Origin: an uncultured bacterium
Lineage (GTDB): Bacteria; Patescibacteriota; Minisyncoccia; Moranbacterales; UBA2206
Direction of reading: 5' to 3'
Length of the DNA: 64,000 bases
NCBI GenBank assembly: GCA_903831805.1
Contig: CAIKZD010000009.1
Location: 72,786 to 136,785, forward strand
The notes below the pieces were generated by a model. The model saw only the letters and a program-made list of their open reading frames with translations, ran no database searches and was not told the DNA's origin. Of the stretch, positions 1-64,000 are shown piece after piece; within the stretch, counting starts at the first letter, position 1; each line of letters begins with the position of its first letter. The translations under genes were made by a program, and so were the position numbers.

Positions 1-946
<946 letters not shown>

Positions 947-1284
947 AGGGAGAACCGATAATGACCCAGAATATTCCTCGCGAAGTCCGCGTCCTGTCAT
1001 GGGACAAGGATGAGTAGTATGGTCATTGTCACGGCGGTCGATCTGTTAGTTCGCTAACAGGAACGCCAGGCCCATCAGAGCCTTAAGTCTGAAGTGGGTT
1101 TTGTACAGCTCACGTAGGCTCTAGGACTAATCGCATAAGATTGTGAAATGTGAAAATTGAAAAAGGTATTCATTGAGTTTTGGATTTGTTCCCAAATTTT
1201 TTAATTCTCTCCAAAACTTAGTGAGTAACTTCAAAATTATTCTACTATAAATGTAACATTACTTTTAGTAATGCTGCAGGTTAC

Positions 1285-1316
1285 AAAACCCGCCTCCTAA
1301 GGGCGGTTTTTGTGTG
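1285..1316 (+). terminator. rho-independent terminator downstream of 16S
   Basis: Hairpin AAACCCGCC-tcctaa-GGGCGGTTT followed by TTTTGTGTG. Confidence 0.6.
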
Positions 1317-1376
1317 GGCGTTAAGCAAAAAATGTGCTATAGTGAAAGTATTAAAAACTAAACATAAAATAAAATT

Positions 1377-2051
1377 ATGGAAACAACCTTTATTCCGGGG
1401 GAAGCGATCAAGTTTGGTTGGGGGAAGATGAAAAAACATTTTTGGTTCTTCGTGGGCCTTTTGATTTTGGCTTGGCTGATCCAAGTTGTGCCTTCGGGCA
1501 TTGCCAGCATTTTCAAAGAAAAGATGTTTTTCATCTATGTACTCTTTCTAGTGGCCGCTTGGATCATCCAGATTATCGTCAAGATGGGCTTGATTAAGAT
1601 TACGCTGGATGTAGTGGATAAGGATGAAGCCAATCTGAACACACTATTTTCCTGCACTCAACTGCTGGGTAAATTTATTCTAGGCTCAATCATCTATTGC
1701 CTGATCGTCATAGCTGGGCTGATTTTATTCATCATCCCCGGCATTATTTGGGCCATTAAATATCAGTTCTTCGCCTACTTAATCATTGATAAGAACATGG
1801 CTCCAATGGAAGCCATCAAAAAAAGTGGCGAGATGACGGCTGGAAATAAGGGCAAATTGTTCTGGTTAGGCATATTATTGGCTTTGATCAACATTGTTGG
1901 CGCCTTGTGTTTGTTTATTGGACTGCTGGCGACTATTCCGGCAACGATGGTGGCGATGGCCTATGTTTATCGCAAATTGGCAGGGGAGTTAGAGACTCCT
2001 GCGCCAACTGAATTGCCGGAAAGTGTAGTTACTGGTCAAGTGGCGAATTAA
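1377..2051 (+). CDS. polytopic membrane protein (possibly DUF975-like), hypothetical
   Basis: 224 aa ORF with multiple hydrophobic helices; no catalytic motif recognised. Confidence 0.5.
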   Translation: METTFIPGEAIKFGWGKMKKHFWFFVGLLILAWLIQVVPSGIASIFKEKMFFIYVLFLVAAWIIQIIVKMGLIKITLDVVDKDEANLNTLFSCTQLLGKFILGSIIYCLIVIAGLILFIIPGIIWAIKYQFFAYLIIDKNMAPMEAIKKSGEMTAGNKGKLFWLGILLALINIVGALCLFIGLLATIPATMVAMAYVYRKLAGELETPAPTELPESVVTGQVAN

Positions 2052-2114
2052 TTTAGTTTATTGTGTAGCTATTCGGAGGTACAACCTCGGGGACAAAAGA
2101 GGTTGGACCGCATA

Positions 2115-2145
2115 AAAAACCCTTCGCTAATGCGAAGGGTTTTTG
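2115..2145. terminator. bidirectional rho-independent terminator between convergent genes
   Basis: AAAAAACCCTTCGC-taat-GCGAAGGGTTTTT; A-tract upstream, T-tract downstream. Confidence 0.65.
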
Positions 2146-2167
2146 AATGAGAAATATGTTCGGATAT

Positions 2168-3199
2168 TTATTCCATCTTACTATTTTCTCCGAACCATTT
2201 TTTATACAAGATGTCATAACTGCCGTTGTCGCGCAATTTGAGGATGGCTAGGTTGATTTTTTCTTTTAGGGGGCTGCCGGTCGGCATGGCTATGCCGTAG
2301 GTTTGCCGTTCAAAAATATCGCCGATCACGTCAAAGAAGCGAGTCTCGCCACTGCTCATGTGATGGAGGAGATTGGGCGCGTCAAAAACGATGGCTTCCA
2401 CTTTTTCATTCTTTAATTTTTTGAAAGCGTTTTCAATTTTTTCCACGGCCACAATTTTGGCACCGAGCCGGTCGAGAGTGTTGATGCTGGTGGAATGTCT
2501 GACCGTGGCCACTTTTTTGCCGCCTAGGTCTTTGTAGCTGCTGATGTTGCCTCTGATTTTTTTCAAGGTGATGATGGAACTGAGTTCGGCGATGAAGATG
2601 CCGAAAAAGATATAGCCGATAAGAATGATGAAGACATCAAAGAGCTTGCCGATCCAAAGGTGCGGGATATAATCGCCGTAGCCAACGGTGCTGATGGTCA
2701 CAAGTACCATCCAAGCTGCTTCAAAAATGCCGGGAAAATAGGCCGAAGAGAAAGCGCCGCCACTCCGGCCCTCGATGAGCCAGATGGCGTTGCCTAAGAT
2801 AAAAACTAAAATTAGAATGGCCAGGAGGGTGGTGAGAATTTTTTTGTAGCCGCTTTTGAAAAATTCCTTGATGGTTTTCAAAACTTTGACGCGGCCGGAA
2901 TTTTTCCCTGTTAGGACTAGAAGTCCGGAATCCAAGGTATAATGGGAAAAGTCGAATATTTTTTCGCGGTCTTCATTGATGGATATGCCGGCCACCGCCA
3001 AGTCTGTTTGGCCATTTTCCAATGCAGCAAAGATGTCTTTCAATCTGACTTCCTTATAGGTATATTCCAAGTCAATTTCTCTGGCAATCATTTCCCAAAG
3101 CTCTATTTCAAAACCTGCAAATTTTCCGTCAGTTTTCATCACCAGTGGCGGAAAAGGACTGACCAGCACTTCCACAGTTTTATTATTTTTGTTTTTCAT
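2168..3199 (-). CDS. GluR0-like ion channel: potassium-channel pore (TVGYGD) inserted between the two lobes of a family-3 solute-binding domain
   Basis: 343 aa. N-terminal SBP_bac_3-like lobe, then M1-pore helix-selectivity filter TISTVGYGDYIP-M2, then second SBP lobe (GGKKVATV...SGETRFFDV...YGIAMP). No N-terminal hydrophobic signal peptide visible. Confidence 0.7.
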   Translation of the reverse strand: MKNKNNKTVEVLVSPFPPLVMKTDGKFAGFEIELWEMIAREIDLEYTYKEVRLKDIFAALENGQTDLAVAGISINEDREKIFDFSHYTLDSGLLVLTGKNSGRVKVLKTIKEFFKSGYKKILTTLLAILILVFILGNAIWLIEGRSGGAFSSAYFPGIFEAAWMVLVTISTVGYGDYIPHLWIGKLFDVFIILIGYIFFGIFIAELSSIITLKKIRGNISSYKDLGGKKVATVRHSTSINTLDRLGAKIVAVEKIENAFKKLKNEKVEAIVFDAPNLLHHMSSGETRFFDVIGDIFERQTYGIAMPTGSPLKEKINLAILKLRDNGSYDILYKKWFGENSKME

Positions 3200-3305
3200 G
3201 CTTTAAATATATCAAGAACTATACATTCTTGCAATAACTGAAATAGCCCAAGCCGATTTTTGTATTACCCGTACTAAGAGCATGTAAAAACTCGCAAGGG
3301 GGTCG

Positions 3306-3650
3306 ATGAGTTTTAAGATAAAAATAGTTCTTTATAATCAACTTAATTCCAATTTTATGAAATACTTAAAGAATGCATCTTTAAGGGGAAAATTCATAAT
3401 GGCTGCGTCTGTTCTGGCGCTGGTGGCCGGCTTTAGTTTTTTGAGCAGTGGCACCGCCCTAGCCAATGACGAAGATGGCCGCACAGTGATGATCGGTGGC
3501 AAGGAATATGACGTGATGCATGATGGTCAAGGGCCGAATATTATGGTGAATGGCCAAACATATTATCTGAACACTATGGACGATGATAATTCGGTAATGG
3601 TCGGCACACATTCCTATATGGTCCAAGATGACAACGACGCCGATGACTAA
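3306..3650 (+). CDS. small secreted acidic protein, hypothetical
   Basis: Signal peptide MAASVLALVAGFSFLSSGTALA; D/N-rich C-terminus. The true start may be internal (MKYLKN at about 3357 or MAAS at about 3390). Confidence 0.45.
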   Translation: MSFKIKIVLYNQLNSNFMKYLKNASLRGKFIMAASVLALVAGFSFLSSGTALANDEDGRTVMIGGKEYDVMHDGQGPNIMVNGQTYYLNTMDDDNSVMVGTHSYMVQDDNDADD

Positions 3651-3748
3651 ATTTCCCCCAAAGTAAGCTTCAAAAACTTCTACATTTAGAAGTTTTTGAG
3701 CGCGGAAGTTTTTTTTATTTTTACAAATATTGGGTAATTTTTAAATAA

Positions 3749-4798
3749 ATGCTATATTATAGGCATATGAAAACTAGCTACAAAACTTATTTTTTTCTGG
3801 CCACTCTTATTGGACTGACCGTCTTGTCCTTTTTCATTATTAAAGGTTTTTTGATTCCATTTATCCTGGCGTTGATTCTGGTACATCTTTTTAATCCAGT
3901 GTATAAATTTTTACTGGGGCATACCGGCAGAGAAAGTTTTAGTTCTGTTCTGACTTGTCTTATTGTGGCATTCATCATTATCATTCCAGTGTTAATTGTT
4001 TTAGTCTTGGCTACGTCTGAAGTCCAAGCGGTAGTCACGCATCTGGCGGGGAGTGCGGGGCTGCTTAATGGCATAATTGGTCTCACCGATAAACTAGTGG
4101 CACTGCCATTTTTCAAAGCGATTGATTTTGAAAAAGTAGTCAATCAGGAATCGCTCTTGTCCGCTTCAAAAAGTTTTTCCCAAGGCGTTTTGTTTGTGTT
4201 GCAAGGGGCGTATACTGGACTTTTGCGGTTTGTCTTTACGCTGTTCATTATGTTTTTCTCTCTATTTTATATGTTCATCGACGGAGAAATTTTTCTTAAA
4301 AAAATGATTGAGCTTATTCCGTTGCAAAAAAAATATGACAAATCATTACTACACAGTTTGAATTCCATGGTCCGCGCCACCATTAAAGGCACGTTGGTAA
4401 TGGCTGTTTTGCAAGGGATTATTGGCAGTTTACTTTTTTGGGCGACCGGGGTGTTCTCACCACTTTTTTTCGGCATCCTGATGGCAATTTTTTCGGTCAT
4501 CCCGCCGGTCGGGTCGGGTTTGATTTGGCTGCCGATTGGAATCACGATGATCATGCTGGGCCATCTGACGTCCGGCATCTTGATTATTCTCACTGGTGTT
4601 CTTGTGATTGGCACGATGGACAATATTTTGCGCTCGAGACTGGTGGGCAAAGATACCGAGATGCACCCACTTTTGATTTTATTTTCGACCCTAGGTGGAT
4701 TAGCTTTCTTTGGCATCTCCGGTTTCATCGTCGGACCAATTGTGGTTTCTCTCTTAGTTTCTCTATGGGATATTTATGTCTTAGAGATGGAAGCGTAA
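3749..4798 (+). CDS. AI-2E family transporter (UPF0118/PerM-like)
   Basis: 349 aa, 8 predicted TM helices, family-typical organisation and C-terminal GxxxGPxV-like segment. Confidence 0.7.
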   Translation: MLYYRHMKTSYKTYFFLATLIGLTVLSFFIIKGFLIPFILALILVHLFNPVYKFLLGHTGRESFSSVLTCLIVAFIIIIPVLIVLVLATSEVQAVVTHLAGSAGLLNGIIGLTDKLVALPFFKAIDFEKVVNQESLLSASKSFSQGVLFVLQGAYTGLLRFVFTLFIMFFSLFYMFIDGEIFLKKMIELIPLQKKYDKSLLHSLNSMVRATIKGTLVMAVLQGIIGSLLFWATGVFSPLFFGILMAIFSVIPPVGSGLIWLPIGITMIMLGHLTSGILIILTGVLVIGTMDNILRSRLVGKDTEMHPLLILFSTLGGLAFFGISGFIVGPIVVSLLVSLWDIYVLEMEA

Positions 4799-4820
4799 GC
4801 GAAATCTAAAAAATAAATCA

Positions 4821-4845
4821 AAAAACACCTGCGGGTGTTTTTTGA
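4821..4845. terminator. bidirectional terminator
   Basis: AAAAAACACCTGC-GG-GTGTTTTTTG between convergent genes. Confidence 0.6.
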
Positions 4846-4886
4846 TGGGCAGCTAAGACCCAGAGCCTCACCCTGGAAGGTTATTG

Positions 4887-5849
4887 CTATTTCGCGAAAG
4901 AATATTTGATAGAATCATTTTTCAAATCAATGACACCGTAGGCGGCGAAATAGCCGGTGCGGGTTAGGGCTGCTTGGCCGGCATAGGCAATGCCGTCATA
5001 AGTTTTTTGCCACGGCACATGCCAATGCCCGGACAAAACCAATTTGACGTTGCCGCTAGCGTGCAAAATGTTTTCCAATTCCGCGTATCTCGGCAACAGA
5101 TCGCCGACATAGGGAAAATTGCTGCCGGTGAAATCATGAATATTGTTCGATGCCAGCCCGCCGTCAAAAAGGGGAATGTGCATGGTGATGATGACCGACT
5201 TATCTGTCTTTAGGGCGTCCTTCAACCAATCCAATTGCGGCTGATCGATGGCGCCTTGATAATCGCCATTGCTTTCCACGTCGTCCAAGACAATGATGCG
5301 CGTTTGGCCATAATCGGTGTAATAGTAGGCACTGCCGCTCACGCCGAGAATGCCCATAACTTTGGTATTGTCATGGTTGCCGCGCACCCAGATGACACGC
5401 ATATGTTTTTCCTCAGTGATGTGTTCCAAAACGCGCGCATAATTATCATCGCCGGAATTAGTGTTGTCACCGGTGGCAATGACAGTGTCGATGCCTTGAC
5501 GCTGGAGTGTGTCAAAAACGGCGGGCAAGTAGTCGCTGAATCGCCGCGGAAACATCAAGCCGCTGTTGATGTCGCGCCGCTTAAATCTATCCGCGTGGAT
5601 ATCGGAAACCCAGCCAATCTTTTCATATGCTTTCGCAAATCCGACTTGCCGAAAAAATGGCACATCTCTTTTCAAGAATTGATTGGCTTTTTGCGCCAGG
5701 AGAGAATCTTGCGGCTGGCCGATTTCCAGCGAGTACTGACCGTCAATGGCGTATAGCCTGAGGAAAAACAAGGCGAAAAAAATTGCAACGAGGCCTAAAA
5801 AAAAGCCACCTCCAATTTTCCATTTTGAATATTTTTTCATATTAAGCAT
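4887..5849 (-). CDS. membrane-anchored calcineurin-like metallophosphoesterase
   Basis: GDxHG...GDNTNSGDD...GNHD...GHWH motifs; N-terminal TM helix. Confidence 0.75.
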   Translation of the reverse strand: MLNMKKYSKWKIGGGFFLGLVAIFFALFFLRLYAIDGQYSLEIGQPQDSLLAQKANQFLKRDVPFFRQVGFAKAYEKIGWVSDIHADRFKRRDINSGLMFPRRFSDYLPAVFDTLQRQGIDTVIATGDNTNSGDDNYARVLEHITEEKHMRVIWVRGNHDNTKVMGILGVSGSAYYYTDYGQTRIIVLDDVESNGDYQGAIDQPQLDWLKDALKTDKSVIITMHIPLFDGGLASNNIHDFTGSNFPYVGDLLPRYAELENILHASGNVKLVLSGHWHVPWQKTYDGIAYAGQAALTRTGYFAAYGVIDLKNDSIKYSFAK

Positions 5850-5914
5850 AGCTTTAGTTTAATGGGGAAATGAGTTTTTGTAAAACAAAAGAACGTTGAC
5901 AGTCAGGCCGCCGC

Positions 5915-5943
5915 TTGACATAATTTAAAATTTCTGCTAATAT
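5915..5943 (+). promoter_or_regulatory. sigma70-type promoter (TTGACA-17nt-TAATAT)
   Basis: TTGACA at 5915-5920, 17-nt spacer, TAATAT at 5938-5943, about 35 nt upstream of the ATG at 5979. Confidence 0.5.
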
Positions 5944-5978
5944 ACTTTGTTAATAGCTAACTAATTGAGAAAAAACAT

Positions 5979-6755
5979 ATGACTACGGAAAGAATGCTTA
6001 AATTAGCCAAAAATCATCTAAAAACCGCTTTGCTTTTCGGCCTCTTGGCCGGCGCGCTGTCTTTTTTGGTTTTGGTGACGACGCAAAAAAGTTTTCGCGG
6101 AAGTGCGGACATTCTGATGTCACAGAACCAAGCGGGAGCGACGGACTATTACGCTTTGTCCCAAGGCGCTAACTATTTGACCAACATTCTTTCTCAGTCG
6201 ATCTACAGTGAAAAATTCTTGGAAGAAGTGGACGCCACCGGGAAAATTTCCACTGGTTTTCTGGGCAATGATAACGCAACGCGTCTCAAGGAGTGGCAAC
6301 GAGTGGTGCATGTGAAAAATAATTCCAGTGTTGGCATCATGAACATCCAAGTTTTCGGAGACACACAATTTCAAACCGATAAACTTTCAGAGGCCGTTAT
6401 CGATGTGCTGGTGAATCACAATTCTTTCTTCTTGGGTCAAGAGCAAAATGTGAACGTGCGAATTTTGTCCGGACCGATTGTGGAAAAGAATCCGTCCATC
6501 GCGCAGATCGTGGCCGCCGCCGTGGGTGGGTTTGCAGTTGGGATGCTTTTCTTCCTCTTGTTTGTCATCTATCGCGCCGAATTTTTCCCGCAAGAAGAAT
6601 TGGCGGACGAGGAACTTTCCATCAAGATGGATCAGGTGGAAAAACAGATTTTCCCACTGGAAAATTTCCCGCCAGAACCATCGATTTCCGACGAGGACTA
6701 TTTAGCGGCGGACAGTGATTATTGGAAGGATAAATTGGAAAACAAGAAAAATTAA
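5979..6755 (+). CDS. Wzz-like polysaccharide chain-length determinant protein
   Basis: 258 aa; TM helix near N-terminus and a second near the C-terminus flanking a hydrophilic domain; Wzz-type N-terminal sequence pattern. Confidence 0.5.
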   Translation: MTTERMLKLAKNHLKTALLFGLLAGALSFLVLVTTQKSFRGSADILMSQNQAGATDYYALSQGANYLTNILSQSIYSEKFLEEVDATGKISTGFLGNDNATRLKEWQRVVHVKNNSSVGIMNIQVFGDTQFQTDKLSEAVIDVLVNHNSFFLGQEQNVNVRILSGPIVEKNPSIAQIVAAAVGGFAVGMLFFLLFVIYRAEFFPQEELADEELSIKMDQVEKQIFPLENFPPEPSISDEDYLAADSDYWKDKLENKKN

Positions 6756-6910
6756 AATTACTTTATGTCTAATCCCATTTCTCGTGAAAGGGGATTAGCA
6801 TAAGGTTGTTGAGGATAGTAATTTGACAACTGAATATATAAAATTATGTCCGCGCAATGAATTGTGCGGATTACGAATTGCAAAAAACAAAAAACAATTG
6901 GAGAAGAAAA

Positions 6911-7873
6911 ATGAACTCGACAAGAAGAGCGTATCTTAAGGTGATAGGTAGTGCAGCTCTGCTTTTGCTATCCGGTTGCGGCGCGAAAGTATTAGAGATG
7001 CAAAAGGTCAACTTCGGGGCGAAAATGCCAGATAGTGGCGAAACTTTAGCGAGCAAATCAATGTTGGTTCTGCCTGACAGATCGTTAGGCTTGGAACCGA
7101 CGGAAGATGTCCGTCGAGGAAATACCTCGAATTTTTTGGAGTTTTTCCCGATGCGACTGTATGCCGGGGAATGGTTTCCAGGCAGGTTGCGTTGGGACAC
7201 TTGGACTATCGCTGCGGACGGTACAGAGCACTTTGGTCAGATAATTTTTTCCGGAATGCATCTCTCGGGACGCTATTCTGGAATTAATGTCATCGATGGC
7301 CAAGTGCGGTCTGGGACAACAGCCGTTCTGTCTACTGCGGTGGATTTTATCTATAGCCCAGTAGGCAAGGAGTTGGCGGTGGAACGCGAGAAGTTTATAA
7401 GCGATCCCCAGTATCGCCGGGAGAAAATCACGGCAGTGAATACGGCTAAGAATGGGGAAGTGATCAACCTTAGCTCGCTGACAAGAAATGATGATTTCAA
7501 ATGGTATGTCAAAGTGTGGAATCAGTTGAAAACCCCGGATGGATATTTGCTCGCGCCGTACGGATTGGAAGAAGTGGCAAAAATTCGCGGCATTAATCCG
7601 CAATATAGCTATTTCGAAAAGTTGGTCGGGACGGGCAAGTTTGCCGTTACTCCGACTGCCGATCCAGCGTCCTTGGCGATTGTCAACTCCATCGGAATCA
7701 TGATGGATATGATAAACGCGGCGGATGCGCCGTCGACTGGGTGGGATTTCGGTTCGCAAATCAGTCGCAGACAGGCAGGCTTTGTGACAGAATATGCCAT
7801 GCGCCTAGCTGAGAAAGAAATTCAAAAAAGAGATGATGCTAACGCTAGATTGTTAGCAAAGAAACCAAAATAA
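6911..7873 (+). CDS. lipoprotein, hypothetical
   Basis: Start chosen at MNSTRRAYLKVIGSAALLLLSGC (lipobox LSGC); the ORF-track start at 6857 lies upstream. Confidence 0.5.
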   Translation: MNSTRRAYLKVIGSAALLLLSGCGAKVLEMQKVNFGAKMPDSGETLASKSMLVLPDRSLGLEPTEDVRRGNTSNFLEFFPMRLYAGEWFPGRLRWDTWTIAADGTEHFGQIIFSGMHLSGRYSGINVIDGQVRSGTTAVLSTAVDFIYSPVGKELAVEREKFISDPQYRREKITAVNTAKNGEVINLSSLTRNDDFKWYVKVWNQLKTPDGYLLAPYGLEEVAKIRGINPQYSYFEKLVGTGKFAVTPTADPASLAIVNSIGIMMDMINAADAPSTGWDFGSQISRRQAGFVTEYAMRLAEKEIQKRDDANARLLAKKPK

Positions 7874-7899
7874 GCGCTCAAGGCGCTGGGAGGTAGGCT

Positions 7900-9498
7900 A
7901 TGAAAAGAGTTTTGTGGATCATGGCGATTCTTCTTTCGCTGAGCGCTTCAACGAGCGTTTGGGCGGGAGAGATTCGTCACAAAGTAGTTGATGGCGATTG
8001 CCTCGGAAAACTTCACGTGAGATATCATGTTCCCGTGAAAAGTATCCAGGAGCGCAACTATCTTGGCAATTCCACTGTCATTAAGCTGGGTTCTGTATTA
8101 TGGATCCCTGTGGTTGAGAAGACGGAGATTGCAAAGGTTAAAATTCAAACACCGGAAAAACCGGTTGCGAAAGCCGAAAAACCTCAGAAAGAAGTTGATA
8201 AAATTCGGCGCGGTGATGCAGTTGTATATTTGGGCATACGCAAGTATAACCCAGAGAACTCAGGGAGAGACAAGACTATATGCTCCCCTGGATTTGCGGC
8301 TTATTTGCTCGGCGTGATTCGAAAGGAGGATATAAAGGACACGAAAGTGATTCTTGACAGCCCCTATGACCCAGCCCCGATTGTTGATCCTAATAAACTT
8401 ATTCAAAAAGGAGATGAGTTTAAAATGACCTCTGGCCTGAATAAGGTTGGAGACTATGAGGCGGGTTTCAATTTTTTCGTTCAAGGTGCCAATGTCTATC
8501 TGCGAGATAAATTTATAACTCGTATATACTGGAGACCAAGTTGTGGCAATTGGATTCGGCACGAAGAAAAGCCAATTCCAACTTCGCCACCTGTTATCGA
8601 AGAAAAACCAACCCTTCCGCCAGTTACAGTAACTCCACCAGCTGAAGAACCACCCTCTATTTTTGTGAATAAAAAAGAAGAGGAAAGGATCTTGATAGAT
8701 CAGGAGTTGGATGTTGGCGGTGGACTGTGGCGAAATGATGATAATTCCGGCCAAGGGGGATGGTGGTTCCTTCAGTACAAATTATATCTCCACCAGTTGG
8801 AGACTGACTTTGCTGGCGGAACGCTTACTCCTGTAGTCGGCGCTTTTGCTCGAGGCGACTTGGGCAAAACAAATGCTGACTTTAAGTGGAACAATGCAGG
8901 TTTTGTTGGTCCACAAGCTGGAGAAATGTGGAATGCCCTGACTGATGCGGGATATCCGCAACAGGTGCAAGTAATGTTCCGTACTTTATGGGAACACTTG
9001 CACGGAGAAAATCCAACTTCGGGTTACGCAAAAACCGAAGATCATTTCCTCCTAGGACTCTACGCCGAGTATTTGCGACAATTCGCGCCAGATCTGATGC
9101 ATATTCTGTATGCCGAGGGTTGGACGGATGTTGCGAGCTCGTTCAAATCAACCTGGAGTGGCGACAAAGCCTCCAGCCGGACGTCTTTCGCGGTTGGCTA
9201 CAAACTTCACAAGCAGTGGAATGATGAGTGGGCCAGTCGTTTCGGTGTTAGTTTCGGTTGGGCCGAGCAAGACAGCAGATGGTCAGCTGGCGCGAACATC
9301 GAGATGCGGTATAATGATTGGCTCATGTTCGGACCAAGCCTGGATTATACCTTGGCATCAGCTATTCAAGGCGCGGCGGGCCACTTCTCTTATGGTCCAT
9401 TCGTTCGGGCTGAATTTCACGAGATTGTGAAGGAAGAACATTCCAAATCACAATCTGACGGAGTTCAACCGTCTGACAAGCCGCTAATCCTTTACTAA
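7900..9498 (+). CDS. secreted LysM-domain protein with proline-rich linker, hypothetical
   Basis: Signal peptide MKRVLWIMAILLSLSASTSVWA; LysM-like segment HKVVDGDCLGKL...IKLGSVLWIP; PTSPPVIEEKPTLPPVTVTPPAEEPP linker. Confidence 0.55.
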   Translation: MKRVLWIMAILLSLSASTSVWAGEIRHKVVDGDCLGKLHVRYHVPVKSIQERNYLGNSTVIKLGSVLWIPVVEKTEIAKVKIQTPEKPVAKAEKPQKEVDKIRRGDAVVYLGIRKYNPENSGRDKTICSPGFAAYLLGVIRKEDIKDTKVILDSPYDPAPIVDPNKLIQKGDEFKMTSGLNKVGDYEAGFNFFVQGANVYLRDKFITRIYWRPSCGNWIRHEEKPIPTSPPVIEEKPTLPPVTVTPPAEEPPSIFVNKKEEERILIDQELDVGGGLWRNDDNSGQGGWWFLQYKLYLHQLETDFAGGTLTPVVGAFARGDLGKTNADFKWNNAGFVGPQAGEMWNALTDAGYPQQVQVMFRTLWEHLHGENPTSGYAKTEDHFLLGLYAEYLRQFAPDLMHILYAEGWTDVASSFKSTWSGDKASSRTSFAVGYKLHKQWNDEWASRFGVSFGWAEQDSRWSAGANIEMRYNDWLMFGPSLDYTLASAIQGAAGHFSYGPFVRAEFHEIVKEEHSKSQSDGVQPSDKPLILY

Positions 9499-9506
9499 TT
9501 TCTACA

Positions 9507-9562
9507 TGCGCGCTAGCCCATTCCGGTAGCGCAGCATTAAGTCCTCTTTGATTTTTTTGTCT
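9507..9562 (+). terminator. rho-independent terminator after LysM gene
   Basis: GCGCTAgcccattccggTAGCGC followed by TTTGATTTTTTTG. Confidence 0.5.
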
Positions 9563-9649
9563 ATCCAGGTGCGAAGTAGCACTTATCCCTGGGGAATAAA
9601 AGCCATCGTGCTTCGACAAAGGTCAATCTGGATTCGACGATAATTTTCT

Positions 9650-9696
9650 ATGTAGGGATTCCTCAACCGAGGAGTCCCTACATATCTCATTTTTTC
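9650..9696 (+). terminator. second hairpin terminator
   Basis: TGTAGGGATTCCTC-aacc-GAGGAGTCCCTACA followed by TCTCATTTTTTCGG. Confidence 0.5.
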
Positions 9697-9852
9697 GGCC
9701 TTGACAAGAATAAAGAAAGGTGCTAGGCTGTAATATTAAAAATAGAAGGAACGAATTTTCTCGCAACAGGTGTTGTGAGAAAGTCAATTCAGTTTATTTT
9801 TATTACTTGCGATAAAAGCAAGAAAAACAAAGCACACACTAGGAGGTGCACC

Positions 9853-10266
9853 ATGAAGAAAATGTTACTTAGTACCTTGTGTATTGCAGCGCTGTTAATT
9901 TCTATGATCAGCGTTGCCCGATCAGCAGACCTTGGTCCAGCAGCATATGCCGGTGTTCAGCCGACAGGCAACAGGAGTACGCTGGAAGTGACAATTCCGC
10001 CATTGCCAGCCGGCCATGAGTTGGTCAACGTATACATCTTCAACGATTGTAACGGGACCAAGCCCAAGCCGCTCGGTGCCGTCAGTAGCGTCAAATTCAA
10101 GGACGCATGTGATTCTACGAATTTCATCTGGCGCGATACGGTTACCAAGATCATGCAGTGGCAGCTGGTCACTCCAAATACGAAGACCGGTAGCGACCTC
10201 CTCTCCATTTTTCATCCGGAGGGGTATAAATACGGTTTTACCGAAGCCGACGTCAACCGGAAATAA
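9853..10266 (+). CDS. small secreted protein, hypothetical
   Basis: RBS AGGAGG 7 nt upstream of the ATG at 9853; signal peptide MKKMLLSTLCIAALLISMISVARSA. Confidence 0.55.
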   Translation: MKKMLLSTLCIAALLISMISVARSADLGPAAYAGVQPTGNRSTLEVTIPPLPAGHELVNVYIFNDCNGTKPKPLGAVSSVKFKDACDSTNFIWRDTVTKIMQWQLVTPNTKTGSDLLSIFHPEGYKYGFTEADVNRK

Positions 10267-10293
10267 TGCGAACGGCCACAAACCTGTGGCACC

Positions 10294-10338
10294 AAGCCTC
10301 GAACTCTCTCAATGAGTTTGGGGCTTGCTTTTTTTTCC
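10294..10338 (+). terminator. rho-independent terminator
   Basis: AAGCCTCGAACTC-loop-GAGTTTGGGGCTT followed by T8. Confidence 0.6.
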
Positions 10339-10399
10339 GGATTGTGCTATAATTCGAAGTCAAAAAGGGATAGAATTATATTAAAATTATATTAATTTA

Positions 10400-11851
10400 A
10401 TGCTTCTAAACAAGCCAAAATCCAGTTTTCATATCGAAACCGTCAGCGCCGTGTTCATCATTGCTGCGGTGGCCGCTTTTATTTTGTCTAACTTTTTTCT
10501 CGGCTTTAGTTTTCCGATCTATCTTTTGGCTATGACCATCGCTTTTATGTTGACGGTTTTCTATCCTAAAGCCGGACTATACGCCATCGTTTTTCTCACC
10601 ATCATCTTCGAAAGATTTTTCACGCTAGCGGGAATCTATCTTGGGCGGGAAGAATATAAATTTTATCCGCTGGACGTGATTATCCTGGCGATGTTTCTAG
10701 GATTGCTGTTCAGCTTTTTGCGAGCCACGCCCGCATCGCGACAAAACTTTAAACTAGTGAAAAATGATGGGGTGTTGATTATTTTCATCCTGCTTAACGT
10801 TGTCTATTTTTTGGCTAGCGTTTTTCTGATTAAATCCAGTGCCTACTTAGCTTTTTCTTCGCTCAAAAATTACGGCTTCTACAGCTTGTTATATTTCCTA
10901 GTTTTTTGGCTGATACAGACCCGCGAGGATATCGCGCGTTTGTTTAAATTTTTCTTCGCCGGCGCCCTGGCGGTCATCGGCTTTATCCTTTTCGGAATCA
11001 TGAATGGTAATGGCCTCTGGACGGAGTTTACGCCATTGTCCACGCCGGGTGTGCGGATTTTAGCGTTCACGCACGGCCTGTATCTTTCTTTGGCTTTTGT
11101 GGGTCTTTTGGCCTATTTACTGATGAAAAAACAGCCGGCCGAAAAAAAATATCTATACTGGATTTTTTCAATTTGGCTCATTGGGATTGCCGGCACGATG
11201 ATGCGACATTTGTGGATCAGTGTTATTCTGGCTATCGCAGTAATCTATTTTTATCTTCCGATAGAAAAAAAGTTAGCCATGCGGAAATTATTTTGGCATT
11301 TTGCTTTGGTTCTTTTGGGCGCCCTAACCCTAGTCTTTTATGTCACCACCATGTCTCCTTATTCCAAGCTGACCGACTTTACCCAGCGGACTGCAAGTGC
11401 TATCGCTCAAAGAGGCAGCTCCATTGCGAACGCTAGCGCCGACGAAAGTTTTGCCTGGCGAGAATTGGTCTGGAGTGCGGCTTACAAAGATTTTAAGCAG
11501 GATCCGCTTTTAGGCATCGGGACCGGGAAAATGGTTTATGTTGAAACTCGTTCTTATCGAGATTTCATCGAAGTGCGCAATATCCACAATTCCTATTTGG
11601 CAGTGCTGATTCAACTGGGCCTTTTGGGCTTTGGCCTCTTGGGGTTTTTCCTGTATAAAAACATGCGGAACTTAATTTTTTCACTGACCAAGAACAAGGA
11701 GAGGTTTTATGCCCTGGCGATTTTGGGTGTCTTGGTGATTTATCTGGTCGCTCTCATGTTCCAGCCCTATCTTGAAACTAATCTGTTGGCCATTTTCTTC
11801 TGGATGAGTCTGGGCCTGTCTCGAAACATCGCAAATGGCCGCTATAACTAA
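10400..11851 (+). CDS. O-antigen ligase/polymerase family membrane protein (Wzy_C-like)
   Basis: 483 aa polytopic; the HNSYLAVLIQLGLLG motif matches the O-antigen ligase signature H-N-x-x-L-x-x-x-E/Q-x-G. Confidence 0.6.
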   Translation: MLLNKPKSSFHIETVSAVFIIAAVAAFILSNFFLGFSFPIYLLAMTIAFMLTVFYPKAGLYAIVFLTIIFERFFTLAGIYLGREEYKFYPLDVIILAMFLGLLFSFLRATPASRQNFKLVKNDGVLIIFILLNVVYFLASVFLIKSSAYLAFSSLKNYGFYSLLYFLVFWLIQTREDIARLFKFFFAGALAVIGFILFGIMNGNGLWTEFTPLSTPGVRILAFTHGLYLSLAFVGLLAYLLMKKQPAEKKYLYWIFSIWLIGIAGTMMRHLWISVILAIAVIYFYLPIEKKLAMRKLFWHFALVLLGALTLVFYVTTMSPYSKLTDFTQRTASAIAQRGSSIANASADESFAWRELVWSAAYKDFKQDPLLGIGTGKMVYVETRSYRDFIEVRNIHNSYLAVLIQLGLLGFGLLGFFLYKNMRNLIFSLTKNKERFYALAILGVLVIYLVALMFQPYLETNLLAIFFWMSLGLSRNIANGRYN

Positions 11852-11856
11852 AAGCT

Positions 11857-13053
11857 ATGAAAATTCTGGAAATCAATAAATTCAATTTTGCCAACGCCGG
11901 CGCCGACAAACATTTTTTGGATCTGGTGGCTTTGCTACGCGCTCAGGGCAACGAAGTGGCGGTTTTTGCCATGGATCACCCTCGAAACGAAGCTTCTCCC
12001 TGGAAGAAACATTTCGTCAGTTATGTAGGATATAATAGAGGGGATTCGACGGTGTGGCAAAGAGTGAAGGGCGCCTTGCGCATGTTCTATTCTTTCGAAG
12101 CCAAGAGAAAAACCGCCAAATTACTGGACGAGTTTCAGCCAGACGTCGTGCATATTCACAATATCTACCATCAAATTTCCCCGTCCATTCTGTCAGAAAT
12201 CAAGAAACGCGGAATTCCGGTGGTGATGACCGTGCATGATTATGCCCTCATTTGCCCGGATTATTTGATGGAATGCAGTGAAAAAGATTGGTTTGGTTTT
12301 GTGAAAAATAAATGTTTCAAAAATTCTTATGTCAAAAGTTTGGTGGCGATTTTGCGATTCAGTTTCCATCAATATCTGGACATCTATGACAAAAATATCG
12401 ACCGCTATATTTCACCCAGCCGATTCACTAAAAATATCTTGGTGAAAAACGGTCTGGCCGAAAACAAAATTACAGTCCTCCCTCATTTCCACCCGGAAGA
12501 TATGCCTGAAGAAAAAAAACCGGCGCGCAGTCAGGAAAGGTATGTGCTTTACGCCGGTAGAATTTCCGCCGACAAAGGAGTGGGCGAATTGATCGCTACT
12601 TTCAAAAAGATGAGAAACGTTACGCTCATTCTGGCAGGGAAAAAGGACGAAAACTTTATTTTAGGAGAAGCGGAGAATGTTAAATATGTCGGCTTTTTAT
12701 CCCACCGAGAGCTGTTGAAATATATACGCGGGGCGCTTCTCTTAGTGTCATTCTCGCGTCTGCCGGAAACATTCGGACTGATAGCTTTGGAAGCGGCTGC
12801 TAACGCTAAGCCATTCGTCGGTTTTGACAGTGGGGCTTACAGTGAAATTGTCGAGGATGGCCACGATGGTTACATTTGTCATAGCGCGGAGGAAATGCAA
12901 GAAAAAATAGAAAAATTAGTTGTTGATAATGGCCTGCGAATTTTATTCTCGCGTAATGCGGCAAAGAAAGCGGAAAAATTCAATAGTCAAAAATATTACA
13001 CAGAAATTATGTATGAATTTTCCGAGAACATACGGCGGAAAAAACGCGCTTGA
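11857..13053 (+). CDS. glycosyltransferase family 4
   Basis: GT-B fold; C-terminal EAAANAKPFVGFDSGAYSEIVEDGHDGY (E-x7-E motif). Confidence 0.8.
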   Translation: MKILEINKFNFANAGADKHFLDLVALLRAQGNEVAVFAMDHPRNEASPWKKHFVSYVGYNRGDSTVWQRVKGALRMFYSFEAKRKTAKLLDEFQPDVVHIHNIYHQISPSILSEIKKRGIPVVMTVHDYALICPDYLMECSEKDWFGFVKNKCFKNSYVKSLVAILRFSFHQYLDIYDKNIDRYISPSRFTKNILVKNGLAENKITVLPHFHPEDMPEEKKPARSQERYVLYAGRISADKGVGELIATFKKMRNVTLILAGKKDENFILGEAENVKYVGFLSHRELLKYIRGALLLVSFSRLPETFGLIALEAAANAKPFVGFDSGAYSEIVEDGHDGYICHSAEEMQEKIEKLVVDNGLRILFSRNAAKKAEKFNSQKYYTEIMYEFSENIRRKKRA

Positions 13054-13117
13054 CTTATTTTTGATTTAATGGTAGTATTTTAAGTTAAAACAGGGTAAAA
13101 AAGATAGTAAAAAAACT

Positions 13118-14290
13118 ATGAAAATAGCATTTATCGGACAAAAAGGAATACCAGCCAAATTCGGCGGCGTAGAAACATACACCGAAAATGTGGCACTGCG
13201 GATGGCCAAAAAAGGACATACGGTTTTTGCCTATACCCGAAAGAACTATACTGATCCTAAGTTGCAAGAATATAGAGGTGTGAAGCTGATTAGCTTGCCG
13301 AGCATCCCGACGAAAAACTTGGACGCCATCAGTCACACTTTTTTGGCGACGGTGCATGCCATATTTCAAGATTATGATGTCATCCATTACCATTCTATCG
13401 GACCGAGTTCGCTCAGTTTTCTAATTAGAATTTTCAAACCCCGCACGGCGGTCGTTGCGATTTTCCAATGCCAGGATTACGCGCACAAAAAATGGGGCTG
13501 GTTTGCTAAAAAATATCTTAAGTTTTCCGAATTTCTGACTTGTAAGGTGCCTGATGTGACCATTGTGGTTTCCAGCATTCTCAAAAAATATGCCACCGAA
13601 GTATATCATCAAGAAACGGTCCTGATTCCCAATGGGACTGAAATAAGACACGTCGAAAAATCCGACTACCTCGCAAAATGGAATTTGCAAAAGGGTAGCT
13701 ATATCGTGTCTATCGGACGGTTGATCCGTCACAAAGGTGTGCATTACCTGATTGAAGCTTTCAAAAATTTGGAAGACAAACATTTGACGCGTGGAAAAAA
13801 ATTGGTGATTGTGGGCGATGGTTTTCACACGGATGATTATGTCAAAGAATTGAAAGATATGGCGCGTGGCCGAGAAAGCATTATTTTCACTGGCAGTCAA
13901 ACCGGAGAAGAGCTGGATCAGCTGTTTGCGCATAGTTATATGTTTGTGCAACCGAGTGAGTCGGAAGGCCTGTCTATGGCGCTTCTGGAAGCAATGGGAC
14001 ACGCCAAGGCGATTCTTTCCAGTGATATCAAGGAAAATAAGGAACCGTTAAATGAGGCTACGGCGGTGTTTTTCCGTTCGGGGGATGCGCGGGATTTGGA
14101 GGAAAAAATGGTTTTTCTCATCAATAATCCGGCGTTGGCCAAAGAGATGGGAGACGCGGCGATGCAAAAAGCGCGCGATGAATATAGTTGGGACACGATC
14201 GTGACGCAGATTGAAAAAGTTTATGCGGATGTTTTAGCTAAGAAAAAGAAAAGTATTTTCAAGACGAAACTGCATGGGAAAAGTATTTAA
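13118..14290 (+). CDS. glycosyltransferase family 4 (DUF1972-type N-terminus)
   Basis: MKIAFIGQKGIPAKFGGVETYTENVA N-terminus; C-terminal SESEGLSMALLEAMGHAKAILSSD. Confidence 0.8.
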   Translation: MKIAFIGQKGIPAKFGGVETYTENVALRMAKKGHTVFAYTRKNYTDPKLQEYRGVKLISLPSIPTKNLDAISHTFLATVHAIFQDYDVIHYHSIGPSSLSFLIRIFKPRTAVVAIFQCQDYAHKKWGWFAKKYLKFSEFLTCKVPDVTIVVSSILKKYATEVYHQETVLIPNGTEIRHVEKSDYLAKWNLQKGSYIVSIGRLIRHKGVHYLIEAFKNLEDKHLTRGKKLVIVGDGFHTDDYVKELKDMARGRESIIFTGSQTGEELDQLFAHSYMFVQPSESEGLSMALLEAMGHAKAILSSDIKENKEPLNEATAVFFRSGDARDLEEKMVFLINNPALAKEMGDAAMQKARDEYSWDTIVTQIEKVYADVLAKKKKSIFKTKLHGKSI

Positions 14291-15299
14291 CCTAAAAACA
14301 TTTTGGATAGTTTATATTATCGCCGTTGTTGCGATTTTTGTGATGAGCGTGAATGCCGGGCGGGTGTATGAATCCGTTACTGAGGTCTTGATCATTCCCA
14401 AAAGCGACATGGCGGTGAAAAATTCCGAACAAATCATTGCCAATCTAAGCCAGCTGCCCTACACCTTAGCTTTCTATGACCGCATGGTGGCGGAAAATGA
14501 AGACGCGGCCAACGCGGCGGCGACTGAATTGCCGGATTACAAAAAAAAGGCCGACTGGAATTCCCGGCTGAAAATTATGCGGGTCGGCACCAGTGGGATC
14601 TTTAAGATTATGACGACTGACCAGGATAGATATCAAGCTGAGGTTTTGAGCTCGGAGGCCGCCAAGACTTTGGTCAGCACCGTCGGACTGTATTATAATA
14701 TTGAAACGGATCTGGATGTGCGGATCATTGATCCGACCATCACCAATTATTCCGCTGGGGCGTTCGACTTTGTGTTATTTTTCGAAAGTATCAGCGCGGC
14801 TTTTTTGGGAATTTTTTTCATCTTTTTTGTTTCTCTTACAGTCTTCGAAGAGGAAGCCATACCACAAATCGCCCGTTCTAATTTTTTCGCTTGGCCGGAA
14901 AAAGAAAGTGCTACTGAGTTCTCCATTGAAAATGCGGTCGAAAAAGTTCCGACGGAAGTCAAAAAAGAATGGACATTGCCAGTAGAAGAAAAACCATATA
15001 CTGATTTCGTGAACACCACGAGAACCGCCAGTGCTCCGGCTAATCTACCGATTGCAGAAGACGAAATTTTTTCAGATAAGGCAGGCGAAGAAAAATCGGA
15101 GTCGGAGTTCGACTCCGGAGCTCCGGAGTCGAACTCCGATTTTTCGGTGTCGGAAATAAAAGTGGAAATTCCAAAAGAAGAGTCCGCTGCCGCTCCTGCT
15201 GAAGCTATGGCGGATGAAACAGAACTTCCGATAACGCGGGAGGCGACATCGGAGGAAGTGAAGGCCAGGTTAAATAAATTACTTTCTGGAAAATTATAA
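14274..15299 (+). CDS. Wzz-like chain-length determinant protein with repeat-containing C-terminal tail
   Basis: N-terminal TM, periplasmic-type domain, second TM (FVLFFESISAAFLGIFFIFFVSLTVF), then acidic low-complexity tail carrying a palindromic in-frame element. Confidence 0.5.
   Translation: MGKVFNLKTFWIVYIIAVVAIFVMSVNAGRVYESVTEVLIIPKSDMAVKNSEQIIANLSQLPYTLAFYDRMVAENEDAANAAATELPDYKKKADWNSRLKIMRVGTSGIFKIMTTDQDRYQAEVLSSEAAKTLVSTVGLYYNIETDLDVRIIDPTITNYSAGAFDFVLFFESISAAFLGIFFIFFVSLTVFEEEAIPQIARSNFFAWPEKESATEFSIENAVEKVPTEVKKEWTLPVEEKPYTDFVNTTRTASAPANLPIAEDEIFSDKAGEEKSESEFDSGAPESNSDFSVSEIKVEIPKEESAAAPAEAMADETELPITREATSEEVKARLNKLLSGKL
15092..15146. repeat. 55-bp near-perfect palindrome located in-frame inside CDS
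   Basis: AAAATCGGAGtcggagTTCGACTCCGGAG|CTCCGGAGTCGAACTCCGATTTT; encodes ESEFDSGAPESNSDF. The opposite strand encodes the same peptide. Confidence 0.8.
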
Positions 15300-15305
15300 A
15301 CATAT

Positions 15306-16664
15306 ATGACAAAAAAATATTCGCTTAAATTTTGGATTAGTTTCTGGTCAGTGGCCATCATTTTGTTGGCCGGTTTTTGCCTGGTGTTGCAATTCAAAAA
15401 GAATCCGGCTGGGACGTTGGAGACGGCCATCGATTGGGTGCCGTGGCTGAGAAACAAAGCCGAACTGAAAACCGTGGCCTATTTCGGAAACTATTTGCTG
15501 GCGCAAGATGACCAGGAAAAAACTTTCCTGTTGCTTTTCCAAAACAATATGGAACTGCGGCCCGGTGGGGGATATATCGGCACTTTCGGTATTTTAAAAA
15601 TGAAAAACGGCCACGTTACTACACTGCAAACCCATGATCTTTCCAACTTTGATGGTCGTGTGCCGAATGGCATTGTGGCGCCGTACCCCATGAAGGAAAC
15701 TTTAAATGTTAGTGATTGGAAAATGCGCGATTCCAATTGGTCGCCGGATTGGGCCACCAATGCCCAAAAAGCCGCCGAATTTTACCACCTCGGTCAAGGC
15801 CAAGAAAATTTTGACGGCATCATCGGCATCAATACTGATGTTTTGACTTCCTTTTTGAAGGCCACCGGACCGATCACGCTGGCCGATTATCCAGGCACTT
15901 ACGACAGTGAAAACGCTATCCTGACTTTGGAATACCAGGTGGAAAAAGGCTACGCGGATCAAGGCATCCAAAAGGGTGACCGCAAAACGGTCATGAACGA
16001 ATTGGCCGATGCCATCATGCAAAAAGTTTTCACGTTTAACATTTCGCAAAAAATTGATTTGGCGGAAATTATTTTGGCCGATCTCAATCAAAAAGATATC
16101 CAACTCTATTTCAAAGAGGCGACTTTGGAACGGCAAGCTGAAGCGGCCGCCTGGTCGGGGAATGTCAATCAGAATTGGCACTCGGATTATCTGGCGATGG
16201 TGGACGCTAATCTTGGCGCGTTCAAGAGCGACTATTATATGAAACGCAGTTTTGACTATACCGTTGACATGACCAGTGACTTGCCGAAAGCCGATTTGAA
16301 AATTACGTATGTGCACACCGGCAAGGTGAAAGACTGGATGACCCGCGATTATCTGACGTATCTGCGTGTGTATGTGCCGGATGGCGCGTGGCTGGAAAAT
16401 TCCAACGGTTTGGGTGAGGTTAAATTTGGCGCAGAATTGGGCAAGAAATATTTCGGCTCTATCGTGACAGTTCCCCTGAACGAAACCCGCACCGTGGAAA
16501 TCGCCTATACCTTGCCGCCGGAAATCGCCGCCAATTACAATCTACTCATCCAAAAAGAATCCGGCCTAAGTACGGTGCCGGGGAAAGTTACTGTCATTGG
16601 GAAAGACGGACAATCAAAAGTTTATAATATCAATTTAGAGAATAATTGGCAGTTGGTGAAATAA
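15306..16664 (+). CDS. membrane-anchored DUF4012-like protein (polysaccharide-locus associated), hypothetical
   Basis: 452 aa, N-terminal TM helix, ELRPGGGYIGTFG segment; domain assignment is from memory and not verified. Confidence 0.4.
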   Translation: MTKKYSLKFWISFWSVAIILLAGFCLVLQFKKNPAGTLETAIDWVPWLRNKAELKTVAYFGNYLLAQDDQEKTFLLLFQNNMELRPGGGYIGTFGILKMKNGHVTTLQTHDLSNFDGRVPNGIVAPYPMKETLNVSDWKMRDSNWSPDWATNAQKAAEFYHLGQGQENFDGIIGINTDVLTSFLKATGPITLADYPGTYDSENAILTLEYQVEKGYADQGIQKGDRKTVMNELADAIMQKVFTFNISQKIDLAEIILADLNQKDIQLYFKEATLERQAEAAAWSGNVNQNWHSDYLAMVDANLGAFKSDYYMKRSFDYTVDMTSDLPKADLKITYVHTGKVKDWMTRDYLTYLRVYVPDGAWLENSNGLGEVKFGAELGKKYFGSIVTVPLNETRTVEIAYTLPPEIAANYNLLIQKESGLSTVPGKVTVIGKDGQSKVYNINLENNWQLVK

Positions 16665-16721
16665 CTCGATATGCACCCAAGGCCTCGCCTTGGGGCTTTC
16701 TGGGTCTTTATGATTTGCATG

Positions 16722-16809
16722 CCTTTGTCATTCCCGCGTAGGCGGGGAATCTAGTGTAAAAACTTAGAAATTTGCGACTGGATTCCCGTATACACGGGAA
16801 TGACAAAGG
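16722..16809. repeat. MITE-like palindromic element, family C (TIR CCTTTGTCATTCCCG / CGGGAATGACAAAGG)
   Basis: 88 bp with perfect 15-bp terminal inverted repeats and two internal hairpins; related copies at 21987, 40396 and 43549. Confidence 0.8.
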
Positions 16810-16829
16810 AAGATGTTTTTATTAAAAGT

Positions 16830-16851
16830 GCCGGATAATGTTTCCGGTAAA
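16830..16851 (+). promoter_or_regulatory. conserved leader hairpin GCCGGAtAAtGTTTCCGGTAAA upstream of small ORF
   Basis: Hairpin CCGGA-n7-TCCGG about 32 nt upstream of the ATG at 16883; near-identical copy at 17576-17600 upstream of the ATG at 17633. Confidence 0.4.
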
Positions 16852-16882
16852 TCTTTAACAAAAAGAAGAGGAGAGAGAGACA

Positions 16883-17314
16883 ATGCAAAGTTATATTTCT
16901 TATTCATTACTGGGTGTTGTGTGTGCAATTTTATTGCTGGCTTTAGTATTTGCAATCACGCTTTATGAGATCACAATTAAAGCGAATGCTAGCGTTTTTT
17001 CAAGGGCAGTTGTAACTTCAGAAAGTATTTTTTGGGCTCGATTCAGAGAGTTTATGGTGGTTGCTATGAAGACTATTATGTCTCGGGTTGAAATTGAAAT
17101 AGGGGATAAAATAGTTACTGGGTTGCTTCTGGAAAGATGGTCGGTTATAAACGACAGTTTAGTTGCAATAATTTATCCAAAAACCCTCGAGAGTGATTTG
17201 GATAAATTTTTCATTAGACTTCTTAACGCAGTGGCCGTCAGTGGCACTCCAAAACTTCACAATGATATAAGCATAGTTGCTAGACTCTTTACGAGTGGCT
17301 TTAAGTTTGTTTAA
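16883..17314 (+). CDS. small membrane protein, hypothetical
   Basis: 143 aa, N-terminal TM helix; GAGGAGAGAGAGA RBS-like tract upstream. Confidence 0.45.
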   Translation: MQSYISYSLLGVVCAILLLALVFAITLYEITIKANASVFSRAVVTSESIFWARFREFMVVAMKTIMSRVEIEIGDKIVTGLLLERWSVINDSLVAIIYPKTLESDLDKFFIRLLNAVAVSGTPKLHNDISIVARLFTSGFKFV

Positions 17315-17575
17315 GCCCCAAAAAATATCAAAGATCTGGTTTATTATTGGAGTGATGTCGGTCTTGAACAGGCCAAATGGAAAGAATTACTGATCCATTT
17401 GGGTGTTGAAAAGAGCAATAACGAGATAGTACAAGACCACCAAGATGAACAGGGCCACGAAGAAGAAATAAGCGACCATGAAACTTGATTGTATGATCTT
17501 GGTCCTAGGCGGAGTCTCTTTTTTCATTTCGCCAGAGGCTCATTCAACAAGAGAGACTCTGACGAGAAGGAAAAA

Positions 17576-17600
17576 CGCCGGACAAAGTTTCCGGTAAAAA
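17576..17600 (+). promoter_or_regulatory. second copy of conserved leader hairpin GCCGGAcAAaGTTTCCGGTAAAAAG
   Basis: Same motif and spacing to the start codon as at 16830. Confidence 0.4.
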
Positions 17601-17632
17601 GTTGTTTATCAGAAGAATAAGAGGAGGAGGAA

Positions 17633-17770
17633 ATGATAAATATATTTGTATTGTGTGGCTTATCTCTGGCAGGATTTGTCCTGTTGTTAGTAGTGGTGAT
17701 TGCCTGTGTAATGGGTATTGCTACAAGAGGGCATTTGCCGCCAGAAGATGAGGATGAAGACATGGGATGA
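17633..17770 (+). CDS. 45-aa membrane peptide (MINIFVLCGLSLAGFVLLLVVVIACVMGIATRGHLPPEDEDEDMG), hypothetical
   Basis: Strong RBS AAGAGGAGGAGG 4 nt upstream; TM helix plus acidic tail; not in ORF track (<60 aa). Confidence 0.35.
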   Translation: MINIFVLCGLSLAGFVLLLVVVIACVMGIATRGHLPPEDEDEDMG

Positions 17771-17840
17771 AGCAAGCGTGCATCTGTTTTGTCTCCGCTC
17801 GATTTACACTGGGACTTTCAAACGTTCCAGTGTCTTTTTT

Positions 17841-19319
17841 TTATCCTCCGATGCCAATCCTACCCAGGATGGAAGTTTTTTCGGGGAAGATGATGGAGTT
17901 TAAGGTAGTGGAAGAATTTGCCGTGTCGGTGAAAAAAACATTACCCAAGAAGCTGTTATAAATCACAAAAGGATTGTCTAAATTCGTGTTGAATATGTCC
18001 AGGCAGTTGCGCCGGTCGCGGGCATCCAGTTCGATGATTTTGGTGAAACGTCCGACGGTGAAGACGACATGCTCATAGTCATAGAACCATTGGACATTTT
18101 GGACCGGGGTGGAATAGCGCGTGATGTTTTCCATGGTGTCCTCGGTGCGTTGCGGCTGAGAAATGCCATCGCGCAAGTAGTAGACGGAGATTTCATTGCC
18201 AGACCAGAAAAGCAGTTTTTTGCCGTCGTCGGAAAAATGCGTTTCCAAGATGCCATCATTTAATTTGCGAAAATAGTTGGCATGTTCACCTTGATTGAAA
18301 ATATAGAGATCTTGATGATCGTCAAGAAGGGCGATGCGCGCATCATCATACACGACGAGGCTGGCGATTTTTTCCGCTGCTTCCCCGGGAAAATTGTTGG
18401 TGATTTGGGTTGGTTGAGCCTGTCCGTCCAGGCTGTTTTTGTAGAGCAGGTTGTTGGACAGTAGGGCATAGTAGACATTGGAACCGGACAGGTCATAGGC
18501 ACTGACGCCAGTTGCGATGGCCGCCACATCGCCCTTGGCCTTCAAATTGGCCCGGTAGAGCGTGTCGCCGTCTAGGAAGAACAAATAGCCGGTCTGTTTC
18601 GGGTCCCAACGCACATGAGAGATTGAGTCTTTGCCCAAAAACTTAGCCAGGTCCAATTGAGTCTGGTCAGCCAAAGTTACGATAAAATAGTCATAGGCAG
18701 TTTGGCCATTCGCGGTGGTTTTGACCGGGAGGGAAAAGGCGGATTCATCCGGGGACCACTCGATGTTTTCTTGGCGATCAGCCCCGGCGAAATTCCAGCC
18801 GGGAAAATCGAATGTGGCGGTGGTTTTTTTGGCACCGATATCAAAAACCGAAGCCGTGATTTTTTCTGCGGTCGGCACCGTGTAGGCCAAGAGTTTGTTT
18901 TTGGGCGAAAGGAAAAATTTTTCCACGCCGGTGGTGTCATAGGTCGTGCGGTCATAACTGTCGCGCGTCAAAAGGACATTCCAAAATTCCGTGGCCACGC
19001 CGCTGTGGATGGCAATGTTTTTGTTCCAAGCTTGGAAACCCGGCGCTGAGACTTGGAAATTGTAGGCGTTGGGCAGAAGGCCGGTGATGTTGTAGGAGCT
19101 GTTGATGCGGTCCAGTTGCTTGGAAGCCGCCAAGGTGCCGTTCAAGCGGACATCCACCGTCTGTGGATTGGACTTGAAAGTGAGGGTGCCGCTATACACA
19201 AAAACGCCTCGGTGGTAATCAAAACGATAGCCCCGGGCGCGCAAAAGCACCAAGGGAACGGTGAGCAAAAAAAGCGTCACAAAGCTCCAAAACAGTATCA
19301 ATCTTTTCCATTTTTTCAT
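17841..19319 (-). CDS. membrane-anchored beta-propeller (TolB-like/PEGA-like) protein, hypothetical
   Basis: 492 aa, N-terminal TM helix, repetitive beta-strand-rich sequence with WD/YVTxD-like repeats. Confidence 0.4.
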   Translation of the reverse strand: MKKWKRLILFWSFVTLFLLTVPLVLLRARGYRFDYHRGVFVYSGTLTFKSNPQTVDVRLNGTLAASKQLDRINSSYNITGLLPNAYNFQVSAPGFQAWNKNIAIHSGVATEFWNVLLTRDSYDRTTYDTTGVEKFFLSPKNKLLAYTVPTAEKITASVFDIGAKKTTATFDFPGWNFAGADRQENIEWSPDESAFSLPVKTTANGQTAYDYFIVTLADQTQLDLAKFLGKDSISHVRWDPKQTGYLFFLDGDTLYRANLKAKGDVAAIATGVSAYDLSGSNVYYALLSNNLLYKNSLDGQAQPTQITNNFPGEAAEKIASLVVYDDARIALLDDHQDLYIFNQGEHANYFRKLNDGILETHFSDDGKKLLFWSGNEISVYYLRDGISQPQRTEDTMENITRYSTPVQNVQWFYDYEHVVFTVGRFTKIIELDARDRRNCLDIFNTNLDNPFVIYNSFLGNVFFTDTANSSTTLNSIIFPEKTSILGRIGIGG

Positions 19320-19407
19320 ATCCTAAATTCTAGCTGAGATTTGACTTATTGACAAGTAACCTTGAATCAGATATAGTATCTAGGTAATATTTTTACTTAA
19401 AACGGGT

Positions 19408-19713
19408 ATGTTAGCTATCATAAAAACAGGCGGAAAACAATACAAAGTTGCCGTGGGAGATAAGATTAAGGTGGAAAAATTGGAAGGCGAAGCCGGTTCC
19501 AAGATTATTTTTTCCGAAGTGCTTTTTGTGGGGGATGAAAAAGATGTCAAAGTCGGCACACCCTTCCTGACTGGCGCCACCGTAGAAGGCACGATTTTGC
19601 AGACGGCTAAAGGTGATAAGGTAGTGGGCATGAAATTCAAAGCCAAGAAACGCTATCGCGTCAAATTCGGACATCGGCAGCTGTTCACGGAGGTGGAGAT
19701 TGTGAAGATATAG
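19408..19713 (+). CDS. rplU: 50S ribosomal protein bL21
   Basis: MLAIIKTGGKQYKVAVGDKIKVEKL...RYRVKFGHRQLFTEVEIVKI, typical L21. Confidence 0.95.
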   Translation: MLAIIKTGGKQYKVAVGDKIKVEKLEGEAGSKIIFSEVLFVGDEKDVKVGTPFLTGATVEGTILQTAKGDKVVGMKFKAKKRYRVKFGHRQLFTEVEIVKI

Positions 19714-19785
19714 AAACTTTTGAGAAAACAAAAAACGAGCCAAGAGGTTCGTTTTTTAGTTTGCAAAAATTATGATTGTGCGGAC

Positions 19786-19885
19786 TGTTCGTCGTAATCG
19801 ACGGACCGTTCGCTTGGCTCAAAGTAAGCGCGAACAGTCCGCTCAGACTACTGGATTTGTTTTTTCGCGAACGGTCCGCTCCTCA
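19786..19885. repeat. cluster of inverted repeats (GCGGACTGTTCG / CGAACAGTCCGC) acting as a bidirectional terminator region
   Basis: Four copies of a 12-mer in alternating orientation between convergent rplU and recR, with T-tract TTTGTTTTTTCG. Confidence 0.5.
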
Positions 19886-19887
19886 AA

Positions 19888-20475
19888 TTAGTTTCTATTC
19901 ATAATGGCCGAGCTCAGCGTGAGCTCATCCGCGTATTCGATGTCGCCGCCAGTGGAGAGGCCGCGGGCGAGGCGGGTAATTTTGACGCCTAGCGGTTTAA
20001 TGGCTCTCGCGACATAAAGGGAAGTGGCATCACCTTCTGTGGTGGGGTTCATGGCCAAAATTACTTCTTCGGTTTTTTCTGATTGGATGCGTCTTTCCAA
20101 TTCTGCCAGGCGCAGCTGATTCTGATTGGTGTTTTTCAAGCCGGAAAGCGTCCCGCCCAGAACATGATAAAGGCCGGTATATTTCTTAGTTCTTTCCATG
20201 GCCACGATATCCAGCGGTTCTTCCACCACGCAAATTTTTTTCTGGTCGCGGCTTTTGTCAAGACAAATGATGCATAGATTGTCTTCACTGATGTTAGCAC
20301 AGCGCTCGCAAAGACATAGGTTAACCTTCAGCTTAGCCAGCGTTTCGCCAAAATCCGCCAAGGCAATTTTGTCTTGCTTGAAAAGATAGAGCACTAAGCG
20401 TTCCGCCATCTTCGGGCCGACTGATGGCAGGGAAGCGAAATAGTCGATTAACTTTTTAAAACTTTTTGGATACAT
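19888..20475 (-). CDS. recR: recombination protein RecR
   Basis: HhH motif region, C4 zinc finger CERCANISEDNLCIIC, Toprim domain. Confidence 0.95.
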   Translation of the reverse strand: MYPKSFKKLIDYFASLPSVGPKMAERLVLYLFKQDKIALADFGETLAKLKVNLCLCERCANISEDNLCIICLDKSRDQKKICVVEEPLDIVAMERTKKYTGLYHVLGGTLSGLKNTNQNQLRLAELERRIQSEKTEEVILAMNPTTEGDATSLYVARAIKPLGVKITRLARGLSTGGDIEYADELTLSSAIMNRN

Positions 20476-20615
20476 AGATTAATAAATATCAAATTTCAAA
20501 TGACAAATGACAAATAAATTTCAAAATCAAAATGTCAAAAATTATTTTAGGAATTGGAAATTTATCATTTCTAATTTATTTGAAATTTGATATTTGTAAT
20601 TTGGAATTTCGCTTT
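20476..20615. repeat. AT-rich palindromic repeat, family D (CAAAT/ATTTG-rich)
   Basis: AAATAAATTTCAAAATCAAAATGTCAAAAATT... palindromic; near-identical block at 46541-46660 and a related one at 36080-36175. Confidence 0.6.
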
Positions 20616-21992
20616 TTATTCCGTGTGGACTTTTTCCAGCGATTTAAAGGTGGTGGAGTTTTCGTTGAAATAGAGGGACATGCGGCCGACGGGGCCATTT
20701 CGGTGTTTAGCGATGTGGACTTCGACGATGTTTTTGTTGGGCGTGTCGGGTTTTTCGCGATCTTCGCGGTAGAGGAACATGACAATGTCGGCGTCCTGCT
20801 CGATGGAACCGGATTCGCGGAGATCAGACAGTTTCGGAATTTGCGGGCTGCGGGATTCCACAGAACGAGATAACTGGGACAAAGCAATGATGGGAATGTT
20901 GAGCTCGCGGGCTAATTGTTTCAAGGCGCGGGAAATTTCGGACACTTCGTTCACACGATTGTCACCTCCGCCGCCGCGGCGGCCTTCCATGAGTTGTAGA
21001 TAGTCAATAATGATCACGCCGACATTATGTTCGGATTGCAAGCGCCGCGCCATCGTGCGCATTTCCATCACGTTGGCGCTTCCTGCGTCATCGATGTAGA
21101 TCGGAGCTTCTGAAAGCACGCCCATGGCGTCCCCGATGCGTTGGAAGTCATTATCGCCGTCACCGGTCTTGAGGCGGCCGGTCCTAAGACGCCACAAATC
21201 CACCCCTGATTCCGCGGCCAACATCCTGTCGACCAACTGGTCGGAACCCATTTCTAAAGAGAAAATGCCGACGGGAATTTTTTCTTTGACGGCGATCTGG
21301 CGGGCAAAATCCAGCGCCAGAGTGGTTTTTCCGATGGAAGGGCGCGCCGCCAGAATGATCAAATCTGATTTTTGGAAGCCGGCCAGAATGCCGTCCAGAT
21401 CAGGATAACCTGACGGCACGCCGCGCAACTTATGGTCGCCCTTATGCAACTCATCGATGCGATTGAAAGCGGATTCCAAAATGGATTTGATCGGCACGAA
21501 ATCTTGCTTGATGAATTTTTGTGAAACAGCAAATAGTTTTTGTTCGGCTTCGTCCAGAATTTTTTCCACGTCCTCGCCTTCTTCATAACCCAGACTGACA
21601 ATTTCTGAAGCCGCCAAAATCAATTTGCGCAGAGTAGATTTTTTTTGCACCACTTTGGCGTAGTGCACGATGTTAGCACTGGACGGCACGCTGTTCACCA
21701 GTTCAGTCAGATAACTGGAACCACCCACAGCGTCCAGTTTGTTTTTTTCCTCCAAGCGATTGGACAGCGACAGCACATCAATTGGCTCGCGTTTTTCATA
21801 CAGCTCAATCATGGCTTCATAAATGAGATTGTGATCATCGCGATAGAAATCACCTTGGCGAATTAAGTTGGCAATCTTGATCACTGCATCCTTATCCAGC
21901 ATCAAAGACCCTAAAACTGATTTTTCAGCTTCGATGTTTTGTGGCGGGAGCTTGATATTTTCGTTAGAGTTTTTGGCCATAAAAGTTGTCAT
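20616..21992 (-). CDS. dnaB: replicative DNA helicase DnaB
   Basis: PPQNIEAEKSVLG N-terminal motif, Walker A GARPSIGKTT, DnaB C-terminal helicase motifs. Confidence 0.95.
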   Translation of the reverse strand: MTTFMAKNSNENIKLPPQNIEAEKSVLGSLMLDKDAVIKIANLIRQGDFYRDDHNLIYEAMIELYEKREPIDVLSLSNRLEEKNKLDAVGGSSYLTELVNSVPSSANIVHYAKVVQKKSTLRKLILAASEIVSLGYEEGEDVEKILDEAEQKLFAVSQKFIKQDFVPIKSILESAFNRIDELHKGDHKLRGVPSGYPDLDGILAGFQKSDLIILAARPSIGKTTLALDFARQIAVKEKIPVGIFSLEMGSDQLVDRMLAAESGVDLWRLRTGRLKTGDGDNDFQRIGDAMGVLSEAPIYIDDAGSANVMEMRTMARRLQSEHNVGVIIIDYLQLMEGRRGGGGDNRVNEVSEISRALKQLARELNIPIIALSQLSRSVESRSPQIPKLSDLRESGSIEQDADIVMFLYREDREKPDTPNKNIVEVHIAKHRNGPVGRMSLYFNENSTTFKSLEKVHTE

Positions 21993-22036
21993 TCCCGCCC
22001 CCGCTTTCGCGAGGATAAACTACGGCGGGAATCTAG
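21987..22036. repeat. family C MITE-like half element overlapping the dnaB start codon
   Basis: TGTCATTCCCGCC-loop-GGCGGGAATCTAG; the TIR TGTCAT on the minus strand supplies the annotated ATG of dnaB. Confidence 0.6.
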
Positions 22037-22125
22037 TCATATAGCTTCAGTAATTCTACAGTCCATGTATTATATCAGGCTGACGCAGATGGTCAACTTG
22101 CGCTTTTGCACAAGTTATCCTGGAA

Positions 22126-23127
22126 TTATGCACACAGAATTGTTTCGATTTCCTCCAAACTTTCCGCCATGACTAATTTTCTTCGCAGTTCTGAGGCACC
22201 CGGAAAACCCTTGACGTACCAGGCCAAGTGCTTTCTCATTTCGAATTTGCCAGTGTCGCCTTTGTCGGCATAAATTAATTTGGCGTGTTCAAGCATAATG
22301 TTTTTGATGTGGGAGAAATCATAGGCTTCTCCTGTAGAAACAAAACATGCGCCGTCATTGAGATGGGTATTTTTAATGCTATTAAAAATCCACGGCTGGC
22401 CCCAGGCGCCGCGGGCGATGCCGAGACCGTCGAGAGTCGGATAATCATGTAAAGCTCTCACACCATCGGCCGCAGAATTGATGCCGCCATTGGCCAAAAC
22501 AATTTTGTCCGGAATAATTTTTTTTATTTCTTCGACAATCCTGAAATCTACTTGGCCAGAAAAACCGCCTTCGTATGTCCGGCCATGCACCATGACAGCC
22601 GAATAGGGGAGGTCTTTGGTATTTTCGATAAATTCCAAGGCCGTCATATCCCTTAAACCAGCCCGGATCTTAATCGACACTGGCAAATCTGTGTTATCAC
22701 ACACGGCGGAAATGATTTCGCGCGCTAATTCCTTTTGCGGCATCAAGGCGCAACCACTGCCATGCCCGAAAACTTTTTTGGCCGGACAGCCAAAATTGAT
22801 ATCGAGCCCGTCAATTCGCAACCCCTCCCCAGCCCTCCCCTGAGTACAGGGGAGGGGGCGAGAAAGAATGCGTGTCGCCTTGGCAAAATGCTGCGGGTCT
22901 TTGCCAAAAAGCTGCACCACGTATGGTCGCTCGCTGGCATTGAATTTGACCAACTCTAAAGTTTTTTCCGGCTTAAAAAAAAGCGCGGAAACGCTGGCCA
23001 TTTCACTGTACACCACATCCGCCCCGTAGCGCCGACAAATTTCCCGGAAAGCGCTGTCCGTAATGCCGGCCATAGGAGCAAGAGCGAGAATAGGTTTATT
23101 GAGTTGAAACCAAAAATTATTTTTCAT
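22126..23127 (-). CDS. dus: tRNA-dihydrouridine synthase (contains in-frame 38-bp palindromic insertion)
   Basis: LAPMAGITD, DINFGCPAKKV and FMN-binding TIM-barrel motifs; the insertion encodes PLPCTQGRAGEGL. Confidence 0.9.
   Translation of the reverse strand: MKNNFWFQLNKPILALAPMAGITDSAFREICRRYGADVVYSEMASVSALFFKPEKTLELVKFNASERPYVVQLFGKDPQHFAKATRILSRPLPCTQGRAGEGLRIDGLDINFGCPAKKVFGHGSGCALMPQKELAREIISAVCDNTDLPVSIKIRAGLRDMTALEFIENTKDLPYSAVMVHGRTYEGGFSGQVDFRIVEEIKKIIPDKIVLANGGINSAADGVRALHDYPTLDGLGIARGAWGQPWIFNSIKNTHLNDGACFVSTGEAYDFSHIKNIMLEHAKLIYADKGDTGKFEMRKHLAWYVKGFPGASELRRKLVMAESLEEIETILCA
22822..22859. repeat. GC-rich palindromic element, family E, copy 1 (in-frame in dus)
   Basis: CCCCTCCCCAGCCCTCCCCTGAGTACAGGGGAGGGGG; reverse complement matches copies at 31373 and 31978. 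Confidence 0.85.
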
Positions 23128-23147
23128 GAAACAAAAACTCCCTCGAT

Positions 23148-23305
23148 GTCGTCATCCTGAGCGGAGTGATTCGCCGTTAAGGCGAAGAACGCAGTCGAAG
23201 GATCTGCGTTCCATTATTGCTAGTAATATTATATTCACAAAACCACTGGTAATACAAGGCAGATTCTTCGACTTCGCCCGAGTACGGACTTCGCTCAGAA
23301 TGACA
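23148..23305. mobile_element. MITE-like element, family A (about 157 bp, TGTCATCCTGAGCG...CGCTCAGAATGACA)
   Basis: Long imperfect palindrome with terminal inverted repeats; copies at 41119, 45638 and 55059. Confidence 0.85.
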
Positions 23306-23313
23306 GACTATTT

Positions 23314-23487
23314 TTATCCCAAAATCTTTATTCCTTCCTCCGTCTCTTCAATTTCATAGCCTAGCTCAGTGATAGCTTTTTTGAGCGAAGCGAGTTTTTC
23401 TTCGGTCGATTTGCAATCGTTTTCGCACGCACAATCTTCTTCTTTTTCATCATCACATCCACAATGATCGCAGCCACAGTGTCCCAT
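23314..23487 (-). CDS. 57-aa Cys-rich acidic small protein (MGHCGCDHCGCDDEKEEDCACENDCKS...), translationally coupled to cysS
   Basis: ATG at 23487 lies 1 nt after the cysS stop; 8 Cys in the first 26 residues, then an amphipathic helix; not in ORF track (<60 aa). Confidence 0.4.
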   Translation of the reverse strand: MGHCGCDHCGCDDEKEEDCACENDCKSTEEKLASLKKAITELGYEIEETEEGIKILG

Positions 23488-23488
23488 A

Positions 23489-24928
23489 TTATTTTTTGGT
23501 TATTTTATAATTATTATCTTTTAAATCTTCAATGGTATAGCCGGCTTTTTCGATGGTTGCGCGCAGCTCATCCGAAGCTTGGAAATCTTTATTGTGCCGG
23601 GCAGCTTTCCTTTCCTCAGCTAAAGCAACTACCTCTTCGGGAAGCGTTAAAATTTCTTCGCTCATAACTAAGCCCAAAACTTTATTGATCTTTTCCCAAA
23701 ACTTCAAAATATTTTCTGCCGTGGCGGCGCTCAAGTTTTCTTCAGATAAAAATTTATTCGTTTCGCTGATGAGTTCGTATATGACCGCCAAAGCCAGAGG
23801 AGTGTTAAGGTCGTCGTCCATAGCTTCTTCAAAACGTCTTTCGTAGATGTGGACGAAATCAATTTCATCTCCTGTAGAGATGCGATTAATCGCATCTCTA
23901 CTTTGAATATTTTTCAAATTAGCTACCCAAGCGGAAATTTTTTGCAGGTTACTTTTGGCTTGTTCTAGAGCACTTGGCGTATAATCCATAACGCTGCGGT
24001 AATGAGAACTCAAAATCCAGAGCCGCATGACCATTGGGTCATATCTTTGCAAAATATCTTTGATGCTCGTGTGGTTGTTTTTAGATTTAGACATCTTGCT
24101 GCCATCAATATTCACCATACTCCAAAGCAGCCAATAATTAGCCATTTTTTTACCTAAGTAAGCTTCGCTTTGCGCCACTTCGTTTTCATTATGAGGAAAA
24201 ATATTTTCATTGCCACCTCCATGTATATCGAAAGTATCTTGCCCGAGCAAGTCATATGACATAACCGAACATTCGATATGCCAGCCAGGATAACCCACGC
24301 TCCAAGGGCTTGGCCATTTCAGAAGGTGATTTTGATCAGCCTTGATCCAAAGGGCGAAATCCAATGGATTCTTCTTTTCCGGATTTATTTCTACCCGTGC
24401 GCCAGACTCCAGTTCATCTGTTTTTCTGCCTGAAAGTTTTCCGTATGCAGGAAATTTTTCTACCGAAAAATATACCGAGCCGTTCGATTCATAAGCAAAT
24501 TCTTTTTCAATTAATTTCTCGACAAAATTGATTATTTGCGTGATGTACTGAGTCGGTCGAGGATTGAAGATGGCTGGCTTGATATTGAGCGCCTGGAAAT
24601 CTTCTTCGGCTGACTCGATATATTTCTCAACCACTTCCATCGGGTCGATTCTTTCTGCCTGGGCTTTTTTTTGAATTTTATCTTCGCCAATTTCGCCGTC
24701 ATCAACCAAATGTCCAACATCGGTGTAGTTCATGATGTAGCGCACTTCATAACCGGAATATTCCAAATATCGTCTAATCACATCCATAGAAACATAGCCA
24801 CGGCCATGCCCTAGATGACAATGATCGTAGACCGTTGGACCACAAACATACATCCCGACTTTACCAGGATTGATCGGTTTGAATTCTTCTTTAGTTTTAG
24901 TGAGGGTGTTATATAGTTTTAAAACCAT
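23489..24928 (-). CDS. cysS: cysteinyl-tRNA synthetase
   Basis: HLGHGRGY (HIGH-like) and KMSKSKNN (KMSKS) motifs; class I aaRS architecture. Confidence 0.95.
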   Translation of the reverse strand: MVLKLYNTLTKTKEEFKPINPGKVGMYVCGPTVYDHCHLGHGRGYVSMDVIRRYLEYSGYEVRYIMNYTDVGHLVDDGEIGEDKIQKKAQAERIDPMEVVEKYIESAEEDFQALNIKPAIFNPRPTQYITQIINFVEKLIEKEFAYESNGSVYFSVEKFPAYGKLSGRKTDELESGARVEINPEKKNPLDFALWIKADQNHLLKWPSPWSVGYPGWHIECSVMSYDLLGQDTFDIHGGGNENIFPHNENEVAQSEAYLGKKMANYWLLWSMVNIDGSKMSKSKNNHTSIKDILQRYDPMVMRLWILSSHYRSVMDYTPSALEQAKSNLQKISAWVANLKNIQSRDAINRISTGDEIDFVHIYERRFEEAMDDDLNTPLALAVIYELISETNKFLSEENLSAATAENILKFWEKINKVLGLVMSEEILTLPEEVVALAEERKAARHNKDFQASDELRATIEKAGYTIEDLKDNNYKITKK

Positions 24929-25827
24929 TTTTTTGCTTTAAACAAAATTATCGTGATAACAGCAATAAAGAGCATGATGCCGATATGGATCCAGAAAGCC
25001 GACGGGTGAGTGTGGAAGGGGATATCGGTGCTCATGGACATGATGTTGGAATAGACGGTGAGCGGTAGGAGGATGGCCGAGAAAAGCGTGAGCACTTTCA
25101 TGGTCATGTCCAGCTTGTTGGAGAGCAAGGAATTATTGGTCGCTTCCAAGGATTCAATAGTTTCTTTGGCGGATTCCAGGTTGTTCCAGATGCGGATGTT
25201 AGTGCCGATAAGATCTTGGAAATAGGGCTTGAGTTCCGGTTCGATCAGGCGAAAATCTTTTTGCGCCAAGGATTCTAGGACGGAACGTTGCGGCTTCATG
25301 GTGCGGCGGAAATTCAAAATGTCCCGTTTGACCAGTGAAATTTCAAACACCATCTCTTTTTCATGGTCGGCAAAAATTTCCGTTTCAATGTAGTCCAGTT
25401 TCTCCGAGACATGATCCAATTTGGGAAAACAAGTCTCCAAAAGCATCTCCACGATGAAGCGCATCAGCGCACCGGGGGAACTGGCCATATACAATTCTCG
25501 CTTGGATTTATCATTCGCCAGCTCATTGAAGAAATCCGTCAATTGAAAAATATCTTTGTCATGCGAAGTGATGAGGACGTTCTCGCAAATCACGATATCA
25601 ATTTCAGCGGCGTAGGTCGTTTTGATCTTTGTATCAAAGAGGGGAATGTGGATGGACATGAAAAGACAGTTGTCATATTGCGCGGCTTTGGGGCGCAAAG
25701 TCGGGGTGGAAAACTCTTCAATAATGAGCGGATGGATCTTGTATTTTTCTTGGATAGTGAGAACATCCTCGGCGTTGGGTTCCTTGAAATAATGCCAGAC
25801 TAATTTTTTGTGTTGGACGGTTTGCAT
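24919..25827 (-). CDS. CorA-like divalent metal ion transporter (degenerate GMN motif)
   Basis: Cytoplasmic alpha/beta domain plus two C-terminal TM helices; the segment YSNIMSMST replaces the canonical YGMNF. Confidence 0.55.
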   Translation of the reverse strand: MQTVQHKKLVWHYFKEPNAEDVLTIQEKYKIHPLIIEEFSTPTLRPKAAQYDNCLFMSIHIPLFDTKIKTTYAAEIDIVICENVLITSHDKDIFQLTDFFNELANDKSKRELYMASSPGALMRFIVEMLLETCFPKLDHVSEKLDYIETEIFADHEKEMVFEISLVKRDILNFRRTMKPQRSVLESLAQKDFRLIEPELKPYFQDLIGTNIRIWNNLESAKETIESLEATNNSLLSNKLDMTMKVLTLFSAILLPLTVYSNIMSMSTDIPFHTHPSAFWIHIGIMLFIAVITIILFKAKKWF

Positions 25828-25909
25828 AGAATTTTTGTTAATAGATGGTTATATTGTAGCAGTAAAAAACATAATTGACAAAAGGTGTTTTTTTCGCTAA
25901 AATGTATAG

Positions 25910-26152
25910 ATGAAAAGAATTGTATTGTTTTTGATAAGAACCTATCAACGGACCCTTTCCCTTGATCATGGTTGGCTATCTTACATCACCTCGGAACGTT
26001 TTTGCCGTTTTCATCCCAGTTGTAGCCAATATTCCTATGAAGCAATTGAAAGATTCGGAGTGATAAAGGGTGGCTGGCTCGGTTTGAGGCGAGTGGCCCG
26101 TTGCCATCCGTGGAACGAAGGAGGATATGATCCGGTAATAACAAAGAAATAG
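25910..26152 (+). CDS. yidD: membrane protein insertion efficiency factor YidD
   Basis: YQRTLS...[19 protein letters not shown]...[12 protein letters not shown]. Confidence 0.9.
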
Positions 26153-26155
26153 ATT

Positions 26156-27109
26156 ATGTTAACAGATGAAGCGAAAATTAAAATTCAAGCCGGTAAAGGC
26201 GGGGACGGCATTGTGGCCTTTGATAAGGTGATGATGAGTCTCGGGCCCACAGGCGGCCGCGGGGGGAACGGCGGCAGTGTTTATTTCGAAGGTGTTTCGG
26301 ACGTTTTTGCTTTGAACAAATATCGTCATATGAAAGAGCACTATGCGCCGGATGGAAAAAATGGTCGGGGTAATCGTTCGGACGGACCAAATGGTCCCGA
26401 TCTCATCCTCACCGTGCCGGTCGGTACGGTTTTACACGATGTGAATAGTGATAGAAGCCGTGAAATTACTGAAGTAGGTCAAAAGATTTTGGCGGCCAAG
26501 GGTGGCATCGGTGGACGCGGCAATTTCTTTTTTCGCAGTGGTTCGGTCACCAGCCCGACGAAATTCGAATTGGGGAAACCAGGCGAGACATTAGAACTAT
26601 CCATAGAATTGCGCCTGATTGCGGACGTCGGACTAATTGGTCTGCCGAGTGCCGGAAAATCCAGTTTGCTTAATGAATTGACAGCCGCTAACGCCAAAGT
26701 AGCTGCCTACCACTTCACGACCTTGGAGCCGAATTTGGGCGTCATGGATGGTATTATTTTAGCGGATATTCCAGGCTTGATTGAGGGTGCCTCAGCTGGG
26801 CGAGGACTGGGGATAAAATTTTTGCGCCATATCCAACGGACTAAGGTGTTGCTGCATTGCCTCTCTTTGGAGTCTGATGATTTGACCCGTGATTATAATG
26901 TTATTCGCCAAGAACTGGCCAGTTATGATCCGAAACTTATCGAGAAAAAAGAGTTGGTCATTCTGACAAAAAATGACTTAGTTCCCGAAAAAGAATTGAA
27001 AAAACGGATAAAGCAATTGAAAATTAAGAGCGAGATTGTGACTGTCTCAATTCACAACTTGGAAGATCTGGAAAAACTCAAGCAAAAAATCTTCACATTA
27101 TTGCAATAA
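26156..27109 (+). CDS. obg: GTPase Obg
   Basis: Gly-rich Obg fold (GKGGDG, GGRGGNGG); G1 GLPSAGKSSLL, G3 DIPGLIEGA. Confidence 0.95.
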   Translation: MLTDEAKIKIQAGKGGDGIVAFDKVMMSLGPTGGRGGNGGSVYFEGVSDVFALNKYRHMKEHYAPDGKNGRGNRSDGPNGPDLILTVPVGTVLHDVNSDRSREITEVGQKILAAKGGIGGRGNFFFRSGSVTSPTKFELGKPGETLELSIELRLIADVGLIGLPSAGKSSLLNELTAANAKVAAYHFTTLEPNLGVMDGIILADIPGLIEGASAGRGLGIKFLRHIQRTKVLLHCLSLESDDLTRDYNVIRQELASYDPKLIEKKELVILTKNDLVPEKELKKRIKQLKIKSEIVTVSIHNLEDLEKLKQKIFTLLQ

Positions 27110-27120
27110 AAAATATTCTC

Positions 27121-27351
27121 ATGCCTAAGGAAAAAATGGAAATCATCATAATCGTACTGGCACTTCTCTGGACCATTCCTTGGAAAGGGGTAGCGCTGTG
27201 GAAAGCCGCTCAGAATAAACATAAGCTGTGGTTTATTTTGATCCTGCTGGTGAACACCCTAGCTATCCTAGAGATAGTTTATATCTTGGCTTTCTCAAAA
27301 AAACCACAGGAAGAAAATCAACCCATGGTCAGATTCAAAAGAATTGTCTAG
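27121..27351 (+). CDS. small two-TM membrane protein, hypothetical
   Basis: 76 aa with two hydrophobic helices. Confidence 0.4.
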   Translation: MPKEKMEIIIIVLALLWTIPWKGVALWKAAQNKHKLWFILILLVNTLAILEIVYILAFSKKPQEENQPMVRFKRIV

Positions 27352-27369
27352 TTTGCAAAACTCAAGCGT

Positions 27370-28044
27370 ATGTATTGGTTTTTTTTGATTATTTTTATAA
27401 TAACCGTGCTGGTGCCGGATTTGATAACCGGCAATGTTTGGTTTTTGTCAGAAAAGCGCGCGGAAGAAATTGCTATCTTCCTGATGGGTGCGCTAATTTT
27501 TACCATCATTCTAAAAAGTGAACAGCAGATACTTTTCCATAAAAAAGAAAAAGAAAAAGATGAAAAAAGGATCCAGCAGACCGTGAAAGACTTAGTGGAG
27601 TCGTATAGCTATATCGGGGAAGTAAACAGAAAAATGGACATCTTGATGGGCACAGCCTTGGGATTGTCCGATCGCTCAATCCTAAGTAAGACCCATGAAG
27701 ATGAGACTTATAGCTCCATCATTAACGCCACCAATTCTTTGCTCAAAGCTGAATTTACTTCGCTTAAATTTGTGGACATCGAAACAGTTAGGACCAAAAA
27801 AGAATTTCTCCCTGACGAAGGCGAACCGGTGAAAAATGAAACATTGATTGCCATGGAAGAAAATGTCAACGTCAAGAAAGCACAGGAATATTTAATCATC
27901 TCTTCCAGTCAGACCGTTAAGGGGGTCAAGAGCTATTTGATCATTCATGGTTATGATCCTGAAGAGGAAGGCAATCAAAAGAATATTGAGATTCTGAAAG
28001 TTTTCGCCTCGCAAGCCCTTTTTCTCTATTCTTACACCAACTAA
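27370..28044 (+). CDS. membrane-anchored hypothetical protein
   Basis: 224 aa, N-terminal TM helices, charged coiled-coil-like middle. Confidence 0.45.
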   Translation: MYWFFLIIFIITVLVPDLITGNVWFLSEKRAEEIAIFLMGALIFTIILKSEQQILFHKKEKEKDEKRIQQTVKDLVESYSYIGEVNRKMDILMGTALGLSDRSILSKTHEDETYSSIINATNSLLKAEFTSLKFVDIETVRTKKEFLPDEGEPVKNETLIAMEENVNVKKAQEYLIISSSQTVKGVKSYLIIHGYDPEEEGNQKNIEILKVFASQALFLYSYTN

Positions 28045-28075
28045 CACTTCGGCGGGTAACTAGATGCAGGCGCGA

Positions 28076-28915
28076 TTATTTAGAAGGGACTATCTCAAAA
28101 CCCTTCTGCTGCCAAGTCTTCAATCCGTCTGATAGGGCGTACACATTCAGGATGCCTGCATCAAAAAGCCTGACGGCACCTTGGAAGGCACCGAGGCCGG
28201 TATTATCATAGAAAACAATTTTGGCGCCGGAAGGAATTTCATGCCGGCGGCTTTCAAGGTCATCCAGGGGGATGTTGACCGCGTTTACGATATGGCCACG
28301 CTGATATTCGGAGGCACTGCGAGTGTCGACTATATACGGAGGCTTGGTGCTGGTCAATTCTCCTTTCAGGTCATCGCTGGTGACGAACGAAACTTTGGCT
28401 CTGTCAGGCAAGGAAGCCGGGTTGCCGATATTAATGGTCGGTTCATATTCATTTTTCCACTGTGTCAGGCCACCTTCCAAGTAGGCCGTCTTCATGAGGC
28501 CATTATCCTTGAAAAATTTCATGGCTTGGATTTCGTTAGGTGTCAGGCCGAAATCATCCACAAAGAAATATTCCCTGTCTTTTTCGAGGCTGGAGATTTT
28601 TTGTGTCAATCCGTCGAGCGAAAAGTTTTTGGAATCCAAGATATGCTCCGTCTTGAAACTGCCGGGATCGCGCGCGTCCAGGATGGTCATTTTTTCTTTG
28701 GCCTGGATTTTTTTAGCCAGATCGGTGGCGGTAATGCTGGAGAAATTGTTCAACTCTTGCTTAGCTGTTTCATTGGTCTTGTCCGCCAACTCAGTGGCGT
28801 TCTTTTGATCGAAAAAATGAAACTTCAAAAAAAATATAGCACTTATGACTAGGATGAAGGAAAAGCCGAATATGACAGTCGTCAGATCACTTTTATTTTT
28901 ATTTTTTTCAAGCAT
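28076..28915 (-). CDS. membrane-anchored tandem rhodanese-domain protein
   Basis: N-terminal TM helix; two rhodanese-like modules (ILDARDPGSFKTEHILDSKN; IVDTRSASEYQRGHIVNAVNIP...FYDNTG). Confidence 0.7.
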   Translation of the reverse strand: MLEKNKNKSDLTTVIFGFSFILVISAIFFLKFHFFDQKNATELADKTNETAKQELNNFSSITATDLAKKIQAKEKMTILDARDPGSFKTEHILDSKNFSLDGLTQKISSLEKDREYFFVDDFGLTPNEIQAMKFFKDNGLMKTAYLEGGLTQWKNEYEPTINIGNPASLPDRAKVSFVTSDDLKGELTSTKPPYIVDTRSASEYQRGHIVNAVNIPLDDLESRRHEIPSGAKIVFYDNTGLGAFQGAVRLFDAGILNVYALSDGLKTWQQKGFEIVPSK

Positions 28916-28920
28916 TTAAT

Positions 28921-29880
28921 TTATTTCAAAATACTGCCGATAAATTCCGGATAGCCATTCACAAAATCTTTCACCGCTACTCGAGATTTTCCTTCCAACT
29001 GGACTTCCTCAAGAATGATGGCGCCTTCCCCGGTCATTACTCCGATAGCTTCATCCGATCTGAAAACTTCTCCAATCTTATGCTTAGAGGTTAGCATATT
29101 TTCCAGTAGGGATATTTGATGTAATTTCAATCTCAGATTAGTGCCGTCTTTCTCCAGGTAAGTGAAAATGCCCGGCCAAGGGTTGAAAGCGCGGGCGCGA
29201 TTATAGATAGCGGTGGCGCTATCAGTCCAAATAATTTTTCCATCGGAACGCTCGATCAACTGACAATTTGTGGCTTGCGAATCATCTTGCGCGCGCGGCG
29301 AAATTTTTCTTTCCACCCAGAGCGGAAGAGTTTTGAGCAGCAGCTCGGCCGATATGTCCGCCGCCCTTTTCAGAATTTCCGGATAACTTTCTTCCGAATC
29401 AATGAAGACTTTTTCTTGGAATAGGATATCTCCCGTGTCAACCCCTTCATTCATCAGCATAATAGTCGTGCCGGTCACGTCCTCTCCTTCCAAAATGGCG
29501 TTTTGCAAAGGAGATGGGCCGCGATATTTCGGCAAGAGAGACGGGTGGACATTGAGCGCTCCAAAGCCCGGAATTTCCAGTACTTTTTTGGGTAAGATCT
29601 TGCCATAAGCGGCCACGATAATGATGTCCGGCTCCTGTTTTTGCAGCGCTTGGATCGCTTCTTCATCCAATTTTTCCGGCTCAAAAATGGGCAAAGAATT
29701 TTTTTCAGCAATCATTTTGACGGCCGATTTTTCCACTTCTTTCTTGCCCGCATTTTTTTTGCCCCCGCCGGTATAGACGGAAATTATATTATAATTGTTT
29801 TTCACTAGAGCACTTAGGATATCCGCCGCAAATGGCGATGTTCCCATAAAAATTGTCTTCAGCTTGATTGGATCTGGCAT
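28921..29880 (-). CDS. fmt: methionyl-tRNA formyltransferase
   Basis: Formyl-transferase N-domain (IFMGTSPFAA, HPSLLPKYRG) plus C-terminal domain. Confidence 0.95.
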   Translation of the reverse strand: MPDPIKLKTIFMGTSPFAADILSALVKNNYNIISVYTGGGKKNAGKKEVEKSAVKMIAEKNSLPIFEPEKLDEEAIQALQKQEPDIIIVAAYGKILPKKVLEIPGFGALNVHPSLLPKYRGPSPLQNAILEGEDVTGTTIMLMNEGVDTGDILFQEKVFIDSEESYPEILKRAADISAELLLKTLPLWVERKISPRAQDDSQATNCQLIERSDGKIIWTDSATAIYNRARAFNPWPGIFTYLEKDGTNLRLKLHQISLLENMLTSKHKIGEVFRSDEAIGVMTGEGAIILEEVQLEGKSRVAVKDFVNGYPEFIGSILK

Positions 29881-29897
29881 AAAAATGTTTTTAGTTA

Positions 29898-30335
29898 CTA
29901 TCTATCTATGAATAAAATTCCGTCTAAATGGTCGATTTCGTGTTGCAGGGCGCGAGCCAAAAGTCCTTCAGCCCGCAGGATGATTTCTTCACCATTCTTG
30001 CCCAGTGCTTTGACGGTCACTTTCTGATGACGTTTTATCGGGATGAATTTTCCCGGAAAAGACAGGCAGCCTTCTTCGGAAATTTCCTTCTTCCAGGAAC
30101 GCGCGGATATTTTCGGATTGATGAGAATGTGCGTCTTGCCGTCGAGTTTGATGATGCACAATCGAACAGAAGCCCCCACTTGCGGCGCAGCCAACCCGAG
30201 CGCATTGCCGCTGGCTTCCATCGTTTCGAGCATATCCAAAATAAGCTCTTTGGTTTCAGAACTTTGAGGGTCCTTTATCTTTTTGTTTTTCCCTCTGAGA
30301 ATGTCATTGGGGTAGATTAGAATAGGGAGAACCAT
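29898..30335 (-). CDS. def: peptide deformylase
   Basis: GLAAPQVG, EGCLSFPG and HEIDHLDG motifs. Confidence 0.95.
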   Translation of the reverse strand: MVLPILIYPNDILRGKNKKIKDPQSSETKELILDMLETMEASGNALGLAAPQVGASVRLCIIKLDGKTHILINPKISARSWKKEISEEGCLSFPGKFIPIKRHQKVTVKALGKNGEEIILRAEGLLARALQHEIDHLDGILFIDR

Positions 30336-30339
30336 ATTT

Positions 30340-32358
30340 TTACGTGATAGAGATCGGGTCGATATCGATTATCCAGCCGGTACCCAATTTTTTGAGTTCA
30401 ACTATTAATTTTTCGGGAATAAATTTGCTTTTACATTTGATGATTATTTGTCTTCTGAATCGGCCTCTGATTTTCGGGACGAAAGCCTCTTGCGCTTCGG
30501 TCACTTTGGTATCCGGTATGCTTTGCATGACAGTGGAAACTTTTTCCGTTTCAACTTCAGTTTTCCGGGCATCATAATCCTGAAAAACCAATTTAACGAG
30601 ACGTCCGAAGGGTGGAAAGGAGAGGGCTTTTCTTTCGGCTATTTCAAACTGAAAAAAAGCTTCATAATTTCGTTCCGCACTGAACCTGATTGATTTGTTT
30701 TCCGGTTGATAAGTCTGGATCACCACACTGCCGGGAAACTTCGCGCCGGGTCTGGCCACGCGGCCGGAGACTTGCACGATATTTTCATAAAACTTTTCTC
30801 CAGCCGAAAAATCAGGGATAGAAAGAGCATTATCCGTATCTATTATACCAATCAACGCGACATTCGGCAAATCCCAGCCCTTGCTGATCATTTGCGTCCC
30901 GATCAAAATATCGATCTGGCGCGCGGAAAATTCTTGGTATATTTTGGCTTGATACGCCGCTTCTTTGGCGACCTGACTATCGAGGCGCGCCACGCGAGCG
31001 CTCGGGAAAAGATTTTTGATTTCTTTTTCCACTTTCTGTGTGCCCAGTCCTACATTTTCAAAAATAATGCCCTTACATTTCGAACATTGCGGTGTGATGG
31101 ACGTTTTATAGGCACAATGCAAACAGCGGTAGTGACCCTTTTGATCATAAGCCAGCGAACGGTCGCATTTCGGGCATTTTAAAACAGTCTTACAGCTCTT
31201 GCAAACCGAAAAGCTGCTCATGCCCTGGCGATTGATGAAGAGAATCGTCTGCTGGTCATATTTCAGCGCGTAAGCAATTTCACTTTTTAGCTTTTTACTT
31301 ATACATGAGTAATTCTTCGCCCAGCGCTCTTTTTTCATGTCGACGATGACGGTTTGTGGAGAATTTGTATTGCCCCCTCCCTTGTAATCAGGGGAGGGCT
31401 GGGGAGGGGTTGTTAGGTGGGGCAAATCCAAAAGATTCATCTCTTTTTCATTTTTTGCTCGCCAATATGTTTCCACTGCCGGCGTAGCGCTTCCGCGCAC
31501 GATCGGACATTTATTAATCTCCGCCAACTTTTCTGCTACGGTGCGCGCATCATAACGTGGATTCATATCCCATTGTTTGTAGGACATATCCTGCTCTTCA
31601 TCGATAATGATGAGTCCCATTTTTTGGAACGGGGCAAACACCGCCATGCGTGTGCCGATAATGATTTTGGCCTGGCCGGATTTAACACGTTGCCAATAGC
31701 CATAGAACTGCCCCTTGGTGATATTACTACTGAGCATTACGATTTCTTCTGGCGGAAAATATTGTCCATAACGCTCCAGTGCTTGCGGCGTCAAAGTTTT
31801 TTCCGGCACTAGAATCAAAAATTGCGCATCAGGCTTTTTCTTTTTAATGGCTAAAATTGAATGAATATATACCTCAGTCTTACCTGATCCGGCCGGACCG
31901 AAAAGCAAGTATTTTGTATTTTGTTTTGCAATTTTATTTACGGCTTCTTGTTGCTCTTCCGTGAGGACAATACTCACGCCCCCTCTCCTGTACTCGGGAG
32001 GGGGTTGGGGAGAGGGTCTGCGGGTTTTCGTCCGCGCCGGCACAAAACTTTTCATCACAATCCCAAGCGGGGATATATAGTAATCTGAAATAAACTTAGC
32101 CAACTCAATCTGATCTTCCGTCAAAAAATCTTCTTCCAAAACTTCTTCGATTTTTTTTAATTCAATATTACCCAATCTTTCAAAATCTTTCCGCACCCCC
32201 AAAACAATTCCTTCAACCGTGCGGCGGAAAAGGGGAATGGACACGAGAGTGCCAACTGACAATTTCTTTTCTGATAGATAGGAAAAAGACTGACTGCCGC
32301 TCATGGGCAATTTGGTCAGCGGCACGATGTCGAGAATGAATTTTTTGGATTTAGGCAT
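30340..32358 (-). CDS. priA: primosomal protein N' (PriA helicase) with two in-frame palindromic insertions
   Basis: Walker A GPAGSGKTEV, DEAH-like IIDEEQD, Cys4-Cys4 zinc-binding region (CKSCKT...CPKCD...CLHC...CSKC). The insertions encode PSPQPPPEYRRGG and PPQPSPDYKGGGN. Confidence 0.95.
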   Translation of the reverse strand: MPKSKKFILDIVPLTKLPMSGSQSFSYLSEKKLSVGTLVSIPLFRRTVEGIVLGVRKDFERLGNIELKKIEEVLEEDFLTEDQIELAKFISDYYISPLGIVMKSFVPARTKTRRPSPQPPPEYRRGGVSIVLTEEQQEAVNKIAKQNTKYLLFGPAGSGKTEVYIHSILAIKKKKPDAQFLILVPEKTLTPQALERYGQYFPPEEIVMLSSNITKGQFYGYWQRVKSGQAKIIIGTRMAVFAPFQKMGLIIIDEEQDMSYKQWDMNPRYDARTVAEKLAEINKCPIVRGSATPAVETYWRAKNEKEMNLLDLPHLTTPPQPSPDYKGGGNTNSPQTVIVDMKKERWAKNYSCISKKLKSEIAYALKYDQQTILFINRQGMSSFSVCKSCKTVLKCPKCDRSLAYDQKGHYRCLHCAYKTSITPQCSKCKGIIFENVGLGTQKVEKEIKNLFPSARVARLDSQVAKEAAYQAKIYQEFSARQIDILIGTQMISKGWDLPNVALIGIIDTDNALSIPDFSAGEKFYENIVQVSGRVARPGAKFPGSVVIQTYQPENKSIRFSAERNYEAFFQFEIAERKALSFPPFGRLVKLVFQDYDARKTEVETEKVSTVMQSIPDTKVTEAQEAFVPKIRGRFRRQIIIKCKSKFIPEKLIVELKKLGTGWIIDIDPISIT
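31373..31409. repeat. family E GC-rich palindromic element, copy 2 (in-frame in priA)
   Basis: CCCCCTCCCTTGTAATCAGGGGAGGGCTGGGGAGGGG. Confidence 0.85.
31978..32017. repeat. family E GC-rich palindromic element, copy 3 (in-frame in priA)
   Basis: CGCCCCCTCTCCTGTACTCGGGAGGGGGTTGGGGAGAGGG. Confidence 0.85.
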
Positions 32359-32612
32359 GTGTCCATTGTATCATTTTGAGCTATTTAAACAATTGACATT
32401 ATTCTGGTGATTTTTTTATGTTGAACCTTTACATGCAGTCTCAATATGCTACCATGCCAACAAGGAGGGGCGCAGAAGAAGCAGGAGATTGCCTATTTAT
32501 TAGGACTTGCCGGATGATGAAGCTATGCGGCAACAACCCGAAAACCATCTGGGTGGCTATAAATACAAGCGAAATCACTTGCGCACGCTCATCCTTTCTC
32601 GTTGTTCCGCTG

Positions 32613-32684
32613 AGAGATATAGTTTAGTTTGGTCAAAACACGGCCTGTCACGCCTTGCCGCAGGTTCGAACCCTGCTACCTCTC
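32613..32684 (+). tRNA. degenerate tRNA-like gene (anticodon loop CTGTCAC, GTC/Asp-like)
   Basis: Perfect T-arm GCAGG-TTCGAAC-CCTGC; anticodon loop identical to bacterial tRNA-Asp; acceptor AGAGATA/TACCTCT has one mismatch; anticodon stem has one mismatch; variable loop only 3 nt; no encoded CCA. Followed by its own terminator. Confidence 0.35.
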
Positions 32685-32693
32685 AGTTTCCCC

Positions 32694-32730
32694 ATGGCGG
32701 AGTTTCACAACTGAAACCCGCCATATTTTT
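32694..32730 (+). terminator. rho-independent terminator after tRNA-like gene
   Basis: ATGGCGGAGTTTCA-caac-TGAAACCCGCCAT followed by ATTTTT. Confidence 0.6.
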
Positions 32731-32767
32731 ATATCCAAATTTGAACACTGACGGCATTAATGCTAGA

Positions 32768-33664
32768 ATGGAAATAGTAAAAAACCTTTATAAAATGGAA
32801 GAACTAAAAATAATTCTAAATTCTTGGCAGTTTAATCTGTCGTTGTCGCTTATCCTTCTTATTGTGTTTATGCAGTCATATAAGCTGGCTGTTAAGGAAG
32901 TTGAAAAAGATGGAGTAGCGACCATTATCCTTCAGGTAGTGGCGGGGCTTAGTATTCTTTTTTTGTTGCCATTCTTTGCGTTCACTTTCCCAAATAATAC
33001 TGCAGCATATCTTTTTACTTTACTGGCGATAATATTTTATACCCTAAACGACAGGATTCAAACAACTGTCAGGAAGAATCTTGATGTCTCCGTATATTCA
33101 ATCCTGGACCAAATAGCCAGAGTTTTTTTAGTGGTTTATGGGATTATTATTTTCAAGGAACCGCTAGTCGCCGCCAAATTGCTTGGCGCCGGGTTGATCT
33201 TGGCCGGGAATGTTTTCTTATTTTATCGTAAAGGAAAATTAAAAATCAATAGGTACGTAGTGCTAAATGTTTTGGCGACTTTTCTGCTCGCCACAGCGAC
33301 CATAATAGATATTGATATCTCAAAACAATTCAATCTGCCTTTCTATATCATGATAACTTTGATTATTCCGGCCTTATTCATATATCTTGTGGAGAGACAT
33401 TCCTCGAAAGAGATTCTGAAAGAATTCAATTCTAAAAGAAGAAAATATTATCTAATTACCGGAATTTCTTGGGGCGTTCTAATACTCGCCATAATCAGAG
33501 CCTTCCAAACTTCAGAAGTAACCTTCATCGCGCCGCTCTTGGCTACCTCGGTCCTACTGAATGTTTTTGTAGCCTCGATAATTCACAAGGAAAAGAGTAA
33601 TTTAACGAGAAAAATAATAGCTGCGGTCATTGTTGTTTTGGGAGTTTTTGTGATGACTCAGTAA
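32768..33664 (+). CDS. 10-TM DMT/EamA-like membrane transporter, hypothetical
   Basis: Start placed at MEIVKNLYKMEEL, downstream of the tRNA-like gene and terminator (ORF-track start at 32507 reads through them); two 5-TM halves of about 299 aa total. Confidence 0.4.
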   Translation: MEIVKNLYKMEELKIILNSWQFNLSLSLILLIVFMQSYKLAVKEVEKDGVATIILQVVAGLSILFLLPFFAFTFPNNTAAYLFTLLAIIFYTLNDRIQTTVRKNLDVSVYSILDQIARVFLVVYGIIIFKEPLVAAKLLGAGLILAGNVFLFYRKGKLKINRYVVLNVLATFLLATATIIDIDISKQFNLPFYIMITLIIPALFIYLVERHSSKEILKEFNSKRRKYYLITGISWGVLILAIIRAFQTSEVTFIAPLLATSVLLNVFVASIIHKEKSNLTRKIIAAVIVVLGVFVMTQ

Positions 33665-33949
33665 ATTGGCACTTCCTAGTGCACTTGTGGCCGTACCTGC
33701 GCCGATAGTATGGCTTGTATTTTGATAATTTTAACCGTGTCGAATTCGATACCTTTGATCATTAAGTGAAATTCTAATGTTATGGGATTCCGTAACATTA
33801 GAATGGTATATTTTTTATCGAATTTTTTCCGACTTTTTTCTCGCGGAGTTGTCGGAGGCAGTTAAAAACAATGTAAGTATGCAGGTACGTACCTCCCTAC
33901 CCACCCACCCAGATACCCACCTCCGATGCAGTAAAATAATTTTAATAAT

Positions 33950-34519
33950 ATGAAAACTATAAAAAGTAATGTTGGTCCAATTAGCTTTGAACATTTTGCA
34001 AAGACTTATTTGTTGATGGCAAAAATCGCATTATCCTATACGGGAGAAGGGAAGGATAATATTAGTACTGACGATAAATTCAGACTTAATAGTGGGCTAA
34101 TTTTTATTCCAGTAATTTTTTGCATAAGACACAGCGTAGAAGTTTTTCTTAAGAGTGTTGCTATCCGGGTTGACGACAAATATTATAAAACGCATGATTT
34201 GAAAGAGCTTGAAAAAATTCTTTCTCGCATAAAAATACCAGCTGAAGATGTGCGCAAGGGAATTAAAATAGTTGATAAGTATACACACTATAAATTTCCA
34301 AAAAAGATTGTGCAGTTTCTTTCAGAAGAAAATAATATAAAATTTTATGATAAAAGAAATGAAGTCTTTCGCTTTCCCGAGAATGATATAAGGCTAGAAA
34401 TAATGGGAGAAAACTTGAAGAATTTAAAGGCGTCCGACTTTCAAGAAGATATTGAAAATATCAATTCTATTTTTAGTAAGTATTCTTTCTGGAGTCAGAT
34501 TGAAAAGCATAAAAAGTAA
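33950..34519 (+). CDS. hypothetical protein (AT-rich gene in compositional islet)
   Basis: 189 aa, no recognisable motif; about 33% GC, clearly lower than flanking genes. Confidence 0.4.
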   Translation: MKTIKSNVGPISFEHFAKTYLLMAKIALSYTGEGKDNISTDDKFRLNSGLIFIPVIFCIRHSVEVFLKSVAIRVDDKYYKTHDLKELEKILSRIKIPAEDVRKGIKIVDKYTHYKFPKKIVQFLSEENNIKFYDKRNEVFRFPENDIRLEIMGENLKNLKASDFQEDIENINSIFSKYSFWSQIEKHKK

Positions 34520-34674
34520 AGTAGGATATACCTTAATGTTTTTCCACAACCAACCTCAAGTAAGCTGGTTTTTATTTAATCTTGAATTTTCGGGTCGGGA
34601 GCGGAAATTTAAAAAGGCGAACTCCCGCATTGCGGATGTTCGCCCCTTCTCGTGGCTCTGGCAAGAAAAAGTTT

Positions 34675-35352
34675 TTAAGCGGTAAGTCTGCCCAATTCAG
34701 CGTCGATGGCGTAAAAAACGTTCTCGACATAATTGGTAATCGTCGTACCTTTGGGTCGCCCAGTCGGGTCATCTTTGACAGACTCATCGGCTCGGCGGAG
34801 GATCTCCTGAACTTGTTCATCATTAAGCTTGATGAGTCCGAGATAGTAATATTTTCCAAGCTCAAGCGTCAAATCCTCCCATTCCTTGAGACCGGAGCAG
34901 GCGCCGTAGCAGGCGGCAATAGTGGGAAGGCCTTTAATGGATATGAGCTGGAAAGTTATTTCAGCTGATCCGCCCCATTTTCCATTTTTCGGGTCTCTGC
35001 TTTCATGAGAACAGCTGTGACCCATGTTTCGGCCTGTTCGGGCTGTTTTCTCTTGACAGAAAATTTTGCAATTTTCTCCGAAGGCTTCATCGGGAAAGCT
35101 GTCTCCAGCTTTATTCATAAATCCGAAATGTCCATGGGGCATGTAGCATCCGAAATTGCACCAGACGGCCTTGCGCTCCGGCACCATAGTGAGATTATTT
35201 TCGAGCATGAGCGTCAGCACCCTGTCCGTAGCTCCCAGAAAAATATCTTCCAGTTGCTCAGCTTCTCCGTTGTAGATTGCTTGGTACACTTTTGGATGTA
35301 TACGCTCTTTTAGGGTAATGGGTTCAAGATCTTCAATTCGGTTAGTTTTCAC
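34675..35352 (-). CDS. Cys/His-rich hypothetical protein (possible metal-binding enzyme)
   Basis: 225 aa; motifs WCNFGCYMPHGHFG, GENCKIFC, GHSCSHE, ACYGACSG; no family assignable by eye. Confidence 0.4.
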   Translation of the reverse strand: MKTNRIEDLEPITLKERIHPKVYQAIYNGEAEQLEDIFLGATDRVLTLMLENNLTMVPERKAVWCNFGCYMPHGHFGFMNKAGDSFPDEAFGENCKIFCQEKTARTGRNMGHSCSHESRDPKNGKWGGSAEITFQLISIKGLPTIAACYGACSGLKEWEDLTLELGKYYYLGLIKLNDEQVQEILRRADESVKDDPTGRPKGTTITNYVENVFYAIDAELGRLTA

Positions 35353-35533
35353 GGCATTCTCCTTTTTCTTGTTTTTTTATTGGGTAGGTACTGCGTTGAT
35401 TGAGCAACAGGATATTATTGCATGTAAAGCTTTTTCTGTCAATTTTTTCATGGTTGAATTCTAGGAAGTATCGCTGTTTTGTATTTCTTCTATTGCAATT
35501 GCCAAAACCCTGAAAAACAGCTAGACTTCTTTT

Positions 35534-36076
35534 ATGAAACGAAAAATTTTTATCAGTTTGAACATTCCTGAACAAGACCGCAAAAGGTTGGCACGCTTGG
35601 CCGAAAAGTGGCATGATTTACCGGTCAAATGGACGCGCGCAGCCAATTTGCACATCACTTTGGCTTTTTTAGGTTTCGTGCTGGAAACTGATTTGCCGGA
35701 AATTTGCCAAAAAGTGGCTGAGGCCGCCCAAAAAAACACTATTTTTGATCTGGAATTTGATGAAATCAGCCTTTTCCCAAGTGCGGATGAACCGCGGGCT
35801 GTGGCGCTCATCGGCCGACCCAGCGAAGAATTGAAAAATTTAGTCAATTCATTGGAAGATACTTTAGACATTGCTTATGCCCCTAGAAAATCTTTTCGCG
35901 CACATGTGACACTCGGACGGATCCGCAAAAACAAATGGGCGGAATTGGAAACCGAACCGCGCATCTTGGAAAAATTTGCCATCAGCTTGCCGGTGGACGC
36001 CGTGGACATCATGGCCAGTGACTTTGACGGCGGGGAAGGGGAGTATGCCGTGCTGGAAAGCTGCCCACTGGTATAA
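35534..36076 (+). CDS. thpR: RNA 2',3'-cyclic phosphodiesterase (2H family, LigT/ThpR)
   Basis: Two H-x-T/S-x motifs: HITLAFLG and HVTLGRI. Confidence 0.8.
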   Translation: MKRKIFISLNIPEQDRKRLARLAEKWHDLPVKWTRAANLHITLAFLGFVLETDLPEICQKVAEAAQKNTIFDLEFDEISLFPSADEPRAVALIGRPSEELKNLVNSLEDTLDIAYAPRKSFRAHVTLGRIRKNKWAELETEPRILEKFAISLPVDAVDIMASDFDGGEGEYAVLESCPLV

Positions 36077-36079
36077 TCT

Positions 36080-36175
36080 TAAAAAATAATTTTCAATTTT
36101 CAATTTTCAATTTTCAATGAATTTTCAAATGTTCTAGTCATCAATTGAAAATTATTTTATTGAAAATTGAATGAG
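36080..36175. repeat. AT-rich palindromic/tandem repeat (TTTTCAAT x4 ... ATTGAAAATT), family D-like
   Basis: Tandem octamer repeats with inverted copies downstream. Confidence 0.55.
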
Positions 36176-36177
36176 CA

Positions 36178-36900
36178 TTGATTATTGATCATTGGAGATT
36201 GATGGAAGTTCTCAATGTCAAAATAGATAATCTTTCCAAAAAAGAAATTCTTAACCAGATAGAATTATTTTTAGCCGAGCCGCGCTTCCACCGCATTGTC
36301 ACTATCAACCCGGAATTCATTTTGGAAGCCCAAAAAAATCCCGAGTTTAGAGATGTCTTGAACGCCAGTGATTTGAATGTGGCCGATGGGGTGGGGATTT
36401 GGTTCGCCTTTTTGCGTTTCGGGCGTATTCTAAAAACTCGTCTGGCCGGGGCCGACTTGATGCTGGAAATTTTACGGTTGGCGCAAGAAAAAAACTTGAA
36501 AATATTTCTAGCAGCCAATAAAAATGGCCTTTCGACCTGGCAAGAAACCCGCACTGCGATTTTGAAAATTTATCCGAGACTAATTATTTCTGGAGCCAAT
36601 GTCGATATAAAAAACACTGATGATCGATTACTGATGACTAATGACACTCTTCTTCTCTGCAACTTCGGCGCTCCATTCCAAGAGCTCTTCATAAATCAAG
36701 TAAAATGTGATACAATTAGACTCGCCATGGGAGTGGGAGGCGCTTTCGACTTCCTGACTGGCAAGATCAAGCGCGCGCCAAAATGGATGAGAAAACTCGG
36801 CCTCGAATGGCTCTGGCGGCTCATCCTGCAACCGAAAAGAATTGGGCGGATTTTCCGCGCTGTGGTTGTCTTTCCGGTCAAAGTAATTTTTAGTAAATAG
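36178..36900 (+). CDS. WecB/TagA/CpsF family glycosyltransferase (GT26)
   Basis: RIVTINPEF...ADGVGIW...FLAANKNG...GVGGAFDFLTGKIKRAPKWMRKLGLEWLWRL, typical of N-acetylmannosaminyltransferase TagA/WecG. Confidence 0.8.
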   Translation: MIIDHWRLMEVLNVKIDNLSKKEILNQIELFLAEPRFHRIVTINPEFILEAQKNPEFRDVLNASDLNVADGVGIWFAFLRFGRILKTRLAGADLMLEILRLAQEKNLKIFLAANKNGLSTWQETRTAILKIYPRLIISGANVDIKNTDDRLLMTNDTLLLCNFGAPFQELFINQVKCDTIRLAMGVGGAFDFLTGKIKRAPKWMRKLGLEWLWRLILQPKRIGRIFRAVVVFPVKVIFSK

Positions 36901-36920
36901 TTTTTATAAATAAAAAACCC

Positions 36921-37337
36921 ATGACTACCAAAACAAAATTGATCCGCAGTGTCTATTTGTATCTGGCGGCGCTTATCAGTCTGATTTTTGTGGCTGTCGG
37001 GACAGGCAGGTTGCTCAATACGGCCTTGAAATTTTATGTTTTTCCTAAAGCGGAAAAGGGGGATTATGGACAATGTAATCAAGCTCCACCGGTGTATGCT
37101 TTTGATAAGAATGTTTATGCCGGCGTTGCAACCGTTGATCAAAAAACACAACTGGAAAATTTGCTACGCGATTATGAAGAATGGAAGAAAAATAATATCG
37201 GTGAAGAATGTTATAGTGCGGCTCGCCAATCATCAGTCGTGGATGCTTTGACAATGTTAATCATTTCCTTGCCGATCTTGCTTTTTCACTGGAAGATAAT
37301 TAAAAAAGATAAGGAAAATAAAGATGATGAAGAATAA
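36921..37337 (+). CDS. two-TM membrane protein, hypothetical
   Basis: 138 aa; TM helices near both ends. Confidence 0.45.
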   Translation: MTTKTKLIRSVYLYLAALISLIFVAVGTGRLLNTALKFYVFPKAEKGDYGQCNQAPPVYAFDKNVYAGVATVDQKTQLENLLRDYEEWKKNNIGEECYSAARQSSVVDALTMLIISLPILLFHWKIIKKDKENKDDEE

Positions 37338-38925
37338 AACCAGAGTCAGATTTGCGCCGAGCCCGACCGGCTTCATGCACATCGGAAATTTTCGATCGGC
37401 CTTGTATGATTATTTATTCGCCGTGCATACTGGTGGGGATTTTATTTTACGCATAGAGGACACTGACAAAAAAAGATTTGTCGAAGGGGCGGTGGAAAGC
37501 CTGCTTAAAACTTTGGATTGGGCGGGCTTGGAATATGATGAAGGGGTTTTCCAGACAACTGAGATTAAAGATGATAACACCAATGTAATTGAATCAAAAA
37601 ATTACCCCGGCGTTCTGGAAGTCGGAGAATTCGGGCCATATATCCAATCGGAAAAATTAGAGGTGTATAAAAAATATGCCGAGCAGTTAGTGAAAGATGG
37701 CCACGCTTACTATTGTTTTTGCGAACCGGAAAGACTGGAAGAGATGCGCGCGGAACAGGCTGCCGAGAAACGGCCGCCGATTTATGACCGCTATTGTTTG
37801 AACCATGTTACGCCGGACGAGATCAATGCTAAATTGAAAGAAAATTGCAGCTATACTATTCGCCTCAAAATTCCTAAAGATGAAACGCTTGAATTTGAAG
37901 ACGCGGTGCGCGGGAAAGTGAAATTCGAAACTAATCTTGTCGATGATCAAGTGCTTTTAAAATCCGACGGCTTTCCGACCTATCATCTGGCTAATGTCAT
38001 TGATGATCATGACATGCAGATCACGCACGTCATTCGTGGCGAAGAATGGTTGTCGAGCACGCCCAAGCACTTGTTGCTATACCGCTTTTTCGGTTGGACG
38101 CCGCCTATTTTTGCTCATTTGCCACTTCTGCTCAACGCTGACAAAAGCAAACTGTCCAAGCGTCAGGGGGACGTGGCGGTGGAAGATTATATCAAGAAAG
38201 GCTATTTGAAAGAAGCGATTATAAATTTCGTAGCCTTTTTAGGTTGGAATCCTGGCAATGGTGAGACACAAGAAATTTTCACGCTATCCGAACTGGCGGA
38301 CAAATTTGATATGACCCATGTGCATAAAGGGGGAGCGGTGTTCGATATCAAAAAATTAGACTGGATCAATGCTCAGTGGATTAAGAAAATTTCCATTTTG
38401 GATTTATATCAACGTTCTTTAGAATTCCTGGAAACCAAAGATTTTTATCTGAACGCGCCGGCCGAAAAAAAAGCGGAAAAATATGTGAAAAAAGTTTTGT
38501 CCGTCGAGCGCGCTCGCCTCTTGAAATTGGATGAAGTAGGGGAGGATGCTAAATTCTTTTTCAAAACAGCATTGCATTATGACACAGAGCTTTTGCGCTG
38601 GAAGGAATGTGAAGATTTCGAAACAAAAAAATCTCTACAATTATCCAAGGAAACTTTAGAAGGGATGGCGGATGTCGATTTTGAGTTTGATCCGGAAAAT
38701 GCGACCAACGAAGCTTTGCAAAGAATCATGCAAACATTCATGCAAGTAGCGGAAAAAAATTTCACCGATGAGGACGGCAAAACTGATCGTGGCCAATTGC
38801 TCTGGCCGCTGCGCGTGGCTTTGACTGGCGAGCAATGGTCGCCCTCACCCTTTGAAGTCGCACAAATCCTGGGGAAAGCCGAAAGTTTGGAACGCCTGGA
38901 CAAGGCCATTCAAAAACTAAACTAA
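37324..38925 (+). CDS. gltX: glutamyl-tRNA synthetase
   Basis: RFAPSPTGFMHIGNFRSALY (HIGH) and KLSKRQ (KMSKS) motifs. Confidence 0.95.
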   Translation: MMKNKTRVRFAPSPTGFMHIGNFRSALYDYLFAVHTGGDFILRIEDTDKKRFVEGAVESLLKTLDWAGLEYDEGVFQTTEIKDDNTNVIESKNYPGVLEVGEFGPYIQSEKLEVYKKYAEQLVKDGHAYYCFCEPERLEEMRAEQAAEKRPPIYDRYCLNHVTPDEINAKLKENCSYTIRLKIPKDETLEFEDAVRGKVKFETNLVDDQVLLKSDGFPTYHLANVIDDHDMQITHVIRGEEWLSSTPKHLLLYRFFGWTPPIFAHLPLLLNADKSKLSKRQGDVAVEDYIKKGYLKEAIINFVAFLGWNPGNGETQEIFTLSELADKFDMTHVHKGGAVFDIKKLDWINAQWIKKISILDLYQRSLEFLETKDFYLNAPAEKKAEKYVKKVLSVERARLLKLDEVGEDAKFFFKTALHYDTELLRWKECEDFETKKSLQLSKETLEGMADVDFEFDPENATNEALQRIMQTFMQVAEKNFTDEDGKTDRGQLLWPLRVALTGEQWSPSPFEVAQILGKAESLERLDKAIQKLN

Positions 38926-38938
38926 CTCTCTCGCAAAA

Positions 38939-40309
38939 ATGTTTATTGAAAAACAAAAACAAAGCAGCCGGTCATTCGGAGTTTGCACCTCGGCTATTTT
39001 GTTGTGCACCCTGTTTTTTATTGGGCCTATTTCGCTAGCCTCAGCTGATGATTGCAAGGTGGCGTGTGATGAAAAATGTGCCTACCTTACTGCGGGTTCT
39101 GATTTGAACCAACAATGCCAAGACCAATGCAAGAGTGATGAACAAAAATGCGAGGCCTTAAACAATCAAGCTGACGCTTACAACAAGCTGATCAAAATTA
39201 GCAATCAAACTCAAGACCTGCTGGCCAATCAGTTGGATACCATCAATCAGCAACAAGCGCAGACCCAACAAACACTGCAATCAGTCCAACAAAAACTGAA
39301 AGACACTTCCAGTCAGATCGACAGCTTGAAAACCGACATTTCCGAAAAAGAAACGGCTGTCGAGTATCAAAAAAAAATCTTGGGTAATTTGATGCAAACC
39401 TATTATGACTATGACCAGCAAGGCGTCTTGGAATTGGTCCTGTGGAACAAGGACATGGCGGTGTCATTCGGCCAGTCGGACTACATCGAACAATCCGGCG
39501 TCAAAGTTTCGGATGTCTTAGATGAGATTAAAAATACTCAGGCGGAACTTTTAATCAGTCAGCAAAAGTTGCAGACGACCTATCAGTTAAACACGGAATT
39601 GAGCGACCAATTCGCTCAAAAAAAAACCGATTTGCAAGATAGTGAAAATCAGAAGCAATATCTTTTGGAAAAAACGCAAGGAGATGAACAGAAATACCAG
39701 CAGATGTTGGCTAATATTGAAAAACAGAAAGCTGAACTGTTTGATTTTAGCGCAGCTTCCAATATTGGCGATGTCCTGGATAGTGTCAAAAATTATCCAA
39801 AACCGGATTCGAAATATTGGGCTTCCACTTCCTGGTATTTTTCTCAAACCGACTCGCGCTGGGGTGACCAACCTATCGGAAATTCCAAATATCTTATGAA
39901 AAATGATGGCTGCGCCGTGGCGTCAGTGGCCATGGTTTTGAAACACTTGGGCGCTAGCATCAACCCGGGCAGTTTAGCCAAAGCCAAAGTCTTTTATGGT
40001 GCCTTGATCAATTGGCCGGGCTCTTGGAGTCCCAATGTCAGTCTGGCTTCATCTATCGGTCATGGCAATGTCGACTGGTCAACCATCAAATCGCAAATTG
40101 ACGCTGGCCACCCAGTCATCGTCCACATAAATAAATCGTCCGGTGGGGGAGGGCATTATGTGGTGGTTACCGGACGTGACAGCAAAGATTACATCGTCCA
40201 TGATCCATACTTTGGAGCCAATCTTTATCTGGGAACTTCCATGTCGCTCATTGGACAAATAGGAACCAATTCTAAAACCAGCATCGACCAAATGATCATT
40301 TACAACTAA
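38939..40309 (+). CDS. secreted coiled-coil protein with C-terminal C39-like papain-fold cysteine peptidase domain
   Basis: Signal peptide; Cys-rich N-terminus (CKVACDEKCAY...CQDQCKSDEQKC); long Q-rich coiled coil; C-terminal NDGCAVASVAMVL...GGGGHYVVVTG...HDPYFG (Peptidase_C39_2-like Cys/His). Confidence 0.55.
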   Translation: MFIEKQKQSSRSFGVCTSAILLCTLFFIGPISLASADDCKVACDEKCAYLTAGSDLNQQCQDQCKSDEQKCEALNNQADAYNKLIKISNQTQDLLANQLDTINQQQAQTQQTLQSVQQKLKDTSSQIDSLKTDISEKETAVEYQKKILGNLMQTYYDYDQQGVLELVLWNKDMAVSFGQSDYIEQSGVKVSDVLDEIKNTQAELLISQQKLQTTYQLNTELSDQFAQKKTDLQDSENQKQYLLEKTQGDEQKYQQMLANIEKQKAELFDFSAASNIGDVLDSVKNYPKPDSKYWASTSWYFSQTDSRWGDQPIGNSKYLMKNDGCAVASVAMVLKHLGASINPGSLAKAKVFYGALINWPGSWSPNVSLASSIGHGNVDWSTIKSQIDAGHPVIVHINKSSGGGGHYVVVTGRDSKDYIVHDPYFGANLYLGTSMSLIGQIGTNSKTSIDQMIIYN

Positions 40310-40395
40310 AATATTTTCTGAAAATGTATTTTTGATTAAAATAATTTATTCGTTCTACTTTTTTATTATTTTTGTGAAAATAGAAAGTGAGTTAT

Positions 40396-40441
40396 GAATC
40401 AATTATCTTATACACTAGATTCCTGCCTACACAAGAATGAC
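40396..40441. repeat. family C MITE-like half element
   Basis: ACACTAGATTCCTGCCTACACAAGAATGACA matches the right half of the 43549 element. Confidence 0.55.
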
Positions 40442-40665
40442 ACGGAAAAACGACCTCCAAAATTGAGCTGTGAGCGATTTGGCATCTTATGAGATAGATA
40501 TACCTATATGAGATTAGGCCAAAGAGAGGGGCTAATTATACTAGATAAGCATCTTAGCTAGGTTAAGCCTAGAAAGGCTTTAAATGGAGTTTAAATAATA
40601 CTCAGTGTCGCATAACCTACATTATGCGACGTCCTATCTATTTCTCCATCCCTCTCCCCTAGACT

Positions 40666-40704
40666 AAAAAACCAGTTTCTTGAAAACTGGTTTTTTGTTT
40701 TTTT
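40666..40704. terminator. bidirectional rho-independent terminator
   Basis: AAAAAACCAGTTT-cttga-AAACTGGTTTTTTGTTTTTTT. Confidence 0.7.
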
Positions 40705-40719
40705 CGATTGAATTTTTTC

Positions 40720-41109
40720 CTACTCCTCCTCTTTATGCTTGCGATAATCTTCTATCGCCGCAGTCAGCGCTTCGCTGGATAGATTTGAACAATGCATTTT
40801 TATCGGCGGCAAACCTTCCAAGGCCTCAGCCACATCGTCGCGCGTGATTTTCAAAGCATCTGTGAGAGTCTTGCCTTTGGCCAAATCCGTGACCATAGAT
40901 GAGGTGGCAATGGCACTGGCGCACCCTAGGGTCTCAAATTTGATGTCCTCTATCACCTCTTCCTTTTTTTTCTTTTTCACTTTGATATAAATTTTCATCA
41001 CATCGCCGCAAGTCGGATTGCCGACGATGCCGACGCCAGAAGGATTTTTCATTTCGCCTTGATTATGCGGATGCATAAAATGCTCGAGAACTTTTTTTGA
41101 ATATATCAT
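40720..41109 (-). CDS. iscU: Fe-S cluster assembly scaffold IscU
   Basis: GNPTCGD...LGCASAIATSSM...LPPIKMHCS motifs; start placed at MIYSKKVLEHF (the ORF-track start at 41124 lies in the MITE terminus). Confidence 0.85.
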   Translation of the reverse strand: MIYSKKVLEHFMHPHNQGEMKNPSGVGIVGNPTCGDVMKIYIKVKKKKKEEVIEDIKFETLGCASAIATSSMVTDLAKGKTLTDALKITRDDVAEALEGLPPIKMHCSNLSSEALTAAIEDYRKHKEEE

Positions 41110-41118
41110 AATATAAGT

Positions 41119-41275
41119 TGTCATCCTGAGCGGAGTGAGTCGCCAACGAGGCGACGAACGCAGTCGAAGGATCTGCTATGCATTACCACAAGCATTGTGA
41201 TTTATAGTAATACTAGTGATTACACAAAGCAGATTCTTCGACTTCGTCCGAGTACGGACTTCGCTCAGAATGACA
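41119..41275. mobile_element. family A MITE-like element between iscS and iscU
   Basis: TGTCATCCTGAGCGGAGTGAGTCGC...GCAGATTCTTCGACTTCG...CGCTCAGAATGACA. Confidence 0.85.
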
Positions 41276-41282
41276 TAGTTAG

Positions 41283-42527
41283 TTAAGGGTTCTTAATTTT
41301 ATTTGCGTAGTAGTCTTCCAAAATATTGCCGGAAATTTTTCGCAGATCTGTAATTATTTTTTTGAGTTGTTTCACTGTTTCGTCGATTTCTTTTTTGGTC
41401 GTCTGTTTTCCGAGTGTCAGCCGCAATGAGCCATGCGCCTCTTCCGCTTTCATACCAAGTGACATCAGGACATGCGACGGTGAGAGCGAACCAGATGAAC
41501 AAGCGGAACCGGTTGAAGCGGCAATGCCAGCGGCGTCCAGCATGATGAGTAGACTCTCCCCTTCCACATCAGAAAAACTAAAATTGGCATTGTTAGGTGA
41601 ACGTTTTCGGCGCGATCCATTCAATTTAGTTTTGGGAATTTCTTTGAGAACTTTTTCAATCAAGTAATCCCTTAGCTCTGTGATTTTCTTACTATTCTTA
41701 ATTCGTAATTCATAATTCATAATTCCAGAAATTGCCGTGCCCAGACCAACAATCCCGGTTGAATTGAGCGTCCCGGCCCGCATGCCGTTTTCTTGCGCTC
41801 CGCCGTCCTGGATCATCTTAATGGGTGTGCCTTTTTTGACATAGAGCGCGCCAACACCTTTCGGGCCATAAATCTTATGCGCCGACATACTCATCAGATC
41901 AACGCCCAATTTTTTCACATTACAGTCAAAATAGTTGACGGCCTGCGTGGCGTCAGTATGGAAAATTAGCTGATAGTTTTTAGCCCTTAGTCTATTAGCC
42001 TCCTTTACAATCTTTCCGATTTGCATAATCGGTTGTACTGTGCCGATTTCATTGTTCACATACATTACGGTTACTAGAATAGTGTTGGGTTGGATGGCTT
42101 TTTTGACCTCTTCCACCCGAATAACCCCGTCTTTTTGCGGAGCAACATAAGTCGCCTCAATTAAACCTTCTTTTTCCAATTTTTTGATTGTATGTAGGAC
42201 ACAATGGTGTTCAAAGACTGTGGTGATAATGTGCGGTTTGATATTCCTGTTTTCTGGCTTAGTATAATACGCTTTGACCACACCCTTTATTGCAAGATTA
42301 TTCGACTCCGTGGCGCCGCTGGTGAAAATGATTTCTTCTTTATTATCCACCTCGAAAAAATCAGCTGTCACTTGGCGCGCCTTTTCCACCGCCTCACTCG
42401 CCTCCATGCCGAAGCTATGTAGTGATGAAGCATTGCCGAACTTTTCCGAAAAATATGGCAGCATACTGTCCAAAACTTTTTTATCGACCGGCGTGGTGGC
42501 CGCGTAATCGAGGTAGATTCGTTTCAT
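41283..42527 (-). CDS. iscS: cysteine desulfurase (IscS/NifS)
   Basis: PLP-binding SAHKIYGPKGVGALYV and active-site SSGSACSSGS. Confidence 0.9.
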   Translation of the reverse strand: MKRIYLDYAATTPVDKKVLDSMLPYFSEKFGNASSLHSFGMEASEAVEKARQVTADFFEVDNKEEIIFTSGATESNNLAIKGVVKAYYTKPENRNIKPHIITTVFEHHCVLHTIKKLEKEGLIEATYVAPQKDGVIRVEEVKKAIQPNTILVTVMYVNNEIGTVQPIMQIGKIVKEANRLRAKNYQLIFHTDATQAVNYFDCNVKKLGVDLMSMSAHKIYGPKGVGALYVKKGTPIKMIQDGGAQENGMRAGTLNSTGIVGLGTAISGIMNYELRIKNSKKITELRDYLIEKVLKEIPKTKLNGSRRKRSPNNANFSFSDVEGESLLIMLDAAGIAASTGSACSSGSLSPSHVLMSLGMKAEEAHGSLRLTLGKQTTKKEIDETVKQLKKIITDLRKISGNILEDYYANKIKNP

Positions 42528-42538
42528 AAACTAAGTCC

Positions 42539-42663
42539 TGTCATTGCGAGGGAGCGTAGCGACCGCGGCAATCTCGTAATTTAATTCACCAAAACTTAAC
42601 ACTTAGACTTGTGAAATAAACCGCGAGATTGCTTCGCTGCACTGCGTTTCGCTCGCAATGACA
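42539..42663. mobile_element. MITE-like element, family B (TGTCATTGCGAG...CTCGCAATGACA) between iscR and iscS
   Basis: 125-bp imperfect palindrome with TGTCAT-type ends related to family A. Confidence 0.8.
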
Positions 42664-42673
42664 ATTATATTTA

Positions 42674-43060
42674 TTATTTTATTAAATCTGACAACTTTAT
42701 CCCATACAACGTCTTCCTAATCTGTTCCCCTAGCTTTATCCAGACAAAACTGGAGGGGCATTTTTTGACTTGGACGCAGTGCGTGTCCATACACTTGGAG
42801 GTGAATGTTCCTTCCATCACTTCGATCACTTCCCCAGCCGAAATCTTTTTGGGATTTCTGGCTAAAATATATCCTCCATCTTTACCCTTAAAACTTTTCA
42901 CGATTTCTTTTTTCCTCAACTCCCCAATTAGCCGTTCCAAATATTTCAGCGAAATATTTTCCTCCGCGGCAATGTCTTTCGTGTTTTTGATGGTCGGATA
43001 GCTTCTGGCCAAATTGACCGCCAGCCTGAGGCCATACTCCCCTTTCATGGAAAATTTCAT
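42674..43060 (-). CDS. iscR: Rrf2 family transcriptional regulator (IscR-like)
   Basis: wHTH N-terminus (MKGEYGLRLAVNLA); three Cys CMDTHCVQVKKC spaced as in IscR cluster ligands; located upstream of iscS-iscU. Confidence 0.7.
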   Translation of the reverse strand: MKFSMKGEYGLRLAVNLARSYPTIKNTKDIAAEENISLKYLERLIGELRKKEIVKSFKGKDGGYILARNPKKISAGEVIEVMEGTFTSKCMDTHCVQVKKCPSSFVWIKLGEQIRKTLYGIKLSDLIK

Positions 43061-43151
43061 TATTTTAATATCCTACTCAATTAGTATGATATAATATTAG
43101 CATAGCTAAAAAAGTTGTCAACACATTAAAAATCTTTCTAATAAAAGAATG

Positions 43152-43189
43152 AATAAAAAACATGGGCTACCCGCAAGGCGGGTAGCCCA
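43152..43189 (-). terminator. rho-independent terminator
   Basis: GGGCTACCCGC-aag-GCGGGTAGCCC with T6 on the minus strand. Confidence 0.7.
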
Positions 43190-43206
43190 CAACCGAATAT
43201 TTAAGG

Positions 43207-43521
43207 CTAAAATAGAGTTTTTCCGGAGATATTTTTAATATTATCTATCCTCCAATAAGTACAAACGTACATACCTCTGAAACTACCTTTCTCCACGAGC
43301 CGTAATACGGCCACGTATTTATTATGGAGAAAAATAGGAGAATATTTCTCACCGACACCGAGGATTATCCCAACGTTCTTGCTCCTGCTATTGAGAACCC
43401 TCATTCCAGCCTTGATTCCAACATTATTCACGATTGCCTCCTTTTTGCTTTTGTGAACTTTTGGCCTATAAAACAAATCATTGTAACTTATAATTCTATA
43501 GTAAGAACCCCCAATTGTCAA
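43207..43521 (-). CDS. hypothetical protein
   Basis: 104 aa ORF with good terminator; no motif recognised. Confidence 0.35.
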   Translation of the reverse strand: MTIGGSYYRIISYNDLFYRPKVHKSKKEAIVNNVGIKAGMRVLNSRSKNVGIILGVGEKYSPIFLHNKYVAVLRLVEKGSFRGMYVCTYWRIDNIKNISGKTLF

Positions 43522-43548
43522 TAGTTGTCTTGTATATTATACTTAACT

Positions 43549-43629
43549 TGTCATTCCCGTGAAAACGGGAATCCAGTCGCAAATCATTAAGTTTCTACAC
43601 TAGATTCCTGCCTACGCAGGAATGACAAA
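43549..43629. repeat. family C MITE-like element
   Basis: TGTCATTCCCGtgaaaaCGGGAATCCAG...CTAGATTCCTGCCTACGCAGGAATGACA. Confidence 0.8.
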
Positions 43630-43646
43630 TTAAAAGTAATAGTTTT

Positions 43647-44771
43647 ATGCGCATTTCCTATTCCGCTTTCGACACCTATCAAAATTGTCCGCTGAAATAT
43701 AAATATCAGAATATTGATAAGATAAAAACCCCAAAATCCAAGGAGGCGGTTTTTGGGTCGGTGCTGCATGATACGATGAAATTCATCCATACGCCCGGCA
43801 TCCTGTCCCCTACCTTGGATCAGGCTATGGAACATTTTTCCAATGTGTGGAATCCGGGAGTGTTCGAAAATGCAGACGAAGAACGGGCGGCTTTTTCACA
43901 AGGCGTGAAAATCATCCAGGACTATTATCAGAAAAACAATCCGGCCGATTTCAACATTGTCACTTTGGAATCGCGCTTTCAGATTGAAATCGGACCGACT
44001 GACAATAAGCATATCATTTCCGGCATCATTGACCGCATTGATCGGGTCGGCGACGGATTTGAAATCATCGATTACAAAACCACCAAAAAAATGCCGACGC
44101 AAGAAAAAGTGGACCATGACATCCAGCTGACCGTCTACTTGCAAGCTTTTCTCTCGCTCTATCCGAAAGAGATTGCCAATCTGGGCAACTTGAAAGTCAG
44201 TTTATATTTCTTGAAACACGGCGTGAAACTTTCCGCTCCGCGCACCGAAGAGCAGCTCCAAGAAACGGAAAAAGTTTTTTTGGAAACAATCCAGCTCATC
44301 GAGGAACAGAAATTCGAACCACATGTTTCACCTCTGTGCGCTTGGTGCGGCTATCAGAATATCTGCCCGATGTGGAAACATAAATTCAAGGAGGCACGAA
44401 AAATCGACACGACTGAAATCAATGCCGCCATTGCGGAATTCATCGATCTTCGGTCCGCCATGATTCTCACCAAAGAACGTTTGGGAAAATTACAAGAAAT
44501 CATCGCGCAATATATGGAACAAGAAGGCGTGGAGCGCGTCTTTGGCGAGAGCGGCATCATCGCCACCACCCTGCGGAAAACTTATAAATATGACGAGAAA
44601 AGATTACGCGAAATTCTCGAACCATTGCAACATTGGGAAGATGTTTTGAAAGTGGATGGCATCGCGCTTAAAAATATTCTCGGGGTCTTGCCCTTACCGG
44701 CGCAGAAAGAAGTGGAAAAAGCTAAAATAGTGGACAAGGAAACGAAGAGTTTGAGTGTGAAGAAAAAATAA
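43647..44771 (+). CDS. PD-(D/E)xK nuclease with Cas4/AddB-type Fe-S cluster cysteines (RecB-family exonuclease)
   Basis: N-terminal QNCPLKY; IIDRIDRV...IIDYKT (D...D/ExK); QLTVY; C-terminal CAWCGYQNIC. Confidence 0.7.
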   Translation: MRISYSAFDTYQNCPLKYKYQNIDKIKTPKSKEAVFGSVLHDTMKFIHTPGILSPTLDQAMEHFSNVWNPGVFENADEERAAFSQGVKIIQDYYQKNNPADFNIVTLESRFQIEIGPTDNKHIISGIIDRIDRVGDGFEIIDYKTTKKMPTQEKVDHDIQLTVYLQAFLSLYPKEIANLGNLKVSLYFLKHGVKLSAPRTEEQLQETEKVFLETIQLIEEQKFEPHVSPLCAWCGYQNICPMWKHKFKEARKIDTTEINAAIAEFIDLRSAMILTKERLGKLQEIIAQYMEQEGVERVFGESGIIATTLRKTYKYDEKRLREILEPLQHWEDVLKVDGIALKNILGVLPLPAQKEVEKAKIVDKETKSLSVKKK

Positions 44772-44780
44772 ATTGCTATA

Positions 44781-45242
44781 ATGGAAAAAATACACCAAAA
44801 ATTTAAAGCCCTCCTTAGACACTTTTTTCTTATCGATGACTCACCGCACAAAGTGGCGGGCGGCGTGGCGGTGGGAATTTTTATGGGCATCGTACCGGGT
44901 GAAGGAATCCTCAGTACGCTCTTTGTTGCCTACATTCTCCGGCTGAATCGATTAGCAGCTTTGACTGCGATTGTGGCCGTCAATATGTGGACGACCATCC
45001 TAACTTTGCCTCTGGCGGCCATTGTGGGCGGTTTCCTTTTCAGAGTCAGCCCTCAATCGCTCACCAACAGCTTTCACACCACCTATACCCTCGGTTGGAA
45101 TTATTTTTTCAGCAAAATCATCCTCTTCGAGCTGGTCCTGCCCCTCATGGTCGGCTTCATCGTCGTCGCCCTGATCATTTCCTTGTCATTCTATCTGATT
45201 ATCTATTTTTCACTGAAGCATAAGAAAATTAAATTTCAATAA
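44781..45242 (+). CDS. DUF2062-family membrane protein
   Basis: KVAGGVAVGIFMGIVP motif and three TM helices. Confidence 0.6.
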   Translation: MEKIHQKFKALLRHFFLIDDSPHKVAGGVAVGIFMGIVPGEGILSTLFVAYILRLNRLAALTAIVAVNMWTTILTLPLAAIVGGFLFRVSPQSLTNSFHTTYTLGWNYFFSKIILFELVLPLMVGFIVVALIISLSFYLIIYFSLKHKKIKFQ

Positions 45243-45247
45243 AAAAA

Positions 45248-45285
45248 GCATACTCGAACAATTGTGTTGGTATGCTTTAAAAATT
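45248..45285 (+). terminator. hairpin terminator
   Basis: GCATAC-loop-GTATGC followed by TTTAAAAATT. Confidence 0.4.
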
Positions 45286-45290
45286 CAAAC

Positions 45291-45475
45291 TGGAGACCCT
45301 GGAAGGATTTGAACCTCCGACACATTTCATCGAATCTATCTGTTATTTTCTTTGGATTTATCGCGCGATTCAATCCAAACAGAATTACAGATACTTCAAT
45401 AAAACTCGCCTACGCGGTACTTTGCTTGGCGTCCGGATTATCATTCCGGTGCTCTACCGATTGAGCTACAGGGTC
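45291..45475 (-). tRNA. tRNA-Ile (anticodon GAT) gene interrupted by a 109-nt insertion between anticodon arm and T-arm
   Basis: 5' part GACCCTG-TA-GCTCAATCGGTAGAGC-A-CCGGA-ATGATAA-TCCGG (45475..45433); 3' part GTGTC-GGAGG-TTCAAAT-CCTTC-CAGGGTC-T-CCA (45323..45291). Acceptor halves are perfectly complementary; the insert spans 45324..45432. Confidence 0.7.
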
Positions 45476-45496
45476 ATATTCACAGTTAGAAATATT

Positions 45497-45570
45497 TGGC
45501 TGGAGGACCAGGATTCGAACCTGGGATAATGGGGTCAGAGCCCATCGCCTTACCGCTTGGCCACCCTCCA
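45497..45570 (-). tRNA. tRNA-Gln (anticodon CTG)
   Basis: TGGAGGG-TG-GCCAAGCGGTAAGGC-G-ATGGG-CTCTGAC-CCCAT-TATC-CCAGG-TTCGAAT-CCTGG-TCCTCCA-G-CCA; close to E. coli tRNA-Gln. Confidence 0.9.
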
Positions 45571-45591
45571 GCACAAAAGAAAGAACTTACG

Positions 45592-45620
45592 CAATAAAAA
45601 AATCCTAGCAAACGCTAGGA
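45592..45620. terminator. bidirectional hairpin terminator
   Basis: AATCCTAGC-aaac-GCTAGGATT flanked by A7 and T5. Confidence 0.6.
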
Positions 45621-45637
45621 TTTTTGTCAACTATTTC

Positions 45638-45794
45638 TGTCATCCTGAGCGGAGTGAGTCGCTGACGAGGCGACGAACGCAGTCGAAGGATCTGCCAGAG
45701 GTTACCGCAAGACTTGCGATTTATAGGAAAACTAATGGTTACACAAAGTAGATTCTTCGACTGCGCCCGAGTACGGGCTTCGCTCAGAATGACA
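45638..45794. mobile_element. family A MITE-like element
   Basis: TGTCATCCTGAGCGGAGTGAGTCGC...CGCTCAGAATGACA, 157 bp. Confidence 0.85.
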
Positions 45795-45820
45795 GTTCTT
45801 TTAAAATACAGGGACAAGAA

Positions 45821-46537
45821 TTAGTTTTTTATCACCGTCCCCTGAAATTTCCCTCCATCCAAAATATTTTTTAAATTCTTGAGATTTTTTCCGTCGGCAA
45901 TGATGACGGTGGCGTTGATTTTTTGCGCCAGTTTGGAAGCGATCGGATCGAAGGGGGCGTTGAGGCCCGGGTCCCAATGATTGCCGACAATGCGCCTGAA
46001 ATCTTTCCAGCTGATCTGTTTTATTTCTTTGGCATCCTTGAATTTGTGCGGATCTTTGTCACAAACATATTTAATATTGGAAAGATTGATGATTGTTGCG
46101 GCGCCCAAGCGTTCAGCCAAAATCGTGGCCACATAGTCCGTCGACCAACCCGGCCGCCAACCGGCTGCAATCATAATCTTCTCACCATGTGCAAAATGTT
46201 CTTGAATGTCCGCCTTGGTTTTGGGATTCTTGTTGATGCGCGGATGGGCGTAGGCCCGGAAAATAGTCTTCAAGAGATGGGCGTTCATCCGAGTGGCGTG
46301 GATCCCGAGCCAATCCTGGTCATCACGCGTGACGGAAGCTGTCACCTTGGCGGCTGCCTGGATATATTCCCTGGCGGTGTAACCCCCACCGGTGATGAGG
46401 ACGAATTTTTTACCTTTTTTAATTTCAGCAATAATTAACTCACGGAATTTTTTCAAAAATTGCCAATCAATTTTTTCCGGCACGATAAGTGAGCCGCCGA
46501 GAGAAATGACAATGATGTTGTTTTTTAAGTCAGACAT
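45821..46537 (-). CDS. amino-acid-kinase family protein, UMP kinase-like (archaeal type)
   Basis: IVISLGGSLI, VLITGGG and GWRPGWSTD motifs; start placed at MSDLKNN (the ORF-track start at 46564 lies in the AT-rich repeat). Confidence 0.55.
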   Translation of the reverse strand: MSDLKNNIIVISLGGSLIVPEKIDWQFLKKFRELIIAEIKKGKKFVLITGGGYTAREYIQAAAKVTASVTRDDQDWLGIHATRMNAHLLKTIFRAYAHPRINKNPKTKADIQEHFAHGEKIMIAAGWRPGWSTDYVATILAERLGAATIINLSNIKYVCDKDPHKFKDAKEIKQISWKDFRRIVGNHWDPGLNAPFDPIASKLAQKINATVIIADGKNLKNLKNILDGGKFQGTVIKN

Positions 46538-46540
46538 AAT

Positions 46541-46660
46541 GTTGTGTGCAATTTCAAATATCAAATTACAAATGTCAAATAAATTTCAAAATCCAAATGT
46601 CTAAATTTTTTTTAATCATTTAGTCATTAGGATTTTATTTGAAATTTGGATTTTGTCATT
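46541..46660. repeat. AT-rich palindromic repeat, family D
   Basis: AAATAAATTTCAAAATCCAAATGTC...GACAAAATCCAAATTTCAAATAAA; paralog of the 20476-20615 block. Confidence 0.6.
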
Positions 46661-46671
46661 GGGCTTTTTTA

Positions 46672-47091
46672 CTATTTAACGCAGCCTTTATCCGGCAAGT
46701 ACCCTTTCGATTGTGCCTCATCTGGCGAAGAAAAGCAAACACGGTTTTCCGGCTTGATATTTTTAGCAAAACGACAAGTCGGCAAATGGTATTTATTCGA
46801 GTTCTTGCTGCCAAGGTAGGCACAATTTTGGGGCAGCTGTAGGACGCCAGTCTGGTCAACAGGAGCGCTAGTGGTCAAATTCTGAGCCTGAGCAGGGTCT
46901 TTAGGGACAAAATCCTGACTAGCTGCCGGTTTTTCAATGACCAAGGGTTTTTGGCTCAAACCAGCGCCCTTTAAACTACCTGCTTCAAACGAGATGACCA
47001 CAGCCAAAACCAGCCCGAAAACCAGCACTATTTTAGCTTCATATTTCTCCCAAAAAACCTTTATTCTTATTTTCCAATCGTTTTTATCCAT
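46672..47091 (-). CDS. membrane-anchored protein with C-terminal Ada-like zinc-binding domain
   Basis: N-terminal TM; C-terminal YHLPTCRFAKNIKPENRVCFSSPDEAQSKGYLPDKGC parallels Ada N-terminal FCRPSCRARHALRENVSFYANASEALAAGFRPCKRC. Confidence 0.45.
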   Translation of the reverse strand: MDKNDWKIRIKVFWEKYEAKIVLVFGLVLAVVISFEAGSLKGAGLSQKPLVIEKPAASQDFVPKDPAQAQNLTTSAPVDQTGVLQLPQNCAYLGSKNSNKYHLPTCRFAKNIKPENRVCFSSPDEAQSKGYLPDKGCVK

Positions 47092-47295
47092 AGTTGTTAC
47101 TTGACATTATAGCACATAATTGATAAGATAAATTGTAATTGGAATATGGCTATCCCGCATAAAATTCTGACAGAGATTTATCTGGTTTAGAAATTTAATG
47201 AAGATGGTCAAGTTTTAAAATAATTTAACTTTATATAGAGCGAATTTTTGCGGGATGCTCATTTTTGTTCCTGCTCGCTTCGCTCTCAGACAAAA

Positions 47296-47568
47296 ATGGC
47301 ACATAGAAAAGCTGGTGGGTCTACCGCCCTTGGACGAGACTCGGTTTCCAAAAGGCTGGGTGTGAAGAAATTCGGTGGCGAAAAAATCACTCCGGGACAA
47401 ATCATTGTTCGTCAACGCGGCACTAAATTTAAGCCTGGAAAAAATGTGAAGCGCGCCGAAGATGATACGCTCTTCGCCATGAAGGAAGGCGCAGTGAAAT
47501 TCACTACTAAGAAAATCAAGAGTTTCACCGGACGATTAGTCACAAGAAAAGTGATTTCAGTGGAATAA
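47296..47568 (+). CDS. rpmA: 50S ribosomal protein bL27 (with about 18-aa C-terminal extension)
   Basis: [16 protein letters not shown]...[10 protein letters not shown]; start at 47296 rather than the ORF-track start at 47248. Confidence 0.9.
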
Positions 47569-47588
47569 TTTGCAACTTGTTTTTATAT

Positions 47589-47620
47589 GAAAAGAGCGAG
47601 ACTACTCGCTCTTTTTTTGG
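47589..47620 (+). terminator. rho-independent terminator after rpmA
   Basis: AAAGAGCGAG-actac-CTCGCTCTTT followed by TTTTTTGG. Confidence 0.7.
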
Positions 47621-47697
47621 GTGTGGATAACTATTTAGACAGAGAGGCTTTTTGTGGTATAATAAAAATAATCGTAAGTAATCTTAAACATAAAAAG

Positions 47698-48165
47698 ATG
47701 CACAGAGTCGTATCTACTCCCATATCAATCGCCATCATTTCTGCTTTGGCTATTTTTGTAGCTACGGAAATGATAGTGAAAAGTCAGGAGGTGACTTTTT
47801 CCGGTGATAATCAAGCTGTGATTACCCAAGCTTTAGCAAAAAATAAAACTGCCGCTGCTACTGCTGCTGATTGCAAGGTGCGCGCCTTCCAAGGTGAGGC
47901 AAAAATTTCTGCTTGGAAAATTATGAAAAATAATAAACTGATGGTGCAAGTGGCCGCCGCTGATGTGGTCAAGCTTCCTTCACATGATGTGGATAATTTC
48001 GAATTGATCGACGCCACTCCGGAGATTGCAAAAAAACTAGCCGCCTCATCCAAAGAAAATCCTGTCGAAATTGCCCTCTCAGGATTTGCCACTAAATGCG
48101 ACGGCACAGCTTTAGCCTGCATGACCTACACGGACGGCATCTTTAAGTCTTATCTAGCCAATTAG
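47698..48165 (+). CDS. secreted/membrane-anchored hypothetical protein
   Basis: Start at MHRVVSTPISIAIISALAIFVA following an extended -10 TGGTATAAT (47656-47664); the ORF-track start at 47587 lies inside the terminator. Confidence 0.5.
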   Translation: MHRVVSTPISIAIISALAIFVATEMIVKSQEVTFSGDNQAVITQALAKNKTAAATAADCKVRAFQGEAKISAWKIMKNNKLMVQVAAADVVKLPSHDVDNFELIDATPEIAKKLAASSKENPVEIALSGFATKCDGTALACMTYTDGIFKSYLAN

Positions 48166-48184
48166 TTTTTCTCTTTGCAAAAAA

Positions 48185-48213
48185 AGAAACCTCTCTGGAG
48201 GTTTCTTTTTTTT
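48185..48213. terminator. bidirectional terminator
   Basis: AGAAACCTC-tctgg-AGGTTTCT flanked by A7 and T8. Confidence 0.7.
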
Positions 48214-48232
48214 GCTTGAAGTTTACGCTCAA

Positions 48233-49867
48233 TCATTTCTTGGCAGCCGCTTTGATGAATTCCAAAAACAGCGGGTGCGAAGTGAGTGGGTTGGATTGTA
48301 GCTCTGGATGGAATTGCGTACCGAGGAAAAATGGATGCATGGTTTTCGGCAGTTCGGTTATTTCCATAAACTTGCCGTCCGGGGAAGTGCCCGAGAAAAT
48401 CAAGCCGGCTTTTTCCAATCTTTCTTTGAAGGCCAGATTGACTTCCCATCGGTGGCGATGCCGTTCAGAAATCTTATTTTTCTTATAAGCGCCAAACGCC
48501 ACTGTGCCTTTTTTGAGGAGAGCGGGATAGGCTCCAAGCCGCATCGTGGCCCCATAGTTCGAATCTTCCAAATTCTTTTTTTGCTCAGGAATAATATCGA
48601 TGACCGGGTTTTTGGTGCGTCGATTGATTTCGGTAGTGTGGGCATCTTTCAGGCCTAAAATATTGCGCGCCACTTCAATGACGGCTACTTGCATGCCATA
48701 ACACAATCCCAAAAAGGGAATCTTATTTTCGCGTAAATACTGGACAGCTGCAATCTTGCCTTCGATTCCGCGCGAGCCAAAACCACCTGGGATAATGATA
48801 CCATCAAATTCTTTGAGGTTGGCAATCTTTTCCGGTTCTTTCTCAAATAGTTCGCTATTGATCCAATCGATTTCCGGCTTAAGTTTCAATTGATAGGCTG
48901 CGTGCTTAATGGCTTCAATAACACTAATGTAGGAATCACTCAAAATGAAATCGCCAGTGCCGAAATATTTTCCCACAATGCCAATTTTAACTTTTTCTTT
49001 CGAATTTTTGATATTCTCCATCAGTTCGTACCATTTTTTCAAATCGGTTTTTTTGTATTTCAAACCGAGTTTTTTCAGCAATAGTCGGCTCAAGTCATCG
49101 CGCTCAAAATTGATCGGCACTTCATAAACACTCGAGGCATCCGGCGCGCTGATGACATATTTCTCCGGCACATTGCAAAAAAGGGAAATTTTTTCCTTCC
49201 GCTTTTGATCCAAAAATGTTTCGCTCCTGGCGATGATAAAATCCGGTTGCACGCCAGTCCCATTCAAAGTGCGCACGGCATGTTGCGTCGGCTTGGTCTT
49301 CATCTCACCGCTGGCGTGCGGAATAGGCAGATAGCTTACCATGATTGTGATGATATCCTCCGGCGCTTTTATCTTAAATAAGCGGATAGCTTCCATGAAA
49401 AGAATATTTTCGTATTCCCCAACGGTGCCCCCGATTTCCACAATAGTAATGTCGGCGTTAGCCTTATCAGCGGCTTTTTTGATGCGGGAGATAACTTCCA
49501 AGGGAATATGCGGCACCACTTGAACACACTTACCCTTATATTCCAAGTTTCTTTCATTATGAATAACCGCTTCATAGACACTGCCGGTCGTCATATAGTT
49601 TTCCGACGGCAGAGTGATGCCCATGAACCTTTCATAGTTCCCCATGTCCTGATCAGTTTCCAAGCCTGACTCCAAAACGAATGTTTCTCCGTGTTCCACC
49701 GGATTCATCGTCCCGGCGTCCACATTGATGTAGGGGTCGATTTTCACCGCTGTCACATTGAAGCCGCGCGCTTTTAGAATGGCTCCGATAGATGAAGCCG
49801 TTATCCCCTTTCCCACTCCGCTCATCACGCCCCCGACCACAAAGATGTACTTACGGTTATTTTTCAT
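48233..49867 (-). CDS. pyrG: CTP synthase
   Basis: N-terminal GGVMSGVGKG; glutamine amidotransferase LGLCYGMQ and HPE motifs. Confidence 0.95.
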   Translation of the reverse strand: MKNNRKYIFVVGGVMSGVGKGITASSIGAILKARGFNVTAVKIDPYINVDAGTMNPVEHGETFVLESGLETDQDMGNYERFMGITLPSENYMTTGSVYEAVIHNERNLEYKGKCVQVVPHIPLEVISRIKKAADKANADITIVEIGGTVGEYENILFMEAIRLFKIKAPEDIITIMVSYLPIPHASGEMKTKPTQHAVRTLNGTGVQPDFIIARSETFLDQKRKEKISLFCNVPEKYVISAPDASSVYEVPINFERDDLSRLLLKKLGLKYKKTDLKKWYELMENIKNSKEKVKIGIVGKYFGTGDFILSDSYISVIEAIKHAAYQLKLKPEIDWINSELFEKEPEKIANLKEFDGIIIPGGFGSRGIEGKIAAVQYLRENKIPFLGLCYGMQVAVIEVARNILGLKDAHTTEINRRTKNPVIDIIPEQKKNLEDSNYGATMRLGAYPALLKKGTVAFGAYKKNKISERHRHRWEVNLAFKERLEKAGLIFSGTSPDGKFMEITELPKTMHPFFLGTQFHPELQSNPLTSHPLFLEFIKAAAKK

Positions 49868-49943
49868 AATATTTTATCCCTTCATGAAACTCCCGCTCAG
49901 ATCCATGAATAAATTAAATTAATAAAATTAAATATTTTCCAGA

Positions 49944-49970
49944 CAAAAAGTCGCTTCCCCGCGACTTTTG
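49944..49970 (-). terminator. rho-independent terminator after rplI
   Basis: AAAAGTCGC-ttcccc-GCGACTTTT with T-run on the minus strand. Confidence 0.6.
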
Positions 49971-50000
49971 TAAATTTATAAGGTTGTGGCGTCTTTTGAG

Positions 50001-50441
50001 TTATGCGCCAGACACTTCCAATTTGACTTTAGCCTTGATCCCGACTGCTAACCTCACTTCAATCTCGTATGCCCCGACTTTTTTTATCACTTCTTTCATT
50101 ATAATGCATTTCTCAGAAACGTCCAAATTGCTTTTTTTGAATTCTTCCACTAGTTGTTTTTTGGTGATAGAGCCGAACAATTTACCGGCTTTGGCCTTAG
50201 TTTTTAGAATGATTTTTTCATTACCAATCTTTTTTGCCAACTCCAAGAGATCTGCAGTTTCTTTTTTTTGGCGCGCCATCTCTCCTTCTTTTTTCAGATT
50301 AGATTCATTGATTGCCCCCGGCGTGGCCGGTGACGCCAATTTCTTGGGAAACAAAAAATTTCTCGCGTAACCTTCTGAGACATCCTTCACATCACCTTTT
50401 TTTCCAAGACTTTTCACGTCTTGCAGTAAAATAATTTGCAT
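50001..50441 (-). CDS. rplI: 50S ribosomal protein bL9
   Basis: MQIILLQDVKSLGKKGDVKDVSEGYARNFLFPKKLA. Confidence 0.95.
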   Translation of the reverse strand: MQIILLQDVKSLGKKGDVKDVSEGYARNFLFPKKLASPATPGAINESNLKKEGEMARQKKETADLLELAKKIGNEKIILKTKAKAGKLFGSITKKQLVEEFKKSNLDVSEKCIIMKEVIKKVGAYEIEVRLAVGIKAKVKLEVSGA

Positions 50442-50448
50442 ATAGGTT

Positions 50449-51771
50449 TTATTTTATTTCGCCTTTTATAACTTCAATGGCTTTATCCAGTTGCGGATCG
50501 CGATTATTAGTAATGTCATCCTTAGTCAGATCCACAACGTCATCCGGCGCAATGCCTTTATCCATGATGTAGTCACCATTCGGTGTCAACCATTTGGCAA
50601 CAGTGATTTTGACACTTGATCCACCTGGCAAATTGATCAATTCTTGCACACAGCCCTTGCCAAAGGATTTTTCTCCCACCAATATGGTGTGCCGGTCATC
50701 TCTCAGCGCGCCGGCTAAAATTTCCGAAGCGCTAGCACTCCCCTGATTGATTAAGACGACCATCGGGACAGCACTCAATTTATCGCCGCCGGCAGTATAC
50801 AGACTGTCTTTCTTTCCGGTATTGTCCTCCTCTGAGACTACGACTTGTTTCTCCGGAATCATACGACTGGCAATGTTGACCGCCTTATCCAAAAGCCCGC
50901 CCGGATCATCTCGCAAGTCCAAAATGATTCCTTTGGATTTTTGCGCAATGATTTTGTTCATAGCCTCGTCAAATTCTTTGTCAGTATTGTCAGAAAATTG
51001 TGAAATGCGTAAATAAGCAATATCCGCTTGCTTAAAGGAAACGTCCACGCTGTGCACCTCAATTGTATCGCGCAAAACCGTGACATCATGGGTGTCATTT
51101 TCTCCTTGGTGCAAGATAGTCATTACGACCGGAGTGCCTTTTTTTCCGCGAATAAGTCCAATAGCTTCATCCGACGTCAGGTCCGCAATCACTTTGCCGC
51201 CCACTTTCAAGATTTTGTCTCCACTTCTTATGCCGGCTTTTTGGGCCGGGGAACCGTCCAGCGGCGCCACCACTGTCAAAATGCCATCTTTCACTCCAAG
51301 TTCCACCCCAATGCCATCAAAACTACCCTCGATGTTGGCGGAAAAATCTTTGCTCTGCTGCGGGTCGAAAAAATTAGAATAAGGATCGCCGGTGGCGCGA
51401 AGCATGCCGTTAATCGCTCCATAAACCAATTTTTGCGCATCCAGAGTCTTATTATCAACGTGTTTTTCCTTGAGCAAATCCCACACTTTCCAAAAAAGAG
51501 AAAAATCAACTTTTTCGGCAGAGGTGGGTTCTTTGTTGTTAAGAATCGCTGAATTCAAAGCTGTATTTTTTTCCGGTTGAACTGTATTGTTTTTTCCTCT
51601 TTCATATCCAACCCAAAAACTACCCGCTAAAAGAAAAATCATCAGGAAGAAAAAAATGTATTTTTTGAATAAGCGCCGGTTCCTGGCAAGATTCTGTATT
51701 TCTCTTACTTTTGCATCCTCCATTTCTTTCATTTCTATTCCAGTTTCATTTTCAAGATTTTCCATGGTCAT
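50449..51771 (-). CDS. ctpA: carboxyl-terminal processing protease (S41 family)
   Basis: PDZ domain; S41 catalytic region with DLRDDPGG and SASASE...GKG. Confidence 0.85.
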   Translation of the reverse strand: MTMENLENETGIEMKEMEDAKVREIQNLARNRRLFKKYIFFFLMIFLLAGSFWVGYERGKNNTVQPEKNTALNSAILNNKEPTSAEKVDFSLFWKVWDLLKEKHVDNKTLDAQKLVYGAINGMLRATGDPYSNFFDPQQSKDFSANIEGSFDGIGVELGVKDGILTVVAPLDGSPAQKAGIRSGDKILKVGGKVIADLTSDEAIGLIRGKKGTPVVMTILHQGENDTHDVTVLRDTIEVHSVDVSFKQADIAYLRISQFSDNTDKEFDEAMNKIIAQKSKGIILDLRDDPGGLLDKAVNIASRMIPEKQVVVSEEDNTGKKDSLYTAGGDKLSAVPMVVLINQGSASASEILAGALRDDRHTILVGEKSFGKGCVQELINLPGGSSVKITVAKWLTPNGDYIMDKGIAPDDVVDLTKDDITNNRDPQLDKAIEVIKGEIK

Positions 51772-51790
51772 TATTCGTCTAGATTAGATG

Positions 51791-52993
51791 TTATTTTTTG
51801 GGTGCAGCTGTCTCTACTGCTGGGAAAACATTTTGAAAGAGAGTCTTGAACTTGTCGAAATTGTCTCCCTTGGGCAGCAGGATATCTCCAGCCACATCAT
51901 CTCGCTTGCCATACACTAAACCGACTTCCGGGTCATCCGTTCCATCAACAACTTTCTGATACAATTTATAGTCTTTCATCTGGGTATAGATATCATAAAG
52001 CCGCTTCATTTCCCAAGGTTGCATATCTGTTTTTACATTATCACCCAGATTGGTCAGAATGCCATTCAATTTGGAGAAATCGGTCAGAGTACCTGCGCTC
52101 AGAAGCTTGTCTTTAACAGCTTTCAAGACTTGTTGTTGGCGCGCCGCACGTTCAAAGTCATTGGAGGTTTCACGGGATCTGGCGTAGCAAAGGGCATCTG
52201 TCGAATTAAGGGTGTGTGTGCCGGTGTCCAATTTGAAATCGCCGTTACATTCCGGGTGAGCGTTGGTACACAATGGATAACTGGCCAGGACGCGCACTCT
52301 TTTCACCGTCCTAGTCCCCGGCCAATAAACATTAGCCGTTTTCTGATCAAATTTTCCAGTCGGCACGGTGAAGGTAATGCCATCACATACTTGCGGTTGA
52401 TTGAATTGCACTGACTCGTCGAAGGGTTTATCCAGCGTAAGGGTCACACCACCTACCACATCGATAATTTTTTTGAAACCGTCGAAGTTGATAACTGTGG
52501 CATATTGAATAGGTTGACCGGTGATGCTCCCGATGACTTGTTCCATATTAGCCATTCCTTGACCAGCCCCTTTCTGCTCGCCATAAGCATAGACGGCGTT
52601 CAATTTAGTCTTGGAGCCCGTAGCTGGATTATCCACGAACAAATCGCGCGGAATGGACATCAAGGCGGCCACATTCTGTTTCGGTTCGATGCTTAGCACC
52701 ATAATGGTGTCCGCTAGAGTTCCCCCCGCCGGATCATTAGCGCCGCGCATCCCCAAAAGCAAAACATTGATACGCCCATCCTTCTCCCCTTTCAATTCAT
52801 TGTTCACGCCGGGAATGTTATGCGCGATAGCGGAAAAAATCCCACCCTTGGAAATCTTGGTCAGGAATGAGTTGGTCTTCCATGCGAAAGCGCCACCGAC
52901 AATAATGATGACCGCGCAGGTAGGCGCAGCAATTTTAAACCATAAACGCTTATAGAATTTAACCCGACCGGCTTCTTGCTTGATATATGACAT
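51791..52993 (-). CDS. LCP family (LytR-Cps2A-Psr) cell-envelope polymer transferase
   Basis: N-terminal TM; INVLLLGMRGANDPAGGTLADTIMVLSI...SIPRD. Confidence 0.85.
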   Translation of the reverse strand: MSYIKQEAGRVKFYKRLWFKIAAPTCAVIIIVGGAFAWKTNSFLTKISKGGIFSAIAHNIPGVNNELKGEKDGRINVLLLGMRGANDPAGGTLADTIMVLSIEPKQNVAALMSIPRDLFVDNPATGSKTKLNAVYAYGEQKGAGQGMANMEQVIGSITGQPIQYATVINFDGFKKIIDVVGGVTLTLDKPFDESVQFNQPQVCDGITFTVPTGKFDQKTANVYWPGTRTVKRVRVLASYPLCTNAHPECNGDFKLDTGTHTLNSTDALCYARSRETSNDFERAARQQQVLKAVKDKLLSAGTLTDFSKLNGILTNLGDNVKTDMQPWEMKRLYDIYTQMKDYKLYQKVVDGTDDPEVGLVYGKRDDVAGDILLPKGDNFDKFKTLFQNVFPAVETAAPKK

Positions 52994-53095
52994 AAAAAAA
53001 ATTGCGAGAGCCTTGGGGGCACTCTTTTAGTTCTTAAATTTGATTAATTTAATAATTGTTTTATTAGTTATATTTTACCGCAAACCAATTCTTTG

Positions 53096-54232
53096 TCAAT
53101 CAAAACTTTCAAAAATAGACACCAACTTTTGCGCATTTCTCCTCCAGGAAAATTTTTCCGCTTGTTCGCGACCTTTTACCCTAAAATCATCACGTAAAAC
53201 GCTACTGTCTACAATCTCTCTGATACGCTCTGCCAATTCTTCGGCGGAATCCGGATCGAAAAACAAGGCTGCTTTCCCGGCCACTTCGCGGTGCGGCGAG
53301 ATGTCCGATGCAATCACTGGCGTACCAACACTCATCGCCTCGAGGATCGGGATGCCAAAACCTTCGTAGAAAGATGGAAAAATAAACACCTGCGCCAACT
53401 GATACACGGCCGATTTATCTTCAGTGTCGATAAAGCCGGGAAAGATAACTTCGTCTCGCAAATCATTTTTAAATAAAGCCGCTTCAATCTTCTTATCAAA
53501 GTTGTGGCTATTCTTGTTACCAGCCAACACCAGTGACACGCCCGGAATACTGCTTTTCATCTGAGCGTAAGCTTCAATCAGGACCGGAATGTTTTTTCTG
53601 GGCTGCAAGGTGCCGATATATAGGATGAATTTTTCCGGTAGTTTGTATTTTCCCCGGATGGTTTTTTCCAATTCTGCGGTCAGCGTTTGCGGAGAAAGAT
53701 TGATCGCATTGGAAACAATTTCAATTTTGTCTTTGGCGGCCGGATAGAATCTTTCTATTTCATCTTTAGTGAACTGACTGACTGCAATGATTTTGTCTGA
53801 GCGGCGAATGGCGCGCGGAATGAGCAGATCCAAAAAAAACAAATCCTTTTTCAAAATCATCTGGCGATAAACTTTAAAAGAAACGTCATGGATGTGCGTC
53901 ACCACCTTAACATTCTTAGGGATGCAAAAAGGCAAGATGTATTCGGTGTGAAAGACGTCAATTTTGTTTTCACGGAAAAATTTAGGCATAACCCACGCCG
54001 CCCAGATGAATTTATTCTTAGCTGGCAGCGAAATGATGCGGGCATTCTTTTTGTCACCCAGGTGCAATGTTTGCCGGATATTTTCCACAACAGCTGTATC
54101 CCTCGTATCAGTCAGCAGTAAATATTCATTTTTTTTATCCAACTCTAAGATATTTTTCGTCAACTCCAAAACCACCACTTCACTGCCGGTTTTTTGTTTG
54201 CCGATATTGCGAATATCAATTGCGATTATCAT
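53096..54232 (-). CDS. glycosyltransferase family 4
   Basis: GT-B; FIFPSFYEGFGIPILEAMSVGTPVIASDISPHREV. Confidence 0.8.
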   Translation of the reverse strand: MIIAIDIRNIGKQKTGSEVVVLELTKNILELDKKNEYLLLTDTRDTAVVENIRQTLHLGDKKNARIISLPAKNKFIWAAWVMPKFFRENKIDVFHTEYILPFCIPKNVKVVTHIHDVSFKVYRQMILKKDLFFLDLLIPRAIRRSDKIIAVSQFTKDEIERFYPAAKDKIEIVSNAINLSPQTLTAELEKTIRGKYKLPEKFILYIGTLQPRKNIPVLIEAYAQMKSSIPGVSLVLAGNKNSHNFDKKIEAALFKNDLRDEVIFPGFIDTEDKSAVYQLAQVFIFPSFYEGFGIPILEAMSVGTPVIASDISPHREVAGKAALFFDPDSAEELAERIREIVDSSVLRDDFRVKGREQAEKFSWRRNAQKLVSIFESFD

Positions 54233-54242
54233 ATATAATTTT

Positions 54243-55898
54243 TTAGTTTTCTGCTTGCGCGGCCGCTAACCACACCCACAAAAATCCCAAGAATATCCCT
54301 GCGTTAAACAGATTGAAAACAACCAATCCGAACCATCCAACTATTATAAAGAGATGCCATGTTTTTGACAATTGATTGGTAGCGTAAAAATAATGTTTGA
54401 CGGCCTGGAAAATAATATAGCCTAAGAGAAAAACTAGCGCCAAAAAACCTATGATACCCGCCCCAAGCCAGGTTTCTAAAAATATATTAGACGAATTAAG
54501 GAACACTCCGCGTCCATCGCGTCCCAGCAGCGGACCAATACTCCCCCAACCGATGCCAGCTACCGGATGATTCTTGATTTCAGCCCAAGACTTTTGATAG
54601 ATTTGCGAGCGCACGTTTACGTTTGGATCGGGACGTAAAATTTCTGTCACAAATTTCCCCGCCGTTTTTTCTTTCTCAATATCTTCCAGGTTGATATGGC
54701 GACAGCTATATTTTTCTAACTCCTCTGTGTTATCTATTTTTTCCGGCAAATTCTCATCCTTGTCGCAACTCACCGTAATTTTTTGCTCGCCTGTGCCGGT
54801 CGACTGTACGCGATTGAAAAGTTGAAAATTGCTCAGATGGAAAACATAAATAACAAGAATAGCTACAACCAAAGAAGAAACTATTTTCAACTTCAGAAAA
54901 CTGGTTTCTTTCCATCGCCAATTTTTAAACTTCAGATCAGTGAAGAAAATCAAAACGAAAATAATATACGTCGCCATGGCCGCCAGCCAAGCGGAGCGGG
55001 AAACGGTGAGAATGAGAAGGATGTATGAAATGGTCAGCAGGACATATAAAAATATTTCTGTCATCCTGAGCGAAATGACGACGCGATAGCGGAGGAATGC
55101 AGTCGAAGGATCTGCGATATATTCATCACTAGTAGTATTCAATGGCAGATTCTTCGACTTCGCTACGCTACGCTCAGAATGACAATTGCATAGCAATGCG
55201 TAAATGAGCGTTATCACTAGTACGACAAAAGCGCCTAACCAATCCGCTTCCGTAAATGTGGCATTCGGCCGCCCGAGCATCGCTTCGAAAGACTGACCAT
55301 TATGTAGAAAGATAATATTTTGCCACAGGCCATACAACATCACAACTATGGCCGAGCTCAAGAAAAATGGCACGGTTCTTTTGGCGTCGGCAGTAGTCTG
55401 GATATAATTTCTGACTAAGAAATACAGAATGACGAACGTGATGAAAATTATTTCCAATTTTAAACTTGCCATTTTGTCCGGCGAAAAAATTGCGCCCAGC
55501 AATCCGCCAATGGCCATCAAGATCACGGCATAATTTGGAATTTTCAGTTTAGCTAATTTGAAATTCAAGCGGCCACTCACTAGCCGCGCTAAAATCGCTA
55601 CCACTAAAATTGCCCCGATGAATTGATACGGCCGAATAGTAAGACCCAAACTCACCGGTGCTAAATTGATATTTTCCAGCGGCACCATCCCGCAAAAAAG
55701 CAAAAACGCCCAACTCGGCCGCCACAGCGCAAAAGCCAGCGCCAAAATCGAGAAAAAAACAAAATCCCCCAATTGCAGCGGGATTACTTGGAAATTACTA
55801 AGGATAATCAAAAAGAAAACCACAAAAACATTCACCAAAACCAGCCAGTTTTTGGGCTTGTTAAGGTTGTTGACAAATTGCTGCAAATAACTAATCAT
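54243..55898 (-). CDS. O-antigen ligase/polymerase-like membrane protein carrying an in-frame 126-bp MITE insertion
   Basis: Polytopic; ligase-like SSNIFLETWLGAGIIG motif. Residues about 238-279 (CHSERSVAKSKNLPLNTTSDEYIADPSTAFLRYRVVISLRMT) are encoded by the family A element. Confidence 0.6.
   Translation of the reverse strand: MISYLQQFVNNLNKPKNWLVLVNVFVVFFLIILSNFQVIPLQLGDFVFFSILALAFALWRPSWAFLLFCGMVPLENINLAPVSLGLTIRPYQFIGAILVVAILARLVSGRLNFKLAKLKIPNYAVILMAIGGLLGAIFSPDKMASLKLEIIFITFVILYFLVRNYIQTTADAKRTVPFFLSSAIVVMLYGLWQNIIFLHNGQSFEAMLGRPNATFTEADWLGAFVVLVITLIYALLCNCHSERSVAKSKNLPLNTTSDEYIADPSTAFLRYRVVISLRMTEIFLYVLLTISYILLILTVSRSAWLAAMATYIIFVLIFFTDLKFKNWRWKETSFLKLKIVSSLVVAILVIYVFHLSNFQLFNRVQSTGTGEQKITVSCDKDENLPEKIDNTEELEKYSCRHINLEDIEKEKTAGKFVTEILRPDPNVNVRSQIYQKSWAEIKNHPVAGIGWGSIGPLLGRDGRGVFLNSSNIFLETWLGAGIIGFLALVFLLGYIIFQAVKHYFYATNQLSKTWHLFIIVGWFGLVVFNLFNAGIFLGFLWVWLAAAQAEN
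55059..55184. mobile_element. family A MITE-like element, shortened copy (126 bp = 42 codons) inside CDS
   Basis: TGTCATCCTGAGCGAAATGACGACGCG...CGCTACGCTACGCTCAGAATGACA; no stop codon in the host frame. Confidence 0.8.
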
Positions 55899-57078
55899 TA
55901 TAATTTATCTGCTTGGATATTTCAATAATCTTTTCACAAAAGGTTTGCCAGGAGAATTTTTGAGCTTGCAGGCGCGCTCTCTCAGACAAGGTTCGGCGGA
56001 GTTCATGATTTTCTAAAACATTTTTCATCACCATCGCAATATCATGCACATCTTGTGGATTGCAATATAGCACGCCGTCACCACCCACTTCCGGGAGAGA
56101 AGAAACTTTGGAAGTGATGACCGGACGCCCGAGGTTCATCGCTTCCAGTACAGGCATCCCGAACCCTTCATAATACGACGGATAGACGAAAACGGACGCA
56201 TTGGCGAAAATGGCCGGCAGATCTTTTTGCGGCACGAGATCCAAAAGTTCGACGTGTCCTGTCAGATTGAGTTCGCGCAATAATTTTTTGATGTCGAGTG
56301 CCAGACTTAATTTCTCCGGCAAAATTTTTCCATAAATCACTAACCTTGGAATCTCAGCCATAAAATGCAACTTTTCATTGCGCTCTAAGAGAATTTTATA
56401 GGCGTGTACGACGCCTTCCACGTTTTTGCGCTTCTCATATCCCCCGCCGGCCAAAATGTAACCCGGTTTCAGTTTATATTTCTTAAGAACTTGCGCATTG
56501 TGTTCCGTCGTCACGGGTTGTTTATAGATTTCGTCTACATCGATATAGCTGGCCGTAATTTTTTTGCCGTGAATTTTCAACTGTCCAATCAGATCTTTTT
56601 CAGTGTGTTTGGAAACAGCGATGATCCGGTCCGCTTTTCGGATGGCTTTTTCGGTCAGTTTCCAATATATTTTTTTTCTTAAATTATCCAAATACTGCGG
56701 GAAAAATTTCGGAATGATGTCATGCACAACCATAATATGCTGAACTTCTTCATACGGTTCAATGATGGTTGGGCATTGGTACATACTCAAAAGAACATCA
56801 CATTTATCTTTTTTCACGGCCCGCGGCAGCAAGAATTTTTCCCACCAAATTTTGCGGGTCAAGTCGTCGCGTTTCCATGCGGGCAAGAAAATTCTTTGGA
56901 CAAAATTTGGCGGCAATGTAAAATCAGCCGGCAATTTTTCTTCCAGGTACAAAACAAAGTCGATATCCTTATAACCGGACAGCTCCCGCAAAACATTCAA
57001 CGTCACTTGGCCGATGCCCGTATGAGGTTTTCTCACAAAAGTTGCGTTGATGCCAATTTTTGTCTTTCTGCTTTTCAT
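55891..57078 (-). CDS. glycosyltransferase family 4
   Basis: [37 protein letters not shown]. Confidence 0.8.
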
Positions 57079-57175
57079 ACTCCAAATTTTACTATACTAT
57101 CCTATTTGTGTCACTTGCTCTTTTTTCCATATTCTCTTAGAATTTAACTGTGAGTGATTTAAATACCCTAAACTA

Positions 57176-58462
57176 ATGAAAATGAAAAAACAAGAAAAGA
57201 AAATTGTTTGCGTGATCGGACTGGGCTATGTCGGGCTGCCGCTGGCCGTACGCTCCACTGAAGTTGGTTACCTCACTTATGGTTTTGATTCAGACGCCAA
57301 AAAAGTCGCGCTCATCAACAAAGGGAAAAGTCCGATTAAAGAAGAATTTTTGGAAAAAAATCTGCCCAAATTTCCGGTCGTGGCTTCTCTGGATGAAAAA
57401 GTAATTGCGAAAGCGGACATCGTTCTCATCTGCGTCCCAACGCCGGTCGACAAGAATTATTATCCCGACCTTTCTCCTGTCATTGGCGCGACCAAAGCCG
57501 TCACGAGAAATTTGAAAAAAGGAGCGCTGGTAGTTTTGGAGTCGACAGTCAACCCGGGCGTGTCTGAAGAAATCATCGCGCCAATTTTCGAGGAAGCTGG
57601 ATTCAAGGTGGGGCGCGACGTTTTCATCGCCCATTGTCCGGAACGCATCGACCCAGGGAACAAAAAATGGAACGTGACCAATCTGCCGCGCGTGGTCGGT
57701 TCGTTTGACAAGAAGGGATTGGCCATGGCTATGGAATATTATAAAAACATCACCACCGGCGAAGTGCGACCGATGAAATCCATCCGCTCAGCTGAAGCTG
57801 TGAAGATTGTGGAAAATTCTTTCCGCGACATCAATATCGCTTTCGTCAATGAGTTGGCCAAATCTTTTGATAAGCTCGGCATCGACATCAAGGATGTCAT
57901 TGAAGGCGCTTCCACTAAATTTTCTTTCATGCCGCATTTCCCATCTTGTGGTGTGGGCGGCCATTGTATCCCGGTTGATCCATATTATCTCATTGAACGC
58001 GCCAAAGCTTCCGGCTTTGACCATAAATTTTTGCGGGTCGCGCGCGAAATCAATAATTCCATGCCGGAATATACCGTCAATCTTTTGCAGACCGCTCTCA
58101 ATGAAATTAAAAAATCGATGAAAGGCACGACTGTGGGCGTGCTCGGCATCGCGTACAAAGCTAATATTGATGACGTGCGCGAATCACCGGCCATAAAAAT
58201 CATTGACCTAGTCAAAAAAAAGCAAGCTAAGGTTTTGACTTATGACCCTTTTGTACCAGAAAAATCGACCGAAAAAAGTCTAGCAGCCATTCTCAAAAAA
58301 TCTGAAGCCATCATCCTGGCTACCGCTCACACGCAGTTTAAAGAAATCGACCCTTCCGTCTTCAAAAAAAATGGCATCAAAGTTATCATTGACGGGATGA
58401 ACTGCCTGGATAAAAAAGCTATCGAAAAATTAGGCATCATCTATAAGGGCATCGGGCGTTAG
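57176..58462 (+). CDS. nucleotide-sugar 6-dehydrogenase (UDP-glucose/UDP-ManNAc dehydrogenase family)
   Basis: N-terminal Rossmann VIGLGYVGLPLAV; catalytic Cys region GGHCIPVDPYYL; C-terminal UDP-binding domain. Confidence 0.9.
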   Translation: MKMKKQEKKIVCVIGLGYVGLPLAVRSTEVGYLTYGFDSDAKKVALINKGKSPIKEEFLEKNLPKFPVVASLDEKVIAKADIVLICVPTPVDKNYYPDLSPVIGATKAVTRNLKKGALVVLESTVNPGVSEEIIAPIFEEAGFKVGRDVFIAHCPERIDPGNKKWNVTNLPRVVGSFDKKGLAMAMEYYKNITTGEVRPMKSIRSAEAVKIVENSFRDINIAFVNELAKSFDKLGIDIKDVIEGASTKFSFMPHFPSCGVGGHCIPVDPYYLIERAKASGFDHKFLRVAREINNSMPEYTVNLLQTALNEIKKSMKGTTVGVLGIAYKANIDDVRESPAIKIIDLVKKKQAKVLTYDPFVPEKSTEKSLAAILKKSEAIILATAHTQFKEIDPSVFKKNGIKVIIDGMNCLDKKAIEKLGIIYKGIGR

Positions 58463-58467
58463 AGAGA

Positions 58468-58502
58468 CAAAGGGAATTAGGAATAATTCCCTTTACTTTT
58501 TG
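58468..58502 (+). terminator. rho-independent terminator
   Basis: AAAGGGAATTA-ggaa-TAATTCCCTTT followed by ACTTTTTGGCTTTTTT. Confidence 0.7.
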
Positions 58503-58570
58503 GCTTTTTTGCAGTACAATTAAATTAGGAAAAGGGCGTTAAAAAGCGCATAAATAATAACAAAATAGCT

Positions 58571-58801
58571 ATGATAAGCCTTTTGAAATTGATTATTTGG
58601 ATTGCCGGCGCGCTCGTGGTGGCCTATTTTGTCCTGGGTTTTTTCGGTTATGAATTTAACCGCAACTATTTCTCTTCCAGCAAAGAGCAATGCCAAGGAA
58701 AGCTCCAGGCCTGTACAGATAATGTCTTCCATAAAGGCATCGACAACGCCGAGTGTAATTTTCAATGCGTGGATCCTAAATTAATCATTAAAAAGAAATA
58801 A
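58571..58801 (+). CDS. small membrane protein with four-Cys C-terminal domain, hypothetical
   Basis: 76 aa; TM helix, then CQGKLQAC...CNFQC. Confidence 0.4.
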   Translation: MISLLKLIIWIAGALVVAYFVLGFFGYEFNRNYFSSSKEQCQGKLQACTDNVFHKGIDNAECNFQCVDPKLIIKKK

Positions 58802-59755
58802 ATGAGACTGATTGTTAACCTTCCAGCTTTCAATGAAGCAGAGAGAATCGGGCAGACTATAAAACGGATCCCTCGTAATTTTGCCGGGATAGATGAAGTT
58901 TTTGTGCAAGTTATTGATGACGGTTCAAAAGACGGAACTGCTCAAATAGCCAAGGATGCCGGCGCCGATTTTGTTTTTTCCCATACGACCAACAGAGGAC
59001 CAGGCGTGGTATTTCGCACAGCTGTAGAACATGCACTAGAAAATGGAGCTGATATACTTGCCTATATAGACGCCGATGGACAATTTAATCCTCAAGATAT
59101 TCCGACTATCATTGCCCCGATCCTTGAAGGAAAAGCTGATATCGTCAGCGCGGATCGTTTCGGCGAGCATAAAGCCAAGAATATGCCAGCAGCTAAATAT
59201 TACTTGAACAGACTCGCGGCGTTCATAATAGGGAAATTTATGAATTGTCCTATCAAGGACCTGACTTGCGGTTTTCGCGGATATAACAGAGAGACATTAC
59301 TCAGGCTGAATCTGCCTGGCGCATTCACTTATACGCAAGAAGTAATCATAGATGCCATCGGCAAGAATCTTAAAGTCGTATGGGTTCCAGTGGTGGTGAC
59401 ATACTTTGAGGAAAGAAAGTCTAGAGTAGTCAAAAGCATTTATAAGTATGTCAGAGACAGTGGCAGGATAATTCTAAAAGCCATAAGAGATGTCCGGCCG
59501 ATGAAATTTTTTGGAATTCCAGCTGCTTTCTTAATCCTCGTTTCTCTCGTAATTTTTGCATATTTCGGATTCTTATATTTCCAAGATTTCAAGATAACTC
59601 CGTATCGGAACTACCTCCTTGCTGCTATAACAATTCTCCTGGTCGGACTGCAATTTCTTGTTTTTGCCCTCATTGCCGACATGATAAAATCGAATCGCAA
59701 ACTAACAGAAGATCAGATGTATCTGATGAAGAAAGAAAAATACACTAAGAAATAG
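58802..59755 (+). CDS. GT2 polyprenol-phosphate glycosyltransferase (Dpm1/ArnC-like) with C-terminal TM helices
   Basis: VIDDGSKDGT DxD-region; YIDADGQ; two C-terminal TM helices. Confidence 0.8.
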   Translation: MRLIVNLPAFNEAERIGQTIKRIPRNFAGIDEVFVQVIDDGSKDGTAQIAKDAGADFVFSHTTNRGPGVVFRTAVEHALENGADILAYIDADGQFNPQDIPTIIAPILEGKADIVSADRFGEHKAKNMPAAKYYLNRLAAFIIGKFMNCPIKDLTCGFRGYNRETLLRLNLPGAFTYTQEVIIDAIGKNLKVVWVPVVVTYFEERKSRVVKSIYKYVRDSGRIILKAIRDVRPMKFFGIPAAFLILVSLVIFAYFGFLYFQDFKITPYRNYLLAAITILLVGLQFLVFALIADMIKSNRKLTEDQMYLMKKEKYTKK

Positions 59756-59760
59756 CAATT

Positions 59761-60882
59761 ATGAAAATCCTCTTTATCTCTCACTCCTATCCCCCAATTC
59801 TGGGTGGGGTGGAAAGCCAGAATTATAATTTGGCTAAAGGACTGGCGAAAATCGCGACTACCAAAATCATCGCTAACGGCCGAGGCAAATGGTGGTTGCC
59901 GATTTTTGTGCCGGTCACATTTTTCCGGGCTTTTTTTCTAATGACCAATTATGATGTTTGCCTCGTGGGTAATGGCGTCCTGGCACCGATCGCCGCCGTG
60001 CTTAAATTTTTTCACCCTAAGAAAAAATTCTTTTCGGTTGTACATGGCCTGGACATTACTTTCGCTTATAAAAATGGTCTTCTGCCAAGAATTTACAAGG
60101 CTGTTAATATCCCCGCTCTAAAAAAACTGGATAAACTTTTCATGGTGGGCAATTTTACCATCCAAGAAGCGGTAAAGGTCGGCATCCCCGAAGATAATTG
60201 TGTTTTCATTCCCAACGGCGTGCCCATTGAAGATTTAAAAAAAGATTTTTCGCGAGAAGACCTGTCCAAACTTTTGGGTGAAAATCTCACGGACAAAAAA
60301 ATGATCTTGCGCCTCGGCCGATTTGTGCCGCATAAAGGCACTGATTGGTTCATCAGAAATGTCATGCCGAGTCTCAATGAAAATATTATCATGGTGGCCA
60401 CTGGATATCGCGTGGCCAAAAATACCGCCGGCGATCCGGATAATTTTGCTGATTGTGAAAAGGCCATTGCCGAGCATCATCTGGAAAGCCGAGTGAAGCT
60501 TATGCCGACTATTCCACAGCATGACTTGGAAATTTTGTTCAATACAGTTGACCTGGTCGTCTCACCCAACGTTCGTTATCCTGGTTCTTCGGAAGGTTTC
60601 GGCATTAATGCCATAGAGGCGGCCGCTTGTGAGAGGATCGTGGTGGCTTCCAATCTGCAAGGTTTGGCGGATGCCATCAAGAATGGCAAAAATGGTTTCT
60701 TAGTGGAACCGGAAGACGCCGAGCAATGGGTCAAAAAGATCAATGCCATTTTTGCCGCCGGCCCTGATTTTGCCCAGAATTTCGGGAAAATGGCCGGTCA
60801 ATTCGTGAAAGAAAATTTCACCTGGGAAATGATTTCCAAAAGATATTTGGAAGAAATGGAAAAAGTATGTCAGAACCACTGA
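59761..60882 (+). CDS. glycosyltransferase family 4
   Basis: GT-B; C-terminal SSEGFGINAIEAAACERIVVASNLQGLADAIKNGKNGFLVEPED. Confidence 0.8.
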   Translation: MKILFISHSYPPILGGVESQNYNLAKGLAKIATTKIIANGRGKWWLPIFVPVTFFRAFFLMTNYDVCLVGNGVLAPIAAVLKFFHPKKKFFSVVHGLDITFAYKNGLLPRIYKAVNIPALKKLDKLFMVGNFTIQEAVKVGIPEDNCVFIPNGVPIEDLKKDFSREDLSKLLGENLTDKKMILRLGRFVPHKGTDWFIRNVMPSLNENIIMVATGYRVAKNTAGDPDNFADCEKAIAEHHLESRVKLMPTIPQHDLEILFNTVDLVVSPNVRYPGSSEGFGINAIEAAACERIVVASNLQGLADAIKNGKNGFLVEPEDAEQWVKKINAIFAAGPDFAQNFGKMAGQFVKENFTWEMISKRYLEEMEKVCQNH

Positions 60883-60955
60883 TTTTCACATGATTACCCT
60901 GATTACACTGAATAAAAATACACAATTTTAAATTTGATATTCAGTTTTATAAAAT

Positions 60956-62986
60956 ATGTTTCCTGCTATTCACTCCCAAATATTATTGTATTTTTCTATC
61001 GCGATTATTCTGCTCCTACCGGGATATTTTTTGCTGTTGGCAGTTTTCGGTAAAGATGAAAATCGCATCAGCCTCCTTGAGAGATTCGTTTTTTCTTTCG
61101 GGCTAGGCCTAATTGTGACTGATTTTATTGCCTTCGCATATTCCAAAGCGCATATTTTAATCACCGCTACGTCCTCTATTGCCGGCAGTGTTATTTTTTG
61201 TGGCGTTTGTTTTTGCGTATATAAATATACTAATCATAACATTAAGCGCGATCCTATTAAGGACGAGATTGCCGCGGTCGTTCCGAGCACAGAACTCCCT
61301 CGTAATGACAATGCTAATCTTTTTTCTTTTTCCAAAAACCAATTTCTACTTATTCTTATTATATTGTTCTTAATGATTTTCATCAAAGTCGCCTATCTGT
61401 CCGGCACGATTGCTCCCACTGCCACTGATATGGGGCACCACACTTATTGGACCAAAACCTTGGTGGAAAGTGGCCAGCTGCCGACCTATGACGGTATGCC
61501 TGATTTCATCATTGGGGAGCATATCGCTCTTGGAGAGATGGTGATGATAAACAAGCTTAGTTTTTTTGGCGGCTTCCCGGTTATTTTTCTACTCCTCATT
61601 AATCTCCTTGGCATTTTGACAGTTTTTCTTTTGACCCGGCGCATTTTCAAAAACAAAAATATCGCTATTCTCACCTTGCTTTTTCTGGGAGTGCTTTTTG
61701 CCGTCACTTCCCCGCAAGCCAAGTTTGTCAGCGGCGGCGTGATGGGCAATATCATGGGCAATTTTCTTTTGCCTTTATCTTTCTACTTCTATTACCGTGC
61801 CATGGAGTTCTGGGAAGAAGAAAAAAATGTAGAGGTTCAATTCATTGAACCTGCTGGCCAACAAAAAGAGCTTGATAAATCAAGCCTCTACAGCGATAGC
61901 AAAACATTTCTCTCTCTGGCCGCTTTCACCACTTTTGGACTTTTTTACACCCATCACCTGACGGCTTTTATTTTTCTTTTTGTTCTGACACTGCTCATCC
62001 CACTTTTTCTAGCGACTAACTTTAGTAAAATCAAAGAGGTCTTATCCCAAACATTAAAGCTTGTCTTTTCCGCGCCGGTCATAACGGTTTTTTTCATCGG
62101 ACTGGTTTTTTTCTTTTTCATCTTTACGCCCAATTATGTCAAAAACAGCGCCGTAGGCACGGCAGTGGGCGCGCCCTCCAAATCAACGCGCGAAGGTTTG
62201 ACCATCGACAACATCAAAAGCAGTGTCGGAGAAGCTCGCCTAGCCTTCGGCTTCTTAGGTCTTTTGTGTTTAGCTTTTTTTTATCGTAAGAAGAACTTCG
62301 GATTCGCCCTTCTCGCTGCCTGGACCATCATGCTTTTCATTATGTCCTTCGCGCCACAATTGCTCTTCGTCAATCTTCCAAGCGCGCGCATCGGAAACTA
62401 TATGAGCTATCCCTTAGCGATTCTCAGCGCCTACGCCTTATACGCAATCTTTAACCCCAATGACCCTCTTTTTGAAAAGAATAAATCCTGGGGGCATGCG
62501 CAAAGTCTCATTCCACTGAAATTTCTCCGCAGTGCCTTTCTTCTTTTTGCCGTTTTTGTTTTCGCTAGCGGCCTGAAAGACAGTGCTGACGCGTTCAAAA
62601 AATCCCCCGACTTCACGCCCACCTCGGAAACTTTCAATGCTTCAGCCTATCTCAAACAAATTACCGCTGAAAATGAAGTTATCTTGAAAGATCACAACTA
62701 TCTGAGCGGCGACACCTGGGTGAAATTGTTTTTTATGCGCGGCTATCTCTATCCCCTTTCTCGCAGCTATTTGAAGCGCTATGAAGATGCCACCAAGCCG
62801 CGCGAAATGTGCACACTCTATATGATTTCCAAACCGGACAGCATCGACGCAAAAAATTGCTTCACTACTACTAACACTAAATATCTAATGGTCAACCCGC
62901 GATATGATAGCTCCCAGTTCACTAAGCTGAACAATTTCGACGAGATTTATAATAGCGGCGAAGTCGCCATTTATCATCGGCCATAA
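60956..62986 (+). CDS. large polytopic membrane protein, putative GT-C-fold glycosyltransferase (ArnT/PMT-like)
   Basis: 676 aa; more than 10 TM helices in the N-terminal two-thirds, soluble C-terminal domain; adjacent to the GT2 polyprenol-P sugar synthase. Confidence 0.4.
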   Translation: MFPAIHSQILLYFSIAIILLLPGYFLLLAVFGKDENRISLLERFVFSFGLGLIVTDFIAFAYSKAHILITATSSIAGSVIFCGVCFCVYKYTNHNIKRDPIKDEIAAVVPSTELPRNDNANLFSFSKNQFLLILIILFLMIFIKVAYLSGTIAPTATDMGHHTYWTKTLVESGQLPTYDGMPDFIIGEHIALGEMVMINKLSFFGGFPVIFLLLINLLGILTVFLLTRRIFKNKNIAILTLLFLGVLFAVTSPQAKFVSGGVMGNIMGNFLLPLSFYFYYRAMEFWEEEKNVEVQFIEPAGQQKELDKSSLYSDSKTFLSLAAFTTFGLFYTHHLTAFIFLFVLTLLIPLFLATNFSKIKEVLSQTLKLVFSAPVITVFFIGLVFFFFIFTPNYVKNSAVGTAVGAPSKSTREGLTIDNIKSSVGEARLAFGFLGLLCLAFFYRKKNFGFALLAAWTIMLFIMSFAPQLLFVNLPSARIGNYMSYPLAILSAYALYAIFNPNDPLFEKNKSWGHAQSLIPLKFLRSAFLLFAVFVFASGLKDSADAFKKSPDFTPTSETFNASAYLKQITAENEVILKDHNYLSGDTWVKLFFMRGYLYPLSRSYLKRYEDATKPREMCTLYMISKPDSIDAKNCFTTTNTKYLMVNPRYDSSQFTKLNNFDEIYNSGEVAIYHRP

Positions 62987-62991
62987 AACTT

Positions 62992-63345
62992 ATGCAACAA
63001 AAAAAGATTATTCTATTTCTAATTATCCTCTTTGTAACCGGCTCCGCCTGGTTGTTCCACGCTTCCAACAGACTAACTGACCCGAATGTGGGCAAGAATT
63101 GGTGGACAATCTATTTTGCCGACTCCAATACTAATAACTTGAATTTCCATATTGAAAATCATAGTGACCAAACCACTTTCCATTGGGAAGCTTTGGTTCA
63201 GAATAAAAAGGTGCGCGAGGGTGACGAAAAAATAGAAAAAGGTGCCAGTCAAGTCGTGACGCTCGATGAAAATTTAGGAGCGGGAAAAATTATCATTGAT
63301 GTTACGGTCGGCAGTGAGAAGAAAGAGATTTATAAGAATTTTTGA
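62992..63345 (+). CDS. membrane-anchored hypothetical protein
   Basis: 117 aa; N-terminal TM helix. Confidence 0.4.
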   Translation: MQQKKIILFLIILFVTGSAWLFHASNRLTDPNVGKNWWTIYFADSNTNNLNFHIENHSDQTTFHWEALVQNKKVREGDEKIEKGASQVVTLDENLGAGKIIIDVTVGSEKKEIYKNF

Positions 63346-63590
63346 CAAAAGAAAAAGCCGAGAGAAAAGATTGAGTGTGGAGGAGCGTTGCAAAGCAACG
63401 TCCGTGGATGGTTTTATGCAAAACCACTCAAATCAATTTCTCTAGGCTTAAATAAGAGATAATTTTCGAAATCTGCAATGCAGACCTCAAAAAATATCAT
63501 CATCTTAAATTCTTAGGTACTGCCCATATTACAGCAATCTCAGTTTTTTATTTCAAAAATAAAAGAATCTTTATTTTAAAGCAAAATCTT

Positions 63591-64000
63591 ATGAAAAAAA
63601 TCCTCTTAGTAACAAGGCCGATTGCCCCGCCGTGGGATGAGGCGTCGAAAAATTTTGCGTATTATTTGGCAAAAACCATTAGCGCAAAAGAAAATGATTT
63701 AGAATTGCATCTGATGACGCGCGGGCATCTTCCTGAGCTGTCGAAAAGAGTCGTCCAGAATGAAGTCTACACTTCTTCGCGCAACGACATAACTTTCTCA
63801 CAAAAATGGCGCTCGCTTTTTTTCCAGTTCATAATGAGGAATCAATTCGACGTGGCACACTATTTTTTCACCCCGACTAAGTTAAATTCTTTTCTCATCA
63901 AAAATTTCCTAAGTTCAAAAAAAACCAAAATCATCCAAACCGTAGCCACGCTCCGCGAAGATCTATATTCTGACTCTGAAATCAAAAAAATGATGTTCGG
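63591..64000 (+). CDS. glycosyltransferase (GT-B N-terminal domain), 3'-truncated by window end
   Basis: MKKILLVTRPIAPPWDEASKNFAYYLAK; Rossmann-like GT4-type N-terminal domain. Confidence 0.5.
   Translation, partial: MKKILLVTRPIAPPWDEASKNFAYYLAKTISAKENDLELHLMTRGHLPELSKRVVQNEVYTSSRNDITFSQKWRSLFFQFIMRNQFDVAHYFFTPTKLNSFLIKNFLSSKKTKIIQTVATLREDLYSDSEIKKMMF

Follow-up and report, generated by a model that had tools for sequence, protein, structure and literature searches.

The gene at 54243..55898 on the minus strand of the window (the whole stretch of Moranbacteria DNA analysed here, 64 kb in length) encodes a 551-aa polytopic membrane protein of the Wzy_C family (O-antigen ligase/polymerase-like), and is intact and under purifying selection. 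The protein matches the Pfam domain Wzy_C (PF04932) across residues 288–488 (58.5 bits; cut-off 31.7), the match starting just past a 42-residue insert, and has 677 homologues at E ≤ 1e-5, mainly in Moranbacteria. An AF2 model shows ~13 predicted helices and a large outer loop; it is of moderate quality (pLDDT 63.8) and too poor for detailed mapping. The domain, the polytopic helices, the large outer loop and a location among glycosyltransferase and LytR-CpsA-Psr genes are shared with WaaL and Wzy_C proteins, but the fold match to WaaL (7tpg), the best in the PDB, is weak (E 0.19, TM 0.36–0.45), and the outer domain contains a lineage-specific cysteine-containing module.

The surrounding glycan-synthesis cluster (51791..58462) contains a LytR_cpsA_psr gene, a GT4 gene, the Wzy_C gene, a second GT4 gene and a UDP-glucose/GDP-mannose dehydrogenase-like gene, and this order is the same at loci L080 and L082. 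A GT2 gene is also found among the neighbours. The product is predicted to be a functional glycan polymerase/ligase-like protein that would act as ligase or polymerase on an undecaprenyl-linked glycan; bacteria of the candidate phyla radiation (CPR) are probably without O-antigen. A distant paralogue at 10400..11851 (+), proposed for comparison in the first-pass annotation, also matches Wzy_C and is without the insert, having a K-rich loop of ~10 aa (MKKQPAEKKY) at the equivalent place.

An in-frame palindromic repeat in the Wzy_C gene

The insert corresponds to a palindromic repeat of a dispersed family, family A, located at 55059..55184 (-). As the first-pass annotation had stated, it is 126 bp long, or 42 codons, and lies in frame and free of stops within the polytopic membrane protein gene (ORF 54243-55898(-)), where it translates to CHSERSVAKSKNLPLNTTSDEYIADPSTAFLRYRVVISLRMT (residues 239–280). 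The plus strand carries TGTCATCCTGAGCG at 55059–55072 with 0 mismatches and its partner CGCTCAGAATGACA at 55171–55184; the mRNA strand of the host gene is the one with the 5′ arm TGTCATTCTGAGCG. On this strand the outer stem is formed by TGTCATTCTGAGCG (55171..55184 (-), coding for CHSER) and the 3′ arm CGCTCAGGATGACA (55059..55072 (-), coding for SLRMT), both with 0 differences from the orthologous copy at L080. The inner stem has a 5′ arm AGTCGAAGAATCTGC (55145..55159 (-), coding for KSKNL) and a 3′ arm GCAGATCCTTCGACT (55101..55115 (-), coding for ADPST); the sole difference from L080 in the 5′ arm is a C to T change at the apical pair, which preserves a G-U pair.

As RNA the copy has a predicted folding energy of –49.3 kcal/mol (z-score –5.6). 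A search of the whole window against Rfam 15 gives 0 families at the gathering score, and the full copy has only chance-level matches at E ≤ 10; a terminator and promoter scan places nothing at the element. The copy would be transcribed and translated through, adding ~35–40 poorly ordered residues where relatives have ~8–10, and the translated product would include a peptide such as NLPLNTTSDEYIADPSTAFLR. The 42-aa insert peptide, a very short query, has 0 candidates in an index of 5.8 billion proteins, and phmmer, run exhaustively on 1.84 billion representatives, yields one weak match (P0121, E 2.9e-4).

Family A copies within and beyond the window

The assignment to a repeat family, also made in the first-pass annotation, is borne out by the arms. 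All four copies in the window have the 14-nt ends TGTCATYCTGAGCG...CGCTCAGRATGACA, and the arm pattern (≤2 mismatches) occurs eight times, as four arm pairs, where 0.29 occurrences are expected from shuffles and no shuffle gave eight. The other three copies are intergenic and 157 bp each, close to the length of about 157 bp first given for them. The first (23149..23305 (-)) starts with CGTCAT, has the same polarity as the in-gene copy and is situated 22 nt upstream of the start of a Dus gene. The second (41119..41275 (-)) ends 8 nt past the stop of a class-V aminotransferase gene (41283-42527(-)), and the third (45638..45794 (-)) lies 27 nt past the stop of an ORF (45821-46564(-)) and adjoins a tRNA-Gln gene.

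The three intergenic copies share 78–88% identity among themselves (BLAST), and the in-gene copy is 67% identical to them over its full length and ~80% over the arms. It is without their side hairpins and has a different frame path. The suggestion that its shortened, frame-preserving length reflects selection after insertion is not supported: the in-gene copy belongs to another subfamily and did not arise by trimming of a 157-bp copy, and the same 126 bp are present in an orthologue with 76% protein identity, so its length does not point to shortening after insertion.

Family A copies range from 90 to 165 bp and share a common build: the ends are TGTCAT...ATGACA, the two stems are conserved and the centre is variable. 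Among sampled copies the first base is T in 73/90 (with a TGTC start in most) and the last is A in 74/91; a minority, including those at 23149, L002 and L010, start with CGTC. Both stems have a conserved left/right asymmetry (41 vs 5 and 38 vs 2). Copies are also found at other Moranbacteria loci, in 19 viral stretches and in at least 118 metagenome stretches, and the bacterial and phage contigs that carry them have GC contents of 31–67%. The 38-nt 5′ arm of the in-gene copy is 95–100% identical to copies on unrelated metagenome contigs, although 25 of these nt are fixed by the pattern used to pick the contigs.

A location within a gene is rare for family A overall. Among ~85 two-armed metagenome copies sampled, the window's copy alone sits in a credible gene; six other apparently embedded copies were rejected, as they lie in GC-rich DNA with chance long open frames and flanking translations that look non-coding. 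Intergenic copies show no orientation bias after gene ends (15 sense vs 13 antisense), so that the common polarity of the four window copies is not a general rule.

The dispersed copies suggest that family A is mobile. The first-pass label of miniature inverted-repeat transposable element (MITE) is appropriate in part, in that there are terminal inverted repeats, a small size and dispersed copies; the flanking sequence does not fit. The longest flanking direct repeats of 91 copies (none in 54, 2 nt in 25, 3 nt in 8, 4 nt in 3 and 5 nt in 1) are not commoner than in a shifted-boundary control (52, 31, 5 and 3), giving no target-site duplication. Four arm pairs are widely spaced, at 446–1359 nt; the ORFs of two, L129 and L199, were read for a parent transposon, with their position relative to the arms established at L129, and only ordinary genes were found. 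At L129 the gene between the arms is purine nucleoside phosphorylase-like.

The TM8–TM9 loop in orthologous genes

In relatives TM8 and TM9 are joined by a short K/R-rich loop, and it is this loop that the insert replaces. AF2 helices and the positive-inside rule place this loop (residues 238–280) on the cytoplasmic side, which answers the earlier call for a topology prediction with a model of moderate quality. Residues 240–277 have pLDDT values under 50; the helices on either side are still present. The loop is 8–10 aa in outgroup orthologues and in the paralogue, and the insertion is therefore best regarded as derived. These distant orthologues have their short loops without the inserted residues, and the insert causes no frameshift; either the same residues in distant relatives or a frameshift had been named in the first-pass annotation as evidence against an inserted repeat.

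The same 126 bp with the same junctions are present in the L080 orthologue (76% aa identity). L081 retains the 3′ half only, the 5′ half being swapped for another palindromic element, and L001 retains a 30-nt remnant with both termini. The 126-bp insertion is thus old and shared by descent between species. The earlier proposal to look for element-free alleles gave none within the 90% identity cluster, where both P0122 (identical to the window protein, on a 294-kb contig) and P0123 keep the insert; P0123 is shorter solely through an aberrant C-terminus.

The reading frame is open across the loop in 83/83 orthologues (79 GTDB orthologues and also L080–L082), and in 42 of the 83 the loop DNA matches dispersed repeats of several families when each orthologue gene is run by BLAST against 2.3 Mb of orthologue-masked DNA. 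All other credible repeat sites in the gene occur in at most five orthologues each, and the loop is its dominant repeat site; a second candidate site at residues 19–109 was rejected as an unmasked, broken N-terminus of L065. At least five repeat families and several family A architectures have colonised the loop. The family A inserts there are all of one polarity, with arms that are constant and centres that vary between clades. Their peptides differ in junction (YY/CHSER, YYFQSA/CHSER and FLRH/CHSER, the slash marking the junction), in length and in frame path, a pattern indicating that family A was gained independently several times.

The first-pass annotation had allowed that the gene might be a pseudogene or split gene masked by an open frame. 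A 42-codon insert could disrupt a membrane protein, and this one is modelled by AF2 at low confidence, but the evidence is against decay. Omega (NG86, window against L080) is 0.164 upstream and 0.129 downstream of the insert, conserved downstream motifs including TVSRSAW and NLFNAGIF are retained, the glycan gene cluster is conserved, and an identical protein is called on 11 contigs. With the loop open in every orthologue as well, we consider a pseudogene scarcely credible.

The reading that we favour, to which we give a probability of roughly 0.8, is that a non-autonomous palindromic repeat sits in frame in a tolerant loop of a functional Wzy_C gene and persists there as Rickettsia palindromic elements do. 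The loop would tolerate insertions, selection sparing only stop-free copies of 3n length, and repeats within it would be replaced, halved or deleted with the frame always kept. Three findings go beyond the first-pass annotation: the age of the insertion and its presence in more than one species, the repeated arrival of different repeat families in this loop, and the conservation of the insert as nucleotide sequence.

Nucleotide conservation within the insert

Synonymous divergence (dS) is ~0.1 in the insert and 0.9–1.3 in the flanks, a difference of about tenfold that is seen in two independent species pairs, and pN is about equal to pS within the insert. The window and L080 differ at 0 of 58 stem nt and at 8 of 68 non-stem nt (P ~1e-7 for no stem changes given the gene-wide divergence), and the flanks are ~75–81% identical right up to the element edge. 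Something maintains the DNA sequence, and not the peptide. As a neutral passenger the insert would be expected to diverge as fast as synonymous sites do. It does not, which counts against a plain passenger view and leaves the picture of tolerated junk incomplete.

Our leading guess for the cause, held tentatively and at somewhat less than even odds, is recombination, in which the in-gene copy would be overwritten periodically by ectopic gene conversion or by lateral exchange among co-occurring lineages, with the conserved 38-nt arms as homology anchors. The dip in divergence is episodic between pairs, L081 is a mosaic, and the low-divergence tract of L002 and L003 reaches 45–60 nt past the element into both flanks. 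Invariant arms around clade-specific centres, and the near-identity of the arms even on unrelated contigs (in the set selected by the pattern fixing 25/38 nt), are also as expected from such exchange. Other observations fit less well. Apart from in-gene copies, neither the window (64 kb) nor the 21-kb loci L080 and L082 contain a member of the 126-bp subfamily; the window copies are 12–33% divergent among themselves; the window and L080 flanks are a poor substrate for homologous exchange at their level of identity; and the conserved asymmetry of the left and right arms shows that they are not simply homogenised against each other.

The second guess is selection on the hairpin, recruited by the host as a translation pause after TM8, a processing or stability element or a DNA-level signal, the loop re-acquiring palindromes because they are useful. 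The tenfold deficit in dS in two independent pairs, the equality of pN and pS and the concentration of changes outside the stems are all consistent with this, as are the retained G-U pair at the lone stem-end change, the presence of several palindromic families in one loop and the single polarity of the family A inserts. Copies within the genome are only 67–88% alike, so that those of the window can at best be weakly homogenising the insert, and to that extent the hairpin is favoured. We nevertheless think recruitment unlikely. The dip is uneven, with loop pS near background in some repeat-sharing pairs (0.40 vs 0.38 for L049–L050, 0.44 vs 0.48 for L032–L040 and 0.27 vs 0.30 for L038–L069), and the L002/L003 tract overruns the element. 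Many thriving orthologues have a bare loop of 8–10 aa, and L001 has lost most of the element. Compensatory double changes are not seen within any orthologous lineage, and there is no Rfam match. A functional hairpin, if present, would constitute a translation pause, RNA processing site or DNA signal inside coding sequence.

A more inclusive proposition is that the TM8–TM9 codons are a recurrent landing site at which the nucleotide sequence is actively maintained, either by a functional hairpin or by a drive, akin to homing or gene conversion, that puts the element back at these codons in diverging species; we regard this too as rather doubtful.

Conservation of nucleotides rather than peptide, invariant stems and a strong fold could also reflect removal or bypass of the 126 nt at the RNA level, in an intron-like or hop-like manner, such that they are untranslated, and the same window contains a tRNA gene with a 111-nt insert. 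However, every orthologue keeps the loop in frame and free of stops, whichever repeat family it contains, which would be needless if the segment were removed, and no intron or ribozyme family matches even at E ≤ 10. In the T4 gene 60 bypass a stop codon follows the 5′ junction, and the copy here has none. Such removal is very unlikely, and the favoured reading, a repeat carried in frame in a tolerant loop, is one in which the copy is probably translated.

Relationships to known repeats

The closest known parallel, by analogy, is with Rickettsia palindromic elements (RPEs; Ogata et al. 2000, as reviewed in PMC10969869), which are dispersed palindromes of ~100–150 bp that also occupy unrelated conserved genes without disturbing the frame. 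Translation continues across them to give an extra peptide at fold-compatible positions; no transposase is known for them, and they include orthologous insertions shared between species (PMC10969869). The window copy resembles them as a palindrome of ~100–150 bp that lies in frame in a conserved protein gene, would be read through, and occupies a seemingly fold-compatible loop between two predicted TM helices. The likeness that we propose is one of mode: the host phylum is another (Moranbacteria/CPR), and so, presumably, is the sequence family. Family A also differs in being found across lineages (contigs of 31–67% GC and phage contigs), one loop is recolonised by several families across a phylum, and dS is about tenfold lower in the insert than in its host gene.

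Bacterial MITEs with in-frame fusions include intragenic ERIC, BOX and Nezha/Anabaena MITEs (PMC10969869). Family A shares with these a small size, terminal inverted repeats, many mostly intergenic copies often just past stops, and an occasional fusion with a host ORF. It differs in having no target-site duplication above the control, no parent insertion sequence found with the same ends, and a conserved left/right asymmetry in both stems. REP/BIME palindromes are mobilised by RAYT transposases, including a CGTC-tagged class (PMC3733652). REPs are single hairpins of 20–40 bp with a GTAG or CGTC head. Family A is likewise palindromic, dispersed, often 3′ of genes and without target-site duplication, with a CGTC start in a minority of copies; however, at 90–160 bp, with nested stems and side hairpins and a head that is mostly TGTC (73/90), it does not correspond to a REP.

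A search of the literature by sequence and topic found no description of family A or of in-frame repeats in CPR. The present case would extend to the candidate phyla radiation the translation of repeats inside essential-looking genes, best known in Rickettsia, and bears on how small genomes tolerate selfish DNA. The 83 orthologues constitute a natural experiment: at least five repeat families have entered one loop, displaced one another there or been lost from it, and the frame was never broken. The tenfold synonymous deficit is a testable anomaly with a bearing on the choice between upkeep of such elements by conversion and upkeep by function. Annotation of CPR proteomes is also affected, in that an apparent lineage-specific domain may be no more than an insert peptide. 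In-frame repeats appear to be common in CPR, other hosts being genes for GT4, TrmD, PriA, Dus and a class-V aminotransferase.

An in-frame repeat of family A

The repeat at 55059–55184 is as the first-pass annotation described it: a 126 bp copy of family A, a palindromic dispersed repeat with TGTCAT...ATGACA ends, located inside ORF 54243–55898 (minus strand; 551 aa) and free of stop codons. It is bounded by the termini TGTCATCCTGAGCG (55059–55072) and CGCTCAGAATGACA (55171–55184) and would be translated as CHSERSVAKSKNLPLNTTSDEYIADPSTAFLRYRVVISLRMT, corresponding to residues 239–280 of a polytopic membrane protein. The window has eight occurrences of the family A terminal motif (with up to two mismatches), forming four arm pairs; shuffled sequences average 0.29 occurrences and none reaches eight. 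The three other copies, each of 157 bp, are situated between ORFs at 23149–23305, 41119–41275 and 45638–45794. A mechanically called ORF at 40720–41124 (minus strand) starts at an ATG that is part of the terminal ATGACA of the 41119–41275 copy; either the repeat supplies the start codon or the true start is further downstream.

RNA folding predicts for all four copies a long hairpin composed of outer and inner stems, to which the intergenic copies add two side hairpins that are missing from the in-gene copy. The in-gene copy folds at -49 kcal/mol and an intergenic one at -75 to -79 kcal/mol (z-scores of -5.6 to -9.8). By BLAST the 157 bp copies are 78–88% identical to each other, and all three contain stop codons in each of the sense frames; the identity of the in-gene copy to them is 67% when it is aligned in full and about 80% in the arms. 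Its frame path relative to them is mixed, and its 38 nt 5′ arm is 95–100% identical to copies in unrelated contigs, which were picked by a pattern fixing 25 of the 38 nt. Because of its frame path, its arm identity and its lack of side hairpins, the in-gene copy is a member of another subfamily and not a trimmed 157 bp copy, and the earlier proposal that it was shortened after insertion is not borne out.

The host gene and the position of the insert

The host protein matches Pfam Wzy_C above the cut-off, with the match beginning directly after the insert, and has 677 homologues at E ≤ 1e-5, the named ones being from Moranbacteria and Parcubacteria; a fold search gave a single, weak match to WaaL (7tpg). 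We compared orthologues at 79 loci from GTDB species genomes and in three closer relatives, L080 (protein P0002), L081 (P0003) and L082 (P0004). The N- and C-terminal halves are in one frame with a stop-free loop at all 79 GTDB loci, and likewise in the three closer relatives. Between the window and L080, omega (Nei-Gojobori) is 0.164 upstream of the insert and 0.129 downstream, and both halves are therefore under purifying selection. The surrounding gene order (GT4, Wzy_C, GT4, LytR_cpsA_psr and onward) is kept, and the exact window protein (P0122) is called on 11 contigs from several sources. Together these observations reject the alternative offered by the first-pass annotation, that the gene is a pseudogene disguised by an open frame. 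A search for an element-free allele found no insert-free member in the 90% identity cluster of the window protein. At one orthologous locus, L065, the N-terminal part (10064–10288) lies outside the main ORF, indicating a frameshift or stop, which may be genuine or may reflect a sequencing error.

The AF2 model of the host protein is of moderate quality (pLDDT 63.8) with clear helices, and residues 240–277 have pLDDT below 50. The helix count and the positive-inside rule give a consistent picture, placing the K/R-rich loops at 105–120, 163–176 and 320–330 inside, and the conserved GRPNATFTEADW loop and the domain at 353–470 outside, such that the insert would lie on the cytoplasmic side, in the loop joining TM8 to TM9. 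Orthologues lacking the insert have a K/R-rich loop of 8–10 residues here (e.g. YQNKKNKW in L059), and the window's distant paralogue has MKKQPAEKKY at the equivalent loop.

A single loop colonised by several repeat families

The loop peptides of the orthologues are an assortment of translated repeats. Family A (HSERS...SLRMT) is present in the window, L080, L002, L003, L010, L015 and L068, and incompletely as a half in L081, a remnant in L001 and a partial copy in L013. Family B (VIARE...ARNDM) occupies the loop in L008, L018 and L023, a repeat of the GTCATTCCCGCG type that of L014, an AT-rich family (ISNFKFQISN) that of many orthologues, and PARNASH and further motifs that of several others. 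When each orthologue gene was compared by BLAST with 2.3 Mb of DNA in which the orthologue genes were masked, window residues 236–294 were by far the main region matching DNA elsewhere (42 of 83 orthologues; 196 other places), and every other credible repeat site was found in five orthologues or fewer. An apparent second site at residues 19–109 arose artefactually from an unmasked stretch of L065, whose N-terminus is broken. Smaller repeat-like pieces (VETQNFASL or VETRLIASL, NLSADEAGW and CGRDALQCVST) are present in a few orthologues in other loops, at window residues about 138–149, 326–345 and 382–388; they resemble half-arms of other repeats common in the CPR.

The family A loop inserts differ in their junctions (YY|CHSER, YYFQSA|CHSER or FLRH|CHSER), length (30 to 147 nt) and frame path (...SKNL versus ...VEES) and are scattered on the orthologue tree, and several independent gains or replacements must therefore have occurred. 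Their polarity is uniform, reading HSER and never HPER. Among the five closest relatives, the window and L080 have the full element, L082 has a different family, L001 has a 30 nt remnant with both termini, and L081 is a chimera of a family A 3′ half with a 5′ half from another palindrome (GTCAGAGTCTCCCGAAGGGGACTCTGAC...; L081 coordinates 1530–1711); the loop is in frame in all of them.

Low divergence of the insert

At synonymous sites, the insert evolves more slowly than any other part of the host gene. Between the window and L080, dS is 0.108 in the insert, 0.90 upstream and 1.27 downstream, and between L002 and L003 it is 0.099, 1.19 and 1.00, respectively; a sliding scan of synonymous differences across the whole gene has its minimum on the insert in both pairs. 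At the nucleotide level the window and L080 are 93.7% identical within the insert and 76% across the remainder of the gene, and the 3′ half common to the window, L080 and L081 has pS of 0.06–0.12 in all three pairs. Because intergenic copies are not common to the same genome pairs, the in-gene copy is older than they are, yet it has hardly diverged. The insert has similar values of pN and pS, and what is conserved is not the peptide.

Three candidate explanations can be offered. Conversion or exchange, with the conserved arms as anchors, is consistent with the mosaic in L081, with the 45–60 nt of near-identical flanks in L002 and L003, and with the unevenness of the dip: some pairs with the AT-rich family show it (L038–L053, 0.14 vs 0.40; L056–L057, 0.16 vs 0.58) and others do not (e.g. 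L049–L050, 0.40 vs 0.38). Selection on the hairpin is consistent with the invariant stems (window versus L080 changes at 0 of 58 stem nt and 8 of 68 non-stem nt), with the absence of a similar donor among the DNA compared, and with the 12–33% divergence of the window copies from one another. Repeated re-insertion at the same site is the third candidate.

Nature and spread of family A

The pattern GTCATTCTGAGCG-N(5–35)-GTCGAAGAATCT is found in 19 viral and at least 118 metagenome stretches, with GC contents of 31 to 67% among the matches listed, and the spread of family A is far broader than the CPR. Several viral (IMG/VR) contigs carry multiple copies (five in L092, four in L099 and three in L094, the last in tandem at 8825–9137 with 138 nt spacing). 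The true first and last bases are T (73 of 90 copies) and A (74 of 91), and there is a covarying C...G variant. The sequence is ..CATTCTG.. and ..GAAGAATCT in the 5′ arm and AGATCCTTC.. and ..CAGGATG in the 3′ arm; arms with this asymmetry exceed perfectly complementary ones by 41 to 5 and 38 to 2, and the element thus has a defined polarity. Intergenic copies often lie 2–27 nt after a stop codon and are not biased in orientation (15 vs 13). In a metagenome sample of about 85 copies with two arms, the window's copy is the only one in a credible gene.

The earlier label of MITE fits the inverted ends, small size and copy number, but there is no target-site duplication, flanking direct repeats being no commoner than in a shifted-boundary control. 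We found no parent transposon in the ORFs read at two widely spaced arm pairs, no matching Rfam family and, in the literature searched, no paper containing the sequence; REP/BIME elements are unlike it in size and architecture. Among known systems the closest is that of the Rickettsia palindromic elements, which are inserted in frame and read through in many conserved genes (PMC10969869), and the likeness is one of mode only. With a probability of about 0.8, the in-gene copy is a palindromic repeat that is translated in frame as part of a functional gene. It goes beyond the textbook Rickettsia case in that one loop is repeatedly colonised by several families and the insert is conserved at the nucleotide level. 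Literature searches found no description of such an in-frame repeat in this phylum.

Other repeats and RNA genes

In-frame repeats are also present in conserved proteins other than Wzy_C: a GT4 protein, TrmD, and the window's PriA, Dus and class-V aminotransferase. The GT4 gene, neighbouring Wzy_C in L003, has a family B repeat (VIARESRDDRGNL...LRYARNDK; 8529–8627), and TrmD in L038 an ISNF...QFPISKQF repeat (18606–18705). A 41 nt repeat, 95% identical and inverted between two unrelated window genes, encodes RPLPCTQGRAGEGL in Dus and TTPPQPSPDYKGGG in PriA, and a second, related copy in PriA encodes PSPQPPPEYRRGG (22819–22859, 31372–31412 and 31979–32016). The aminotransferase (NifS/IscS-like; 41283–42527, minus strand) contains a repeat piece at 41683–41733 encoding GIMNYELRIKNSKK, and its MNYELRIKK peptide is the whole loop insert of the Wzy_C orthologue L007.

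A second palindromic family (16724–16806, 43548–43629 and 40397–40442) has the TGTCAT...ATGACA ends of family A and different arms (GTCATTCCCGCG...GGGAATGAC), and the L014 loop peptide is typical of it. Family B (GTCATTGCGAG...) also has these ends, and the common ends of the three families suggest that they form a superfamily whose defining feature is the termini. The ISNFKFQISN-type loop peptides appear to derive from an AT-rich palindromic repeat (AATTTCAAATTTCAAAT...; 20485–20604 and 46550–46663). A perfect 38 nt palindrome, TCGGAGTTCGACTCCGGAGCTCCGGAGTCGAACTCCGA (15102–15139), reads SEFDSGAPESNSD inside ORF 14274–15299 (plus strand), for which Pfam gives no match.

A tRNA-Ile(GAU)-like gene at 45294–45475 (minus strand; 53 bits against Rfam tRNA, with no ARAGORN call) contains a 111 nt insert between the anticodon stem and the T arm; a partly palindromic 88 nt stretch of it has no second copy among the DNA compared. 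The window begins, at positions 1–944, with a bacterial 16S rRNA gene of which the 3′ part (model positions 596–1533) is present.
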